From Eubacteriales bacterium (GTDB taxonomy: Bacteria; Bacillota; Clostridia; Oscillospirales; CAG-272): a DNA stretch of 36,083 nucleotides. The DNA is taken from contig JAZSDJ010000047.1 in NCBI GenBank assembly GCA_045531105.1, forward strand, positions 1-36,083, given 5' to 3'. Position 1 is the first letter of the stretch. Each line of letters starts with the position of its first letter. The translations under genes were made by a program, and so were the position numbers. The notes under the pieces are model-generated. The model ran no database searches. It worked only from the letters and a program-made list of their open reading frames with translations, and had not been told where the DNA came from. Of this stretch, positions 1 to 36,083 are shown one piece after another.

Positions 1-78
1 CCCAAAACTCATTCTTCGTTTCGGGGAACCCCTATCACGCGAACCCCCAAAACTCATTCTTCGTTTCGGGGAACCCCT
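1..78 (-). repeat. Two tandem copies (period 45 nt) of a GC-rich hairpin motif (ccccgaaac-N9-gttttgggg on the minus strand); a third copy lies at 9091-9129
   Basis: Direct reading: 1-33 and 40-78 are near-identical to each other and to 9091-9129. The 9-bp stem uses a G-U pair on the minus strand and would be an A-C mismatch on the plus strand. Confidence 0.7.
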
Positions 79-212
79 GTGCGACGGCAGACGATGGCTA
101 TCTTATGATAGTCGAGGTTAACAACGAGGAGTAACAGCGCAGGGTCCTCAAAGCGAACTTGCAGAGCTTTGGGGTTCCAAGCAGCGCATAACGCAGTTTA
201 TTCCTTTTGAAA

Positions 213-1325
213 TTAGTCTTCGATGCCAAGCGCCGACAAATCAAAATCTCCGTCGTCTGGAATGTCAAATTCTCCATCGTCGTCAGAGCCTTCGCCGTTC
301 GCTATTTTTGCTTTGATTTTGTCTTCGAGTTCTTTCATAAGTTCTTCCGAGGATTCAAGATGCGCGCGCATTTTGTCTTTTCCTTGGATTTTGGTATCTC
401 CATAGGTGAAGAATGAACCACTCTTTTCAACAATGCCAAGTTCTATTGCCATATCAACGATTTCTGTTGATTTGGAAATTCCCGAGCCGTAAAGTATTTC
501 AAATTCTGCAACCTTAAATGGTGGAGCGACTTTGTTTTTAACAACCTTCGCTTTTACTCTGTTTCCGTACGCTTCGCTTCCGTTTTTGAGTGTTTCGCTC
601 TTTCTTATGTCAATTCTTACTGATGCGTAGAATTTAAGTGCGTTACCACCTGTGGTTGTTTCTGGGTTTCCATACATAACGCCTATCTTGCTTCTCAACT
701 GGTTGATAAAGATAAGTATGCAGTTTGACTTGTTGATTGCGCCTGCGAGTTTACGAAGTGCCTGTGACATAAGTCTCGCTTGAACGCCCATATGGCTGTC
801 ACCCATTCCACCCTCAATTTCTTGTTGTGGTACAAGCGCTGCAACAGAGTCAATTACGATAATATCAACCGCTCCCGAGTTTATAAGGGTTTCAGCGATT
901 TCGAGCGCTTGCTCTCCGTTGTCAGGTTGAGAAACCAAAAGTTCGTCAATGTTTACGCCTATCGCTTTTGCGTACACAGGGTCAAGTGCGTGTTCTGCAT
1001 CTATGAACGCAGCCGTTCCGCCTTGCTTTTGGCTCTCTGCAACAGAGTGAAGCGCGATTGTTGTTTTACCAGATGATTCCGGACCATAAATTTCGATAAT
1101 TCTGCCCTTTGGAAGTCCACCAACACCGAGAGCAAGGTCAAGTGTGAGCGAACCTGTGGAAATTGCTTCAATTTTTATGTCAGGCGCGTCACCTAAACGA
1201 ATAATTGAGCCTTCTCCGTTGTCTTTTCTAATTTGCGCAAGCGCTGTATCAAGCGCTTTTCTCTTTTGTTCAGCAATGCTGAGTTCAGCGCCCTTCTTTT
1301 CAGTTTTTGTGGATTTTTTTGCCAT
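213..1325 (-). CDS. recA: Recombinase RecA
   Basis: 370-aa ORF with the Walker [20 protein letters not shown], the L2-type [15 protein letters not shown] and an acidic C-terminal tail. AGGAG lies upstream of the ATG. Confidence 0.97.
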
Positions 1326-1380
1326 TTAGTATCTCCTTGTATGTGGGATTGACAATGATTGTTGTTTGATTTAACGAACT

Positions 1381-1750
1381 TGATGAATTGCGACAGAGTC
1401 GCGTTAATTCGTTTTTGATGAATTGCGAACAGAGTTCGCATGAATTGACACTTCGTGTCATGAATTGAGGCTGTCGCCTCATGAATTCTCGCACAATTAA
1501 GCTACACTTACTCGCGCTTGCTTAATATATATTTTAATAATCGCCTCAATTTTTATCTCTCCTTGTGCTCCATTATATGAACTCTATTGCACTCCGTTCA
1601 TAATCTAACCAACATGGAGAAAACGGAGTTTTCGAGAATTTATGGAGTGTTTGAAAAACATGAGAATTCATGGAGCATTCGCAGAATGCGAGAATTAATG
1701 CCGAAGGCAATTCATTAATATGCAATTCATTGAGCGAAGCGATTTATTGC
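1381..1750 (-). repeat. Composite intergenic repeat, copy A. Two inverted arrays of short hairpins spaced by a (C)ATGAATT(G) core flank a conserved core (ctccatgttggttag...tataat)
   Basis: ATGAATT occurs at 1383, 1418, 1440, 1460 and 1481 (about 21-nt phasing), separated by variable palindromes. The complementary AATTCAT array lies at 1636-1740. The core at 1560-1616 matches copies at 5230-5300, 9240-9670, 31280-31326 and 36000-36075. Confidence 0.75.
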
Positions 1751-1893
1751 ATATCGACGAGCGCAAATGCGCTCCCATTTTAAGTTCAAAAAGCAAGAAT
1801 TTCATGACGCATCGCAAATGGCGGACTACGCCGTACGATGACGGTCGCCAGTGAGGAGCAACACAGAAATTCGACGCTTATTTGGACTTAAAA

Positions 1894-2469
1894 TCAGTAT
1901 GTTGGGCTATCAAGTCGCCATTCTCCTAAATCCTTATTGTAAGTAACAACCACCTCAATATCGAATGGCTCTTCACCTTCTTCTATTATGGCAGGGAGTG
2001 TGGCGATAATTTCGTTTCTTTTGATTTTTTCTATTTTGATTTTTGTTGTGTCGTATTTATACACTTTTTTTACGGAGTTTTCGTAGTTTACATTAACTGT
2101 AAGATAACCTGTGTCGCCTACTATGTATCTTGCGTAGATTGGAACTCCCATGTTTTGAGTTCCTGAAAAATACATGTTTATCATATCGTCAGCCATACGC
2201 TTTGAAAAAACCGCTTTTGTTTCTACCAAGAGGTCGTTTCTAACTTTGTATGATGCGTCTTCTCTGACATAGTAATAGTCGCCTGTATAGTGGTTTTCCA
2301 TATCAGCGGGTAATCCGTCACCATAATAAACCTGATTGAGCGAATACGAACGGTCAACAAGGTCTTTTACGATATCAAGCGCCTCATTTTCACCGTCAAC
2401 TCGCGCACAGGAACAAAATGTTCCCGTGGCAAGCAAAAGAGTGAGCGCTAATAGTAATATTTTTTTCAT
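1894..2469 (-). CDS. Putative lipoprotein of unknown function
   Basis: 191-aa ORF. The N-terminal signal peptide MKKILLLALTLLLATGTFCSC has a Cys-containing lipobox-like end. Its ATG spans 2467-2469, so it overlaps the gyrA stop codon (2469-2471) by one base. Confidence 0.7.
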   Translation of the reverse strand: MKKILLLALTLLLATGTFCSCARVDGENEALDIVKDLVDRSYSLNQVYYGDGLPADMENHYTGDYYYVREDASYKVRNDLLVETKAVFSKRMADDMINMYFSGTQNMGVPIYARYIVGDTGYLTVNVNYENSVKKVYKYDTTKIKIEKIKRNEIIATLPAIIEEGEEPFDIEVVVTYNKDLGEWRLDSPTY

Positions 2470-5042
2470 TATTCAGCATCCTCTGGGGTGCTTGGTGCAT
2501 CAGTTACAGGGGCAGATGTGTCAATATTTTCAGCATTTTGTGCGTTTTCGTTATCTACTATCTCTGTTGCCTCTGCGTTTTCTGTTACCTCTTCGTCCTC
2601 ATCGACTGCGTCGGTAAAGGTCATTTTTGCAACCTTTGTTCCATCTGCAATACGCATTACGCGCACGCCTGATGCGCTTCTATTATAAACAGGAACTTCA
2701 CTAACAGGAGTTCTTATAACAACACCTGCGTCGGTAATTGCCATAATATCTTCGCTTTCGTCAACTGCGCCGATTGTCGCAAGTTTTCCTGTCTTATCGG
2801 TTACATTGTGTGCGCGAACACCGAAGATACCACGATTTCTTGGCTCGAAGTCGCTAAATTCGCTTCTCTTACCAAATCCGTTTTCAGTTACTGTCAAAAG
2901 TTTCTTTGTTTCGTCAACGATAACCGCTCCACAAACTACATCATCGCCACGAAGTTCAATACCACGAACACCGCGAGCGGTTCTACCAACGATAGATACT
3001 TTGTCTTCTGTAAAGCGAACGCCTTGTCCGTTCTTTGATGCGATAATAATGTCGCTATCTCCCTTAGTGTGTCCAACAAAGATAAGTTCGTCGCCTTCGT
3101 CAAGGTTGATTGCAATCTTACCGCCCTTGCGTTGATATTCGTATTCCTTAACTCTTGTGCGTTTAATTACGCCCTTGCGAGTTACCATTACGAGATATTC
3201 ATTTTCCTCAAATCCTTCAAGCGCCACCATTGCGGTTACTTTTTCGCCCTTTTCAATCTCGATTATATTGATAAGGTTAGCGCCCTTAGCGGTTCTTGAA
3301 CTTTCAGGAATTCTATATACCTTTCTTACGAAAATCTTACCATTATCGGTAAACATAAGAAGGTGTGAGTGTGAATTTGCAACGAGAATGTTCTCAATAA
3401 AGTCCTCGTCCTTTGTTCCCATTGCCACAAGACCTTTACCTCCACGGTGTTGAGCCTCGTATGTGTCAGCGGGTATTCTCTTAATATAGCCTGAATTTGT
3501 AAGAGTGATTACGCACTCATGGCGCTCAATAAGGTCTTCAAGGTCGATTTCGTCGTCGCTGTCGATAATCTCTGTGCGTCTTTCGTCTGCGTATTTTCTC
3601 TTGATTTCTTCAAGTTCTGTTTTGATGATTTCTTTAATCTTGTTTTCGTCAGCCAAAATCGCTGTGAGTTCTGCAATAGTTGCGTGAAGTTTTGCAAGAC
3701 GCTCCTCAACCTTTTGTCTTTCCATTCCAGACAAACGGCCAAGTGTCATTTCTACAATCGCTTGTGATTGCTCCTCGGAGAGCAAGAACCTTTCTCTGAG
3801 TTTCTCTTTCGCTACCGCTGTGCTTTCACTTCCACGAATGATTGAAATTACCTCGTCGATATTGTCAATCGCTATCTTATAACCCTCGTAAATGTGAGCC
3901 TCCGCTTGCGCTTTTTTGAGGTCAAAACGAGTTCTACGCTGAACGATTTCTTCTTGATATTTGATATATTCCTTCAAGATTTCACGAAGTCCAAGTGTCT
4001 TTGGCTCGCCATTTACCAAAACGAGCATATTCATAGCACAAGTGTCTTGAAGTTGTGTGTTTTTGTAAAGTTGGTTAAGAATTACTTGAAGGTTCGCGTC
4101 GCGACGGCACTCAATTACAATTCTCATTCCCGCACGACCACTCTCGTCGCGAATACCCGTAAGTCCTTCTACCTTTTTGTCTTTGTGAAGTTCCGCTATT
4201 TTTTCAATAAGTTGTGACTTGTTTACCATATATGGTATTTCTGTTACAACTATTCTGTGTTCTTCTTCCTCGCATACTGCCTTTGAACGAACGCTTACTC
4301 TGCCCTTTCCTGTGGTATATGCGTCGATAATTCCGCGTTTTCCGTAAATTGTTGCATAGGTTGGGAAGTCTGGACCTTTTATGTATTCCATCATTTCCTC
4401 AACGCTCGCGTCGGGATTATCAATTAAGTGAATTGTTCCGTCAATTACCTCGCCAAGGTTGTGAGGTGGAATGTTTGTCGCCATACCTACGGCAATACCT
4501 ACGCTTCCGTTTACCAAAACATTTGGGAAACGAGATGGAAGTACAGTTGGCTCTTTACGGCTGTTGTCAAAGTTTGGAACGAAGTCAACAACATCTTTTT
4601 CAATGTCAGCCATAAGTTCGTTTGCAAGTTTTGACATTCTCGCCTCTGTATAACGATATGCAGCGGCGCCGTCACCATCAACGTTACCAAAGTTTCCGTG
4701 TCCGTCAATGAGTGGGTGACGAAGTGAGAATGGTTGAGCCATTCTTACAAGCGTTCCATATACCGCTTGGTCTCCGTGTGGATGGTATCTACCAAGCACG
4801 TTACCGACGGTTGTCGCTGATTTTCTAAATGGTTTGTCCGAGGTCAAGTGGTCCTCGTACATAGCGTACATTACACGTCTTTGTCCAGGTTTCATTCCGT
4901 CCCTGACATCAGGCAACGCACGCGATACAATTACGCTCATTGAGTATTCAAGAAACGCTTCTTTTACTCTTGACTCAATATTGCGATTTACTATCATCTG
5001 CTCAATATTTTCATAATCAAGCACATTGTGTTCTTTTTCCAT
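2469..5042 (-). CDS. gyrA: DNA gyrase subunit A
   Basis: 857-aa ORF with SVIVSRALPDVRDGMKPGQRRV, the catalytic AAAYRYTEARM motif, C-terminal beta-pinwheel repeats and an acidic tail. AAGGAG lies before the ATG. Confidence 0.97.
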   Translation of the reverse strand: MEKEHNVLDYENIEQMIVNRNIESRVKEAFLEYSMSVIVSRALPDVRDGMKPGQRRVMYAMYEDHLTSDKPFRKSATTVGNVLGRYHPHGDQAVYGTLVRMAQPFSLRHPLIDGHGNFGNVDGDGAAAYRYTEARMSKLANELMADIEKDVVDFVPNFDNSRKEPTVLPSRFPNVLVNGSVGIAVGMATNIPPHNLGEVIDGTIHLIDNPDASVEEMMEYIKGPDFPTYATIYGKRGIIDAYTTGKGRVSVRSKAVCEEEEHRIVVTEIPYMVNKSQLIEKIAELHKDKKVEGLTGIRDESGRAGMRIVIECRRDANLQVILNQLYKNTQLQDTCAMNMLVLVNGEPKTLGLREILKEYIKYQEEIVQRRTRFDLKKAQAEAHIYEGYKIAIDNIDEVISIIRGSESTAVAKEKLRERFLLSEEQSQAIVEMTLGRLSGMERQKVEERLAKLHATIAELTAILADENKIKEIIKTELEEIKRKYADERRTEIIDSDDEIDLEDLIERHECVITLTNSGYIKRIPADTYEAQHRGGKGLVAMGTKDEDFIENILVANSHSHLLMFTDNGKIFVRKVYRIPESSRTAKGANLINIIEIEKGEKVTAMVALEGFEENEYLVMVTRKGVIKRTRVKEYEYQRKGGKIAINLDEGDELIFVGHTKGDSDIIIASKNGQGVRFTEDKVSIVGRTARGVRGIELRGDDVVCGAVIVDETKKLLTVTENGFGKRSEFSDFEPRNRGIFGVRAHNVTDKTGKLATIGAVDESEDIMAITDAGVVIRTPVSEVPVYNRSASGVRVMRIADGTKVAKMTFTDAVDEDEEVTENAEATEIVDNENAQNAENIDTSAPVTDAPSTPEDAE

Positions 5043-5110
5043 TGTTTACTCCTTCTGATTTGCGAGTATATTTCTTCGTTTTGTGTCAAACTTTATTTTT
5101 AATTTAAGGT

Positions 5111-5379
5111 GATGAATTGCACACTTTGTGTGCATTAATTCTCGAACGCGTTGCGTTCTGCGACTCGCTTTGCTCGCGTGCATATCTTCCACCAGCCAAT
5201 CGCGCTTCGTCTCAACTCGCGTTCTTGGGGTGTCACCTACATTGTATCAACTCTATTACACTTTTCTCGTTCGTAATCTAACCAACATGGAGCGAGTGGA
5301 ACGAGCGAGAATTCATGAGGCTTTGCCTCAATTCATGAACGCTTGCGTTCAATTCATGGAGCAAAGCGAGAATTAATTG
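5111..5379 (-). repeat. Composite intergenic repeat, copy B (between gyrB and gyrA)
   Basis: AATTCAT/AATTAAT cores sit at 5310, 5330, 5351 and 5371 (20-21-nt phasing). The terminal inverted sequences are gcattaattctcg (5143-5155) and cgagaattaatt (5367-5378). The core at 5230-5300 is near-identical to 35960-36075. Confidence 0.75.
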
Positions 5380-5391
5380 TTCGTTGAAAAT

Positions 5392-7431
<2,040 letters not shown>

Positions 7432-7607
7432 TCAAAAAGAAAAGTTGTAAAATTAATTAGTATGAATCAACGGACGAGTGTCCGAGGCAAGTGGTGAGCC
7501 ACCGCGAGCAACCTTCGTATTAATTCCACACTTACTCGCCACTACATATTTTTATTATATCAATTAAAAACGGACAAAACGGACAACTTTTTAAAAGTGG
7601 CAAATTT

Positions 7608-7850
7608 TTATATTTTTGTTAGCCCTGCAAGAATAGTGCTTACATTGTGTTCAGCCAAATAAATTGTTCCGTCTTTCATTATTACAAATGATTTTGGCAA
7701 GTCATAGCCAAGAGTTACTACTCTGCCGTTTTTTTGTGCTTTATTTAAATACGCGCGCGTATGCGTAGATACTGTCGCCGTGTCAAGGTCAAATATCGCC
7801 TCAACTTCACACGAGCGAACGTTTTTATTACTTCCTAAATATAAATACAT
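7608..7850 (-). CDS. remB: DUF370-family protein (RemB/YaaB-like)
   Basis: 80-aa ORF starting MYLYLG. Size and position between recF and gyrB match Bacillus yaaB/remB. Confidence 0.75.
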   Translation of the reverse strand: MYLYLGSNKNVRSCEVEAIFDLDTATVSTHTRAYLNKAQKNGRVVTLGYDLPKSFVIMKDGTIYLAEHNVSTILAGLTKI

Positions 7851-7878
7851 ATTTTTTTAATGCAAGGTGCAAAGGCAA

Positions 7879-9033
7879 CTATTCCTCGCCTTTCTCCTCC
7901 ACTTTAATTTCTTCCTCACCAAAACAGTTTTTTTCACACCTTTTTCCGTCTTGAAGATAAATAAAGGTTGTTTCCTCTTGTGTGAAATAGTTTGGTTCGC
8001 ACGAGGTTATTATAACTTGTCTATTATTGATGTTTGAAAGGACATATTTGCGTCTTGACACATCAAGTTCTGAAAGAACATCGTCAAGCAAGAATACAGG
8101 GTACTCTCCTGTATGCTCTTTGCTTATCTCGCCCTCTGCCATTTTCATTGCCAAGGCAAGCGAGCGTTGCTGTCCTTGCGATGCATAAAGCCTTGCATCT
8201 TTTCCGTTTAGTTCTATTTTTAAGTCGTCTTTGTGTATTCCATACACTGTCGCTCCATATCTTATCTCTCTTTCAAGATTTTCTGTCAGAAGTACAGCGT
8301 ATCTGTTTTTGAGTGTTTCTCGCGAAGAAAAATCCTCGCCTTGTGCGTTGGTTTCGTATGTGATTTTCGGAACTTCGCGCCCGTCTGTCATTTGAGAGAA
8401 AAATTCCTTTACCCAAAAGTCGAGTTTCTTTACATATTCGTTCCTTGCATCCGCTATGTCTGCACAAATTGATGCAAGTTCGCTCGAATAAAAGTCTATC
8501 GTTTCTCTGTATTGAGCCCTCTCGACCTCGTCCATTTTGAGTATTGCATTTCGCGAACTCATTACACTGTTATATCTCGTCATTAATTTGATATATACAG
8601 GCTTTAATTGGCTTATCGCTACATCTAAAAATCCCCTTCTCACACTCGGTGAGTCGCTTATAATTCCAAGATGCGATGGGCAAAATAGCACGGAACGAAA
8701 TTCGCCAATAATATCTGCCGTCTTTTGTACCTTTGAACCGTTTTTGTAAAACGCCTTCGGGCCAGAACGCGATATTTCAACGCCTATCTTCTCGCTCGCT
8801 CCTCGCTTTTCATATTCCATAAGCGAATACGCAACATTTTTGTCAAAGCGTATGAGTTCTTTGTCTTTGAGCGCACGAAAACTCTTTCCACGCGCAAATA
8901 AGTATATCGCCTCTATTATGTTCGTCTTGCCTTGCGCGTTGCGCCCGCATATTACATTCACCGTCGGCGAAAACTCTATTCTCTCTTTTTCTATATTTCT
9001 AAATTCTGTTAATTCTATGTTTTTTACAATCAT
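7879..9033 (-). CDS. recF: DNA replication/repair protein RecF
   Basis: 384-aa ORF with the Walker A GRNAQGKTN, the SMC-like signature SQGQQRSLALA and the Walker B FLLDDVLSELD. Confidence 0.95.
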   Translation of the reverse strand: MIVKNIELTEFRNIEKERIEFSPTVNVICGRNAQGKTNIIEAIYLFARGKSFRALKDKELIRFDKNVAYSLMEYEKRGASEKIGVEISRSGPKAFYKNGSKVQKTADIIGEFRSVLFCPSHLGIISDSPSVRRGFLDVAISQLKPVYIKLMTRYNSVMSSRNAILKMDEVERAQYRETIDFYSSELASICADIADARNEYVKKLDFWVKEFFSQMTDGREVPKITYETNAQGEDFSSRETLKNRYAVLLTENLEREIRYGATVYGIHKDDLKIELNGKDARLYASQGQQRSLALAMKMAEGEISKEHTGEYPVFLLDDVLSELDVSRRKYVLSNINNRQVIITSCEPNYFTQEETTFIYLQDGKRCEKNCFGEEEIKVEEKGEE

Positions 9034-9057
9034 ATAAATACAAGTTGCGTCTGTGAA

Positions 9058-9748
9058 GCGTTAATTCTTTTTTGATGAATTGCGCACACGCGAACCCCCA
9101 AAACTCATTCTTCGTTTCGGGGAACCCCTGAGCGTTGGCGCATTAATTCTCGAACGCGTTGCGTTCTCCATAAATTCTCAAACACTGCGTGTTTTCCATG
9201 AATTCTCACGCACATTTCAGCAAACTTAATTGTTTAACTCCTTGTGCGTTCCATTGTATGAACGCTATTACACTTAGAATTAATTATTTTTTGCTGTATT
9301 AATAGACGCTATCAATATTTTTCTTATTTTGCTATTTTTAGAAAATAAATCTCTATAAATGTTGTCTGAAATATTTCCTGTTTCCTTTAAAATATCAAGC
9401 CAATACCCAGTTTCGTGATTTTCTTTTAATGTAATTTTTAATTTGTTACAAAAATCTGCCTTGCTACTTGCATAATTTGCTTCGTGAATATTCGCTCCTA
9501 TACTTGTTCCGCTCCTCATTAGTTGAACTGCGATACTTTTTATTTTATTGTTTTCTTGCAAATTTACTGATAAATTTAAAATATCTATTGCAAATTCCTT
9601 AGATAATTTTAATAAAATATTATCCTTCATTTTTTAATCCTTTTCTATCTAATATGGAGCGAGTGGAACGAGCGAGAATTCATGAGGCAACAGCCTTAAT
9701 TCACGAACGCTTGCGTTCAATTTATGGAGCAAAGCGAGAATTAATCAT
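9058..9748 (-). repeat. Composite intergenic repeat, copy C, interrupted by and carrying the four-helix-bundle ORF
   Basis: The left arm at 9058-9279 (gcgttaattc..gatgaattg..., core ...cattgtatgaacgctattacac) and the right arm at 9640-9748 (ctaatatggagcgagtggaacgagcgagaattcatgagg...) are collinear with copy B. ORF 9280-9630 replaces the 16-nt centre. Confidence 0.75.
9280..9630 (-). CDS. Four-helix-bundle protein (23S rRNA intervening-sequence protein / Avd-like family)
   Basis: 116-aa ORF with the family-typical QLMRSGTSIGANIHEA...ADF..KL.I..KE..ET.YWL pattern. Confidence 0.85.
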   Translation of the reverse strand: MKDNILLKLSKEFAIDILNLSVNLQENNKIKSIAVQLMRSGTSIGANIHEANYASSKADFCNKLKITLKENHETGYWLDILKETGNISDNIYRDLFSKNSKIRKILIASINTAKNN

Positions 9749-9774
9749 GAATAACTAATTTTGCTTTACCAAAA

Positions 9775-10920
9775 TTAGTTATTCATTCTAAGTGGCATCA
9801 CAAAATATTTATATGTCGCATCGCTCTTGTCCTGTGGCTCAATAAGTACGCCGTGGAGAGGGTTATTATACGACATTTTGATTTCTCCGTCGTCTATTAC
9901 TTTGAGTGCGTCAAGCATAAATTTACAGTTAAATCCGATTACCATTCCTTCGTCGGTTTCTTTTCTTATTTGAATTGTGTCAAATGCGTTTCCATTTGAA
10001 CTTATTGTTGACACCAAAAGGTTGTCTTCAACTGTGAATTTTACATATGAACGAATACTTCCCGCTAAACGGTCCTCTACTATGAGCGAACTTCTTTCAA
10101 GCGCTCCACGAAGCGCTGAGGCGTCAAGATATGTTACTACCTTGTGTGATGTTGGAAGTATTCTGTTATAGTCGATATACTCGGAGTCAATCGTCTTTGA
10201 GAAGAACATATATGTTCCAAATTTGAAAATGATATATCTTCTTGTAAGTCTTATCTCTAATGCATCTTCTGTGTCTTTTGTCATTTTGAGTATGTCAGAA
10301 AGTGTTCTTCCTGGTACGATGAATTTGAGATTGAGATTTACAAGGTCTTTGCTCCTGTTTTCAAGTTTGATTTCCTTTTCACAGTATGCAAGTCTGTTTC
10401 CGTCACACGCAACTATTAACATATTGTTGTCGGTGATTTTAAAGTACGCTCCGTTAAATACAGGACGAGCGTCGTTTTGTCCTATCGCAAAGTATATTCT
10501 GTTTACAAATTTTCTGAATAAATATTGTGGTATCATAAATCCTCTCTCTCCATATATTTCTGGAAGAGGTGGGAATTGGTCGCCAGGTAATGCCTTTATA
10601 TCAAAGTGCGAAAGTCCTGACTCTATTCTCGCTGAAAATTTGTCGTCAACACTTACTTTTATGTCGCCAGCGGGCATTACTTTCAATATTTGAAGAAGTT
10701 TGTTCGCGTTGATTACTACATCGCCTTCTTCTTCTACTCTCGCTACTATTGAGGTTCTAAAACCTTTTTCCATGTCTTGTGTCTCAATTACTACCTTGCC
10801 GTCTTCTGTGCATACAAGGTGTACGCCTTCGAGATTTGCCATTGTGTTCTTTCCCGCTACTGTGTAAAGCGCTGGGGTCAATCCATTCATTAATGTGTCT
10901 CTGTCAAAAATTACTACCAT
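9775..10920 (-). CDS. dnaN: DNA polymerase III beta sliding clamp
   Basis: 381-aa ORF of the expected length, positioned directly after dnaA, ending in the clamp-like C-terminus ...KYFVMPLRMN. Confidence 0.93.
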   Translation of the reverse strand: MVVIFDRDTLMNGLTPALYTVAGKNTMANLEGVHLVCTEDGKVVIETQDMEKGFRTSIVARVEEEGDVVINANKLLQILKVMPAGDIKVSVDDKFSARIESGLSHFDIKALPGDQFPPLPEIYGERGFMIPQYLFRKFVNRIYFAIGQNDARPVFNGAYFKITDNNMLIVACDGNRLAYCEKEIKLENRSKDLVNLNLKFIVPGRTLSDILKMTKDTEDALEIRLTRRYIIFKFGTYMFFSKTIDSEYIDYNRILPTSHKVVTYLDASALRGALERSSLIVEDRLAGSIRSYVKFTVEDNLLVSTISSNGNAFDTIQIRKETDEGMVIGFNCKFMLDALKVIDDGEIKMSYNNPLHGVLIEPQDKSDATYKYFVMPLRMNN

Positions 10921-11172
10921 ATTTACTCCTGTCTCTTACTTTTTCTTTGCTGAAAAGAAAAAGTAAGCAAAAAGAAAAGTTATAAATTAATTTCTATTAT
11001 TTTAAAATTACCGCTAAACTAACACTAGTCTGCCACCCGAGGCTCTCGGGCCCGTGGGGGCTTCCCCACCTGAAAATAAAAAGATACCAAAAAGAAAAGT
11101 TATAAATTAATTTTCTATTATTTTAAAATTACTGCTAAACAAACACCAGTTTGCCTGTCGGGGATTCCCCGA
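10921..11172 (-). repeat. Leader/spacer repeat module, two consecutive copies (10921-11050 and 11078-11172), directly upstream of dnaN
   Basis: 10921-11050 is near-identical to 13133-13268, which lies upstream of dnaA. It contains a perfect 14-bp hairpin (10935-10967) 4 nt from the dnaN SD. Confidence 0.8.
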
Positions 11173-11286
11173 TAATTTTGTGTTTCGTGTTGCTTTTTTA
11201 AATTGTCGTGCCGTATTAATGAGTTTATACTAAATAAGCACGAACATTTGCCACCCGAGGCTCTCGGGTTTTCAACGGGGAAAACG

Positions 11287-11443
11287 CGTGGAAAAGTGAT
11301 TTTTTGGAAAATTTTAAAAAGTGTTAGTTTTCCATTAATTTTCCACTTTATCAACTGGGGAGTTGTCCACACTGTTGTGTTGATAAATTTTTTCAAAAAT
11401 ATTGATAAAATCAGTGTTCTTTGAGTTTTCCAACAAATCCAAC
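11287..11443 (+). promoter_or_regulatory. Cluster of co-oriented DnaA-box-like 9-mers in the dnaA-dnaN spacer (candidate oriC part)
   Basis: TTGTCCACA at 11363-11371 has one mismatch to TTATCCACA. Weaker matches are TTTTCCACT (11339), TTTTCCATT (11328), TTTTCCAAC (11426), AAATCCAAC (11435) and cGTGGAAAA (11287). Confidence 0.45.
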
Positions 11444-11625
11444 AACTCTACTACTACTGCTACTACTAAATTATATTTCTTTCTTAAAGAAAACAAGAAA
11501 AGAAAAAGTTGAAAAAGTAAGCAATTAAGGTGTTTTTTATGTGGTGTTGTGTGAACAACGGAGGCGTCCCCGTGGATTAAATCCGCGTTAGTCTTATATA
11601 AATTTTTTAATTAACCACGAAGCGT

Positions 11626-11750
11626 TTTTCTTTACTATAAAAGTAAGTAAAAAAGTTATAAATTAATTTTCTGTTATTTTAAAATTGTCGTGCCGTATTA
11701 ATGAGTTTACACTAAACTAACACGAACTTTTGCTACCCGAGGCTCACCGG
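11626..11750 (-). repeat. Third copy of the leader/spacer module, abutting the dnaA stop
   Basis: The string aaaagttataaattaattttctgttattttaaaattgtcgtgccgtattaatgagtttacactaaactaacacgaac..gctacccgaggctc matches 11090-11270 and 13186-13262. Confidence 0.7.
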
Positions 11751-11752
11751 AA

Positions 11753-13132
11753 CTATTGATTTAGTGAGCGAATAAGTTCTTTTATATCAAGAGCGAAATC
11801 GTTATCTTCTGCCATTCGGTCTTTAACAAACTTTTCGCTTGAAACAAGAGTTGAACGGTCTCTGTTTAAAATCTTCGCAATTTGTGATTGTGAAAGCGAT
11901 GTTATCTCTCTTGCAATATAAACACAAATATGACGCGCTAAAACAATTTCTTTGTTTCTCTTGCTTGATAAAATATCTTCTTTGCTGATTCCATACTTTG
12001 TTGATACGGAAATGAGTATTTCTTCAAATTTCTTTGAGTCGTTTTCTTTCGCCTGTGCAAATTCCTTTGTAACATCTTTTACTTTTTCAAGTGTTATCTC
12101 TGAGCCTTGCAAAAATTTCATCGCACCAAGTTTTTTTACAATTCCTTCAAGTTGACGAATTGATGAGGTAACATTCTCTGCAATGTATTTCAAAATTTCG
12201 CTCGATAAGTAAATATTATGTTGTTTTGCTTTTTGAGAAAGAATTGCAAGTCTTAAATCGTAGTCTGGTAATGAAACATCTGCCAAAATTCCTGACATAA
12301 ATCTTGTTCTAAGTCTTTCTTCAAGTGTTCTAATTTCGTATGGTGGACGGTCAGAGGTTAAAATGATTTGCTTTCTTTCTTCATAAACTGCATTAAATGT
12401 GTTGAAAACTTCAAGTTGTGTCGCTTCTCTTCCCGCAACAAATTGAATATCGTCTATCAAAAGAACATCAACTGCACGAAGTTTTTCTCTAAATTCCGCT
12501 GTCGTTTTATATCTTATTGCCTCAACAAGTTGATTTGTAAATTCTTCGCCTTTTATGTACATTATTTTCTTGTTTGGAAAACGATGCGCGAGTCTGTTCG
12601 TTATCGCATAAAGTAAGTGCGTTTTTCCAACTCCACTTGGACCATAAATGAATAACGGATTATAAAGGTTCGCTCTGAGCGTTTCAGGGTCGTTTAAATC
12701 TTTGTCCGCTACTGCACGCGCTGCCGCATATGCAAACTCGTTTGATGAACCAGATATGAAGTTGTCAAATGTGTAATCAGAACGATAATTGTCAAGAATT
12801 ACTATGTCGTCTGATTTTTTAGCCTCGCCACGCTCGATTTTTGAAATTTTTTCAACTGTCGGTGCTGAAAGGTCCATTTCTTCGTTTTCCGTTGAAATTA
12901 TCACTATTCTTGGCTTGAAACCAACTACCTTCTCAGTCGCTTCTGCCATCTCGTCAGCAAATATGTCAAGTATTACATTTCTTTTGGCGTTGTTCGTCGT
13001 TGTGAACATCGCTTCTTTCGATGTGAGGGAAATTAATTCCATATCTCCAAACCATAAATTATATGCAGTGTCTGGATGTTTCGTTTTTAAAATCTCTGAT
13101 ATGGGTTCCCATATACTTCTTAATTCCGCCAT
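11753..13132 (-). CDS. dnaA: Chromosomal replication initiator DnaA
   Basis: 459-aa ORF with the Walker A GPSGVGKTHL, the Walker B LLIDDIQF, the sensor region, and the C-terminal domain IV (RHICVYIAREIT..S...IAK.L.RDRSTLV). Confidence 0.97.
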   Translation of the reverse strand: MAELRSIWEPISEILKTKHPDTAYNLWFGDMELISLTSKEAMFTTTNNAKRNVILDIFADEMAEATEKVVGFKPRIVIISTENEEMDLSAPTVEKISKIERGEAKKSDDIVILDNYRSDYTFDNFISGSSNEFAYAAARAVADKDLNDPETLRANLYNPLFIYGPSGVGKTHLLYAITNRLAHRFPNKKIMYIKGEEFTNQLVEAIRYKTTAEFREKLRAVDVLLIDDIQFVAGREATQLEVFNTFNAVYEERKQIILTSDRPPYEIRTLEERLRTRFMSGILADVSLPDYDLRLAILSQKAKQHNIYLSSEILKYIAENVTSSIRQLEGIVKKLGAMKFLQGSEITLEKVKDVTKEFAQAKENDSKKFEEILISVSTKYGISKEDILSSKRNKEIVLARHICVYIAREITSLSQSQIAKILNRDRSTLVSSEKFVKDRMAEDNDFALDIKELIRSLNQ

Positions 13133-13268
13133 TTTTTACTCCTGTCTCTTACTTTTTCTTTGCTGAAAAGAAAAAGTAAGCAAAAAGAAAAGTTATAAAT
13201 TAATTTTCTATTATTTTAAAATTACTGCTAAACTAACACCAGTTTGCCACCCGAGGCGCTCGGGCGCG
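13133..13268 (-). repeat. Leader/spacer repeat module upstream of dnaA
   Basis: Near-identical to 10921-11050. The perfect 14-bp hairpin at 13148-13180 lies next to the SD (aggag). Confidence 0.8.
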
Positions 13269-13387
13269 CGCATAGTTATTCAATATTATTATATAATAAA
13301 TATTAATATATGTCAATAAATAATAATAAAAAATTCACAAAAAAAGTGGAAAACTCAAAAGAAAAATATTAAATAAAAAAGAAGAAT

Positions 13388-13620
13388 GACGGACTCGGTG
13401 CGGACTCGGTGCGGACCGAGAGCCAATCTCCGCATTTGTCTCATATAGTTGCTTAATTAACCTCGAAGCAATATAATTAAACGGACAATCTCGGTGCGGA
13501 CTCGGTGCGGACCGAGAGCTAAACTCCGCATTTGTTTCTCGTTAATTGTTCAACCAATCACGAAAAACTCGGTGTGAAACCAGAGGCAAGTTGTGCGTTT
13601 ATTTTGTATTGATTTTTTAA
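13388..13620 (-). repeat. Repeat family 3 (ggctctcggtccgcaccgag... / ttaattatattgcttcgaggttaattaagcaa units), inverted orientation
   Basis: The reverse complement of 13388-13620 is collinear with 32243-32530 and 33443-33530. Confidence 0.75.
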
Positions 13621-13725
13621 TTTGTTTACCATTTTTCACTTGTTTTCTTTTTTGGTATCTTTTTTCTTCTACCAAAGAAAAAAGTACATATAAAAAAAGA
13701 CACTCTTGCGAGCATCTTTTTTAGT

Positions 13726-15267
13726 TTAATTAAATTTTTTAGTAGCGAGTTCTTCTACTGCTAAGCCTTTTTTATAATTTTGCATAAAGTATGCGAATTT
13801 TTGCTTTGTTTGTTCATCTGCGAGGGTAGTTTCTTTTTCGCATTTAGCGAACAATGTGTCGAGGAAATCTTCCAAAGTACCTGATTTTACAACATTATAA
13901 AGAGCGAGCAAAGAAACGCCCCAAGCACCACCTTCGCCTGCGTTTTTCATAACTGTGATAGGAGCACCAAGAGCGGCACTCATAGCGTTTGCGCCAATGA
14001 AAGGAGTTTTAAAGAAGCCACCATGTCCGCATATATCGTCAATTTTAACATTTTCTTCTGCGAGGACTTCCATACCTATACTCATAGCGCCAAGTGCTGA
14101 ATAAAGGAGCATTTGAGTGAAATTAGCAAGAGTTAATTTACTATTAGGGGTACGCATTACGAGAGGAATACCGCTTTCCATACCGACAATAGGCTCGCCC
14201 GAGAGGAAGTTATAAGCAACGAGGTCACCGACCTTATCATCGCTTTGAGCCGAAATTTCGTACATTTTATCAAACAAAACATTCTTTTTGATATTTGCCC
14301 CTGCAAGAGCGATTACCTCGTCAAAAAGACCTGCCCACGCGTTTATTTCATTTGTGAAATTATTTGCATGAACCATAGCCACGCATTTTCCTGTTGGAGT
14401 TGCTACAATATCAATAGAGGGGTTAACTTTTGAGAGTGGTTTTTCAAGAACAACCATTGTAAATGCGCTTGTTCCTGCTGAAACATTACCTGTGCGCGCT
14501 TTTACTGCGTTTGTGGCTACCATACCTGTGCCTGCATCGCCCTCTGGTGGACAAACTTTTGCACCGCTTTTAAGAGTGAGAGTTGGGTCTAAAAGACGCG
14601 CCCCCTTCTCTGTTAATTCGCCTGCGTCCTCTCCTGCTACAAGAGATTTTGGCAAGAGTTTATAAAGGTCTTTATCAACTCCGTGCGCTTTCAAGAGGGA
14701 GTTATATTTTTCGAGCATTTCTTTGTCATAGTCAAAAGTTGTATCACAGATTGGGAACATTCCCGCAGCATCGCCAATTCCAAGCACTTTTTTGCCTGTT
14801 AATTGCCAATGAACATAACCTGCAAGGGTGGTGAGAAATTCAACATTTTTTACATGCTCCTCGCCGTTTAATACCGCTTGGTAAAAGTGAGTTCCACTCC
14901 AACGCTGTGGCATATTGAAATTAAGTACTTTTGTGAGTTCTTCTGACGCTTTCGCTGTCGTTGTATTTCTCCAAGTTCTGAAAGGTACTAATAGATTGTC
15001 GTCTTTGTCAAAGGCTAAATAACCATGCATCATCGCTGAAATTCCTATTCCGTCAAGATGCTCAATTTTCTCGCCAAAATTCGCACAGAGTTCGCTGTAT
15101 GAGTGTTGAAGTCCTGCCCATACCTCGTCAAGAGAGTATGTCCAAAATCCACCCTCTAACTTGTTTTCCCACTCGTGTGAGCCTTGCGCGATAATATTCG
15201 CATTTTCGTCAACAAGAACTGATTTAATTCTCGTTGAACCAAGTTCAATTCCTAATACCTTTTTCAT
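13726..15267 (-). CDS. FGGY-family carbohydrate kinase (xylulokinase-like)
   Basis: MKKVLGIELGSTRIKSVL is an actin-like ATPase phosphate-1 motif, and the 513-aa length is typical of FGGY kinases. GGGAGG precedes the ATG at 15267. The 40 upstream codons in the ORF track run through the repeat hairpin, so I discard them. Confidence 0.85.
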   Translation of the reverse strand: MKKVLGIELGSTRIKSVLVDENANIIAQGSHEWENKLEGGFWTYSLDEVWAGLQHSYSELCANFGEKIEHLDGIGISAMMHGYLAFDKDDNLLVPFRTWRNTTTAKASEELTKVLNFNMPQRWSGTHFYQAVLNGEEHVKNVEFLTTLAGYVHWQLTGKKVLGIGDAAGMFPICDTTFDYDKEMLEKYNSLLKAHGVDKDLYKLLPKSLVAGEDAGELTEKGARLLDPTLTLKSGAKVCPPEGDAGTGMVATNAVKARTGNVSAGTSAFTMVVLEKPLSKVNPSIDIVATPTGKCVAMVHANNFTNEINAWAGLFDEVIALAGANIKKNVLFDKMYEISAQSDDKVGDLVAYNFLSGEPIVGMESGIPLVMRTPNSKLTLANFTQMLLYSALGAMSIGMEVLAEENVKIDDICGHGGFFKTPFIGANAMSAALGAPITVMKNAGEGGAWGVSLLALYNVVKSGTLEDFLDTLFAKCEKETTLADEQTKQKFAYFMQNYKKGLAVEELATKKFN

Positions 15268-15277
15268 AAATACCTCC

Positions 15278-15345
15278 CTTACTTTTCTGTACTTTTTCTT
15301 TGCTGAAAAGAAAAAGTAAGCAAAAAGAAAAGTAATAAAATAACT
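15278..15345 (-). repeat. Partial leader module with the same hairpin, upstream of the FGGY kinase gene
   Basis: The string tactttttctttgctgaaaagaaaaagtaagcaaaaagaaaagt matches the dnaA and dnaN leaders. Confidence 0.7.
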
Positions 15346-15447
15346 ATATACTAAAATTTTGGTTAAAAGCCACTTATATTTTATCATATAAATAAAGGTA
15401 TTTCAAGAATAATAATATAAAGAAAAAATAAAAATTTAAAAAATATC

Positions 15448-15476
15448 TTGACAGAGTTAATTTTTTGTGATATATT
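15448..15476 (+). promoter_or_regulatory. Sigma-A-type promoter for the tRNA-Ser transcription unit
   Basis: TTGACA (15448-15453), a 17-nt spacer, then an extended -10 tgTGaTATATT (TATATT at 15471-15476). Confidence 0.7.
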
Positions 15477-15504
15477 AAGTAAGCAATTAAAACTTAATAG
15501 CATC

Positions 15505-15826
15505 TTTTGCATTAGCAGGGGTAGAGCAACGAGTTGCTTATCTCAATGAGCCTTATGTGAGTAAACTCCCATCGGCTTTCATTGGATATACGCAGCGGTT
15601 TTAAATCAAAGATTTAAATACAGTTCTCTTAGACTGCATATGATAATGCAATTGAATGCATCTTTCCAAATAATATGGGGTAGATTGACTGTCATCAATT
15701 GCTCTTACACATCACTGGTGAGTAAACTCCCCGATGATTTAGCAAGGCATACGCAGCGGTTTTAAATCGGAGATTTAAATACAGTTCTCTTTGCCTGCTT
15801 ATTTATTTGGAAAACCAAATAAATAA
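15505..15826 (+). ncRNA. Two tandem units of about 160 nt in an unclassified structured leader upstream of tRNA-Ser
   Basis: Unit 1 is about 15505-15665 and unit 2 about 15666-15826. Blocks conserved at a 159-161-nt offset are ggggtaga, gtgagtaaactccc and atacgcagcggttttaaatcNNagatttaaatacagttctctt. They lie between a strong promoter and the tRNA. Confidence 0.4.
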
Positions 15827-15914
15827 GCAGGGGTATCGAAGCGGTCATAACGAGGCGGTCTTGAAAACCGTTTGGCCAAAAGCCACGTGGGTTCGAATCC
15901 CACCCCCTGCGCCA
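15827..15914 (+). tRNA. tRNA-Ser (anticodon UGA), CCA encoded
   Basis: The acceptor GCAGGGG pairs with CCCCTGC. The anticodon arm is GCGGT-CTTGAAA-ACCGT. There is a long variable arm, the T arm is GTGGG-TTCGAAT-CCCAC, and the discriminator is G followed by CCA. Confidence 0.92.
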
Positions 15915-15919
15915 AAAAT

Positions 15920-15953
15920 AAAAGCAGTACATTTCGTACTGCTTTTATTTTTT
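15920..15953 (+). terminator. Rho-independent terminator after tRNA-Ser
   Basis: Hairpin aaaagcagtac-atttc-gtactgctttt followed by a T-run. Confidence 0.8.
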
Positions 15954-16195
15954 ACTCTTTGCAGTGGTTGGAATTCTCACAAGTGGCGTAGCCACGCGGG
16001 ACGAGGAGACCGAACGCATTCGGGGAATGATAAAGTGAGGTTGACGAGGTGGAGCAACACAAAGAACACGAGCAAACTTGCTTGTGCGAAGTGTGATTTG
16101 ATTGCTTGTGACAGGGCGCCGTCGTGCGCGAATCCCACCAATTTTCATTTTTTAGATAAATAAAACAGTTGGCATTTGATTAAAATTCAAGAACT

Positions 16196-16210
16196 AATCC
16201 CACCCCCTGC
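16196..16210 (+). repeat. Direct repeat of the tRNA-Ser 3' end (att-like scar)
   Basis: aatcccaccccctgc at 16196-16210 is identical to 15896-15910, exactly 300 bp upstream. A shorter copy, gaatcccacc, lies at about 16130-16139. Confidence 0.6.
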
Positions 16211-16369
16211 ACAAAAAATCGCACAAAAAATAGGAATGTAAGTATAAATACATACCAAAATTTGAAAAATGGCAGTTTATTTATATGTTTTCTTTTTTGG
16301 TATCTTTTTCTTCTACCAAAGAAAAAAGTACAAAGGACACTCTTACGAGTGCCCTTTTTGGTTTAGAAA

Positions 16370-18199
16370 TTATTCGCCTTGGTTAAGGAACTTTTCGCCA
16401 TTTTTAACAATGAGCATTGAGTAAGTAACAGTAATTGTACCATCTTCCGCTTTGTTGGTGATTTCGAGCAAGAGTTGTTCAATATTACCATAAACATCGC
16501 CTTCGATAATATTTGTTACTTTTTCTGCTTTAAGAAGTTCAGTGCCGAGGTCATCATAGATAGCGATTGTCATAGACATATCACCTGATATCATCTTAGC
16601 AGCATCTATTGTTGACATGATGTAGTAGCCAGTGCCAGCGTCTGTAACCGCTGTAAATGTACCTTCTGTTGGTTGTTGTTCTGGAATTTCAGTACCGAGT
16701 TGAACTTCGTTATTTGCACCTTTCCAAAGGAAGAATTTAGTGCTTGTAACATTACCATCTGCATCTTTAACTTCTTCTTCCAAAATCAAGGAGTTGTTGA
16801 GAATAGCGTAAATTTCTCTGTTTTCAGGAACTGTGTAGATAAGATTATTTGTTGCGTCGTAAATTTCTTTTTCGTCAACAATCAACCAAAGGTTGTTTTG
16901 TTCAATATCGCCTTTGTGAATGAGAGAAATGATAACACCATTGTCATCAATGAAGTAAGAACCAAAATCGGTTGCCAAAACCTTCATACCATTTTGAGTT
17001 GTATAAATATTAACATCGTCGCCTTGTTTAAATGGGTCGAGATATTTAATAACATTGAGGTTTGCGTCAGTAGCAACGAGATTTGCTTTAAGAACGAGGT
17101 GGTGGCTTTCAATTACATAGTAAAAGAAAACATTTTTAAGGTCTGGGTTGAGACCGTAGCCGACGTATTTAGCGTATTCTTCATCAGATGGGTGAATAGC
17201 AGCGTTTTCGCAAGGAATAAATCCGTTATAAGGGAAATCGGTTTCTTCGCCTGTCAAAATGTTTGCTTTTGTCATTTTAACATTTGTTTTGTAGCCTTCG
17301 AAAAGAACATCATATTCTTGTGCATCATCTGGAAGAGAGATAAATTCAACATACAAAACTTCGTTATCGTTTATGAAGATGCAGTATTCTTCAACAGAAT
17401 TTAAATTTTCTTTAAACTCATAGTGTGAAACGACTTGGAGATTTTTGTCAACAATGATAAATTCGTCAACGAAACTATCATAGTAATCATAATAGATGAA
17501 AGAGTCGAGTTCTTCCACATAGAAGAGGTCTTCAAAATCAAAGTTAACTTTGTTAAAGTCAGCGAGTTCAGTAAGAGTTCCTTCATCATGATTTACAAGG
17601 TAAACCTTTTTCATAAATGACAAAAGATCTGAACTATTGTTTGTGTTAAATTCATAGTCGGCTTCCATTTTGTCTTCTACTTCTTCAGCGTCCACGCCTT
17701 TGTATTCAGCAACTGCAACGCCGAATTTGTTGTAGAGATAAACATCACCTTTTTCTGCGTCACCATAAATAGCGGCAACTACAAGGAAGTCCTCGTTTCC
17801 GTCGAGTTCAAAGTAAGAAACATCGGTGATAGTTGTTTTGTAAGCCTCATTTTCTTCTTCCATAAAAGGATTTGATGTAAGTGAGATTACAGTTGAGTTA
17901 TAAACATTAAAGAGTTTGTAAGTAATGCCTGTTGGGTTACCTTCTGCATCAGAAGTTCGAATCATTTGACCAAAGAAGTGGTCGTTAATTGTTTTTACTT
18001 GTTGGTCTTTGTCTGTGAGATCAACTTTTGTGATTGTGGTTTTGTCAACCTTATTATCAAGGAAGACAATGTTAGATAAAATGCTCTCTGTTGGAATAAC
18101 AACAGGTGGTGGTGGGGTTTCTTCGTCTTCACAGCCTATAAAAGCGAGAGAAAGAAGCATAACCAAGCAAAGAGCGAGAGCTAAAATTTTCTTTTTCAT
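16370..18199 (-). CDS. Large lipoprotein of unknown function (paralog 1)
   Basis: 609-aa ORF. The signal peptide ends ...LAFIGC and is followed by the Pro-rich linker ETPPPPVVIPTE. It is homologous to the neighbouring ORF. Confidence 0.8.
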   Translation of the reverse strand: MKKKILALALCLVMLLSLAFIGCEDEETPPPPVVIPTESILSNIVFLDNKVDKTTITKVDLTDKDQQVKTINDHFFGQMIRTSDAEGNPTGITYKLFNVYNSTVISLTSNPFMEEENEAYKTTITDVSYFELDGNEDFLVVAAIYGDAEKGDVYLYNKFGVAVAEYKGVDAEEVEDKMEADYEFNTNNSSDLLSFMKKVYLVNHDEGTLTELADFNKVNFDFEDLFYVEELDSFIYYDYYDSFVDEFIIVDKNLQVVSHYEFKENLNSVEEYCIFINDNEVLYVEFISLPDDAQEYDVLFEGYKTNVKMTKANILTGEETDFPYNGFIPCENAAIHPSDEEYAKYVGYGLNPDLKNVFFYYVIESHHLVLKANLVATDANLNVIKYLDPFKQGDDVNIYTTQNGMKVLATDFGSYFIDDNGVIISLIHKGDIEQNNLWLIVDEKEIYDATNNLIYTVPENREIYAILNNSLILEEEVKDADGNVTSTKFFLWKGANNEVQLGTEIPEQQPTEGTFTAVTDAGTGYYIMSTIDAAKMISGDMSMTIAIYDDLGTELLKAEKVTNIIEGDVYGNIEQLLLEITNKAEDGTITVTYSMLIVKNGEKFLNQGE

Positions 18200-18241
18200 T
18201 TTATTCTCCTTTTAAAACTTAATTAGTTTAAATTGGTTAGA

Positions 18242-19966
18242 TTAATAATTTGGATTTGCAAAGAATACATGATATTCAAGACAGCCAGTTGCCAATGAAG
18301 CGGCGCTGTCGAGGTAAAGAACAAAGCGATCACCATAAGATGAGAAATAATCGGATAGATAATTAACATTTTGAACTGTGTCAATAAGGTCGCCAGAGAG
18401 GTTGTAGAATTTATATGTGTAAGTTGAAGTGTCTTCTACAAATTCCTTTGTGTAGTAACCAAAATTGAAGAAGTTCAAGTTATTGTCGTTATAATCTACA
18501 TCATTACCAATGAGTTTTTCTGTATCTTTGCCAGTCCAAAGAACATAATTTTCCACTTGAAGTGTTTCTTCATCTTTCTCTTCTTCTGTAAAGAGAATGG
18601 AATTTGGATTAATTGAGTGGATTTTTCTGCCTGCATCGGCATAGTTGTAAATTACATTGAGACTTGTGTCGTAAATTGCCTTGTCGTCATAGAACCATTT
18701 TTCGTTGTAACGAATGTTCATTGGAAGGTCAGCAACCTTATTGCCAGACACGTCTACGATATAACGAGTGAATTGATTTTCATAGATTTTTGCGCCATTT
18801 TTAAGGGTTGAATAAAATCCGAGTTCGTCATAGTCGAAGAACTTAACTATTTCAAGGTTATCGTTCAAGCCGATAACATTCTTTTCGCGTACCCTTGCTC
18901 CGTTTTCTATTGAAAAACCATCAAAAATCAAGTTTGAAACTGTTGAATCAGTGAAACCTTTAACTTCGGAAACAGGAATGATTTCTCCAATATACTTCAA
19001 GTCAGGGATTTCTGTAAGAGAGTCGTCAGTTGGGTTATAAATGAAAGATGTAACGTTGGCTTTTTCTCCATACATGAATACTTCGTATTCAGTTGCGTCG
19101 TCTGCCAAAACATACACGTAAACAACTAAATAGTTGCCGTTGTTAAGACGGGAAATTTCAATGTCTCCGTTTTCAATCATATCAAATTTTTTTGTGAAAA
19201 TAAGGTCATACTCAGATGATAAAACAGTTATTTCACCATTTGAAATTTTTATATAAGTGCCAGTAACTTCGTTGTAGGTGAACTCTCTAAGAGCGTAAAT
19301 GTTAACATCTTTTTTGCTTGTGTCGACCAAAAGAGTTACTGTTTTGCGTAAACCATCTCTTTCAACTTTGAAAATCTTATCTCCAAAGGTGAGGTTGTAA
19401 AGAACACCATTATTTCCGTATGAATATGAAATGGAAATATATAAATCCTCTTGTTTGGATTCAGAAACTAACAAATTCATGTTTTGGTCAAAAAGGAAGT
19501 GGTCGTATGTACCATCTTCGCGTTCAAGCACGAGATGAGTGTTGTATTCTCCATAAAAATAAACATAAGATGAATTTATGTCGTAATCTACATAAATATC
19601 GTCTGCAAATACAGACTCACCAGAGATGTCTGTGTAGATGCTCCAACCATAGGACTCACCTGTCTGTGAGCAGTAAAGAACGAAATCTTGTGAATAGAAT
19701 TTAGACTCTACATCATAAATTTCATCTCCTATATAAAGGTATGTGCCGCCATACGAGCCAGATCTATTCAAAGAAGAAAGGTTGGTTGATGTTGTGTGTT
19801 GTGTGAATGGTTGTTCTTCTTGTTCGTCAAAAATAACAGGGAATTTCTCTGTCGGAATCACCACTGGCGCAGGTGGTGGCTCTTCGTCGTTGCCTTTACA
19901 GGAAACAAGAGCGAGAGATAATACCATAATTAAAACGAGCAAGAGAGAAAAAATTCTCTTTTTCAT
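18242..19966 (-). CDS. Large lipoprotein of unknown function (paralog 2)
   Basis: 574-aa ORF. The signal peptide has the lipobox LALVSC, then EEPPPAPVVIPTE. Its C-terminal region aligns with paralog 1. Confidence 0.8.
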   Translation of the reverse strand: MKKRIFSLLLVLIMVLSLALVSCKGNDEEPPPAPVVIPTEKFPVIFDEQEEQPFTQHTTSTNLSSLNRSGSYGGTYLYIGDEIYDVESKFYSQDFVLYCSQTGESYGWSIYTDISGESVFADDIYVDYDINSSYVYFYGEYNTHLVLEREDGTYDHFLFDQNMNLLVSESKQEDLYISISYSYGNNGVLYNLTFGDKIFKVERDGLRKTVTLLVDTSKKDVNIYALREFTYNEVTGTYIKISNGEITVLSSEYDLIFTKKFDMIENGDIEISRLNNGNYLVVYVYVLADDATEYEVFMYGEKANVTSFIYNPTDDSLTEIPDLKYIGEIIPVSEVKGFTDSTVSNLIFDGFSIENGARVREKNVIGLNDNLEIVKFFDYDELGFYSTLKNGAKIYENQFTRYIVDVSGNKVADLPMNIRYNEKWFYDDKAIYDTSLNVIYNYADAGRKIHSINPNSILFTEEEKDEETLQVENYVLWTGKDTEKLIGNDVDYNDNNLNFFNFGYYTKEFVEDTSTYTYKFYNLSGDLIDTVQNVNYLSDYFSSYGDRFVLYLDSAASLATGCLEYHVFFANPNY

Positions 19967-20355
19967 TTATTCTCCTCCTTTTAAATGAATACAATAGAAT
20001 TTTAAAAATATACTACAAAATTTCCTAAAACTTAGAAAATTTTGATGTATTCTGTCAGGCTTTTCTAAAAAGCAAAGTGAAGGTTACAAAACAACCTTCA
20101 CAAATCTTAATTTTGCAACATTTTTAGATTGGTGAAACGTTGTCAACCACGCCTTGCATGTGAGAAAAATTAAATTTTTAATAAGGCTTCCGTTTTGTAA
20201 AAGTGAGACAATAAAGTCTCACTTTTACTGTCGGCATGATAAATCAAATTTCATAGAATAAGGTTTATCGTTATCATTATATCAAAAAAACGGCTGAAAA
20301 GCAATAAAAAAGAGATAAAAACTTAAATATAATAAGGATTTTTTACTTTTTACAC

Positions 20356-20385
20356 AAAAAACAGGGCGCAAAACCCTGTTTTTTA
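20356..20385 (-). terminator. Bidirectional rho-independent terminator closing the VirD4-like operon
   Basis: aaaaa-acaggg-cgcaaaa-ccctgt-tttttt, located 70 nt past the stop of the last gene. Confidence 0.75.
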
Positions 20386-20452
20386 AAAAGATTTTTGTTT
20401 ATTTTGCCAAAATGTTCGACAAAATAACTTTAAATTCGAGATTCGAAAAAAG

Positions 20453-21358
20453 TTATTTTTTCTTATAAACATATTTTGGACGACTGTTTTTTGTTATAAG
20501 TCCCGCTGCGCGAGAAAAACCATCGTCGGTAAATTCCGAAAGGTAGGTTTTTATTATTTCGTACCCTGCTTCTTCCTCGTTTGTTAAGTAGTCGGAGTCA
20601 ATTTCGCGGGTTATTTGTTTGAGCAGTTTTTGTCTGTCGGCATCTGGGTTTTGAGCGATAAGAACTGAGAGCGCGTCATCAACTGCGAGAAACGCATTTG
20701 TAAGATAATCTGACACAACCATACCATTTGTGTCATTTTCGTCAAGCAACGCCATAACCTCTAAAAGTTCTTCTATTGCGATAGTGACATTTGACGAGGT
20801 GACTGAATTATAACCGAGTTTTCCGTCGTCAAGTGTGAGAACATGGAATCTTCTTTTCAAAATCCTGTTCATAAGAAGCGCTCCCTCTTTCGTGTCAAGT
20901 CCGAGAGAGTCTTTGTAGTTGTCGTTTATGTAGTTGTTGTCGTGAACTCTGAATTTGTTGTTGTAAAGTTCAATATAAATCTTCGGCACGGATTTAGTTG
21001 GCTTTGAAAGGTCGAGAATGTACGCGTTTTCACCATTTGAGGTGATTTTACCACCAAAAGAGATAGAAAGTTCCTTCAAAATATTAACTTCTTGTTGTTG
21101 AAGTTCTTCGGGTGAAAATCTACGCCCACTTAACCACCTTTCAAACGCCGAAGTCTTTGCCTCTGTGATAGTTTTAAGGGGTGTTTGATACTTATATGTC
21201 ACGCCATCTTCGGAGATTGATGCCTTCTCTTGCTTTTCGAGTTTTTTTACAAACTCTCTTGCTTCCATATAAGAAAGGTCAAAATCTTTTTGCAAAGATG
21301 CGACGGAAAAAGAACCTTTTTCTTCAAGAGATTTATAAATTTCAGGGTATTTACTCAT
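20453..21358 (-). CDS. Protein with an N-terminal FtsK-gamma-like winged-helix domain; the rest is uncharacterised
   Basis: FSVASLQKDFDLSYMEAREFVKKLEKQ resembles the FtsK gamma motif (S.S.LQR.F.IGY.RA.R..D.LE). The preferred start MSKYPE (ATG at 21358) overlaps the upstream stop as ATGAGTAA. Confidence 0.6.
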   Translation of the reverse strand: MSKYPEIYKSLEEKGSFSVASLQKDFDLSYMEAREFVKKLEKQEKASISEDGVTYKYQTPLKTITEAKTSAFERWLSGRRFSPEELQQQEVNILKELSISFGGKITSNGENAYILDLSKPTKSVPKIYIELYNNKFRVHDNNYINDNYKDSLGLDTKEGALLMNRILKRRFHVLTLDDGKLGYNSVTSSNVTIAIEELLEVMALLDENDTNGMVVSDYLTNAFLAVDDALSVLIAQNPDADRQKLLKQITREIDSDYLTNEEEAGYEIIKTYLSEFTDDGFSRAAGLITKNSRPKYVYKKK

Positions 21359-23033
21359 CGTCATCATTCCTTTCGGTGACTTGATATACATATCGTCTGT
21401 CGTAAGGATTTATTTTCGACTTGTATTCTTTATCGTTTTTCTTTTCAATATCGTGGAACTCTGGACACATATACGAGCGTTCGAGTTTCGACCAGAAAGC
21501 GTATGGCTTATTAAGTTCGATAATTACACACTCCCCAGCCTTAAAACTTGAAAGGTCGGTTCTTGTAACAACAGGAATTGTTTCGAGTTCAAAACGAGAA
21601 AGTTCTGCGTCATTACCACTCAAAACTGATTTTGGAGAAAGGCGTGTATATTCGCCACATTCAGCCTGAAAACGAGTGAGAGTGTCTGGGTTGTTGCTTC
21701 CTAAAAAGATTTTGATATTGAGGTTATCTCTTATAATTTCAGCAGTGTTTTTGCCGTAGATGTTGTCAAGTTGTGAATACGACTGCAAAATACAGTAGAA
21801 GAAAATGTTTCTTCCACGGGCCGCGGTTATCGCTGTGTCAAAGTCGGTGATAGGTGGGAAGTTACCAAATTCGTCAAGCATGAAGTAAAACGGGGTGTCA
21901 AGTTTTGACTTTTCGCTCTTGTTTGCAACTTCGATAAGATACTTATACGCATTTTGAACAAAAAGGCTGATAAGTTGGTAATGTGTCTTAATTTCGTCTT
22001 GATAGCAGATGAAAACTGCCACTTTTCCACCAAGAAGTTCGGAAAAATCGAAGGAATTACAACTTGTTATGGTTTGAATTGTTATATTTCTAAAAATAGA
22101 AAGTTTTGTTTGGAAAACGGAAGTATAGGAACTTCTTGTAACCTTTGAGCAGTCCATCGCTGTACGCGAGAGCATAAATGCGTTGCTACTTCTGTCGCGA
22201 TTTTCAAAATAACCATTGTCAACATCAGAGTCGCCCATAGGGTCAAATGTTGCAAAAATGCGGAAGAGTGTGCGAAGTGAGAATGTGTCCTCGGTGATTG
22301 TCGCCTCTTTTTTGCCTCTTGGTCTACTGTCTTCGAGCATAGCCCACAAAAACGCTTTAAGAAGGTCGAGTGCGCCACTGTCCCAACTTCGGTCCTTTGG
22401 ATTGTCAAAGGTTATCATCATTGACGCGAGTTCGTCAATCATATTTCCGACTTTGCTCATCTCTGTGTCGAAAATTATATTGACATCGTTGTCAAGGTCA
22501 GTTTGATTTTCGTAAATTCTGCCCCTGAACATATTGCGAGGACCTTTTGGAGTGTCTATTACTTCTATTTTGTCATAGATTTTGAAAACCTCGTGATATG
22601 CCCTATAAATAGGGGTGAGAGGGTTCCAAAATTCACTGTGTTCAGGGTCACGGAAGTTGAGAAGATAAACACTGTACCCCTCATCTTCAAGCGTTTTCGC
22701 TGTCTTTTTATAAATTTCACCCTTTGGGTCGGAGATAACAAAACTTTTCTTTGTCTGTTGCTTTGCAAAAGAAAGAACGGTAGGAATTACGCAAGAGGTC
22801 GTTTTACCACCACCTGTCGCTGAAATTATAAGCGCATGTGATGCGTAATCGGAATAAATTTGCATAAGTTTGCCATTAATATATTGATTCGAGAGCAAAA
22901 TACCGTCTATTGTGAGATTAGGCAAATCGTCATAAGCCACCATTTTTGGCAAAGTGGACACAGGGTCGTCATATCTTTTGAGTTCTTTGCTTTCGTAGCC
23001 TTGCAAAAGGCTTTTGTTGCTGAAAATGTTCAT
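21351..23033 (-). CDS. VirD4/TraG/TraD-family (T4SS coupling-protein-type) ATPase lacking N-terminal transmembrane helices
   Basis: Walker A ISATGGGKTTSCVIPTVL, then SDPKGE, FWNPL, the Walker B FYFMLDEFGNFPPI and RGRNIFFYCILQSYSQLDNIYG. The Walker A starts near residue 73, and the preceding 70 residues contain no hydrophobic segment. Confidence 0.85.
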   Translation of the reverse strand: MNIFSNKSLLQGYESKELKRYDDPVSTLPKMVAYDDLPNLTIDGILLSNQYINGKLMQIYSDYASHALIISATGGGKTTSCVIPTVLSFAKQQTKKSFVISDPKGEIYKKTAKTLEDEGYSVYLLNFRDPEHSEFWNPLTPIYRAYHEVFKIYDKIEVIDTPKGPRNMFRGRIYENQTDLDNDVNIIFDTEMSKVGNMIDELASMMITFDNPKDRSWDSGALDLLKAFLWAMLEDSRPRGKKEATITEDTFSLRTLFRIFATFDPMGDSDVDNGYFENRDRSSNAFMLSRTAMDCSKVTRSSYTSVFQTKLSIFRNITIQTITSCNSFDFSELLGGKVAVFICYQDEIKTHYQLISLFVQNAYKYLIEVANKSEKSKLDTPFYFMLDEFGNFPPITDFDTAITAARGRNIFFYCILQSYSQLDNIYGKNTAEIIRDNLNIKIFLGSNNPDTLTRFQAECGEYTRLSPKSVLSGNDAELSRFELETIPVVTRTDLSSFKAGECVIIELNKPYAFWSKLERSYMCPEFHDIEKKNDKEYKSKINPYDRRYVYQVTERNDDDE

Positions 23034-23050
23034 ACTACCTGCTCCTTTCC

Positions 23051-24643
23051 TTAAAATCCAAGTTTGGTGCGTTTATCTTTTACGCTTTGTACGAGTTGGT
23101 CAACCATTTGTTTTGTAATCACCTTGCCAGAGCCTTTACCCTTAAATGAATAGATAAGTTTATCAAGAGCAAGGGCAACTTCCATAAATGTCTTAAAGCC
23201 CTCTTTGAGAGAGTCTTTTGCCTCTTTCTCTATTGAGAGGTCGGAAATTCCGTACTCTATGCTCTTTCTCAAAAGAAGTTTGTCAATAAGGGCATCTTTT
23301 TCGCTTTCTTCGATTGCTGATGCATCTATACAGTCGCAAAGGTGTCTTATGTATTTAAGGCAAGCGGTGTCACAAATGCAGATTGGCAACACGCTTGAAA
23401 GATTGAGAGTAATTCCTGGCATAACGAGTCGGAAATCATCTCTGTTTGTGTCTTTTAAAAATCTTGACAAAAGTTCAACTACTCCAAAATCGGCAACTCC
23501 TCTTAATACGATAAGAACGAGATTTTTCTTGCCCTCGTCAATATCGCGAACAAGGACATGGTTTTTGTCAAGATTGAAATCATTTCTGCCAAGCGCGCGA
23601 GCGTCAATGTCGATTATATTTGCATCAGGGAATGCGTGCGCGATAGTTTCCATATAGTCAAGCGCTACAAAATCGTCGTTTGTCACAATACAGGGCGAGA
23701 GGGCATTTGTTTCGCTCGCATAAAGAATACTTTGAATAACGCTGTTTTTCTCGGTGTCTCTTTCAAGAAGTCCACCAAGAGTGTCGCATTTTGCAACAAG
23801 GGGTACGCGTTTGAGCGCGAGAGGCAAGTCGTTTACTTCACCTACAATGTTTTTATTGTTCAAGACAAGGCGAATTTTGTCACCCTCGTCAAGAATTTCG
23901 CTGTATGCAATTCTTGAAACTTGTGGCGAGTAAATTTGAGGTTTTACAATGTTCAATCCGATTGCTTGCTCGATAAGTTCTGCCTCGTTTGAAGGAGCGA
24001 CATTTGTAAATCCGTAAAAGAGTTTCGCACTTTCAAAAATCGCCTCGAATGGAGTTCCGTTTGACACCGAATAAAGGCGAGAAATGTTCTGCGCCCTTGT
24101 GTCCTCGTCGTATGCGAGCATTGCAAGAATTGCATCAGGGTCATTCCATTTTGCACAGCGATTTATAAGGCGAAGACCGCTTTCTTTGTCCTCTCCTGTG
24201 AAAAGTCCAAGCACTTGCATAATGCCAAGGCATCGCATCGCTTCGATAATTCCACATTGAGATGCGTTTGTAAGGAATGAATAGGTCGCAGGCTTTGTCG
24301 CGTCGAGAATTGCATTGTAGCCCGCCTCTTTGAGCGCTGTTATCGCTCTGCCCTTTATGTTTGCGACGATTGTTTCAAGGTTTCCTTTGTCACCGTTTGA
24401 AAGGCGCAAAAACTCTTGTATTCTTTTGTGAAGATTGTAATCGCTTTCGCATTTTATCGCGCTGACTGTGTCGAGTTTTGTGAGTGCGAAAAGGTCGTCT
24501 CTTTCCTGCTCATCGACAAAGAAAATGTCGCACATAGATGCGAAAAGTCGTGAGATTTCTTCGTTTCCAACAAAATCCCCGATAAGTAATTCAATTTTGA
24601 AAAACGACGCAAGGCATCTTTCTTGTAAAGTTGTAAGTTTCAT
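23051..24643 (-). CDS. Uncharacterised 530-aa protein: a Sel1-like repeat plus a C-terminal degenerate Lon-like AAA+ module
   Basis: AMRCLGIMQVLGLFTGEDKESGLRLINRCAKWNDPDAILAMLAY fits the Sel1 repeat pattern. LLSRFLKDTNRDDFRLVMPGITLNLSSVLPICICDT...SEKDALIDKLLLRK parallels the Lon AAA+ region (LLEVLD..F.D....DLS.V.F..T.N...EK..I....L), but no GxxGxGKT or hhhhDE motif is present. Confidence 0.5.
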   Translation of the reverse strand: MKLTTLQERCLASFFKIELLIGDFVGNEEISRLFASMCDIFFVDEQERDDLFALTKLDTVSAIKCESDYNLHKRIQEFLRLSNGDKGNLETIVANIKGRAITALKEAGYNAILDATKPATYSFLTNASQCGIIEAMRCLGIMQVLGLFTGEDKESGLRLINRCAKWNDPDAILAMLAYDEDTRAQNISRLYSVSNGTPFEAIFESAKLFYGFTNVAPSNEAELIEQAIGLNIVKPQIYSPQVSRIAYSEILDEGDKIRLVLNNKNIVGEVNDLPLALKRVPLVAKCDTLGGLLERDTEKNSVIQSILYASETNALSPCIVTNDDFVALDYMETIAHAFPDANIIDIDARALGRNDFNLDKNHVLVRDIDEGKKNLVLIVLRGVADFGVVELLSRFLKDTNRDDFRLVMPGITLNLSSVLPICICDTACLKYIRHLCDCIDASAIEESEKDALIDKLLLRKSIEYGISDLSIEKEAKDSLKEGFKTFMEVALALDKLIYSFKGKGSGKVITKQMVDQLVQSVKDKRTKLGF

Positions 24644-24671
24644 GTTTCTCTCCCACGGAACTTACAACTAT

Positions 24672-24983
24672 TTATCGTTCGGTTGCAAGCGCCGGTATAA
24701 ATTTTTTGATTTTATCTATAATAGTTTGCTTTTCTAATTTATCTATCTTGGTCGTCAAAGAACAGTAGCCCTCGGCTTTTTCGACCTTGAATAAGTAAGC
24801 CACCGACGAAAAAGAATTGCCAAAAGGCTTTAAAAGACAATAAATGTCCTCGTCTTTCTTTATCGTCGCAAGTTGCTTGTAATGGCGCAACTCTCCGTTT
24901 TTGTCTTCGAGTGGCAATAGTCGCTTGTTTTCTTTGTCTAAAAGAATTGAAATTAAATCCGTTTTTGAAATGTCATAGTCCAC
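24672..24983 (-). CDS. Small DUF1292-like protein
   Basis: 103-aa ORF with a GTG start and GAGGTG upstream. The pattern LEDKNGELRHYKQLATIKKDEDIYCLLKP...YLFKVEK resembles DUF1292/UPF0473. Confidence 0.5.
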   Translation of the reverse strand: MDYDISKTDLISILLDKENKRLLPLEDKNGELRHYKQLATIKKDEDIYCLLKPFGNSFSSVAYLFKVEKAEGYCSLTTKIDKLEKQTIIDKIKKFIPALATER

Positions 24984-25087
24984 CTTTGATAACTCACCTC
25001 TTTGAAATTATTTTGCGATTTTAGTCTATCACAAAATAATCCGCCAAGTGTCCTGCTTTTTGGGACAGTGACAAACGAGCGCGAAAA

Positions 25088-25801
25088 TTAATCATACACT
25101 TCCGGTATCTCTATTCCCTCTTTGCGAAGTTTTTCGCGAATGGCGTCCATTTCTCTTTTGGAAACGAGAACAAAGTCCTTTTCTTTGTCGGGCTTTCTTC
25201 GCATTGCAAAAAACGCAAACACGAGGTCTGTCTTTGAGCGAGTCAAACGATAGAATTGATGCTCTAAAAGTTCGCTCGTTTCGTCAAAGTTCAAGCGAAG
25301 TCCTACCGAAAGTTGCAAAAGTGCAATTCGGGGCGCTTGCGAGTATCGCTCGTTATATTGATTTAAAAGTTTATGAAAGGTGCGTCTGCCAAGACCGACA
25401 GGCTTCCACACATCAGAGGGCTTATCAATTCCCTTTTCTCTCATAAAGCGATAAATGAGTTCCTGTAAGGTTACGAACTTTTCGCTATAATACTTCAAAA
25501 CGAAATCGTCAACCCCACCAATTAGGTTTATAACATCTTCGTCTTTGAGGATTATCTCGATATCTTCGGCTTTTGCGTTGGCTAAAAAGTTCACCAAAAC
25601 AGGCTCCATCTCGGAGAAAAATTTCTCGTCTGGTAAAAACGCATTGAGGCTATTGTCAAGCATATTTATAAGCGCCAAAAGTCGCTCTTTCACGGGTGAG
25701 GGTTCGCATCTGTCGTGCATACTTCTCATAAGCGAAAGCGCCTCTTTCGCCTCTTTAACTCCTCTGACCCTTCTCTTCAAAGGCTTGAAATCAAATTCCA
25801 T
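25088..25801 (-). CDS. Putative XRE-like HTH transcriptional regulator with an uncharacterised N-terminal domain
   Basis: The C-terminal half, TLQELIYRFMREKGIDKPSDVWKPVGLGRRTFHKLLN....PRIALLQLSVGLRLNFDETSELLE, has the Cro/C1-like helix-turn-helix pattern common in Firmicutes. Confidence 0.55.
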   Translation of the reverse strand: MEFDFKPLKRRVRGVKEAKEALSLMRSMHDRCEPSPVKERLLALINMLDNSLNAFLPDEKFFSEMEPVLVNFLANAKAEDIEIILKDEDVINLIGGVDDFVLKYYSEKFVTLQELIYRFMREKGIDKPSDVWKPVGLGRRTFHKLLNQYNERYSQAPRIALLQLSVGLRLNFDETSELLEHQFYRLTRSKTDLVFAFFAMRRKPDKEKDFVLVSKREMDAIREKLRKEGIEIPEVYD

Positions 25802-25840
25802 AAAACTCCGTTACCTTATTAATAATTTGCTTATATTTAA

Positions 25841-25869
25841 AGTTTATCATATATTAAAATAACTGTCAA
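25841..25869 (-). promoter_or_regulatory. Sigma-A-type promoter of the five-gene operon
   Basis: On the minus strand: TTGACA (25869-25864), a 17-nt spacer, then TAAACT (25846-25841). GGAG lies before the ATG at 25801. Confidence 0.6.
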
Positions 25870-26572
25870 GTAAAAAAGGTGCATATAAGCGCCGAAAAGG
25901 GCGAAGTTTCGTGCGCCCTTGCTCGGTTGTTGTGGTTAAGAAACTCAAATGCGCGCCTTTTTTGCCCTTTCGTTTGCTTGAATTTAAAATACTTGACTAA
26001 TTTTGGAAAAGTTAAGGCTCTCTTCTCTTGTGCGACTTGACCTCTTTCCTTCTTGCGCTTGCACGATTGTTAGTAAACTAACAATTTTGACAATGGTGTG
26101 TTTTTTGCTTTTACTTTTCTTTTTGTGAATGTTTTTTCGGCAAAGGAAAAGCATTTTAATGAAAAAGTCGTTTTCAATAAAAAGCCAGTTAAATCAACAA
26201 GGAAAAGGTTTGTTTAATAAATAAGGGCTGAAATCGGCAAAAGGTGTCAAAACATACTAAAACAAGGCAAAACTTTCTAAAACAAGGCAAAACAAAATTA
26301 TTTTAGACAGCGCGCTTCGGCAAGGTTTTTAGTCGGGAAATGGTAAAATAATATTGACAAGGTCAAAAAGGCAAAAATGCTCGCTTATTTTGAAACTTTC
26401 CTTTTACTATGTAAAAGGAAAAATGGATTTTTAAGGCGAAAAACCTTGGTTTTTGCTTGCCTTGTTAAACGCGAAACAGGCTATGTTTGAACAGTTGGGC
26501 ATGTGTTTGCCGACGGGCAATTTTGAGGTTGATTGCTCATGCTCCGACGACGAATGAAGTACTGTTAATAAG

Positions 26573-27433
26573 ATGAAAAAGGAAGGGAAAAAGAAAGAGA
26601 AAATGAACATTTACTACCAAAAACCGATTGAAAAAAGCGAAAATGAGCAAATTTTCTCGGTTGAAATCAGCAAGATAAGGGCAAATCCCAACCAACCACG
26701 CAAGGTTTTTGCTGATGAGGCGATACTGAAATTGGCAGATAGCATTCGCCAATATGGTATAATTCAGCCATTATGCGTGAGAAAAACGGGCGAAAGTTAC
26801 GAACTTGTGTCAGGAGAACGCAGATTAAGAGCGGCAAAAGAACTCGGAATGAGCGCTGTTCCGTGCGTGATACTTGATATAAACGAGGTAAAAAGCGCCG
26901 AAATTTCAATAATTGAAAACATAATTCGAGAAAATTTGAACATTTTCGAGCAAGCGAGCGCGATAGAAACACTTATTGATACATATGGTCTGACACAAGA
27001 ACAAATAGCGAAAAAATTGTCAAATAGCCAGTCCTTTATCGCAAACAAGTTGAGATTGTTGCGCTTATCGAGCGAAGAAAGGCAAAAAATACTTGAAAAC
27101 AACCTTACAGAGCGACACGCAAGGGCGCTTTTGCGTATATTAGACCCTTCTCTGCGTGAAAAAACGCTCAGTAAAATCATAGAAGAAGGGTTAAATGTGA
27201 CTAAAAGTGAGGAGTTTATCGATCAACTGCTCGCAAATGAGCCGAAAAAGACAAGGGGTCGCTCGTCTTCCTTAAAAGACACTCGTTCGTTTTTTGCATC
27301 AATAGATAGGCTTGTAAATACTATAAGAATGTCTGGCGTTGAAGTAAAAAGTAGGGTTATAGAGAGTGACGAGTTCACGGAAGTCACTATTTTAGTGCCA
27401 AATGTGGCAGATACCTCTCCGAAAAGCGAATAA
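26573..27433 (+). CDS. ParB/Noc-family protein (noc-like paralog upstream of soj-spo0J)
   Basis: ParB N-terminal box NPNQPRK, IIQPLCVR, the CTPase motif GERRLRAA and an HTH (LTQEQIAKKLSNSQSFIANKLRLL). The start codon is uncertain (26573 or 26603). Confidence 0.85.
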   Translation: MKKEGKKKEKMNIYYQKPIEKSENEQIFSVEISKIRANPNQPRKVFADEAILKLADSIRQYGIIQPLCVRKTGESYELVSGERRLRAAKELGMSAVPCVILDINEVKSAEISIIENIIRENLNIFEQASAIETLIDTYGLTQEQIAKKLSNSQSFIANKLRLLRLSSEERQKILENNLTERHARALLRILDPSLREKTLSKIIEEGLNVTKSEEFIDQLLANEPKKTRGRSSSLKDTRSFFASIDRLVNTIRMSGVEVKSRVIESDEFTEVTILVPNVADTSPKSE

Positions 27434-27518
27434 AATGCGAAAAATACGCACAAAGCCCTAAAAATGGTGAGAAAAATCGCCAAAAAGAGAGGAAACGAGC
27501 AAAAACAACTAAAAAGAA

Positions 27519-27534
27519 TGTTTCACGTGAAACA
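27519..27534. promoter_or_regulatory. parS site (TGTTTCACGTGAAACA, perfect palindrome)
   Basis: Exact match to the Firmicute parS consensus TGTTNCACGTGAAACA. Confidence 0.9.
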
Positions 27535-27591
27535 TATGCCCCCCTTCTCGTCGTTGCGTTTTCGCCCAGAGAAGAAACGAGGTCGCAAAAA

Positions 27592-27607
27592 TGTTCCACG
27601 TGAAACA
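27592..27607. promoter_or_regulatory. parS site (TGTTCCACGTGAAACA)
   Basis: Matches the parS consensus, differing only at the degenerate position. Confidence 0.88.
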
Positions 27608-27632
27608 AAAGTTACCACATAATTCACTCAAA

Positions 27633-27648
27633 TGTTTCACGTGAAACA
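27633..27648. promoter_or_regulatory. parS site (TGTTTCACGTGAAACA)
   Basis: Exact palindromic parS. Confidence 0.9.
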
Positions 27649-27672
27649 AAAATACGACTGGTTTTGGGCGAA

Positions 27673-27688
27673 TGTTTCACGTGAAACA
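27673..27688. promoter_or_regulatory. parS site (TGTTTCACGTGAAACA)
   Basis: Exact palindromic parS. Confidence 0.9.
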
Positions 27689-27713
27689 GCGCAATTTTGC
27701 GAAAAATAAACAA

Positions 27714-28063
27714 AAATCCACCTAAAACACACAAAAATCAATAGAAAGAATTGATTTTGGCTTATCAATCCCCATCAAAAATAAAAAATAAAAGAGGCGA
27801 GTTTTTATTAACTCGTCTTTTTATGTGTAATAATAGAATTTCTGCACAAAAACAGTAGACTTTTTGTGCGAAAATGATATGGCTTTTGAGTCTTACCTTG
27901 GTGGTTGTTTCGGAAGTTGTGAGTTTTCCACATATTCTATGGCTTTTCCACACTTTTGAACGAAGAAACTCGCTTAGAAACGCTCTTGAAAGGCTGAAAA
28001 CCCGTTTGCTGAGCCACTTTTTGGGCTTTTCGAGAAATCCACGCCTGCTCGGACTTTTCCACG
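27714..28063 (+). promoter_or_regulatory. Co-oriented DnaA-box-like motifs in the noc-soj gap
   Basis: TTTTCCACA occurs at 27924-27932 and 27944-27952, each one mismatch from TTATCCACA. Weaker matches are TTTTCCACG (28055-28063), AAATCCACG (28035-28043) and AAATCCACC (27714-27722). A long AT-rich tract follows at about 28080-28480. Confidence 0.45.
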
Positions 28064-28926
28064 CCCGTAAAAGACAGAAAAAGAAATAAAAAAGATTTAT
28101 GTGCCAAAATTTTATAAAAAGCGAAAATCTTTTGTTTTAGTGGATTATTAAACGCCCTTGCGTCTGATTTTATAATGAATTTTTATGATTAAAAGGAGAA
28201 GTGGTTGATTGAATTTTATTATTTTTAGGGTTTAAAACAGAATTTGTTAAATTTTTTCGTTTATTTTTTTTGTTATGATTAAGTGATATGATTGCAAATA
28301 AAACGCAGAAAATAGTTAAGAAAAAAGATTTTAAAAAGAAATTTAAAAGCAAATTTGATATCTTTTCCGCATTTTTTAACAAAAAATCTGTAAAAAATGA
28401 AAACGGGAAGTGCATGTATGAGTTTTTGGGCTGAAAATTTTTTGAAAAATACATTTTTGGTGCTATTTTTTCGCTTTTTGGCACATTTTTGCGACGATTG
28501 GCGCAGGAAATGGAATTTGCATCAGGATTTTGGTGTTGGAATTTGAAAATTATAGCCATTTTTACCTTTAACAGTTCTCCTCTCGGTTTTGAGGGTTGAA
28601 TTTTGCTACTCTGATGCCTTGCTTTTGTTGGCAAATAAGATACGAATAATTTCAAAGTGTAAAAGGAGCAATAGCGAAGAAAGTATGCGCTTTTGAGTAA
28701 ATAACACGGATTTTTGGGCGAAAAGAACAGTTTTTAAAGAAAATTAGTTAGCAAACTAACTAAAATCAATAAAATTTGCGAAAAAACGGCAAGAATTGAT
28801 TAGGAAACTAACTAAATTGCAAAGAGAGCGGATTTTGAGGTTGAAAGAAACCATTATTTTATTGACAAGCAGAAAAAGAAGTGGAGAAAAAGAAACAAAA
28901 TAAAAAAGATAATAGAATTGTTTCTA

Positions 28927-28956
28927 TTGACTTTTATTGCGCGCGTGTGATATACT
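28927..28956 (+). promoter_or_regulatory. Candidate promoter for soj-spo0J
   Basis: TTGACT (28927-28932), an 18-nt spacer, then an extended -10 gTGaTATACT (TATACT at 28951-28956). Confidence 0.55.
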
Positions 28957-29073
28957 AATATATGAACAGATTTTAAAATGATAGTGGCAAGCGAGTGCGT
29001 ATATGTATAAATCGCTTCGCTTAATGAATGCAGGGGCTTGGTCATTATTCATTTTTACTCGACAGGGGGATTT

Positions 29074-29856
29074 ATGTCACAGGTTATATCTTTTGTTAAT
29101 CAAAAGGGTGGAGTTGGTAAGACAACTTCCGCTATCAATGCTGCGACTATGCTCTCGGTGCTTAAAAACAAGGTTCTTTTAATAGATTTAGATCCTCAGG
29201 GGAGTTCAACAAGTGGCGTTGGAATACAGAAAAATCAGACGCAGAACAACGCTTATGATGTTATTATTGGTGGTTGCGATATTCGTTCTGCGATTTTGAA
29301 AACTCGTTTTCCGAACTTGCATTTGCTTCCTGCAAATGTTGACTTGGCTGCCGCTGATTACGAACTTACCTCGCAAGACGGGCGCGAATTTTTCTTAAAG
29401 CGCCAACTTGAAAAATTGACGGGCGAATTTTATTATGATTACATAATTATCGACTGCCCGCCATCAATAGGGCTTTTAACGATTAACGCATTGAGTGCAA
29501 GTAACAGTTTAATAATACCACTTCAATGCGAATATTACGCGCTTGAAGGCTTGTCACAACTTATGATGACGGTCAAAAAGGTCAAGCAGTTATACAATCC
29601 AAAACTTTACATTCTTGGCATACTTGTTACAATGTATAGCCCGAGATTGAAACTCTGCACACAGGTGTTTGAGGAACTTAAAAAATACTACGAGGACAAA
29701 CTCTTTGACACGAAGATTTCACGCACGGTAAAACTTTGCGAGTGTCCGAGTTATGGAGAGCCTATATATTATTATGCAAGGTATTCAAAGCCGAGCCTTG
29801 AATATCTTGATTTAGCGAAAGAAATTATAAATCGAACAGGGGGATTTTTGATATGA
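29074..29856 (+). CDS. soj: ParA/Soj chromosome-partitioning ATPase
   Basis: Deviant Walker A NQKGGVGKTT, then LLIDLDPQGS and IIIDCPPS. The start MSQVISF at 29074 is preceded by GGGGGA, so the 12 upstream codons in the ORF track are probably not translated. Confidence 0.93.
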   Translation: MSQVISFVNQKGGVGKTTSAINAATMLSVLKNKVLLIDLDPQGSSTSGVGIQKNQTQNNAYDVIIGGCDIRSAILKTRFPNLHLLPANVDLAAADYELTSQDGREFFLKRQLEKLTGEFYYDYIIIDCPPSIGLLTINALSASNSLIIPLQCEYYALEGLSQLMMTVKKVKQLYNPKLYILGILVTMYSPRLKLCTQVFEELKKYYEDKLFDTKISRTVKLCECPSYGEPIYYYARYSKPSLEYLDLAKEIINRTGGFLI

Positions 29857-30737
29857 AAAAAACAGGACTTGGAAAAGGACTTGAATCAATTTTTGCAGAC
29901 AATTATACAGAGAAGGTCGCAAAAAACGAGGGCGTAAACAAAATTAAACTCTCTCAAATTGAAACAAAAAGCGACCAACCGAGAAAATATTTTGACACAG
30001 ATGCGCTTGAAACCTTGGCAGACTCTATTGCTCAACACGGACTTTTGCAACCTATTCTCGTTCGCAAGGTGGAGAGTGGCTTTTATCAGATAATCGCAGG
30101 CGAACGCAGATACAGGGCTTCAAAAATGGCAGGACTTACAGAAATCCCTGTTGTTATAATTGAGGCAGATGAACTCAAAACGGCAGAACTCGCTATCGTT
30201 GAAAATGTTCAAAGAGAGGACCTCAATCCTTATGAAGAAGCGCAAGCGTATGCGTCACTTATGGACGATTTTGATTTGACACAAGAGCAGGTTAGCGAAA
30301 AGGTTGGCAAATCCCGTAGTGCGATTGCAAACACACTTCGCCTTCTTGAATTGCCCGAGGAAGTTCTTGAAATGCTTAAAACGGGAGATATCAGTGCAGG
30401 TCACGCAAGAGCGCTCCTTGCCCTCAAAAACAAGGAAGAAATCGTTGATACAGCGCAAAAAATTCTCATTCGTTCACTTAGCGTAAGAGATACAGAGGCG
30501 CTTGTAAAGAAACTCAACAGAGTTGTTGAAATTATTGACGGAATTGAAGAAACCGAGATTGTTGTTGACTATGTAAAGGACCTCGAAAACAGAGCGAGAA
30601 CTCTTATTGGTAGACAAGTAAAAATCAAAGCGAAGGGCAAGTCGAAGTCTGTTCAAATTGAGTTTACAGACAACGAGGACCTTGAAGAAATTTTGGTTAA
30701 ACTTTGTGGCAAGAAAATCATTGAGGGAGTTCTATGA
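29853..30737 (+). CDS. spo0J: ParB/Spo0J chromosome-partitioning protein
   Basis: GLGKGLESIF, SDQPRK, LLQPILVR, GERRYRAS and an HTH (LTQEQVSEKVGKSRSAIANTLRLL). Its ATG overlaps the soj stop as ATGA. Confidence 0.93.
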   Translation: MKKTGLGKGLESIFADNYTEKVAKNEGVNKIKLSQIETKSDQPRKYFDTDALETLADSIAQHGLLQPILVRKVESGFYQIIAGERRYRASKMAGLTEIPVVIIEADELKTAELAIVENVQREDLNPYEEAQAYASLMDDFDLTQEQVSEKVGKSRSAIANTLRLLELPEEVLEMLKTGDISAGHARALLALKNKEEIVDTAQKILIRSLSVRDTEALVKKLNRVVEIIDGIEETEIVVDYVKDLENRARTLIGRQVKIKAKGKSKSVQIEFTDNEDLEEILVKLCGKKIIEGVL

Positions 30738-31201
30738 TTAGCCTTTTTTCGCAAAGTATAAGCCATAATATAACCACAGGGGTGCTTGTAATTGGATTTA
30801 CCATTGGCGCAATTCTTGCGTTTAGTGTGTACTTTTTCCAAACTCGTATACTCGGTTCACTCATTCGCGCATTACTTAAAGATGCGATAGGCGAGCAAAA
30901 TGCGAAAACTCTTGAACAAATTGAGAAAAATAACTTCTTTTTCAAGTTCTATTTAAGAGATGGCAGTATTCTTCGCAAATATATAAAGGTTGTTGGAGAT
31001 ACCGTTCCAAAAAACAACGAGGGGAAATACGATTTTTCATGCGCTCGATTTTATATCGACGAAGAAAAGGCACAAGTGGCTGAAATTCGCTATTCAAAGG
31101 AAACAAAAATTTGGATTTTCGTCCTTGGCGTTGTCGCTATTGCAGTAGTTGGCGCTGTGATGTATTTCGCATTGCCATATTTGCTTGATGCGATTAGATG
31201 A
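30734..31201 (+). CDS. Small membrane protein translationally coupled to spo0J (position typical of the DUF4446-type gene; family not verified)
   Basis: 155-aa ORF with N-terminal and C-terminal hydrophobic helices (GVLVIGFTIGAILAFSVYFF and IWIFVLGVVAIAVVGAVMYFAL). ATGA overlap with the parB stop. Confidence 0.6.
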   Translation: MISLFSQSISHNITTGVLVIGFTIGAILAFSVYFFQTRILGSLIRALLKDAIGEQNAKTLEQIEKNNFFFKFYLRDGSILRKYIKVVGDTVPKNNEGKYDFSCARFYIDEEKAQVAEIRYSKETKIWIFVLGVVAIAVVGAVMYFALPYLLDAIR

Positions 31202-31326
31202 TGAATTCTCGCTTCGCTCCATGAATTGAACGCAACGCGTTCATGAATTGAGGCAGAGCCTCACGAATTCTCGAAAACTCCGTTTTCTCCATGTTGGTTA
31301 GATTACGAACAAGGTAGATACAATTA
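31199..31326 (+). repeat. Composite intergenic repeat, copy D (short form), oriented toward mgsA
   Basis: gatgaattctcgcttcgctccatgaattgaacgcaacgcgttcatgaattgaggcagagcctcacgaattctcg...ctccatgttggttagattacgaac..tacaat is the reverse complement of copies A, B, C and E. Confidence 0.75.
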
Positions 31327-31348
31327 TTAAAAAGGAAAATACTAAAAT

Positions 31349-31711
31349 ATGAAAATAGCATTAATTGCACATGACAAAAAGAAAAATGATATGATAAATC
31401 TTGCAATAGAGTACAAAGATGTGCTTTCAAAGCATGAACTCTATGCAACAGGAACAACGGGTACGCTTGTTATGGGCGAAACAGGTCTTAGCGTACATAG
31501 AATGAAAAGTGGCCCTCTTGGTGGAGACCAACAAATCGGTTCAATGGTAGCCGAGGGCGCGCTCGACCTCATAATCTTTCTTCGTGACCCGTTAACCTCT
31601 CAACCTCACGAGCCAGATGTTTCTGCGCTCCTTCGCCTTTGCGATGTTCAATCAATCCCCCTTGCAACAAATGTCGCAAGCGCAAAAATCATTCTTTCTA
31701 CTCTTAAATAA
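31349..31711 (+). CDS. mgsA: Methylglyoxal synthase
   Basis: 120-aa ORF with [27 protein letters not shown] and DPL..QPHEPDV..LLRL..V..IP.ATN. Confidence 0.93.
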
Positions 31712-31712
31712 C

Positions 31713-31740
31713 AAAAAGCACCTCGTTTGAGGTGCTTTTT
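31713..31740. terminator. Bidirectional terminator hairpin (aaaaagcacctc-gttt-gaggtgcttttt)
   Basis: It lies between the convergent mgsA and RHH genes. The same hairpin recurs at 32213-32242 and 33413-33441. Confidence 0.8.
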
Positions 31741-31753
31741 GAATGTGTGTTAT

Positions 31754-31939
31754 TTAGTCTTTCTTTGGTGGGTATTCGATTTCGCCTTCGGATTTTTCAA
31801 AATCCTTAATCGCTTGTCTTATGAGAAACAAAATCTCTCCGTTTGCAGAGCGACCAAAATATTTTGAAATATAATGAAGTTTATAATGCAATTCTTTGTC
31901 AATTTCTATGCCCAAGTGCTTGTTTTCCTTATTTCTCAT
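31754..31939 (-). CDS. Ribbon-helix-helix (Arc/CopG-like) small DNA-binding protein
   Basis: 61-aa ORF. HLGIEIDKELHYKLHYISKYFGRSANGEILFLIRQAIKDFE fits the beta-strand, helix, helix pattern of RHH proteins. Confidence 0.6.
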   Translation of the reverse strand: MRNKENKHLGIEIDKELHYKLHYISKYFGRSANGEILFLIRQAIKDFEKSEGEIEYPPKKD

Positions 31940-32051
31940 AAATTTTACCTCAAAATCTTAATTTAAGTATATTTTAAGATTATTTTATGGTACAATGTTG
32001 TTAGTATACTTGTTTTAAGTATACCAAATGTTGAAAAGAAAGGAAAAAGAA

Positions 32052-32231
32052 ATGAAGAAAGCAGAGGGGATAGGAATAATAAAAGAACTTGATAATTTGG
32101 GTAGGCTTGTAATACCAAAAGAAATGCGAGAAATGTTCAAGTTCGAAAAAGAGGTTGAAGTGGTTGTGACCCCAGAGGGAGTTTTAGTTCGCAATCCTGA
32201 ATACATACTTGTAAAAAAGCACCTCGGTTGA
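32052..32231 (+). CDS. AbrB/SpoVT-family DNA-binding protein
   Basis: The motif GIIKELDNLGRLVIPKEMREMF...V resembles the AbrB swapped-hairpin N-terminal domain. The start at 32052 has AGGAAA upstream. The ORF track's 32028 start is an alternative. Confidence 0.75.
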   Translation: MKKAEGIGIIKELDNLGRLVIPKEMREMFKFEKEVEVVVTPEGVLVRNPEYILVKKHLG

Positions 32232-32334
32232 GGTGCTTTTTTATGCGAAGTGCGGAGAGCGAAAAGATAAATCAATACAAAATAAACGCGGAGATTGCCT
32301 CGGGCGCTCGTCCGTCGGTTCGAACCGAGTCTGC

Positions 32335-32526
32335 ACCGAGATTGCTCGTTTAATTATATTGCTTCGTGGTTAATTAAGCAACTATGCGAAACAAAGGCGG
32401 AGTTTGGCTCTCGGTCCGCACCGAGCGCGTACCGAGATTGTCCGTTTAATTATATTGCTTCGAGGTTAATTAAGCAATTATGCGAAACAAAGGCGGAGTT
32501 TGGCTCTCGGTCCGCACCGAGTGGTT
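32335..32526 (+). repeat. Two tandem 96-nt units of repeat family 3
   Basis: accgagattg[c/t][t/c]cgtttaattatattgcttcg[t/a]ggttaattaagcaa..tatgcgaaacaaaggcggagtttggctctcggtccgcaccgag starts at 32335 and again at 32431. Confidence 0.85.
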
Positions 32527-32661
32527 CGTGGTAAGGCTTTGGCTAAAATTGCAAGTGAATTTTTAGTGACAAAATTGAACGTTGTGTGAAAAACATTGTA
32601 AAGACAAGAAGCATATGCTAAAATTAAAGTAGGAAGAGATTTTTGCAAAGGAGTTGACATT

Positions 32662-33411
32662 ATGAAAAGATTACTAGCATTAATTTTGGCACTGTTGCTT
32701 TGTCTTGGCTTGGTGTCTTGTGGCGTTTATGACAAGGATTTGACAAGTTCACAGGAGCAATCTACAAGTACAGAAAGCCCAAGTAGCGAGCGCGACTCAA
32801 ACAGCGAAACTCCTTTAACAGAGTCGTCAGGCGAGGAGTCAAGCTCCAAGGAAGAAATGTTGACAGGCAAAAGAGAATTAACATTGCTTCGAAATCCTCA
32901 ACAATTGCCTCCTGCTAGTGGTATAACTCCCGAATCGTTCAATGCGTATGTGTCATATAATGATGAATATCACCATAGTGTTGAAAGAGAAGGTGATTGG
33001 GATTTCGTAACGCAAGTAGTTTTGTCGTTTGAGGAATATAAATCATATATGTATCTTCCTCATCTAGAAGAATGTCCAATAACAGAAGAGACCTTTGAGG
33101 ATAACTTTGTTATTTTGATTAGTGGATTTTCTGGACATGTTCGTAGCGAACATGTTTATTATAGTGGCTTTGAAAGGCTTGACGAAACCCGCTACTATTT
33201 AAGATACAACCTAGTGTCTTGGGGGCAGGGATTTTCAGAAGCAGAAGATCCTTTCAGAGATATTTGTGTAATACCAAGGTCGCTATGCTCTGATGATTTG
33301 TCAACTATTCAAGTGAAAATTATACAAGAAAGCTATAAATTTGAAACAGGAGAGTTATACAATTCCGATTGCGAAAGATTTACCCAGTTTCCATATTATT
33401 TACCACAATAA
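32662..33411 (+). CDS. Lipoprotein of unknown function
   Basis: 249-aa ORF. The signal peptide has the lipobox LGLVSC, followed by a Ser/Glu-rich linker. Confidence 0.75.
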   Translation: MKRLLALILALLLCLGLVSCGVYDKDLTSSQEQSTSTESPSSERDSNSETPLTESSGEESSSKEEMLTGKRELTLLRNPQQLPPASGITPESFNAYVSYNDEYHHSVEREGDWDFVTQVVLSFEEYKSYMYLPHLEECPITEETFEDNFVILISGFSGHVRSEHVYYSGFERLDETRYYLRYNLVSWGQGFSEAEDPFRDICVIPRSLCSDDLSTIQVKIIQESYKFETGELYNSDCERFTQFPYYLPQ

Positions 33412-33412
33412 T

Positions 33413-33441
33413 AAAAAGCACCTCGGTTGAGGTGCTTTTTT
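33413..33441 (+). terminator. Terminator hairpin, third copy of the aaaaagcacctcggttgaggtgctttttt module
   Basis: Identical to 32213-32242. It is followed by the same family-3 flank (..gcggagagcgaaaagataaatcaatacaaaataa). Confidence 0.8.
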
Positions 33442-33592
33442 AATGCAAAATGCGGAGAGCGAAAAGATAAATCAATACAAAATAACCGCGTAATTTGGCT
33501 CTCGGTCCGCACCGAGTCCGTACCGAGCGCGAAAGGTTGCCTGTCGGGGCTTCCTTCTTTCTTCACTCTTTAATGTGGAGTTTGGCTCACCG

Positions 33593-34870
33593 CTAAATTT
33601 TAATAGCGCCGTACTTACGAATACGGAGAATATGACACGCGCCTGCGCCAAAAACAGCGTCGATTGTGTCTTTGTATGTATTTACTGTGTCGTTTGGAAC
33701 AAAGGCTTGAATTGTGCCAGCAAAGCCACCACCGTGGACTCTGAAAGCGCCTTTTTTGCCACACATAACATTATCTGTAATTGCAAGAGCGAGGGAAAGA
33801 CCTTGTTCTGCAACATTCTTTGTTGTGAAAACATTTTGTAGATACATATAAGAAGAACGGCCAGAGCGAAGAACATATTCGAAGAATGTGTCAGTGTCGC
33901 CATTTTTGAGCGCCTTTCTTTGCTCATCAACTCTTTCGTTTTCGTTAAAGAAGTGAATTGCACGAAGAACGGCTCTGTCGCCACACGCCACGCGAAGTCC
34001 CTTGATATCGCTCATAAGAGTTTCAAAATCCAACTGACGAAGGACTTCTTTTCCGTAATATTTAGCGACAGATTTCATTTCGGCGGGAACTGATGCGTAA
34101 TCGTCGTTCAGGTCTGCGTGGTTGCCACCTGTGTTTACGATACAGAGAGAGTAGCCCTCTGCGCTGAGGTCGAATGCGATTTTTTCAATGACGGGTGCAT
34201 TTGGCTTTTCAAAGTCGATAGCGACAAAGCCACCGACAGCGCACGCAACTTGGTCCATAAGACCACAAGGCTTGCCAAAGAATTTATTTTCAGCGAATTG
34301 AGCCATTTTAGCGATTTCAACATTGTCAACGTCTCCGTCGTTGTAGAAGTAGTTGAGAATGTTACCAATCATAACCTCGAAAGCGGCTGATGAAGAAAGT
34401 CCTGAGCCTTTGAACACATTAGAGGTTGTATAAGCCACATAGCCCCCTGTTTTCAAGCCGTTTTGGGCAAAAGCCTTAGCCATACCAGCGATAAGAGCGC
34501 CAGATTTGAAAAAGTCCTTCTCGTTTGGCTCTGTGTATGTAGAAATATCGACACAGTCCTCGTCAAAGCCCTTGCTCTTTATACGAATTGTTGAATCGTC
34601 CGTCTTTGATGCGACAGCGATAATGTCAAGGTTTATAGAGCCTGCAAGAACCTTTCCGTAGTTGTGGTCGGTGTGGTTTCCTGAAATTTCACTTCTTCCC
34701 GCAACGGAGAAGAGTTCGCACTCGCGCTCGCCATAAATTTTAGAAAATTCCTCGATTGCCTCGGCATAGCGAACCTTTTGAGTTTCAACATTTTCTTCAC
34801 CGTAAATGTCGGCAAAGCGAATATCAAATTCGCCATTTTTTACTGAATTTAAAAGTTGTGATGTTTTCAT
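33593..34870 (-). CDS. galK: Galactokinase-like GHMP kinase
   Basis: 425-aa ORF with GRSEISGNHTDHNYGKVLA (galactokinase signature type) and the GHMP motif KGSGLSSSAAFEV. The symbol is tentative. Confidence 0.8.
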   Translation of the reverse strand: MKTSQLLNSVKNGEFDIRFADIYGEENVETQKVRYAEAIEEFSKIYGERECELFSVAGRSEISGNHTDHNYGKVLAGSINLDIIAVASKTDDSTIRIKSKGFDEDCVDISTYTEPNEKDFFKSGALIAGMAKAFAQNGLKTGGYVAYTTSNVFKGSGLSSSAAFEVMIGNILNYFYNDGDVDNVEIAKMAQFAENKFFGKPCGLMDQVACAVGGFVAIDFEKPNAPVIEKIAFDLSAEGYSLCIVNTGGNHADLNDDYASVPAEMKSVAKYYGKEVLRQLDFETLMSDIKGLRVACGDRAVLRAIHFFNENERVDEQRKALKNGDTDTFFEYVLRSGRSSYMYLQNVFTTKNVAEQGLSLALAITDNVMCGKKGAFRVHGGGFAGTIQAFVPNDTVNTYKDTIDAVFGAGACHILRIRKYGAIKI

Positions 34871-34948
34871 AAATCTCCTTGGCAGAGAAAATTTGAACTT
34901 GATTTAGAATAACTAAAAAGCCCTGACTCTGCATTAAAAATCTAAAAA

Positions 34949-35746
34949 TTAAAACTTAATTACTTGACACGAAAGGGCGCGCCCTGTGTCCTCGTCTATT
35001 TCAAAAATCGCTCCGTTTCCCTCAATTTCGCCAGTTGCAAAATCGAATTTTGTGAGCATTTTTGTTTTCATTTTGTGAATGACATTTTCTTTTTTGACAC
35101 CAAGAATACTGTCCTTAGCGCCGACCATTCCGATATCGGTGACATACGCACAATGACCCTCTAAAACGCACGCGTCGTTTGTCTGTACATGAGTATGTGT
35201 GCCAAAACATGCGCTCAAACGATGCGAAAACTCGTAAGCGAGCGCCTTTTTTTCGCCCGTTGCCTCTGCGTGAATATCGCAAATTGCAAAATCGTACGCA
35301 CCCTCGTTTCTGATAAGCGCCTTTTCAATGGCTTCAAAAGGGCAAGAGGTGGCATCCATATACGCGCTTCCCAAAACATTCATGCAAAGTATGCGATAGC
35401 CATTGATTTTGATGATACAATCTCCGTGACCAGGGTTTTGAGAAGGAAAGTTAAGAGGGCGAAGAATAAAGTCTTCGTCGTCAAGGTACGAGAAAACAGT
35501 CGATTTTCTGTACACATGGTTGCCTGTTGTTATAACATCAACACCACACTCAAAAAGAGCATTGGCGCTTGATTTGTCAATTCCGTTTGGCTCGGCACAG
35601 TTCTCGCCATTGGCGATAACCATATCAATTTTGTGCGCCTTACGAACTGACCAGAGGTTTTCTTTGAGATACTCAACCGATAAAGGTCCACAAATATCTC
35701 CGATTGCTAAAATTTTGAACATAATTTTTTCGGGCATTTCGCCCAC
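34949..35746 (-). CDS. ymdB: YmdB-type metallophosphoesterase (TIGR00282-like)
   Basis: KILAIGDICG, VIANGEN, GNHVY and the metal-ligand pattern GTHTHVQTND. The start is uncertain: GTG at 35746, ATG at 35737 or ATG at 35722. Confidence 0.85.
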   Translation of the reverse strand: MGEMPEKIMFKILAIGDICGPLSVEYLKENLWSVRKAHKIDMVIANGENCAEPNGIDKSSANALFECGVDVITTGNHVYRKSTVFSYLDDEDFILRPLNFPSQNPGHGDCIIKINGYRILCMNVLGSAYMDATSCPFEAIEKALIRNEGAYDFAICDIHAEATGEKKALAYEFSHRLSACFGTHTHVQTNDACVLEGHCAYVTDIGMVGAKDSILGVKKENVIHKMKTKMLTKFDFATGEIEGNGAIFEIDEDTGRALSCQVIKF

Positions 35747-35776
35747 TTTCTATGCGACAGTGTCTCTATTTTTGGA

Positions 35777-35810
35777 AAACTTTGGCTGGAACAAAGTCCA
35801 GCCAAAGTTT
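35777..35810 (-). promoter_or_regulatory. Perfect 14-bp hairpin in the ymdB 5' region
   Basis: aaactttggctgga-acaaag-tccagccaaagttt. Function unknown; it could be an attenuator or a processing site. Confidence 0.35.
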
Positions 35811-35817
35811 ACGATAA

Positions 35818-36083
35818 TGATGAATTGCACACAGAGTGTGCATTAATTCTCGCCGACGGAGGTGCCGATTCCAAATTCCGCGTTCGCTTATAATAGACTT
35901 TTTATTTCTCCACGAAGCAATTTTGCTTTCGTTCGCGCTCTGCGACTCGCTTTGCTCGCATGCATATCTTCCACCAGCCAATCGCGCTTCGTCCCAACTC
36001 GCGCTTTTGGGGTGTCACCTACATTGTATGAACTCTATTACACCTTGTTCACACATCTAACCAACATGGAGCGAGTGGAACGA
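35818..36083 (-). repeat. Composite intergenic repeat, copy E (truncated by the window end), oriented toward ymdB
   Basis: gatgaattgcacacagagtgtgcattaattctcg... and 35940-36075 are near-identical to 5111-5300. Confidence 0.75.

Follow-up and report, generated by a model that had tools for sequence, protein, structure and literature searches.

What is the composite repeat that fills most of the spacer between gyrB and gyrA in this DNA, and how does it come to stand, on one plan, ahead of several different genes? The window (the whole stretch of 36,083 nt that was analyzed) was recognized by profile search of its open reading frames (ORFs) as the replication-origin region of a low-GC Firmicute. 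It carries dnaA (11753-13132), dnaN (9775-10920), recF (7879-9033), gyrB (5392-7377), gyrA (2469-5042), and recA (213-1325), all on the minus strand. It also carries genes of the soj/spo0J type, ymdB (minus strand), and an mgsA-like gene (plus strand). Rfam detected no rRNA in the window. An earlier note, made from the sequence, had described five copies (A to E) of one intergenic element and offered three possible roles: a promoter or leader cassette, a structure resembling an intervening sequence (IVS) processed by RNase III, or a phased protein-binding array. Among these the IVS-like role fits best, because the full-length copy holds a PF05635 IVS-protein gene in its loop. With a probability of roughly 0.55, we read the copy between gyrB and gyrA (copy B) as belonging, in a partly rearranged form without an ORF, to a mobile, IVS-like cassette family that would be transcribed by operon read-through and fold into a branched stem.

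Syntenic loci L049 to L060 were used for comparison. Relatives of the window's GyrB, at 98, 97, and 90% identity, were found in animal-gut metagenome assemblies and in metagenome-assembled genomes labeled "Clostridia bacterium"; the host of the family is an uncultured Clostridia lineage of the animal gut. No exact matches to the window's own RecF or IVS protein (IVSP) are on record.

All five proposed copies are present, each between protein-coding genes, and BLAST of each copy against the whole window returned no sixth. The motif CATGAATT occurs 12 times in the window against 2.95 expected, a count reached by none of 100 shuffles, and 11 of the 12 occurrences lie inside the copies. The composite of array, center, and inverted array that the earlier note had outlined is real. 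Two inverted arms, made of constant linkers and short perfect hairpins, surround a conserved center; the linkers are CATGAATTG or a longer form, CTCCATGAATTCTCG. In gene sense, a 5' arm of linker-plus-palindrome units is followed by the center (CTCCATG-TTGGTTAGAT...GTGTAATAGAGTTCATACAATGG) and then by a 3' arm in which the linkers of the 5' arm return as their reverse complement, ending in the terminal sequence GCAATTCATCA. The period of 20-22 nt given in the note holds for units with CATGAATTG; a second unit type, CTCCATGAATTCTCG plus hairpin, has a period of 28 nt and had not been separated from the first. Terminal inverted repeats of the MITE type (TGATGAATT... and ...AATTCATCA) are present, with five such short multi-copy elements in 36 kb.

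Copy B (5111-5379, minus strand) makes up most of the 349-bp gyrB-gyrA spacer. Its 3' arm in gene sense (5111-5158) was read directly and alongside the undisrupted arm in the orthologous spacer of L051. It consists of the terminal linker CAATTCATC (5111-5119), a CACAC/GTGTG hairpin (5120-5132), the linker CGAGAATTAATG (5133-5144), and a GAACGC/GCGTTC hairpin (5144-5158). The arm is then interrupted by a nested, unrelated repeat, GTGACACCCCAAGAAC...GAGTCGCAG, at about 5159-5237, which copy B has in common with copy E and which stands where the L051 orthologue (L051:11950-12275) has two linker-hairpin units. A 112-nt direct repeat links positions 5153-5264 in copy B with 35935-36046 in copy E at 94% identity, and a segment related to the nested repeat was found upstream of recA in L056. 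The center (5238-5292), CTCCATG-TTGGTTAGAT-(14 nt)-GTGTAATAGAGTTGATACAAT, is a remnant of the IVS-protein gene region from which the ORF has been deleted. The 5' arm (5293-5378), with periods of 20, 21, and 20 nt, reads ATTAATTCTCG..CTCCATGAATTG-hairpin(GAACGC)-CATGAATTG-hairpin(GAGGC)-CATGAATTCTCG-(non-hairpin unit)-CTCCATG. Two details of the earlier description need amending here. Units had been taken to be palindromes throughout, and ctcgctttgctc and ctcgctcgttccactcg in copy B are not hairpins; the complementary pair cattaattctcg (5133-5144) and cgagaattaat (5366-5376) does exist, but these are not the extreme ends of the element, since the unit at 5111-5132 lies outside them.

The other copies vary in completeness. 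Copy A (1381-1750, minus strand), between a 191-amino-acid ORF and recA, has no ORF of its own and is divided into a 3' arm (1381-1492), a center with a remnant mini-ORF and TATAAT (1493-1612), and a 5' arm (1613-1750). Copy C (9058-9748, minus strand), between dnaN and recF, is full length: a 5' arm (9660-9748), the 5' half of the center (9647-9659), its 3' half (9253-9273), and a 3' arm (9058-9232) into which a foreign 53-nt repeat is nested (9087-9139). Copy D (31199-31326) is truncated and lies on the plus strand, as had been noted, together with the mgsA-like gene that follows; it comprises a 5' arm (31199-31286) and a center up to TACAAT (31287-31324), has no 3' arm, and ends 24 nt before the mgsA-like start codon. 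Copy E (35818-36083, minus strand), upstream of ymdB, is cut by the end of the window and contains direct repeats; it retains a terminal 3'-arm unit (35818-35852), the nested repeat of the type seen in copy B, and a center (36023-36071).

The hairpins had been described as conserving pairing while their sequences differ, and this proved correct, since no shuffle matched the observed pairing or covariation. Across 83 distinct CATGAATTG-type units collected from the window and related loci, 43 different stems were present, and stem positions 1-4, which adjoin the linkers, formed Watson-Crick pairs in 78-88% of units compared with 27-35% for shuffled partners. In the 37 units of equal length, 95.0% of cells were paired (68.8% in shuffles), changes on both sides were found in 61 cells (18.7 in shuffles), and the covariation score was 0.671 (0.175 in shuffles). 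None of 500 shuffles reached the observed pairing values, and the signal was lost when partners were slid. Because the stems are almost all perfect Watson-Crick, essentially without wobble pairs, a test of G-U against A-C on single hairpins cannot separate RNA from DNA. Linker variants match across arms: CATAAATT in the 5' arm of copy C faces AATTTATG in its 3' arm. We also considered the hairpins as excision footprints (P-nucleotide-like palindromes) and rejected this, as the stems are unrelated to the linker ends.

Copy C contains a gene of 116 amino acids (9280-9630, minus strand), in sense with dnaN and recF, which sits exactly between the two halves of the center with an arm on either side. 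This gene had been overlooked in the earlier note. Its product matched Pfam PF05635, "23S rRNA intervening sequence protein" (E = 3.7e-22), NCBIfam TIGR02436, "four helix bundle protein" (E = 3.5e-25), and PDB 2RLD (E = 5e-25). The dN/dS ratio among relatives of the gene was 0.06-0.18, which is purifying selection and indicates that the gene encodes a working protein. PF05635 relatives are numerous (at least about 8,000 per sequence search), and PADLOC gave no defense-system match for three IVSP variants. The centers without an ORF read TTAGAT-T-ATGAACGGAGTGCAATAG-AGTTCATA(C/T)AAT, in which ATGAACGGAGTGCAATAG (MNGVQ*) is a start codon joined directly to codons that match the final ones of the L051 gene, the closest full-length relative, whose ORF ends in ...GCAGAAGTGCAATAG (AEVQ*). 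Since the start and the last codons are kept, A, B, D, and E descend from a gene-bearing element, by deletion or by truncation.

The window copies themselves had no match in Rfam: Gut-1 (RF01706) did not appear at the gathering threshold (50 bits) anywhere in the window, and its covariance model gave no match at E<=5 over positions 1300-9800. The related loci connect the two. In L049, whose GyrB is 98% identical to that of the window, the ATGAAATC element between gyrB and gyrA contains two Gut-1 matches, one per strand, of 53.9 and 53.8 bits, both above the gathering score. L061 has Gut-1 matches of 72.9 and 69.4 bits just upstream of an IVSP gene, and CATGAATTG arrays in L055 and L028 scored 31-37 bits with the Gut-1 model. 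Gut-1 was reported as a likely non-coding RNA on the strength of covariation, from the human gut only, with no sequenced organism and no function (Weinberg et al. 2010, PMC2864571); we found no later mention of it in the literature searched. Its Rfam consensus is three variable hairpins separated by GUGAAAU. The window element resembles it in having at least three short hairpins with varying, covarying stems and a constant linker of 7-9 nt, and in coming from a gut-metagenome habitat. It differs in its linker, CAUGAAUU(G) or CUCCAUGAAUUCUCG rather than GUGAAAU, in a lineage-specific center, and in scoring below any reportable Gut-1 value. Gut-1 was described as a stand-alone RNA, whereas here the motif forms half of an inverted pair that lies between genes of Clostridia, is mobile, and is associated with a PF05635 gene. 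By this comparison of sequences, the window arms are a sister variant of the Gut-1 motif with a CAUGAAUU linker, and each of the Gut-1 "RNAs" proves to be one half of an inverted pair of arms.

Arrays and IVSP genes occur together. An array was found within about 300 bp of the gene in 12 of 13 distinct IVSP loci inspected, L064 being the exception. In the window, L051, and L068 the arms enclose the gene; in L018, L055, L075, L061, L085, L086, and L095 both arms closely precede it; and L065 has a 5' arm only. Proteins from the six loci with CATGAATT linkers are 53-87% identical to one another, and those from the five loci with (A/G)TGAAAT linkers form a second clade, 44-58% identical to the first and with a 3-residue deletion in common, so that protein clade and linker type match in all 11 loci. 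Both linker types coexist in L051; a protein and its array thus move together and may recognize each other. The encoded protein probably recognizes its own type of linker and hairpin. In the Gut-1-type loci, a promoter-like TTGCGT-17-TATAAT lies between the array and the IVSP gene.

Contents of the same spacers differ among close relatives. The dnaN-recF spacer holds the same gene-bearing element in the window, L017, and L051; in L055 it holds a short CATGAATTG element with two arms and, after it, a related gene; and in L056, whose GyrB protein is identical to that of L055, as in L049 and L050 (98% GyrB identity), it holds an unrelated repeat and no gene. The gyrB-gyrA spacer of L051 carries the orthologue of copy B, in which two hairpin units have been exchanged and the nested repeat is missing, that of L055 a short element, and that of L049 the ATGAAATC-linker element, which has the same start position, 14 nt after the gyrB stop. 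Upstream of recA, copy A is absent in L049, L051 retains only a GCAATTCATCAA stub, and L050 has a 232-bp tandem duplication of an array that belongs to a further, related linker family (CGATATG). These three spacers are thus polymorphic for insertions among strains with GyrB 90-98% identical. All arrays found in L049 to L060 are intergenic, and a 22-kb stretch of L051 has them in about eight spacers. Between copy A and two copies in L049 (recA-recX and recX-miaB) identity reaches 95.7 and 93.3%, compared with 84-89% for the flanking genes and differences of 45-48% at synonymous sites of gyrB and recA. This likeness points to recent spread or homogenization across lineages, or alternatively to very strong constraint.

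Identical IVSPs also occur in different gene neighborhoods: L085 and L086 have in common a DNA block that begins shortly before the array and extends some 30 nt past the stop codon. Target-site duplications were not seen at the junctions examined or in comparisons of empty with filled sites. The comparison upstream of recA gave a hint of a G(C/T)TC repeat, at one site only. The parent element encodes no recognizable transposase, and its only ORF is the PF05635 gene. Searches beyond the related loci yielded little. The center pattern AAYATGGAG-N14-GAGAATTYRTG gave 4 genome and 12 metagenome matches, all by chance and lacking arrays; scans of viral contigs with CATGAATTG patterns returned a few true members (L028-L032, L038, and L046) and also unrelated tandem repeats (L026, L027, and L033), and protein-based viral scans 1-3 loci; and neither copy B, compared with plasmids by BLASTN, nor copy A, compared with phages, had a match.

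The earlier note had observed that every copy points the same way relative to the next gene. With the related loci added, this extends to ten distinct intergenic sites occupied by asymmetric (center-bearing) copies: A to E in the window, recA-recX and recX-miaB in L049, and dnaA-dnaN, recF-remA, and miaB-pgsA in L051, plus orthologues. All ten lie between co-directional genes and in sense (two-sided binomial probability about 0.002), an arrangement in which orientation to the downstream gene and orientation to the whole operon are inseparable. The sign of the GC skew changes near 13-16 kb, and by this measure four of the five window copies run in the direction of replication; of the ten sites, copy E alone separates the two directions, lying on a lagging-strand operon where it follows transcription rather than replication, and it is a single data point. 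The uniform orientation had been put forward as an argument against a mobile repeat. That argument fails, and the family is clearly one that moves or recombines, in view of the presence, absence, and replacement of elements at the same spacers in close strains, the near identity of copies in two species whose synonymous sites have diverged so far, and the tandem duplication in L050.

In silico folding bore out the proposal that a transcript could close into a stem. In minimum-free-energy folds of copy B, copy A, the L051 orthologue of copy B, the L049 Gut-1 pair, and L075, the linkers of the two arms pair and the palindromes form branches, with Z-scores of -2.7, -3.8, -4.8, -7.8, and -3.7, respectively. 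Of 17 elements, 12 have their better fold on the sense strand, a modest difference among elements that are not all independent, and the 17 elements contain 101 G-U pairs in sense versus 70 in antisense. Copy B itself shows the reverse, with a slightly better fold for its antisense strand. As a signal at the RNA level, the predicted advantage of the sense strand is suggestive, not decisive. Cleavage by RNase III would not be assured, because the helices between the arms are at most 13 bp long and are broken by branches.

The reading that we favor combines these observations as follows. The parent form, represented by copy C, has two inverted arms of tandem linker-plus-hairpin units flanking a PF05635 gene, and A, B, D, and E arose from such a form through internal loss of the gene or through truncation. 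Lying in sense in the spacers of co-directional operons, the cassettes would be transcribed by read-through. In the transcript, 5'-arm linkers would base-pair with their complements in the 3' arm and each palindrome would fold on itself, so that the element closed on a long, branched stem; in full-length copies the gene would then be exposed in the loop. On such a model the linkers would be constant because mutual complementarity is needed across arms and copies, and the palindromes free to vary because each need match only itself. Processing or shielding by the stem would leave the flanking cistrons functional, so that the element is tolerated and can spread; the protein may act on its own arrays, making the cassette selfish. 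With regard to the loop, we note that in Gut-1-type loci the gene is not in it, and that in several lineages both arms are upstream of the gene. The perfect palindromes, for their part, would fit a function at the level of DNA as well as one at the level of RNA.

Two alternatives place the function in DNA. One, which we consider unlikely, is that the element is moved as single-stranded DNA by an HUH/Y1-type enzyme encoded elsewhere, in the manner of REP/BIME-RAYT or IS200/IS605-like systems: the enzyme would read a conserved motif plus hairpin, orientation would reflect the replication strand, and the IVSP gene would be passenger cargo. Palindromes essentially free of wobble, a conserved motif directly 5' of each hairpin, arrays in inverted pairs, the lack of a visible target-site duplication, and the co-orientation of most window copies with replication would all agree with such movement. 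Copy E, however, runs with transcription and against replication. Stems of REP elements are conserved within a genome, and the 43 stems found here are diverse; the scanned window ORFs and about 150 kb of related loci, a fraction of the genome, contain no Y1 or other transposase; and a match of clade and linker in every one of 11 loci is unexpected for random cargo. It is distinctly unlikely, in our view, that the arrays are instead phased binding sites on double-stranded DNA, with linkers two helical turns apart serving a four-helix-bundle protein or a nucleoid protein as operator or insulator for an adjacent promoter. The 20-22-bp period, the very constant linkers of 8-9 nt, the covariation of protein clade with linker type, and the position of the arrays in Gut-1-type loci, directly ahead of a promoter-like sequence and the IVSP gene, are what such sites would show; yet duplex binding leaves unexplained both the self-complementarity of the changing spacers and the constant inversion of arms with mutually complementary linkers, and most arrays are orphans far from any IVSP gene.

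The remaining alternatives make the element a functional part of its surroundings or a gene in its own right. That it is a promoter or leader cassette under selection for the expression or regulation of the downstream gene (recA, gyrA, recF, mgsA, or ymdB), as the earlier note had entertained, is very improbable and is not supported by the scans. The conserved TACAAT/TATAAT hexamer in the center, the end of copy D at this hexamer so close to the mgsA-like start codon, and the uniform sense orientation favor it. But the hexamer stands alone: copies A, B, and D contain no sigma-70 promoter (-35 and -10 hexamers at 16-18 nt spacing), the sole promoter-like site on the gene strand lies outside copy A, adjoining recA, and the terminator scan found one terminator-like hairpin, in copy B on the strand opposite the genes. 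Moreover, relatives with 97-98% GyrB identity lack the element upstream of recA or have a different family between gyrB and gyrA, and in full-length copies the hexamer comes after the IVSP gene and before a further structured arm. We find it scarcely credible that each arm is a free-standing sRNA gene and the copies paralogous sRNA loci, even though Rfam classes Gut-1 as "Gene; sRNA" and its covariation led to its rating as a likely RNA (PMC2864571). Because the arms always form inverted pairs, every locus would have to encode the "sRNA" on both of its strands; the arms are flanked by neither a promoter nor a terminator, and the copies lie inside operon spacers, carrying or adjoining a protein gene.

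Among known systems, the nearest in plan are the ORF-bearing IVSs in the 23S rRNA of Leptospira, Coxiella, Xanthomonas, and Brucella, in which an inverted-repeat stem surrounds a PF05635 (S23p) ORF, itself in sense to the host transcript, and the whole is excised by RNase III (PMC4990558). They are regarded as selfish and possibly mobile, their ORFs undergo decay or deletion, and an idea of Ralph and McClelland quoted in the same source is that IVS ORFs serve the mobility of the element (PMC4990558). Copy C likewise has a PF05635 gene between inverted arms and in sense to its host genes. The window copies differ in lying between protein-coding genes rather than in a 23S rRNA helix, in having arms that are modular hairpin arrays rather than simple inverted repeats, and in the purifying selection on the gene of copy C.

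A second comparison is with modular intergenic repeats and MITEs, which are derived from longer coding elements by internal deletion. BOX, Correia, ERIC, and MIRU are short, non-coding, multi-copy, foldable, and confined to transcribed spacers; pneumococcal BOX varies in its number of modular units, and the orientation of mycobacterial MIRU is tied to operon direction. The window element is also short, non-coding, multi-copy, foldable, and derived by internal deletion. To our knowledge, it has no sequence similarity to BOX, the Correia element of Neisseria, ERIC, or MIRU, and it differs from them in a parent that encodes a four-helix-bundle protein instead of a transposase, in the lack of a detected target-site duplication, and in units that combine constant linkers with variable palindromes.

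The protein family also includes Avd (PF05635), an accessory protein of diversity-generating retroelements that works with a nucleic-acid enzyme on structured RNA (PMC10053308). The gene of copy C belongs to the same family, and by this relationship its product appears to be a homologue of Avd. No reverse transcriptase, template, or variable repeat was seen near any of the loci. We know of no role for PF05635 "IVS proteins" outside diversity-generating retroelements.

The element is both a Gut-1-type hairpin array with a new linker and a relative, outside rRNA, of ORF-bearing IVSs, and what is added here is the link from one to the other. A wider claim, which we think unlikely to be right, is that the IVS protein and its cognate arrays form an autonomous selfish element: the protein would bind the branched RNA or single-stranded DNA of its own arrays and promote their spread or homogenization, and Gut-1, orphan arrays, and ORF-bearing 23S IVSs would be products of one mobility system. 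Many spacers near the origin are filled with these repeats, which probably disrupt metagenome assembly, as many homologues lie on contigs of 0.5-2 kb. Gut-1, in Rfam since 2010 with function and organisms unknown, is placed in identifiable Clostridia genomes, where arrays of its type form inverted pairs, behave as fast-moving repeats, and are tied to IVS-protein genes through clade-specific linkers. Two orphans, Gut-1 and the PF05635 IVS proteins, gain a common and testable context, and the idea of Ralph and McClelland that IVS ORFs serve mobility is revived.

Directly upstream of gyrB, dnaN, dnaA, and other window genes lies a 64-nt repeat (7403-7466, 10937-11000, 11057-11120, 13150-13213, and 15290-15353) with the core palindrome TACTTTTTCTTT...AAAGAAAAAGTA. 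The same palindrome also precedes recF, gyrA, and recA in L055 and L056, two syntenic loci of related gut Clostridia. Possible identities for this 64-nt repeat are an operator, a terminator, or one more repeat family. A parS-like palindrome, AAATGTTTCACGTGAAACAAAA, occurs four times within 27516-27691 (repeat family D16), at spacings of 40-73 bp. This cluster precedes the soj/spo0J-like genes (29038-30737).

A 96-nt unit (32315-32506, 13394-13615, and 33469-33527; direct repeat D6 and inverted repeats I1, I2, and I6-I8) occurs in tandem copies that are 90% identical, and its inverted copies, 89-92% complementary over 122-135 nt, are found 19 kb distant near dnaA. The tandem unit and its inverted copies are another intergenic repeat family. 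A terminator-like hairpin, AAAAAGCACCTCGGTTGAGGTGCTTTTT, is present in three copies (31707-31745, 32208-32246, and 33407-33445; direct repeats D10 and D14), at least two of which (32208-32246 and 33407-33445) are followed by a conserved 65-nt repeat. A tRNA gene scoring 55.9 bits lies at 15827-15911, with a 54-nt direct repeat (15588-15641/15749-15802) flanking it.

A 33-53-nt repeat, CCCAAAACTCATTCTTCGTTTCGGGGAACCCCT, has two copies downstream of recA (1-88) and a third, at 9087-9139, nested in the 3' arm of copy C, the full-length array between dnaN and recF; similar GGGG..CCCC units occur in spacers of the syntenic loci L049 and L051. In copy A, the array upstream of recA, an AT-rich stretch of 75 nt (1493-1567) separates the centre from the 3' arm and is nearly identical across two species (counterpart, L049:12453-12530). 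It contains AAGGAG followed by a TTG-initiated mini-ORF of 13 codons (MRRLLKYILSKRE*).

Gut-1-type arrays accompanied by a gene for the 23S rRNA intervening-sequence protein were located at L085:1150-2000, L086:1000-1290, L095:880-2070, and L051:2160-2931, in each case immediately 3' of the terminator that follows a tRNA or tmRNA gene. Near these modules are partial copies of the tRNA/tmRNA 3' end, a feature also seen where integrases have their target sites, but the modules of these four loci contain no integrase.

Hairpin arrays with other linkers were found at L049:10841-11139, L050:10841-11371 (a further syntenic locus), and L032:4700-4960 (a locus from viral-contig scans). These families, with linkers CGATATG/CATATCG and ACTTCAC, follow the same plan as the window copies. 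In L050, one such array carries a 232-bp tandem duplication that L049 does not have, even though the GyrB proteins of the two are identical. The design of a linker plus a variable hairpin looks like a superfamily.

Follow-up and report, generated by a model that had tools for sequence, protein, structure and literature searches.

A gene for a four-helix-bundle protein lies between dnaN and recF in the 36,083-nucleotide stretch of DNA analysed here (the window), and it is enclosed by arrays of a conserved heptamer linker joined to short hairpins. A comparison with 80 Clostridia-type metagenomic loci that encode relatives of the ORF indicates that the pairing of gene and array is general, and that it represents a recurrent architecture rather than a one-off. 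The locus is, in our estimation, somewhat more probably than otherwise an operon-embedded cassette that resembles the intervening sequences (IVS) of 23S rRNA, is mobile through recombination, and has arms that zip into a stem. The literature on the linker, the hairpin arrays, PF05635/S23p and BT0352 was searched, and the association was not found to have been described before. The features of the locus are listed in Table 1.

Table 1. Coordinates of the cassette and of the related composites in the window.
Feature	Position	Strand	Remarks
Four-helix-bundle protein gene (PF05635 / TIGR02436)	9280..9630	-	116 aa, ATG start
Ribosome-binding site AAAGGA plus spacer, directly 5' of ATG	9631..9643	-	read from sequence
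Upstream arm of copy C (ORF sense)	9644..9746	-	aligns with copies B, D and L001
Downstream arm of copy C (ORF sense)	9058..9279	-	alignment; predicted pairing with upstream arm
Nested insert of a different small repeat, in loop of last downstream-arm hairpin	9087..9139	.	53 nt
A+T-rich hairpin over dnaN stop codon, first structure of the array	9747..9786	-	17 bp
Copy A, ORF-less composite between recA and gene 1894-2469	1383..1730	.	MAFFT alignment, repeats
Copy B, ORF-less composite between gyrB and gyrA	5110..5377	.	16-nt centre 5262-5277
Copy D, half composite in opposite orientation, directly 5' of MGS-like gene at 31349	31198..31313	.	
Copy E, ORF-less composite upstream of ymdB	35818..36083	.	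cut by window end

The four-helix-bundle gene

The profile HMM search confirmed the assignment of the 116-residue product to the 23S-IVS/Avd family that had been made in an initial annotation of this DNA. The first members of this family came to light within intervening sequences of 23S rRNA. The protein matches PF05635 with 79 bits (cut-off 33.8; residues 2–107 on a model of 106 positions) and TIGR02436 with 88.3 bits (cut-off 24). The nearest solved structure is PDB 2RLD, a Bacteroides protein with five chains (E = 5e-25 over residues 1–116; 1e-37 with a profile), and the similarity to this close relative indicates that the ORF product adopts a four-helix-bundle fold. Homologues number more than 7,900 and come chiefly from Clostridia and Oscillospiraceae MAGs. 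An exact look-up of the product in the assembly index gave zero matches, as did the comparison with PADLOC and PHROGs. We know of no catalytic or mobility activity in the PF05635 family.

The AAAGGA element is located eight nucleotides 5' of the ATG. The dN/dS value against the orthologue of a related contig (L001) is 0.13, with a range of 0.05–0.34 across homologue comparisons, which indicates that the gene is under purifying selection and, therefore, that the protein is functional. The gene is X in the local order dnaA-dnaN-X-recF-remB-gyrB-gyrA. Since it lies in this operon region and is co-directional with its neighbours, it is presumably part of their transcript.

Organization of the arms

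The array unit consists of a heptamer linker (RTGAWWT; here ATGAATT) and a perfect G+C-rich hairpin of 4–7 bp. Arrays in the two orientations are mutual reverse complements, and the ORF-bearing composite (copy C) has one array 5' of the ORF and the inverse array 3' of it. The 13-mer GAGAATTYATGRA occurs 7 times against 0.35 expected, and the 17-mer CTCCATGTTGGTTAGAT gave 13 unrelated single matches in the genome collection, which were judged to be chance.

In the ORF sense, the stem of the hairpin over the dnaN stop codon opens with the linker-like ATGAATA, contributed by the last dnaN codons. This hairpin appears in the terminator listing as terminator-like but without a T tail, and it is kept in two related loci (L001 and L105). 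The upstream arm comprises four units, CTCGCTTTGCTCC, GAACGCAAGCGTTC, AAGGCTGTTGCCTC and CTCGCTCGTTCCACTCGCTCC, joined by the linkers ATTAATT, AAATT, GTGAATT and ATGAATT, and has the terminal sequence CTCCATATTAGATAGA. The downstream arm opens with the conserved junction GTGTAATAGCGTTCATACAATGG, followed by a CGCACA...TGTGCG hairpin with AAGGAG in its loop, by the hairpins AAACACGCAGTGTTT and GAACGCAACGCGTTC with GAGAATTYATGGA or GAGAATTAATG after each, and by a final GCGC...GCGC hairpin and AATTCAT. Motif matches inside this arm lie at 9167–9179 and 9195–9207. The nested insert belongs to a repeat (CACGCGAACCCCCAAAACTCATTCTTCGTTTCGGGGAACCCCTG; families D13 and D20) that has further copies in the window at 1–33, 46–78 and 36–88, and that is also present in the dnaN-recF and gyrB-gyrA spacers of two related loci (L103 and L104).

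The upstream arm is 94.6% identical to that of L001 over 93 nt (about 92–95% across comparisons), whereas 53% of the dnaN synonymous sites differ between the same two sequences (53–63% in comparisons). Judged by this standard, the arm is conserved far above the neutral rate.

The 751-nt region has a predicted folding energy of −187 kcal/mol against −143 ± 6 for shuffles (z = −7), with predicted arm-to-arm pairing. The duplex energy of the two arms is −64.5 kcal/mol against −45.9 ± 5.5 for shuffles, a difference of only about 3.4 sd, with one shuffle nearly equal. Fold and duplex energy thus agree in silico with the earlier proposal of a stem-closable repeat, in which the arms would enclose the ORF as the inverted repeats of an IVS enclose the insert. 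The paired linker segments are only 7–13 bp each and are interrupted by junctions, unlike a classical RNase III substrate. The idea of a sigma-70 promoter at the conserved TACAAT centre was rejected, as the consensus scan found none there; the sole site of the scan, TTCACA-17-TATGAT, is located at 9057–9029, upstream of recF.

ORF-less copies in the window

The MAFFT alignment shows that the arms around the ORF align to other copies. Positions 9644–9746 of copy C match copies B and D and the related contig L001 nearly base for base, 9249–9273 (GTGTAATAGCGTTCATACAATGG) match copies A, B and E, and 9140–9171 match 5137–5163 of copy B. The left array of copy A contains four or five ATGAATT-plus-hairpin units. 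These alignments indicate that ORF-less and ORF-bearing copies are related, as had been suggested for the short copies. The centre of copy B is a 16-nt segment between CTATTACAC (ending at 5261) and CTAACCAACATGGAG (starting at 5278); in copy C it is indeed replaced by the ORF block, an interval of 375 nt (9274–9648) that comprises the ribosome-binding site, the ORF and 6 nt.

The collinearity of copies B and C that the initial annotation described holds for the arm stretches. It does not extend to the composites as a whole: a 112-nt segment present in copies B and E (5153–5264) is missing from C, which has two extra hairpin units as well as the nested insert. The initial annotation placed the ORF in the same sense as the element, but in a quasi-palindromic composite such a statement has no meaning. 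Only one marker, GGAGCRAAGCGAG, is asymmetric, and judged by it the ORF runs antisense to the orientation found in most related modules. Whole units have been swapped between copies. The orientation relative to transcription is uniform in the five copies (5/5), which is not significant (p about 0.06). Some arrays have no four-helix-bundle gene in their vicinity (copies A, B, D and E, and those of the close relative L101, where the gene is absent across 19 kb), so that arrays evidently also exist independently of it.

Association of gene and array across related loci

Counted up to 300 nt from each of the 80 homologous ORFs, the linker has a density of 7.7 per kb. The remaining 225 kb of these loci contain it at 0.28 per kb, so that it is enriched about 28-fold beside the ORF. 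Arrays were found in 39 of the 64 intergenic gaps that adjoin the ORF and in 11 of 83 other gaps (Fisher p = 2e-9); the odds ratio is conservative, because the crude gap-based control mislabelled several ORF-adjacent gaps as "other". At least two units lie nearby in 76 of the 80 loci, and the TGA of the first linker often doubles as the stop codon of the ORF.

Inverted arms flank the ORF in 18 loci as <<<ORF>>> and in 3 as >>>ORF<<<, among 59 with enough flank, and were also recognized by eye in L067 and L080. The ORF thus recurs within the same kind of arms at other loci. The commonest layout (28/59 loci) has the entire composite 5' of an ORF that is not enclosed. Linkers agree between the arms and vary by lineage (AAATCAT/ATGATTT, ATTTCAT/ATGAAAT, AATTCAC/GTGAATA), with a single type within each locus and each genome, and arm-to-arm duplex energies are far below those of shuffles in most loci tested.

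Units were counted by a linker-anchored caller, with hairpin stems that run one base into the linkers. The linker alone is conserved, the distinct hairpin sequences amounting to 128 and 84 in the two orientations. The stems are 96–97% Watson-Crick and show no excess of G-U over A-C, mismatches being too few to inform, and the structure is therefore not marked as RNA rather than DNA.

The Bacteroidaceae homologues occupy sites within the araD-araA operon and within an operon of aminotransferase and DAHP synthase genes, bracketed by (AATTGAC)n ... (GTCAATT)n. Variant units are mirrored in the two arms, AATGGAC/GTCCATT in one locus (L122) and TTGACAGTT/AACTGTCAA in another (L121); conversion between the arms could be an alternative origin of these variants. 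In a further locus (L115), the arms found at this site are quite different. The Rfam search of the Bacteroidaceae arms found nothing.

Gain and loss of the module

Loci with unrelated flanks have in common leader-plus-ORF blocks of 403–561 nt with 80–94% identity, and in the four pairs with an uncut block on both contigs it measures 538–561 nt. Its right edge falls just short of the stop codon, the modules begin directly after a pre-existing hairpin, and in two loci (L054 and L036) the leader is duplicated in the flanks. No target-site duplication was seen at the edges of copy C or of the modules, and no transposase, HUH or RAYT gene in the window or the inspected loci.

The dnaN-recF slot holds no gene in the closest relatives, L101 (dnaN 90% identical) and L103 (89%), which have neither ORF nor arms there. 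The cassette is present in L001 (88%), and a different cassette occupies the same site in L105 (82%), so that both related genomes with the ORF at this site also have the repeat. The proposal that the short copies derive from the ORF-bearing form through loss of the ORF finds no counterpart at this site, where the two closest relatives lack ORF and arms alike and no ORF-less derivative was seen. The view of copy C as the autonomous or parental form is equally unsupported: neither a transposase nor a target-site duplication was seen, PADLOC and PHROGs returned nothing, and in related loci the composite most often lies 5' of the ORF and not around it. The linker of the gyrB-gyrA spacer is TGAATT in the window and TGAAAT in L101; such genome-specific linker types suggest family turnover or concerted evolution.

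Proposed mechanism and alternatives

In the explanation that we favour, the four-helix-bundle gene and the linker/hairpin arrays would constitute one widespread, so far undescribed type of module. In the RNA, base pairing is predicted between the linkers of the two arms, on either side of the ORF, with each hairpin folding on itself. The long stem so formed would be branched and would have the ORF in its loop, which is the topology of an intervening sequence in 23S rRNA. The arms would then probably be processed by RNase III or another RNase specific for double strands. Such processing would release or insulate the small mRNA and give the dnaN and recF messages structured ends, and an essential operon could thereby tolerate the insertion. 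To judge from Avd and from the S23p structures, which are pentameric, the protein might act on the repeats as a nucleic-acid-binding oligomer. The comparison of loci points to gain, loss and rearrangement of the module by DNA recombination at the arrays, and the ORF-less composites would be the same arrays minus the cargo.

A wider reading is offered tentatively, as a possibility that falls short of being probable: PF05635 genes as a whole may be the cargo of stem-enclosed cassettes found across phyla, "intervening sequences of mRNAs" that insert in transcribed operon spacers and occasionally in 23S rRNA. Their arms would be tandem-unit arrays (Gut-1-type hairpins in Clostridia, plain heptamers in Bacteroidaceae and Coxiella), and the pentameric protein would recognise the units and control processing, expression or spread. 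To our knowledge, no function has been assigned to the proteins encoded by 23S IVSs since they were discovered in the early 1990s, and the Gut-1 RNA motif, described in 2010, is still an orphan. If true, a cross-phylum cassette class would provide a common explanation for the orphan motif and the 30-year-old IVS ORF.

A serious alternative, although on balance an unlikely one, is that the protein binds the linker/hairpin units sequence-specifically, that the adjoining arrays autoregulate the gene, and that ORF-less arrays are trans targets of a small post-transcriptional or DNA-binding regulon. Such putative binding would agree with the tight cis linkage (76/80 loci), with a linker that differs by lineage and is uniform within locus and genome, and with the conservation of the arms far beyond the neutral rate. 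Avd, which has the same fold, binds nucleic acid; it is small, basic and oligomeric, and acts together with structured RNA. The arrays typically contain 3–5 units, and the solved members of the family are homopentamers (the five chains of 2RLD; the pentameric toroid of Xanthomonas S23p, PMC4990558). However, L101 has arrays and no four-helix-bundle gene in its 19 kb, and the inheritance of linker type and protein together in one module explains their correlation without recognition.

Somewhat less likely still is a mobile repeat at the DNA level, of the MITE, REP/BIME or BOX kind, an explanation that partly overlaps with the cassette. The arrays would then be recognised by a transposase or RAYT-type enzyme whose gene lies elsewhere, and the ORF would be a passenger that plays no part in the element. 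Near-perfect palindromes without G-U bias, sharp module edges between unrelated flanks, module starts directly after a pre-existing hairpin, the exchange of whole units between copies, genome-specific linkers (TGAATT in the window, TGAAAT in L101) and the density of ORF-less copies in the window are all consistent with this mechanism. It is weakened by the lack of transposase, HUH and RAYT genes and of target-site duplications in the window and the loci inspected, by hairpins that vary around a conserved linker, unlike REPs, and by the retention of the same linker over very diverse metagenomic lineages. Moreover, a random passenger would hardly be expected to show purifying selection and to occur almost always together with arrays, as this ORF does.

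That generic intergenic repeats or terminators merely adjoin an ordinary small gene is highly improbable: four ORF-less copies in the same 36 kb and the weak terminator-like hairpin 3' of dnaN would fit, but the 28-fold enrichment and the intergenic control (p = 2e-9), the stop codon shared with the first linker and the analogous architecture in another phylum (Bacteroidaceae) argue strongly against it. The least credible reading is a remnant or component of a diversity-generating retroelement (DGR) with the ORF as its Avd accessory gene. Avd does share fold and Pfam family with PF05635 proteins (PMC10053308), but a DGR is excluded for the 36-kb window: among its ORFs of 100 aa or more, none has a reverse transcriptase domain, no template/variable repeat pair was found there (its direct repeats are intergenic), and the gene tables of related loci hold no reverse transcriptase.

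The locus and the comparison set show one protein family systematically joined to Gut-1-like hairpin arrays (in Bacteroidaceae, to arrays of heptamers), within ordinary operons of bacteria that are abundant in gut and rumen. The predicted topology is that of an rRNA IVS, and there are signs that the module is gained and lost. Two unexplained observations, the IVS-encoded proteins and the Gut-1 motif, can thus be treated as one testable system. Because the cassettes are located inside essential or metabolic operons (dnaN-recF, araD-araA), they may affect operon expression and confuse annotation.

Comparison with known systems

In Bacillus subtilis, the position between dnaN and recF is occupied by the S4-like yaaA gene. 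The earlier comparison with yaaA is correct as to the slot; the likeness is positional only, as the proteins are unrelated and the ORF product has no S4 domain, PF05635 being its only Pfam match. The cassette differs from DGRs, where Avd belongs, in having neither reverse transcriptase nor template/variable repeats.

The REP/BIME elements of enterobacteria, the pneumococcal BOX elements and MITEs (for example Correia elements) consist of short modular hairpin units that cluster in both orientations and are present in many copies per genome. The present arrays share with them the location in transcribed operon spacers and terminal modules able to pair. REP/BIME elements with RAYT have a conserved palindrome and a fixed flanking tetranucleotide, whereas here the hairpins vary and the linker is conserved. 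The arms of copy C are inverted repeats, as in a MITE, but no target-site duplication was seen. An attached specific protein gene is not a known feature of REP, BOX or MITE families, whereas the arrays described here carry one in most loci.

The arrays of the window are, by their architecture and profile score, a sub-threshold relative of the orphan Gut-1 RNA motif (Rfam RF01706; Weinberg et al. 2010, PMC2864571). In each, short G+C-rich hairpins form arrays in which a conserved linker of the RUGAAAU type separates them, and each comes from uncultivated Clostridia-like bacteria in gut metagenomes. Gut-1 consists of at least three short hairpins with the linker RUGAAAU; the arrays of the window have this architecture, but their linker reads AUGAAUU. 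Copy A (1416–1492) scores 32.1 bits against Gut-1 (E 2e-4), under the 50-bit gathering score, and the copy C region has no match to the model at E ≤ 5. True Gut-1 matches (51–54 bits) and ATGAATT arrays occur together in one related locus (L051), and the close relative L101 uses the Gut-1 linker TGAAAT in its gyrB-gyrA spacer. Gut-1 has been proposed as a free-standing non-coding RNA, with no link to a protein gene and no inverted composite described (PMC2864571).

The closest parallel is with the 23S IVSs of Coxiella burnetii (helix 45), Leptospira, Brucella and Xanthomonas. These share with the cassette a PF05635 gene in the sense of the host transcript, the position of the ORF in the loop of an inverted-repeat stem (predicted for the cassette), and a patchy distribution, which for 23S IVSs suggests horizontal movement (PMC4990558). 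In Coxiella, RNase III excises the S23p-bearing IVS, which is closed by inverted repeats and has heptamer repeats 5' of the ORF (PMC4990558), comparable to the short tandem repeats that adjoin the ORF here. The cassette differs in its location in the protein-coding spacer dnaN-recF rather than in helix 25 or 45 of 23S rRNA; at gathering score, Rfam detects one tRNA only and zero rRNA in the window. A simple stem in the IVS is replaced by linker-plus-hairpin arrays as arms. The Coxiella IVS ORF decays, and its Shine-Dalgarno sequence is lost on excision, whereas the cassette ORF has a strong ribosome-binding site and is under purifying selection. As the gene-plus-array module is found in many bacteria of gut and rumen, the IVSs of rRNA appear to be a single instance of a broader cassette class that has so far gone undescribed.

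Genomic setting of the four-helix-bundle gene

The window is the region around the replication origin in a Clostridia-type genome of low G+C content, and the nearest relatives of its proteins come from MAGs labelled Clostridia, Ruminococcaceae or Oscillospiraceae. The ORF between dnaN and recF encodes a protein of 116 residues and starts with ATG behind the ribosome-binding site AAAGGA. Its product is a full-length family member (PF05635, 79 bits; TIGR02436, 88 bits), and the Bacteroides protein of solved structure 2RLD is a close relative. The dN/dS ratio is 0.13 between the window and the related metagenomic locus L001, and 0.05–0.34 for other pairs; these ratios show that the four-helix-bundle protein is maintained under purifying selection. 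No rRNA, reverse transcriptase or transposase domains were found within the 36-kb window.

Positions of genes and repeats in the window and in the related locus L103
Feature	Sequence	Position	Strand or form
recA	window	213–1325	minus
gene of no known function	window	1894–2469	minus
gyrA	window	2469–5042	minus
gyrB	window	5392–7377	minus
RemA-like gene	window	7608–7850	minus
recF	window	7879–9033	minus
four-helix-bundle ORF	window	9280–9630	minus
dnaN	window	9775–10920	minus
dnaA	window	11753–13132	minus
copy A	window	1383–1730	
copy B	window	5110–5377	
copy C	window	9058–9748	
copy D	window	31198–31313	half composite, inverted
copy E	window	35818–36083	ends at window edge
CTCGGTGCGGAC repeat family	window	32315–32506, 13394–13538, 33475–33527	
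CCCAAAACTCATTCTTCGTTTCGGGGAACCCCT repeat	L103	10182–10285 and 17609–17711	

A promoter-like site (TTCACA-17 nt-TATGAT, 10/12 matches; 9029–9057, minus strand) lies at the outer end of the copy C downstream arm, directly before recF, which therefore may not need read-through of the cassette. Immediately 5' of the gyrB, dnaN, dnaA and FGGY kinase start codons stand hairpins of a polypyrimidine/polypurine family (CTTACTTTTTCTTTGCTGAAAAGAAAAAGTAAG plus an A+T-rich tail; 7403–7466, 10937–11000, 11057–11120, 13150–13213 and 15290–15353), and hairpins like these are found ahead of recF and gyrA in the relatives L101 and L105; the family may serve as a common leader or as a promoter-proximal element. 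Between the two ParB-family genes (26573–27433 and 29853–30737), the parS-like palindrome TGTTTCACGTGAAACA occurs four times (27516–27691). A third intergenic repeat family (CTCGGTGCGGAC...) forms a 96-nt tandem duplication, with inverted copies 19 kb away at 89–92% identity. Near dnaA, together with several ORFs without family, lies a gene for a TraG/VirD4-like type IV secretion coupling protein (21351–23033). L105 carries the same gene (2351–4048), which suggests that the remnant of a conjugative element has become fixed close to the origin.

Anatomy of the composite repeat

By repeat search and MAFFT alignment, a single composite repeat is present five times in the window. Both ends of copy C can be aligned to other copies, and the 16-nt centre of copy B (5262–5277) corresponds in copy C to 375 nt (9274–9648) that comprise the ribosome-binding site, the ORF and six further bases. 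There are seven occurrences of the 13-mer GAGAATTYATGRA, against 0.35 expected. These data bear out the initial annotation in that copy C carries the ORF in place of the centre of B. The collinearity it proposed for the two copies holds at the ends but not throughout, since B and E have an additional 112 nt, and C contains a nested repeat of 53 nt as well as two additional units. The statement that the ORF runs in the same sense as the element was dropped, because sense is undefined for a quasi-palindromic element.

In each arm unit, the linker ATGAATT, in places lengthened to TCCATGAATTCTC, is joined to a short, perfectly paired hairpin whose sequence varies unit by unit (GAACGC..GCGTTC, GAGGC..GCCTC, GCACAC..GTGTGC, AAACAC..GTGTTT). 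The two arrays of a composite are mutual reverse complements. The predicted RNA fold of the 751-nt region has an energy of -187 kcal/mol versus -143 +/- 6 for shuffles, and in this model the arm linkers would pair across the ORF with the hairpins folding locally.

The 112-nt segment common to B (5153–5264) and E (35935–36046; 94% identity) is inserted directly after the TACAAT junction of the composite and is absent from A and C; it may represent further cargo or encode a small RNA. A different small repeat, CCCAAAACTCATTCTTCGTTTCGGGGAACCCCT, is found at 1–88 and 9087–9139, the latter nested within a hairpin loop of copy C, with a longer common context downstream of recA. In L103 and L104 this repeat fills the dnaN-recF and gyrB-gyrA spacers in place of the ATGAATT composite.

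No Rfam family was assigned to the arrays at gathering score. The left array of copy A nevertheless scores 32 bits against Gut-1 (RF01706; consensus "hairpin-RUGAAAU-hairpin"), a non-coding RNA candidate of 2010 known solely from human gut metagenomes (PMC2864571), and one related locus, L051, combines ATGAATT arrays (37 bits) with true Gut-1 arrays, whose linker is ATGATAT (51–54 bits). In L051, three tandem bona fide Gut-1 matches on alternating strands (6122–6430) have a glycolytic-type gene on one side and a tRNA on the other, and the four-helix-bundle gene is surrounded by ATGAATT arrays of great length and by five GGAGCGAAGCGAGAATTCAT units in tandem.

Association of the gene with arrays

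A metagenome scan, with an alignment of this protein as query, yielded 80 loci at 50–74% identity. Up to 300 nt from the ORFs, ATGAATT/AATTCAT reaches a density of 7.7 per kb, versus 0.28 per kb in the other 225 kb and 0.45 per kb within the ORFs themselves. With a generalised linker, at least two linker-plus-hairpin units adjoin the ORF in 76/80 loci; in the remaining four, contig ends intervene or only lone scattered units lie by the ORF. An intergenic control found arrays in 39/64 ORF-adjacent gaps versus 11/83 other gaps (p = 2e-9), a crude comparison in that several of the 11 are really ORF-adjacent. The linker differs by lineage (TGAATT in 58 loci, TGATTT in 9, TGAAAT in 6), and its type is matched across the two ORF sides. 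The association of gene and arrays is strong and general.

Layout was scored in the 59 loci whose flanks reach at least 200 nt on each ORF side. A complete composite stands upstream of the ORF (>>>> <<< RBS ORF) in 28, and inverted arms surround it (<<< ORF >>>) in 18. The layout of the window (>>> ORF <<<) was called in three loci and is seen by eye in L067 and L080 too. Of the other ten, four carry an array upstream only, in one orientation, and three carry arrays of like orientation on either side of the ORF. L067 was called downstream-only, and aberrant linkers hide the arrays of L097 and L099, which were called array-free. Inverted arms are able to enclose the ORF, and in enclosed layouts its stop codon is often the TGA of the first downstream linker.

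Constraint, modularity and site polymorphism

Between the window and L001, 53% of synonymous sites differ in dnaN and 63% in the ORF, whereas the hairpin and upstream arm are about 92–95% identical, except for one unit swapped wholesale; the arms are thus constrained or homogenised, not neutral. Stems are 96–97% Watson-Crick (402 units), with G-T and A-C mismatches equally rare, so that no RNA-only pairing signature is present. Loops depend on orientation (TTC, TGC, TGAC in one; GAA, GCA, GTA in the other), which shows that the units are of a single type in two orientations. An alternative at the DNA level, a repeat family that is mobilised in trans and carries the gene as cargo, may apply and may be complementary to the IVS-like reading.

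Pairs of loci with unrelated flanks have only a 403–561-nt block in common (array leader plus ORF; 80–94% identity). The block spans 538–561 nt in the pairs in which it is uncut by either contig (L048/L049, L025/L031, L032/L034 and L041/L042), and is also shared by L023/L081 and L030/L053. The left edge of the module is the array start, always directly after a hairpin. The right edge falls a few codons ahead of the stop, so the C-terminal tail and stop derive from the flank. In some loci the leader is duplicated on both ORF sides (in L054, ~215 nt including the ribosome-binding site). Many modules adjoin the 3' end of a tRNA/rRNA uracil-5-methyltransferase gene, whose last codons are the first hairpin; copies elsewhere sometimes keep 26–40 nt of this end (left edges of L048/L049 and L025/L031; L002, 3800–3830), which marks their place of origin.

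Relatives found via dnaN show how the site varies. L001 (88% DnaN identity) carries the same cassette and upstream arm, and its protein is 72% identical. Neither ORF nor ATGAATT arms lie between dnaN and recF in L101/L102 (90%) and L103/L104 (89%), and L105/L106 (82%) carry a different cassette there, with a composite-upstream layout and a protein only 54% identical. At the site of copy B, the gyrB-gyrA spacer, composites built on the canonical Gut-1 linker TGAAAT occur in L101; L103 has none. These differences imply that arrays turn over fast and that the dnaN-recF spacer was colonised more than once, or remodelled. The copy C locus is a real cassette, subject to modular gain and loss.

Comparison with 23S rRNA intervening sequences

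Bacteroidaceae relatives and their loci were retrieved with the 2RLD sequence. The gene lies within operons, co-directional with its neighbours (araD-4HB-araA; aminotransferase-4HB-DAHP synthase), and in these arabinose and aromatic amino-acid operons is flanked on both sides by inverted tandem heptamers (L107, L121, L122, L115, L111), (AATTGAC)n upstream and (GTCAATT)n downstream. Variants are mirrored: in L122, AATGGAC in the third upstream unit is opposite GTCCATT in the second downstream unit, and in L121, TTGACAGTT by the start is opposite AACTGTCAA by the stop. The arms of L115, which occupies the same araD-araA site, are wholly different, yet complementary again. Duplex energies of the arms are well under those of shuffles. 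L107 (1935–2000 and 2352–2432) has one G-U-compatible variant, AGTTGAC opposite GTCAATT.

The proposed analogy with IVSs is well founded, given arms that can enclose the ORF and the general gene-array association; the idea that the short copies descend from an autonomous copy C is not. In this reading, the cassette would be co-transcribed with its operon, the arms would form a stem in vivo, RNase III-type processing would make the insertion harmless, and the four-helix-bundle protein might act on the repeats. The literature searched contained no description of hairpin or heptamer arrays tied to PF05635 genes and no link of Gut-1 to a protein gene.

The Coxiella IVS has tandem heptamers ahead of its S23p ORF and an inverted-repeat stem cut by RNase III (PMC4990558), and resembles the Bacteroidaceae cassettes in both the heptamers before the ORF and the inverted repeats. 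By contrast, the Coxiella ORF decays (PMC4990558), while the cassette protein is maintained. The element is an IVS-like, S23p-bearing, stem-closable insert, but differs from the known kind of IVS in two new respects, its location in mRNA spacers and its Gut-1-type arms.

Follow-up and report, generated by a model that had tools for sequence, protein, structure and literature searches.

The window analyzed here (a stretch of 36,083 nt from a Eubacteriales bacterium, comprising the dnaA-noc-soj-spo0J origin region) raises the question of what a VirD4/TraG-family ATPase does in a five-gene operon with no relaxase, VirB4, or integrase gene anywhere within the window. Both this absence of conjugation partners and the tight packing of the five genes on the minus strand (20453-25801) had been claimed in a preliminary description of the locus and were borne out, each open reading frame being found in its place. 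Our analyses identify the operon as a local form, devoid of ClpP, of a conserved T4SS-independent module that is widespread in gut Clostridia and apparently undescribed, as PADLOC, Pfam, NCBIfam, and the searchable literature gave no prior description of it. We infer that an ATPase of the DNA-pump kind used in conjugation has been released from that role and wired to ClpP via an inactive Lon/Clp-like partner. The genes and their flanking signals are as follows:

25841..25869, minus strand: sigma-70-type promoter-like site 5' of g1 (TTGACA, 17 nt, TG-n-TAAACT), called from a consensus match alone
25088..25801, minus strand: g1, 237 aa, lineage-specific putative regulator whose residues 118-152 give a weak Cro/C1-type HTH
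24672..24983, minus strand: g2, 103 aa with a GTG start, DUF1292-like small protein
23051..24643, minus strand: g3 (product G3), 530 aa, N-terminal helical Sel1-type repeats and a C-terminal Lon/Clp-type pseudo-AAA+
21351..23033, minus strand: g4 (product G4), 560 aa, soluble VirD4/TraG-family (FtsK-HerA superfamily) ATPase
20453..21358, minus strand: g5 (product G5), 301 aa (the open reading frame, 20453-21391, has 312 aa), N-terminal FtsK-gamma-type winged helix
20356..20385, minus strand: intrinsic-terminator-like hairpin 3' of g5 (AACAGGG ttttgcg CCCTGTT, then a T-run), read from the sequence

The promoter that had been proposed for the operon (25869-25841) was the top-scoring site of a promoter scan, with 10 of 12 matches plus the extended -10 TG. 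The proposed terminator is readable in the sequence as a hairpin and T-run, although the terminator scanner left it unlisted and gave a stronger hairpin farther downstream (20101-20077). The intergenic gaps ahead of g3 and g4 are 28 and 17 nt, correcting the earlier 29 and 18 nt, while the overlap of the last two genes is as described, the g4 stop and g5 start sharing ATGAGTAA. Because the g4 stop overlaps the ATG at 21358 and GAAAGGAA stands ahead of that ATG, g5 most likely encodes 301 residues. None of the five operon proteins has a TM-like segment.

The assignment of G4 as a VirD4/TraG-family ATPase without a membrane anchor is supported by strong Pfam matches (PF02534, 5e-52; PF12696, TraG-D_C, 4e-25; PF10412, TrwB_AAD_bind, 8e-17) and by a match of its family profile to H. 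pylori Cag5/VirD4 in the PDB at 1.5e-14. Against the NCBIfam model for CD1115-family VirD4-like proteins it scored 241.7 bits and thus missed the cut-off of 250. Homologs of G4 carry the NCBI label [quoted passage not shown] Both Walker motifs are intact:

22800..22823, minus strand: G4 Walker A, SATGGGKT, with K77 (G76, K77, and T78 invariant in alignment A3)
21870..21887, minus strand: G4 Walker B, YFMLDE, with an invariant LDEFGNFP (L386, D387, E388, F389, G390, N391, F392, and P393 in alignment A3)

With the T4CPs (VirD4/TraG/TrwB) G4 shares these motifs, the nucleotide-binding domain, the all-alpha domain, and the TraG-D_C region, and its closest annotated relatives are pLS20-type T4CPs of the CD1115 family, about 28% identical to it and derived from conjugation operons. 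However, the T4CPs of pLS20 and pCd5_2 are 729-787 aa long and have TM helices, whereas G4 has about 560 aa and no N-terminal anchor, and no TM segment was found in any member of the G4 family. Nor is a relaxase, VirB4, or channel gene ever linked to G4, which is instead always paired with G3, its invariant partner.

The 530-aa protein had been described as a Sel1-like repeat joined to a degenerate AAA+ module, and the family profile, the AF2 model, and Foldseek agree in supporting this. The g3 product gave zero matches in Pfam, NCBIfam, PADLOC, and PHROG. Its family consists of 528 clusters at 50% identity, all of about 535 aa, and the family profile matched Sel1-repeat proteins in the PDB over positions 114-174 (6ok3, at 3.7e-9, 8sxq, and 5b26) and the Lon AAA+ domain at 4e-4. 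Foldseek searches with the AF2 model (pLDDT 89.5) retrieved the AAA+ domains of Lon (E about 1e-6), RuvB, and ClpB, and the structure matches and the profile together identify a Lon/ClpA/ClpB-type AAA+ fold. The parts of G3 are:

24062..24295, minus strand: Sel1-like helical repeats, about residues 117-194, forming helical hairpins (H117-194) in the model
23072..23758, minus strand: degenerate AAA+ module, about residues 296-524, from the secondary structure of the model and Foldseek
23054..23062, minus strand: Leu-Gly-Phe-COOH, ClpP-docking tripeptide of the ClpX type that ends the disordered C-terminal tail

In the family alignment there is no P-loop GK(S/T) and no acidic Walker B, with PLCxxSDSxY in place of the former and NVxxLxxxG in place of hhhhDE; the label "degenerate AAA+" is therefore correct, and the loss of Walker A and B means that G3 cannot be a motor. 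At the tail, G529 is invariant and F530 at least 90% conserved, and residues 525-530 have a pLDDT below 50 in the AF2 model.

The last gene of the operon had been credited with an FtsK-gamma-like winged helix, which we also recovered:

21188..21358, minus strand: G5 winged-helix domain, residues 1-57

A single-sequence AF2 model of G5 has the order H-H-H-beta-beta (H4-14, H19-26, H30-42, E46-48, and E55-57; pLDDT 73-91), and g5 by itself matches FtsK_gamma at E=0.0016 over residues 15-54 of the 312-aa open reading frame. Its N-terminus aligns with the winged-helix family found 3' of G4 elsewhere at an hhalign probability of 97.7% (E 1.5e-12), and a word-index search returned no homolog of g5. 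Between the window and the close relative L014, identity is 44% for G5, 79% for G3, and 87% for G4, figures that show G5 to be a fast-evolving protein. The XRE-like HTH ascribed to g1 stands only as a weak match to HTH_26 (E=0.012, short of the Pfam cut-off), and the g1 family profile found nothing in the PDB. Homologs of g1 are restricted to close relatives (L014-L018), and at loci elsewhere the upstream slot that it holds here is taken by an XRE HTH_3 protein.

A G4-profile scan of 185,579 GTDB species genomes found a relative in 168, of which 80 loci were kept. In 74 of 75 loci G3 is the gene immediately 5' of G4 and has the same orientation. The two are translationally coupled across the module, and in 64 of 74 loci their reading frames overlap, with a median spacing of -14 nt. 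The slot directly 3' of G4 is occupied by a winged-helix gene in 64 of 76 loci, the products being FtsK_gamma proteins (5e-12) or, in eight loci, a full FtsK_SpoIIIE+gamma protein, and a member of the G2 family is found no more than 6 kb from G4 in 26 of 81 loci. Across the 80 species genomes the genes are intact and their order is fixed, and three genomes have two copies of the module. The conserved unit consists of G3-G4 and the fast-evolving winged-helix protein, frequently joined by a DUF1292-like gene, and not of all five genes, g1 being confined to the close lineage. The suggestion that the core of the block co-occurs away from T4SS genes is upheld, and the alternative that it is routinely embedded in an ICE or T4SS is refuted: tblastn with TcpF/VirB4, pLS20 VirB4-like, MobP2 and TcpM relaxase, TcpC/D/E/H, and p028 queries identified no VirB4, relaxase, or channel homolog at a distance of up to 10 kb in any of about 100 loci, and an integrase match occurred in only one.

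The sites of the module vary across the family. The position beside parS/noc mentioned in the preliminary description is real in close relatives but is not kept beyond them; in the lineage to which the window belongs, the block has a stable place near the origin and looks vertical rather than mobile. Several loci lie between plain housekeeping genes, and defense-type neighbors are not universal. Neighbors of the conflict type include RM, PARG, Pkinase+VWA+PP2C triads, Macro, ASCH, Metallophos, HAD_SAK_2, TIR-LRR, and an IetA-like AAA protein, and the Clp/proteostasis genes within module operons encode FtsZ/tubulin-Clp_N fusions, DnaJ-Sel1 proteins, and AAA-M41 peptidase proteins.

The key partner, ClpP, is invisible from the window alone, which has no ClpP gene. 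Most relatives carry a dedicated ClpP paralog beside G3: in 45 of 73 loci (about 60%) it is encoded by the gene immediately 5' of G3, the other 28 having no adjacent ClpP. These paralogs match PF00574 at 2e-54 and, with the Ser-His-Asp triad intact in 35 of 35 aligned non-redundant sequences, are catalytically intact. The tripeptide I/L/M-GF is a known ClpP-docking motif (PMC9753991). Where there is a dedicated ClpP (n=45), the G3 tail is I/L-GF in none of the loci and Y/F-GF in 39, and where there is none (n=32) it is I/L-GF in 21 (Fisher p=3e-11, from counts that are not phylogenetically independent). A rough NJ tree of G4 requires no fewer than 15 changes of the ClpP state and no fewer than 11 of the I/L state, and the association recurs in several lineages. 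The window's G3, with no module ClpP, ends in LGF-COOH, the I/L-GF form. Because of the three-residue motif, the gene adjacency, and the covariation, we propose that G3 docks on ClpP; as the window has no ClpP gene, the use of the housekeeping ClpP there is an assumption. The link moves the mechanism from a "DNA pump plus scaffold" toward a ClpP-coupled machine.

The reading that we favor, and to which we give roughly an even chance, is a DNA-guided machine that is powered by the T4CP-type ATPase, docks on ClpP, and is probably a conflict or defense module. G3 would be an inactive AAA+-like collar whose C-terminal tails dock on the dedicated ClpP paralog where present and, where they carry the canonical I/L-GF (LGF-COOH in the window), on the housekeeping ClpP. 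G4 would be the source of ATP-driven translocating or remodeling activity, the winged-helix protein would recognize a DNA or nucleoprotein target, and the complex may act on a DNA-associated protein, stripping or unfolding it and delivering it to ClpP. More tentatively, its role could be in conflict or in defense against invasion by phage, plasmid, or conjugative DNA, since the distribution is patchy and sometimes multi-copy, the sites vary, the recognition subunit evolves fast, and HTH regulators and conflict-type neighbors are present. The defense or conflict role suggested in the preliminary description remains the best guess. Against our reading, the G3 motif is on a C-terminal tail, whereas ClpX, ClpA, and ClpC have theirs in an internal loop, and the FtsZ-like and FtsK-like neighbors fit a division or segregation role equally well. 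HslU and the proteasomal ATPases dock via C-terminal tails.

Such a role is the basis of one alternative, which we consider rather unlikely, that the soluble VirD4-like motor is guided by its FtsK-gamma-type winged helix in the handling of chromosome or replicon DNA, which it would translocate or resolve during segregation, division, or sporulation, with ClpP and G3 serving only turnover or regulation. The downstream partners do have FtsK_gamma and at times a full FtsK_SpoIIIE motor, FtsZ/tubulin-like genes share the operon at several loci, and the block is in the origin region of the window and its close relatives, by noc-soj-spo0J or dnaA. However, as the origin adjacency is limited to close relatives and not kept in the family, it is weak support for segregation, and the duplicates in 3 of 80 genomes, the rarity of relatives (168 of 185,579 species genomes), and a recognition subunit that evolves faster than expected for a reader of a fixed chromosomal motif all argue against it.

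A defense module in which ClpP is incidental also seems improbable to us. In that case G3 would be a sensor or scaffold, G4 a DNA translocase that detects or expels foreign DNA in the manner of HerA in SIR2-HerA and DUF4297-HerA systems, and the effector another protein or absent, which accommodates the 28 of 73 loci without an adjacent ClpP, the conflict-type neighbors, and the place of G4 within the FtsK-HerA superfamily, but leaves unexplained the invariant GF tail, its switch between I/L and Y/F with the absence and presence of ClpP in several lineages, and the other Clp-related neighbors, such as the Clp_N fusion. We give still less credence to regulated proteolysis, whether proteostatic or developmental, specific to Christensenellales-type Clostridia and with no conflict role. 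The ClpP, DnaJ-Sel1, AAA-M41, and Clp_N-FtsZ neighbors, the loci amid housekeeping genes, and the stable inheritance near the origin in the window's lineage are consistent with it, whereas the patchy distribution with duplicates in some genomes and the upstream HTH repressor-type genes count against it, and a fast-evolving DNA-binding subunit with a T4CP-type motor would be odd for general proteostasis.

That the operon is a decayed ICE/IME remnant, or an orphan coupling protein serving a T4SS encoded elsewhere, is largely refuted and very improbable, despite the kinship of G4 with pLS20-type T4CPs of conjugation operons and the conjugative-transfer name that NCBI gives its homologs: about 100 loci lack a T4SS or relaxase gene, with an integrase match in one, the genes are intact and in fixed order in 80 species genomes, the membrane anchor by which T4CPs are tethered to the channel is missing in all family members, the NCBIfam equivalog cut-off is not reached, and PLSDB plasmids hold no G3 counterpart. 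Some membrane-containing phages use FtsK-HerA ATPases for DNA packaging, and ClpP, methylase, and RNA-repair-type genes occur at some loci in long arrays on one strand, yet a phage or phage-like element (e.g., an FtsK/HerA-type packaging ATPase with a ClpP-type prohead protease) is the least credible explanation, as there is no G3 homolog in 50,697 phage records, only VirD4-like proteins in IMG/VR (best-segment identity 24-39%, with the strongest matches at about 29%), no PHROG match for the recurrent unknown neighbors, and no capsid, portal, or terminase in the annotated contexts.

Returning to the ClpP-docking machine, its close parallels include the Clp and Lon proteases (ClpXP, ClpAP, ClpCP, HslUV, and Lon). 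G3 has the HCLR-clade AAA+ fold (top matches Lon, ClpA, ClpB, and RuvB) and the (I/L)-G-F tripeptide by which Clp ATPases dock on ClpP, and a ClpP with an intact triad adjoins it in most loci. It differs in the C-terminal rather than internal-loop location of the motif, in lacking Walker A and B, and in having a Sel1-repeat N-domain instead of Clp_N or a zinc-binding domain; the sole active ATPase of the module is of the RecA-fold FtsK/HerA type, not known to partner ClpP. As in Streptomyces TraB and in FtsK/SpoIIIE with the gamma domain, the module combines a hexameric FtsK-HerA-superfamily motor with an FtsK-gamma-type winged helix that could make loading sequence-directed. Here, however, the winged helix sits in a fast-evolving protein of its own instead of forming a C-terminal domain, the motor belongs to the VirD4 branch and has no membrane domain, and DNA-motif recognition is putative. 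The HerA anti-phage systems (SIR2-HerA and DUF4297-HerA) share the concept of a ring ATPase beside, and presumably complexed with, an effector, which here would be a protease reached via an adaptor. The likeness is one of concept: the ATPase branch differs (PADLOC HerA models match at just E=0.039), as does the effector, and the module adds the pseudo-AAA+ adaptor and the winged-helix subunit. In PADLOC, G1, G2, G3, and G5 matched no model, and G4 matched only the generic P-loop model mad8 (41.9 bits).

The DUF1292 likeness claimed for g2 holds for its family, 19 of 24 members of which match PF06949 (best 5e-9), while the window copy on its own is below significance. Homologs of g2 adjoin G3-G4 in four other context classes by tblastn. 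DUF1292 proteins are YrzB-type small proteins encoded beside ruvX, and G2 is a divergent DUF1292 paralog recruited to the module. One of the loci, L112, carries the canonical ruvX-DUF1292 pair.

The window spans the region around the replication origin of a Clostridia-type Firmicute, and the five minus-strand ORFs (g1-g5) that the preliminary description had assigned to one operon were confirmed as real and tightly packed, with a promoter-like site upstream and a terminator hairpin downstream. The promoter-like site was the top site of the region in a promoter scan; the hairpin was read from the sequence and is absent from the scanner list.

Features of the origin region
Minus strand: recA, gyrA, gyrB, recF, dnaN and dnaA, in this order in the window
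After dnaA: FGGY kinase and two large lipoprotein-like ORFs, then the five-gene block
~20385-20356: hairpin and T-run, 3' of g5
20453-21358 or 21391, minus strand: g5, winged-helix protein
21351-23033, minus strand: g4, VirD4/TraG-like protein, 560 aa
23051-24643, minus strand: g3, Sel1 and AAA+-like protein, 530 aa
24672-24983, minus strand: g2, DUF1292-like protein, 103 aa
25088-25801, minus strand: g1, 237 aa
25869-25841: promoter-like site, TTGACA-17-TAAACT with extended TG
Beyond the five-gene block, plus strand: noc (parB-like), soj and spo0J

The intergenic gaps are 28 nt before g3 and 17 nt before g4. The start of g5 is most likely at 21358, as the ATG there is overlapped by the g4 stop and preceded by GAAAGGAA (ATGAGTAA). 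None of the five proteins has a TM-like segment. The earlier domain readings of g3, g4 and g5 were borne out by Pfam, by the AF2 fold and by family profiles.

Coupling proteins (T4CPs) are seen as components devoted to conjugation and type IV secretion. The product of g4 can be assigned unambiguously to the VirD4/TraG family of ATPases by its profile matches, namely PF02534 (T4SS-DNA_transf, 5e-52), PF12696 (TraG-D_C, 4e-25) and PF10412 (TrwB_AAD_bind, 8e-17), and the profile of its family (G4) also matched Cag5 (1.5e-14). G4 has an FtsK-HerA type P-loop nucleotide-binding domain, with Walker A and Walker B, plus an all-alpha domain; the Walker A GGGKT and Walker B LDEF motifs are intact in g4 and invariant in the family alignment. 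G4 is a descendant of T4CPs and would work like them, yet it lacks three of their defining features: the membrane anchor, the linkage to a T4SS or relaxase, and a score above the NCBIfam cut-off. With regard to the last of these, g4 scored 241.7 bits, in two stretches, against the equivalog model NF045973 (VirD4-like, pLS20-type CD1115 family), below the curated cut-off of 250, and its identity to CD1115-family members is ~28%. An N-terminal TM anchor was not found in G4, the maximal 19-residue Kyte-Doolittle mean being 0.99 for g4 and the family having a median of 1.33 and a maximum of 1.80 (n=84), in contrast to the pLS20 T4CP, which has two N-terminal segments above 2.0. No recurrent membrane partner adjoining G4 was seen across loci.

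A word-index search returned >1,800 G4 homologues, which include a tight family of ~560 aa with ~50% identity, mostly from uncultured Clostridia. In public annotation these are named "conjugative DNA transfer family protein" and the homologues of G3 "hypothetical protein". To place the operon among related genomes, one genome per GTDB species was scanned with the G4 profile, which identified 168 relatives; 80 loci, largely from Christensenellales-type gut MAGs, were retrieved. A census was then made with HMMs on the stop-to-stop ORFs of these 80 loci plus the window.

Gene arrangement around G4
G3 directly upstream of G4, same strand: 74/75 loci (exception L022 only)
G3/G4 overlap: 64/74 loci (median -14 nt)
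Winged-helix gene directly downstream of G4: 64/76 loci
DUF1292-like gene within 6 kb: 26/81 loci

Among the loci that extend far enough upstream, L022 (10001-11638) alone lacks a G3 ahead of G4; it retains the downstream winged-helix gene, and its MAG also carries another copy that is complete and includes ClpP and G3 (L049).

Every ORF of ~100 loci (up to 10 kb on each side) was compared by tblastn with pCW3, pLS20 and pCd5_2, the last a pLS20-like plasmid of C. difficile, so that the conjugation probes were all of Firmicute types. With these probes only G4 matched T4CPs, FtsK-like ORFs matched TcpA/TcpB, one match was integrase-like, and there was no match to TcpF, TcpC/D/E/H, TcpM, MobP2, the p028 channel protein or the pLS20 VirB4-like protein. 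The Pfam-annotated contexts agree with the absence of T4SS and relaxase genes near G4. As the genes co-occur well beyond their own genome and, in the ~100 loci searched, are not embedded in ICE or T4SS loci, we consider the block a conserved module outside conjugation rather than an ICE remnant. The picture of an orphan, non-conjugative system unlike those known has held, although the conserved unit and its key partner, ClpP, differ from what was visible in the window alone. If the conserved G4 clade is what it seems, a coupling motor would have been re-used outside conjugation, in a large clade without membrane anchor or T4SS partners that has gained a fixed pseudo-AAA+ partner and a link to ClpP. 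Its current annotation as a conjugative transfer protein would also inflate mobilome estimates in these MAGs.

Other mobile origins were considered and rejected. A plasmid origin is contradicted by the absence of G3 homologues from 72,556 plasmids (PLSDB), where the G4 matches are classical T4CPs of at most 29% identity. A phage origin fails as the main reading, with no G3 homologue in 50,697 phage records (INPHARED), only distant VirD4-likes in IMG/VR (24-39% identity, the strongest matches ~29%) and no PHROG matches for the recurrent neighbours of the module that lack an assigned function.

The constant partner of G4, G3, belongs to a family that falls into 528 clusters when grouped at 50% identity, with a uniform length of ~535 aa, and g3 itself had no match in Pfam, NCBIfam, PADLOC or PHROGs. 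Its AF2 model (pLDDT 89.5) comprises a domain of helical repeats at the N-terminus and, at the C-terminus, an AAA+ domain for which Foldseek returned Lon, RuvB and ClpB (E 1e-6 to 1e-4), as well as viral Lon and ClpA. By sequence, the family profile matched Sel1-repeat proteins at 3.7e-9 and the AAA+ domain of Lon at 4e-4, and model and profile together indicate the AAA+ alpha/beta plus lid fold of the HCLR clade. A regex search found neither the Walker A GxxxxGK[ST] nor the acidic Walker B hhhhDE in G3, the family consensus being PLCxxSDSxY after beta-1 and NVxxLxxxG at beta-3. With neither P-loop nor acidic Walker B, G3 is a pseudo-ATPase, which shares with the Clp/Lon unfoldases the fold and carries a candidate docking motif but lacks their ATPase motifs.

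The gene found most often beside the module, immediately upstream of G3, encodes a ClpP paralogue (45/73 loci), which matches PF00574 at 1.9e-54 and has an intact Ser-His-Asp triad in 35/35 non-redundant sequences, as aligned to the E. coli ClpP sequence. The window itself carries no such gene. The tripeptide I/L/M-G-F docks ClpX, ClpA and ClpC into the hydrophobic pockets of ClpP (PMC9753991). A tripeptide of this type is conserved in G3, but at the C-terminal tail, as [Y/I/L/F]-G-F-G-G in the family and L-G-F-COOH in the window lineage, on a tail left disordered by the AF2 model. The residue at the first motif position varies with the ClpP gene content of the module (I/L-GF versus everything else, Fisher p = 3e-11).

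G3 tail motif and ClpP gene content of the module
Modules with their own ClpP: I/L-GF 0, Y/F-GF 39, other 6, total 45
Modules without their own ClpP: I/L-GF 21, Y/F-GF 9, other 2, total 32

An NJ tree of G4 requires at least 15 changes of the ClpP state and at least 11 of the I/L state, and as the I/L state always falls in modules without ClpP, the association appears to have arisen repeatedly. The simplest reading of these patterns is that G3 would dock on ClpP via its GF tail. The canonical aliphatic motif would then be used where the module depends on housekeeping ClpP, as it would have to in the window, and the aromatic Y/F form would be a product of co-evolution with the dedicated paralogue. 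If the tail does dock in this manner, the module would provide the first case of a ClpP partner system whose active ATPase is a RecA-fold ring of the FtsK/HerA type, and a new route by which ClpP could be directed to DNA-associated substrates.

Module operons repeatedly carry further genes related to Clp and proteostasis, including an FtsZ/tubulin-Clp_N fusion and proteins of DnaJ-Sel1 and AAA-M41 peptidase type. The fusion is a 453-aa FtsZ/tubulin-like protein (Tubulin + FtsZ_C) joined to Clp_N, encoded in the same operon as G4 a few genes downstream (L011:13879-15240, L112:12786-14147, also L030); an FtsZ homologue with Clp_N, the adaptor- and substrate-binding domain of Clp ATPases, is unusual. 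Further recurrent neighbours are a 1,209-aa AAA_2 + AAA + peptidase-M41 protein, which PADLOC types as IetA-like (146 bits), a soluble protein of 406 aa with AAA + M41, and a protein of 562 aa with DnaJ + Sel1 (L063:2468-6097, L087:17145-18365 and L066:13825-15513). The AAA-M41 and DnaJ-Sel1 neighbours suggest that a wider proteostasis-type gene set surrounds the module.

The third component, G5, is predicted to have an N-terminal winged helix (H-H-H-beta-beta fold, pLDDT 73-91). The window protein matches FtsK_gamma (PF09397) only weakly, at 18.6 bits (E 0.0016) against a gathering cut-off of 30.6 bits; its winged helix is homologous to that of the family encoded downstream of G4 elsewhere (hhalign 97.7%), which passes the cut-off via a second winged helix (45.7 bits). 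In eight loci a full FtsK_SpoIIIE+gamma protein replaces the downstream winged-helix protein. G5 is fast-evolving, having 44% identity in a relative where G4 has 87% and G3 79%. A word-index search with G5 returned G5 itself only, and its homology was shown by tblastn in the fetched loci and by hhalign. The pairing of a winged helix with a motor recalls FtsK-gamma and Streptomyces TraB, although here the two are separate, soluble proteins.

The readings of the two remaining genes were sustained in part. DUF1292 (PF06949) was matched by 19/24 members of the g2 family (best 5e-9), so that the assignment stands at family level, but the window copy had no match at E<=0.01. A canonical housekeeping ruvX-DUF1292 pair lies 5 kb from the module in L112 (16822-17580), so that the G2 of the module is a separate, divergent DUF1292 paralogue. 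The proposal that g1 is an XRE-like protein was not upheld beyond a weak HTH signal in Pfam (E 0.012), the family profile being unsupportive against PDB.

The module is an assembly of known parts and possibly a new kind of ClpP machine. We propose that G3 would form an inactive AAA+-like collar bridging the G4 ring to ClpP, that G4 would supply ATP-driven translocation or remodelling, and that the winged-helix subunit would target DNA or a nucleoprotein complex, from which a DNA-associated protein would be delivered to ClpP. In its fullest form the proposal is a speculative one, to which we give rather less than even weight: a compartmental protease machine in which a T4CP-derived FtsK/HerA ring, in place of an AAA+ unfoldase, sits on the G3 collar plugged into ClpP through ClpX-like GF tails, with the rapidly evolving winged helix aiming it at DNA-bound targets, and which would confer immunity against incoming nucleoprotein DNA. 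Such targets might include plasmid, conjugative or phage DNA capped by a relaxase or Rep, and the module would draw on an ancestral capacity of coupling proteins for recognising and threading complexes capped in this way.

More weakly, we infer that the module has a role in conflict or defence, one of the functions first suggested for it. This is based on its patchy distribution, variable sites and two copies in 3/80 genomes; on the fast-evolving putative recognition subunit and the upstream HTH regulators; and on neighbours that include RM, PARG, kinase + VWA + PP2C triads, Macro, ASCH, Metallophos, HAD_SAK_2, TIR-LRR and IetA-like AAA proteins. In its ring ATPase plus effector logic the module recalls the SIR2-HerA and DUF4297-HerA defence systems. 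The defence reading is weakened by the many loci flanked by ordinary housekeeping genes, by the stably origin-proximal position of the block in the window lineage, and by the outcome of the PADLOC comparison, in which no system model was matched. In PADLOC-DB v2, G1, G2, G3 and G5 had no significant match, and G4 matched mad8 only (41.9 bits, a generic P-loop match), with HerA at E=0.039. We rejected a MADS identity for G4, as an unrelated AAA protein also matches mad8, and the MADS preprint holds no linking domain information. Sets of vWA + Ser/Thr kinase (+ PP2C) genes of TerY-P type adjoin the module in several unrelated loci (L017:6300-12000, L048:17160-20812, L072:8298-, L004:4554-7796), L017 being the closest species-level relative of the window; the kinase matched generic kinase models only in PADLOC.

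The module is not a match for T4CPs, Clp/Lon, FtsK-gamma/TraB or the HerA defence systems, and full-text searches of the open-access literature and bioRxiv preprints found no description of a VirD4-like/ClpP/pseudo-AAA+ module. If it is a defence system, its architecture would be new, combining a motor, an adaptor, a housekeeping or dedicated protease and a variable DNA reader, in Christensenellales-type gut Clostridia whose immune repertoire is almost unexplored.

Several features of the origin region itself were also recorded. The cumulative GC skew has its minimum near dnaA, at ~15-16 kb within the stretch 13000-16500; the five-gene block, situated right of this point on the minus strand, would therefore be head-on to replication, with which noc, soj and spo0J are co-directional. 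A DnaA-box scan made to tie the block to oriC gave 8 matches against 8.4 expected, which is not above chance, and a repeat search of the two intergenic regions flanking the block found nothing resembling oriT, att sites or arrays. In the 700-nt spacer from the block promoter to noc, AACAAGGCAAAA occurs three times, at spacings of 20 and 84 nt, and has an inverted partner (26261-26376 and 26450-26466); these may serve as operator or parS-like sites, or have no significance. Beyond the g5 terminator, a 486-nt spacer contains two more strong hairpins (20077-20101 and 20197-20228), one with an 11-bp stem and T-run on the minus strand and the other a perfect inverted repeat of 13 bp around a 6-nt loop, without T-run. 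The two adjoining ORFs between the FGGY kinase and the block (16370-19966; 609 and 574 aa) had no Pfam match; the N-terminus of the 574-aa ORF is a lipoprotein-type signal (...LALVSC), and their slot holds different genes in the close relatives L014 and L017. Between recF and dnaN (9280-9630) lies a gene for a 116-aa "23S rRNA-intervening sequence protein" (PF05635, 3.7e-22), which is absent from this slot in relative L002 and present in it in L001.

Follow-up and report, generated by a model that had tools for sequence, protein, structure and literature searches.

Introduction

What does a VirD4-type coupling protein do when it has neither a membrane anchor nor a secretion channel in its vicinity? 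This question is raised by a gene in the 36,083 nucleotides of DNA analysed here (the window), whose product, named VirD4L in this report, had been predicted from the sequence alone to be a VirD4/TraG-family ATPase devoid of the N-terminal transmembrane (TM) domain and to act as an active cytoplasmic NTPase outside secretion. Coupling proteins are regarded as an obligate component of T4SSs and serve as marker genes for conjugative elements, for example in ICE/IME detection pipelines. The absence of a TM domain alone proves little, since TMD-less coupling proteins are a recognised subfamily that works in conjugation via a small membrane protein, as documented for TraJ and TraI of pIP501, TraJ being, like VirD4L, a naturally TM-less VirD4-family ATPase (PMC7434980, PMC12857230). 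The reasoning of the original prediction, which combined the lacking TM domain with intact catalytic motifs, is thus not sufficient. TraJ is, however, encoded inside a tra operon and relies on the adjacent small 2-TM protein TraI, and the cassette harboring VirD4L has neither.

Results

VirD4L: Family, Fold and Catalytic Motifs

The predicted family membership was confirmed by Pfam matches of VirD4L to PF02534 (T4SS-DNA_transf; 5.1e-52, 177.7 bits at a gathering cut-off of 20.1), PF12696 (TraG-D_C; 4e-25, 88.6 bits, cut-off 22) and PF10412 (TrwB_AAD_bind; 7.9e-17, 61.6 bits, cut-off 20.5); T4CP families were the best matches, and Pfam gave no match to an FtsK_SpoIIIE-type motor domain. The AF2 model (pLDDT 81.5, pTM 0.81) was most similar in Foldseek to Cag-beta/VirD4 (8dol, 1.9e-17) and TrwB-deltaN70 (1e9s, ~1e-14 (8e-15)), with a probability of 1.00, and HerA-SIR2 and HerA-DUF4297 structures were also among the fold matches (1e-8 to 4e-7). 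With VirD4, TrwB and Cag-beta, VirD4L shares the NTPase family, the fold including superposition on the soluble domains, the Walker A, DPKGE, Walker B and QSxxQL motifs and the all-alpha insertion; it differs from them in lacking the N-terminal TM domain, beginning about where the engineered TrwB-deltaN70 begins.

The catalytic motifs, claimed to be intact, are conserved in 23 homologues with identities down to 48% (Table 1): T73, G76, K77 and T78 of Walker A are invariant, as are R408 and Q417, S418, Y419, Q421 and L422 of the QSYSQL box. Only the start of Walker A, placed near residue 73, had to be corrected to residue 72 on the basis of the translation. Relative to an orthologue of 91% identity, VirD4L has a dN/dS of 0.039. 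Catalytic competence is inferred from the invariant motifs and this dN/dS value, activity data being unavailable; as to expression, the sequence of the VirD4L locus was found only in DNA metagenomes, without RNA data.

Table 1. Positions of the cassette genes, their neighbors and their motifs in the window.
Feature	Position	Strand	Remarks
FtsK-gamma-like winged-helix protein	20453..21391	(-)	downstream of VirD4L; winged helix at residues 17-68 (21188-21343)
VirD4L, VirD4/TraG-family P-loop NTPase	21351..23033	(-)	560 aa; no TM anchor
VirD4L R408 + QSYSQL box	21768..21812	(-)	residues 408-422; QSYSQL 417-422 (21768-21785)
VirD4L Walker B, DEFGN	21861..21875	(-)	residues 387-391; invariant, 23 sequences
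VirD4L DPKGE	22716..22730	(-)	residues 102-106; all five invariant, 23 sequences
VirD4L Walker A, ATGGGKTT	22797..22820	(-)	residues 72-79 (translation)
Partner protein	23051..24643	(-)	530 aa; directly upstream of VirD4L
Partner C-terminal L-G-F	23054..23062	(-)	residues 528-530; candidate ClpP-docking motif, no binding data
Partner, site of the expected AAA+ P-loop	23663..23707	(-)	NALSPCIVTNDDFVA; no GxxGxGK[ST]
Accessory protein	24672..24983	(-)	103 aa; recurrent neighbor, DUF1292-like relation
Protein at the head of the gene string	25088..25801	(-)	237 aa; weak C-terminal Cro/C1-type HTH (HTH_26, 0.012)

Absence of a Membrane Anchor

In line with the prediction, no TM segment was found in VirD4L, where the highest Kyte-Doolittle mean over 19 residues, 0.99, falls on the P-loop strand. 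As controls, 79 more distant homologues showed in the same scan the two N-terminal helices expected of them, and a plasmid CD1115-family protein likewise showed two TM helices. In the TM-bearing relatives with their two helices, Walker A lies at residues ~140–155, versus residue 72 onwards in VirD4L. An upstream extension is not possible, as stops occur in frame just upstream and the open reading frame is already the longest one. The preceding gene ends 17 nt before the VirD4L ATG, the latter being preceded by AAGGAAAGGAG, and the homologues begin at the same position. A split TM gene was likewise rejected, given the in-frame stops and an upstream gene that encodes a soluble partner. Neither was there a small TM-anchor ORF beside the cassette, since hydrophobic ORFs inside it occur in antisense only, leaving no credible TM ORF in the window cassette. 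Across the related loci, no conserved adjacent membrane protein emerged: most hydrophobic flags represent buried segments of ClpP or AAA+ cores, and membrane neighbors are merely sporadic, such as a 2-TM YetF-like protein downstream in 3 loci.

A Large TM-Less Clade

More than 1800 VirD4L homologues were retrieved from the protein collection, the best 120 of which all measure ~550–576 aa, so the TM-less form of ~560 aa is far beyond chance. Among species-representative genomes there were at least 564 matching stretches, mostly from gut Christensenellales-type Clostridia. In a tree of 145 representatives (neighbor joining without bootstrap, 50% clustering), the TM-less relatives group together in one clade (61 members), to which none of the 79 TM-bearing ones belongs. 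The question, raised with the prediction, whether TM-less versions form a clade with a conserved neighborhood was thereby answered in the affirmative, the clade being accompanied by the cassette described below; the full-length architecture of ~560 aa is common to more than 100 close clusters and 61 representatives.

Relatives on plasmids reach ~28% identity at best and are annotated as NF045973 (VirD4-like conjugal transfer protein, CD1115 family), which is also the best curated family for VirD4L itself, at 241.7 bits and below the 250-bit cut-off. The NF045973 member of the C. difficile plasmid pCd5_2 differs, however, in its 729 aa with two TM helices, in adjoining a conjugation membrane protein of the pLS20_p028 type, for which VirD4L has no counterpart, and in its position in the tree, outside the TM-less clade. 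Prophage or satellite origin was considered and rejected, as there was no PHROG match except for a generic ClpP fold and relatives from phage records show only 22–28% identity.

The Partner Protein and Its Nucleotide-Binding Site

The protein encoded directly upstream of VirD4L matched nothing in Pfam, NCBIfam, PADLOC or PHROG. Its N-terminal half is helical and contains Sel1 repeats; an AAA+ fold of the Lon-like type, lacking a P-loop, and a flexible C-terminal tail follow. Its profile matched Sel1 repeats (1e-10) and Lon AAA+ (6e-6) among PDB sequences, and its AF2 model (pLDDT 89.5) gave LonA/LONP1 as the top Foldseek matches, followed by RuvB and ClpB. In 75 of 84 loci, the partner gene immediately precedes the ATPase gene in the same orientation, the two being separated by a short junction or overlapping, frequently in their reading frames. 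The dN/dS of the partner is 0.070. It is missing from about 9 of the 84 loci, some of which have unrelated genes upstream. The idea of a divergent partner at such loci was abandoned, the upstream proteins in two of them (L048 and L005) being unrelated according to hhalign. A search with the partner profile returned the same 14 proteins only, and no homologue was matched on plasmids.

At the expected P-loop site of the partner model, a strand (residues 316–320) and a helix (324–337) are present, but a Walker A motif at the AAA+ position is lacking in all 51 aligned family members. The window copy is also devoid of the Walker B acidic pair, the position reading LVLIVLRG. Lacking both, the partner should be unable to power unfolding, and VirD4L is the sole intact NTPase of the cassette. 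A second feature, present in 47 of 51 partners, is the motif [Y/I/F/L/M]-G-F, usually followed by GG; it lies no more than ~15 residues from the C-terminus and is set in otherwise variable sequence. This hydrophobic-Gly-Phe tripeptide we take to resemble the IGF loop of ClpX, and it is a candidate for the [L/I/V]-G-[F/L]-type surface tripeptide through which ClpX, ClpA and ClpC dock onto ClpP. None of the 14 aligned sequences deviates at G529 or F530, and the tail is modeled at low confidence (pLDDT below 50 at residues 525–530).

ClpP, FtsK-Gamma and Head-of-String Genes

A divergent ClpP paralogue precedes the partner gene in 41 loci and is absent from about half of all loci. Its triad motifs are at least 90% conserved, and it is nearer to cellular ClpP (188–209 bits) than to phage prohead protease (85–89 bits). 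The window itself has no such ClpP gene, so its ClpP link rests on a three-residue motif. With ClpXP/ClpAP and Lon, the cassette has in common an AAA+ fold of the Lon type, in a protein that adjoins a triad-intact ClpP paralogue and ends in a tripeptide that may correspond to the ClpX IGF loop; it departs from them in that the AAA+ domain of the partner lacks a P-loop (51 of 51 aligned members).

The FtsK-gamma-like protein downstream of VirD4L likely starts at ATG 21358, which gives it an 8-nt overlap with the ATPase stop; an orthologue (locus L092), called at 303 aa, has an overlapping start as well. The direct Pfam FtsK_gamma match of the window protein is weak (0.0016). Another orthologue (locus L005) reached 5.4e-12, and an HMM derived from the genes that follow the ATPase at related loci recognised 38 of 56 downstream genes, among them the window protein at 2.3e-17. 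In P0121, P0128, P0142, P0191 and L073, the gamma module is fused to the C-terminus of the ATPase. Like FtsK/SpoIIIE, with which it shares the ASCE FtsK-HerA superfamily, the cassette combines a motor with a gamma winged helix, either encoded downstream or fused C-terminally. Unlike in FtsK/SpoIIIE, the motor is of the VirD4 type, there is no membrane domain, and the gamma module mostly resides in a protein of its own, the C-terminal part of which varies.

Whether two further upstream genes belong to the system is uncertain. The 103-aa protein falls into a cluster (c9) present in 10 loci including the window, one member of which (locus L036) matched DUF1292 weakly (2.6e-4). For the 237-aa protein, tblastn matches were obtained upstream of the cassette in 5 loci, and it is syntenic in L092 with a dN/dS of 0.105; it is a possible regulator.

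Genomic Setting

Around ~90 related loci, seen over only ±8–10 kb each, no T4SS, relaxase, integrase or VirB4 genes recur, and the 36-kb window contains neither T4SS (VirB4, channel) nor relaxase genes. When 98 large flanking proteins were screened, no family matched more than 3 of them and no T4SS family was among the 25 families listed. The Pfam-annotated contexts and the recurrent small clusters around the cassette agree with this negative result. Given the limited distance seen, T4SS genes elsewhere in the host genomes are not excluded. The flanks comprise housekeeping genes (dnaA, S10 operon, transporters), and the position near dnaA is syntenic among relatives with 66–91% identical ATPases. 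In the window, as in the sub-lineage to which it belongs, dnaA/oriC adjoins the cassette, and parAB and a parS cluster are nearby. Closeness to the origin was rejected as a trait of the cassette at large, no origin marker being found within 8 kb at ~80 other loci; cassettes occupy variable chromosomal positions, sometimes adjoining R-M, TIR or AbiEii-type genes. A tRNA-Ser with a repeated 3' end, located ~5 kb away, was dismissed as an island boundary, as its two copies, separated by only 300 nt, do not flank the cassette.

It is mainly this context that supports a role of VirD4L outside secretion, as originally proposed: no T4SS, relaxase or integrase gene recurs and no adjacent membrane protein is conserved, the operon is conserved and non-conjugative, and the TM-less proteins form a single clade with a conserved neighborhood. 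That the NTPase is active remains an inference from the motifs and the dN/dS of 0.039. Assignment to a known defence system was rejected, the only PADLOC-DB v2 hit being a weak one of the ATPase to mad8 (2.1e-11), with no match for the partner, the gamma protein or the neighbors; for mad8, the MADS preprint offers no information on domains. In the literature, we found no description of a VirD4-ClpP-Sel1-FtsK cassette or of a VirD4-like defence system.

Discussion

The findings point to the cassette being an undescribed cytoplasmic DNA-directed machine, in which the VirD4-type protein is linked to a pseudo-AAA+ partner, ClpP and an FtsK-gamma protein, and not, as VirD4, TrwB and Cag-beta are, to VirB4, a relaxase and a T4SS. 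We favor, with somewhat better than even confidence, the reading that VirD4L is a soluble, DNA-targeted motor coupled to ClpP proteolysis and no longer serving a T4SS channel. The conserved chromosomal cassette has the order [ClpP paralogue]–pseudo-AAA+/Sel1 partner–VirD4-like ATPase (the core)–FtsK-gamma winged-helix protein. The gamma winged helix, downstream or fused, may direct the motor to DNA, resulting in an FtsK-like 'motor + gamma' arrangement; here the architecture is observed and DNA binding inferred. Judging from family membership and the intact motifs, the ATPase would, as a hexamer, hydrolyse NTP and translocate along or pull DNA or nucleoprotein, similar to coupling proteins handling relaxase-DNA. 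The partner, presumed to be translationally coupled to the ATPase and unable to bind nucleotide, could form an adaptor ring or scaffold whose Sel1 repeats bind a protein and whose hydrophobic-Gly-Phe tail docks ClpP in the manner of the ClpX IGF loop; fold, P-loop loss, motif and ClpP adjacency were established, the docking is inferred. The net effect might be ATP-dependent DNA-associated proteolysis or DNA-triggered recruitment of ClpP. Having retained the terminal LGF without a cassette ClpP, the sub-lineage of the window would presumably depend on a ClpP from another locus. For this cassette, the ATPase activity and the binding of DNA are inferred, and so are proteolysis and any physical interaction.

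We know of no precedent for a VirD4-type motor feeding a protease. By analogy, the anti-phage complexes HerA-SIR2 and HerA-DUF4297 may serve as precedent for FtsK-HerA-superfamily ATPases assembling with effectors: there, too, a soluble hexamer of this superfamily is encoded beside its effector and assembles with it, although VirD4L belongs to the VirD4 and not the HerA family and the putative effector, ClpP, would be reached through an adaptor. Leading candidates for the role of the cassette are defence against incoming mobile DNA, in which pilot, relaxase or terminal proteins would be degraded, and the clearance of proteins bound or linked to DNA; anti-mobile-element defence versus a housekeeping role is unresolved. 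A more elaborate scheme, speculative and on the whole unlikely, would be a new ATP-dependent proteolytic or immune machine powered by the VirD4-type motor instead of an AAA+ unfoldase: loaded onto DNA by the gamma winged helix, the motor would capture protein-capped or protein-bound DNA (relaxase-ssDNA, terminal-protein-DNA) and thread the protein through the nucleotide-free Lon-like adaptor ring into ClpP.

The same proteins could also be read without proteolysis. A soluble FtsK/SpoIIIE-like translocase acting in segregation, dimer resolution or origin-region handling, with partner and ClpP only loosely linked, would account for the motor plus gamma architecture including the fusions, for the location close to dnaA/oriC, parAB and the parS cluster that the window shares with its sub-lineage, and for a retention that looks stable and vertical under strong purifying selection. 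We nonetheless consider it improbable, as origin proximity is not shared by any of the ~80 other loci within 8 kb, linkage is tightest for the partner (75 of 84 loci) and exceeds that of the gamma protein, and the motor, without an FtsK_SpoIIIE Pfam match, is clearly of the VirD4 type. It can further be asked whether VirD4L acts in trans as a TM-less T4CP for a T4SS elsewhere, partner and gamma protein being relaxosome-type accessory factors. Its closest curated family, NF045973, is after all a conjugal-transfer one, the activity of TM-less T4CPs in conjugation is documented (PMC7434980, PMC12857230), IMEs of Firmicutes can encode only a relaxase and a coupling protein (PMC12084326), the YetF-like 2-TM protein occurs at 3 loci, and context was seen for no more than 8–10 kb on either side. 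Yet ~90 loci lack a nearby relaxase, integrase, VirB4 or conserved small membrane protein; the flanks are housekeeping genes, with dnaA-near synteny persisting at 66–91% ATPase identity; the partner has no plasmid homologue; and neither the candidate ClpP-type docking motif nor an adjacent ClpP has a role in known relaxosomes. Together with the two TM helices and conjugation neighbors of a genuine CD1115-family member, this renders the in-trans explanation quite improbable to our minds.

Finally, the absence of T4SS genes nearby and the tRNA-Ser with its repeated 3' end ~5 kb away could suggest a decaying ICE remnant, that is, an N-terminally truncated coupling-protein gene without current function. 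This is barely tenable and effectively refuted by selection and conservation: dN/dS is 0.039 with invariant catalytic motifs, the full-length ~560-aa architecture and the operon partners are conserved, and the cassette is not enclosed by the tRNA repeat.

What emerges is a large clade of VirD4-like proteins without membrane anchor and T4SS link, placed in a different conserved operon. TM-less VirD4-like genes will be mis-annotated as conjugal-transfer genes, inflating estimates of mobile elements in gut MAGs. Should the scheme of a motor delivering DNA-attached proteins to ClpP hold true, the native substrate recognition of a coupling protein would have been redirected as a weapon to conjugative or phage DNA, or put to use in clearing DNA-protein adducts. 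That an intact VirD4 motor is found together with a nucleotide-dead Lon-like adaptor, a ClpP paralogue and an FtsK-gamma module suggests a link, so far unrecognised, between DNA translocation and regulated proteolysis.

Results

A VirD4-type ATPase without a membrane anchor

The ATPase gene is a real open reading frame (ORF), and sequence, motifs and fold all place its product in the VirD4/TraG NTPase superfamily. Pfam matches comprised T4SS-DNA_transf (PF02534, 5.1e-52), TraG-D_C (PF12696, 4e-25) and TrwB_AAD_bind (PF10412, 7.9e-17), and the AlphaFold2 model (pLDDT 81.5, pTM 0.81) had its best structural matches in H. pylori Cag-beta/VirD4 (1.9e-17) and TrwB-deltaN70 (about 1e-14), in both cases the soluble domain, with HerA translocases and DotL further down among the fold matches. 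The original prediction that the catalytic motifs are intact was borne out: all those it quoted were recovered by translating the coordinates, and the five listed in the table do not vary across 23 aligned homologues with identities down to 48%.

The inferred lack of an N-terminal transmembrane (TM) domain was likewise supported. Over the whole protein, the peak 19-residue Kyte-Doolittle mean was 0.99, at the P-loop strand; as positive controls, the scan detected two N-terminal helices in more distant homologues (Walker A at about 140–155) and also in a plasmid CD1115-family protein. An upstream in-frame extension supplying a TM segment is excluded, as the ORF is already maximal and in-frame stops precede its start. 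A gap of 17 nt separates the upstream gene from the ATPase ATG, which has a good Shine-Dalgarno sequence, and homologues start at the same residue in the alignment. The best 120 of more than 1800 homologues all measure about 550–576 aa at a query coverage of 94–100%, and the short N-terminus is therefore a family trait. In a midpoint-rooted neighbor-joining tree of 145 representatives (without bootstrap), the ATPase falls into a clade of 61 sequences devoid of TM segments, which holds 61 of the 66 TM-less sequences, while all 79 TM-bearing ones lie outside. TM-less versions thus form a clade, and one with a conserved neighbourhood, the pattern for which a phylogenetic check had originally been proposed.

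Gene order at related loci

At least 564 stretches in species-representative genomes match, most of them gut MAGs under the name Christensenellaceae/Christensenella or “Clostridia bacterium”; 80 loci were taken from such genomes and 13 contigs were added via exact-protein matches. In 75 of 84 loci the gene for the partner, a protein of 530 aa in the window, immediately precedes that for the ATPase in the same orientation, often with overlapping reading frames; the wider flanks are completely different between loci. Clustering of neighbouring ORFs without preselection yielded the recurrent order Xre-type HTH or small DUF1292-like protein, ClpP paralogue (in the cassette at 41 loci; Pfam ClpP, 1.6e-54), partner, ATPase and a protein of about 250–460 aa with an FtsK_gamma domain (5.4e-12). 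Screening of 98 large flanking proteins gave 153 families, none matching more than 3 proteins; the 25 flanking families listed were housekeeping or miscellaneous, and none was a T4SS family. No small membrane anchor is conserved near the cassette across the loci.

Other recurrent small clusters comprised a YgjP/WLM-type peptidase, a HAD domain protein, a GDSL lipase, a metallophosphoesterase and a YetF membrane protein. The latter (YetF/DUF421, 2 TM), the only recurrent membrane neighbour of the cassette, replaces the gamma protein downstream of the ATPase at three loci (L017, 9732–10529; L021; L026). The YgjP-like/WLM-type metallopeptidase (PF01863, 1.1e-36; WLM, 8e-6) recurs near the cassette at 3 loci (e.g., L041, 10881–11579); WLM/SprT-type enzymes are DNA-protein-crosslink proteases, and this neighbour may bear on the idea of DNA-linked proteolysis. 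A few genes from the cassette, a CDC48/FtsH-like classic AAA ATPase (PF00004, 4e-31; weak similarity to the anti-phage ATPase IteA) was seen at about 12 loci, as were large BspA-type LRR_5 proteins, also at about 12 (clusters c7 and c8; L004, L022, L026, L050, L057, L065 and others). Right after the full-length ATPase gene, loci L066 and L069–L072 carry a second, short ORF (~170–187 aa) that groups with the VirD4-like family; the ATPase gene may have been duplicated in part, or its C-terminal end may have been split off. One MAG (JAIDCZ01) has two ATPase copies, one in a full cassette (L017), the other (L005) with unrelated upstream genes and a gamma protein downstream. In the close relative L090 (16934–21593), where the cassette lies by dnaA, the genes that come after it look like a defence island, with PARG-like, D12 and N6/N4 methyltransferase and HinfI-type members.

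Partner and gamma proteins

The partner had no match in Pfam, NCBIfam, PADLOC or PHROGs, and no plasmid homologue was found. A 51-sequence profile matched Sel1-repeat proteins (1e-10, about residues 100–176) and part of the Lon AAA+ module (6e-6, positions 397–524). In the confident AF2 model (pLDDT 89.5, pTM 0.76), the N-terminal half is helical and leads into an alpha/beta domain with a helical lid; Foldseek ranked LonA/LONP1 first, then RuvB and ClpB. In all 51 sequences RPLCxxSDSEY, a short turn, stands in place of the P-loop (in the window, NALSPCIVTNDDF), and the Walker B position of the window's protein reads LVLIVLRG; the partner is therefore a pseudo-AAA+ protein. Its flexible C-terminal tail bears a conserved hydrophobic-Gly-Phe motif (47/51), usually YGFGG or IGFGG. 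Clp ATPases dock to ClpP through a tripeptide of this kind, [L/I/V]-G-[F/L], as in the IGF loop of ClpX; docking of the partner by the same route, here inferred, would explain mechanistically why a ClpP gene lies next to it. In the ClpPs of the cassettes, the motifs of the Ser, His and Asp triad are conserved at ≥90%; these proteins score as divergent cellular-type ClpP (188–209 bits, under housekeeping cut-offs of 249–309), with only 85–89 bits for phage prohead protease models. The window's sub-lineage lacks this ClpP and retains the terminal LGF of the partner (...KLGF in the window).

An HMM built on the N-terminal winged helix of the downstream genes at related loci matched the window's gamma protein (residues 17–68, 2.3e-17) and 38 of 56 same-strand downstream genes. 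This module is fused to the ATPase C-terminus in the homologue P0121 (residues 586–633, 2.3e-12) and also in P0128, P0142, P0191 and L073, reproducing the “motor + gamma” layout of FtsK. By the Rosetta-stone argument, the fusions are evidence for a joint function of motor and winged helix.

Genomic setting and selection

The window is a chromosomal origin region without T4SS, relaxase or integrase genes. In its sub-lineage the cassette stays by dnaA with varying orientations and spacings; in other lineages it occupies unrelated sites, e.g., upstream of the S10 operon, and origin proximity is therefore local synteny and no rule. Against the syntenic orthologues of the related locus L092, dN/dS ratios are only approximate because dS exceeds 1; both the gamma protein and the 103-aa protein have changed far more rapidly than the ATPase.

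Features of the window, with dN/dS and amino acid identity relative to L092
Feature	Position	Strand	dN/dS	Identity (%)	Remark
recA, gyrA, gyrB, recF, dnaN, dnaA		minus			
23S rRNA intervening-sequence protein gene	9280–9630				between dnaN and recF; PF05635, 3.7e-22; also in L090
FGGY kinase gene					after dnaA
tRNA-Ser(tga)	15827–15914	plus			after dnaA
Lipoprotein-type paralogues, tandem	16370–18199; 18242–19966				between tRNA-Ser and cassette
Gamma protein	20453–21391	minus	not computable (dS saturated)	53.8	
ATPase	21351–23033	minus	0.039	90.9	560 aa
Walker A, ATGGGKTT	residues 72–79				
DPKGE	residues 102–106				
Walker B, DEFGN	residues 387–391				
Arginine motif	R408				
QSYSQL	residues 417–422				
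Partner	23051–24643	minus	0.070	85.5	
103-aa protein	24672–24983	minus	0.290	54.4	
237-aa HTH protein	25088–25801	minus	0.105	79.3	
noc/parB-like gene	26573–27433				beyond cassette, divergent
parS-like repeats (four)	27516, 27589, 27630, 27670				within 27516–27691
ORF	28170–28655				
parA, parB					beyond cassette, divergent
49-nt repeat pair	13394; 13490				oriC-like region upstream of dnaA
64-nt repeat	13150–13213; 15290–15353				91% identity
45-nt repeat	13644–13688; 16288–16332				82% identity
tRNA-Ser 3' end and copy	15896–15919; 16196–16219				92% identity, 300 nt downstream

The four 22-nt palindromic repeats, AAATGTT(T/C)CACGTGAAACAAAA, match the parS consensus TGTTnCACGTGAAACA and form a tight cluster between the noc/parB-like gene and the following ORF, upstream of parA-parB. 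The repeated tRNA-Ser 3' end may go back to an integrated element since lost, as a remnant of its att site; the pair does not bracket the cassette. The 64- and 45-nt repeats flank the FGGY-kinase gene and tRNA-Ser, between dnaA and the lipoprotein genes. The lipoprotein-type proteins (~600 aa each, signal peptides L-x-x-C) had no Pfam, NCBIfam, PADLOC or PHROG match and are fast-evolving, with 49% identity to the L092 orthologue versus 91% for the ATPase.

Discussion

Lack of a TM domain alone is no proof of repurposing, since coupling proteins without one work in conjugation, and genomic context therefore has to decide. The “T4CP lacking TMD” subfamily is recognised in reviews, and pIP501 TraJ functions in conjugation via the adjacent small membrane protein TraI (PMC7434980; PMC12857230); Firmicutes IMEs can moreover carry their own coupling protein (PMC12084326). 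The ATPase, however, lacks a TraI-type anchor, and it has neither the TM anchor nor, over the flanks covered, the T4SS linkage of functional coupling proteins. With 241.7 bits it remains below the cut-off of 250 for its nearest curated family, the CD1115 family (NF045973), whose genuine members, unlike the ATPase, are TM-anchored and linked to conjugation genes. The original view thus stands, on the strength of context and not of the missing TM domain alone: the protein is an intact VirD4-family NTPase of the cytoplasm that does not belong to a secretion system.

Our data establish the family, fold and clade of the ATPase and its loss of the TM anchor. They equally establish that the operon is conserved, that the partner lacks a P-loop and carries the Gly-Phe motif, that a ClpP gene adjoins it at 41 loci, and that a gamma module accompanies the ATPase or is fused to it. 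They best support a model in which a soluble VirD4-type motor is targeted to DNA and cooperates with a Lon-like adaptor that binds no nucleotide and recruits ClpP. Here, the ATPase would form a hexamer and be loaded onto DNA, and the partner would dock to ClpP; these steps, like any substrate of the machine, are inferred. A literature search found no published description of the cassette; that it constitutes a categorically new protease or immune machine powered by a VirD4-type motor appears to us an unlikely but real possibility. As to its role, defence against mobile elements would fit with the occasional R-M, TIR, AbiEii-like ATPase and CDC48-like AAA neighbours and with the structural kinship of the ATPase to HerA-effector defence complexes. 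A housekeeping function would fit just as well with the stable vertical inheritance of the cassette and the strong purifying selection on it.
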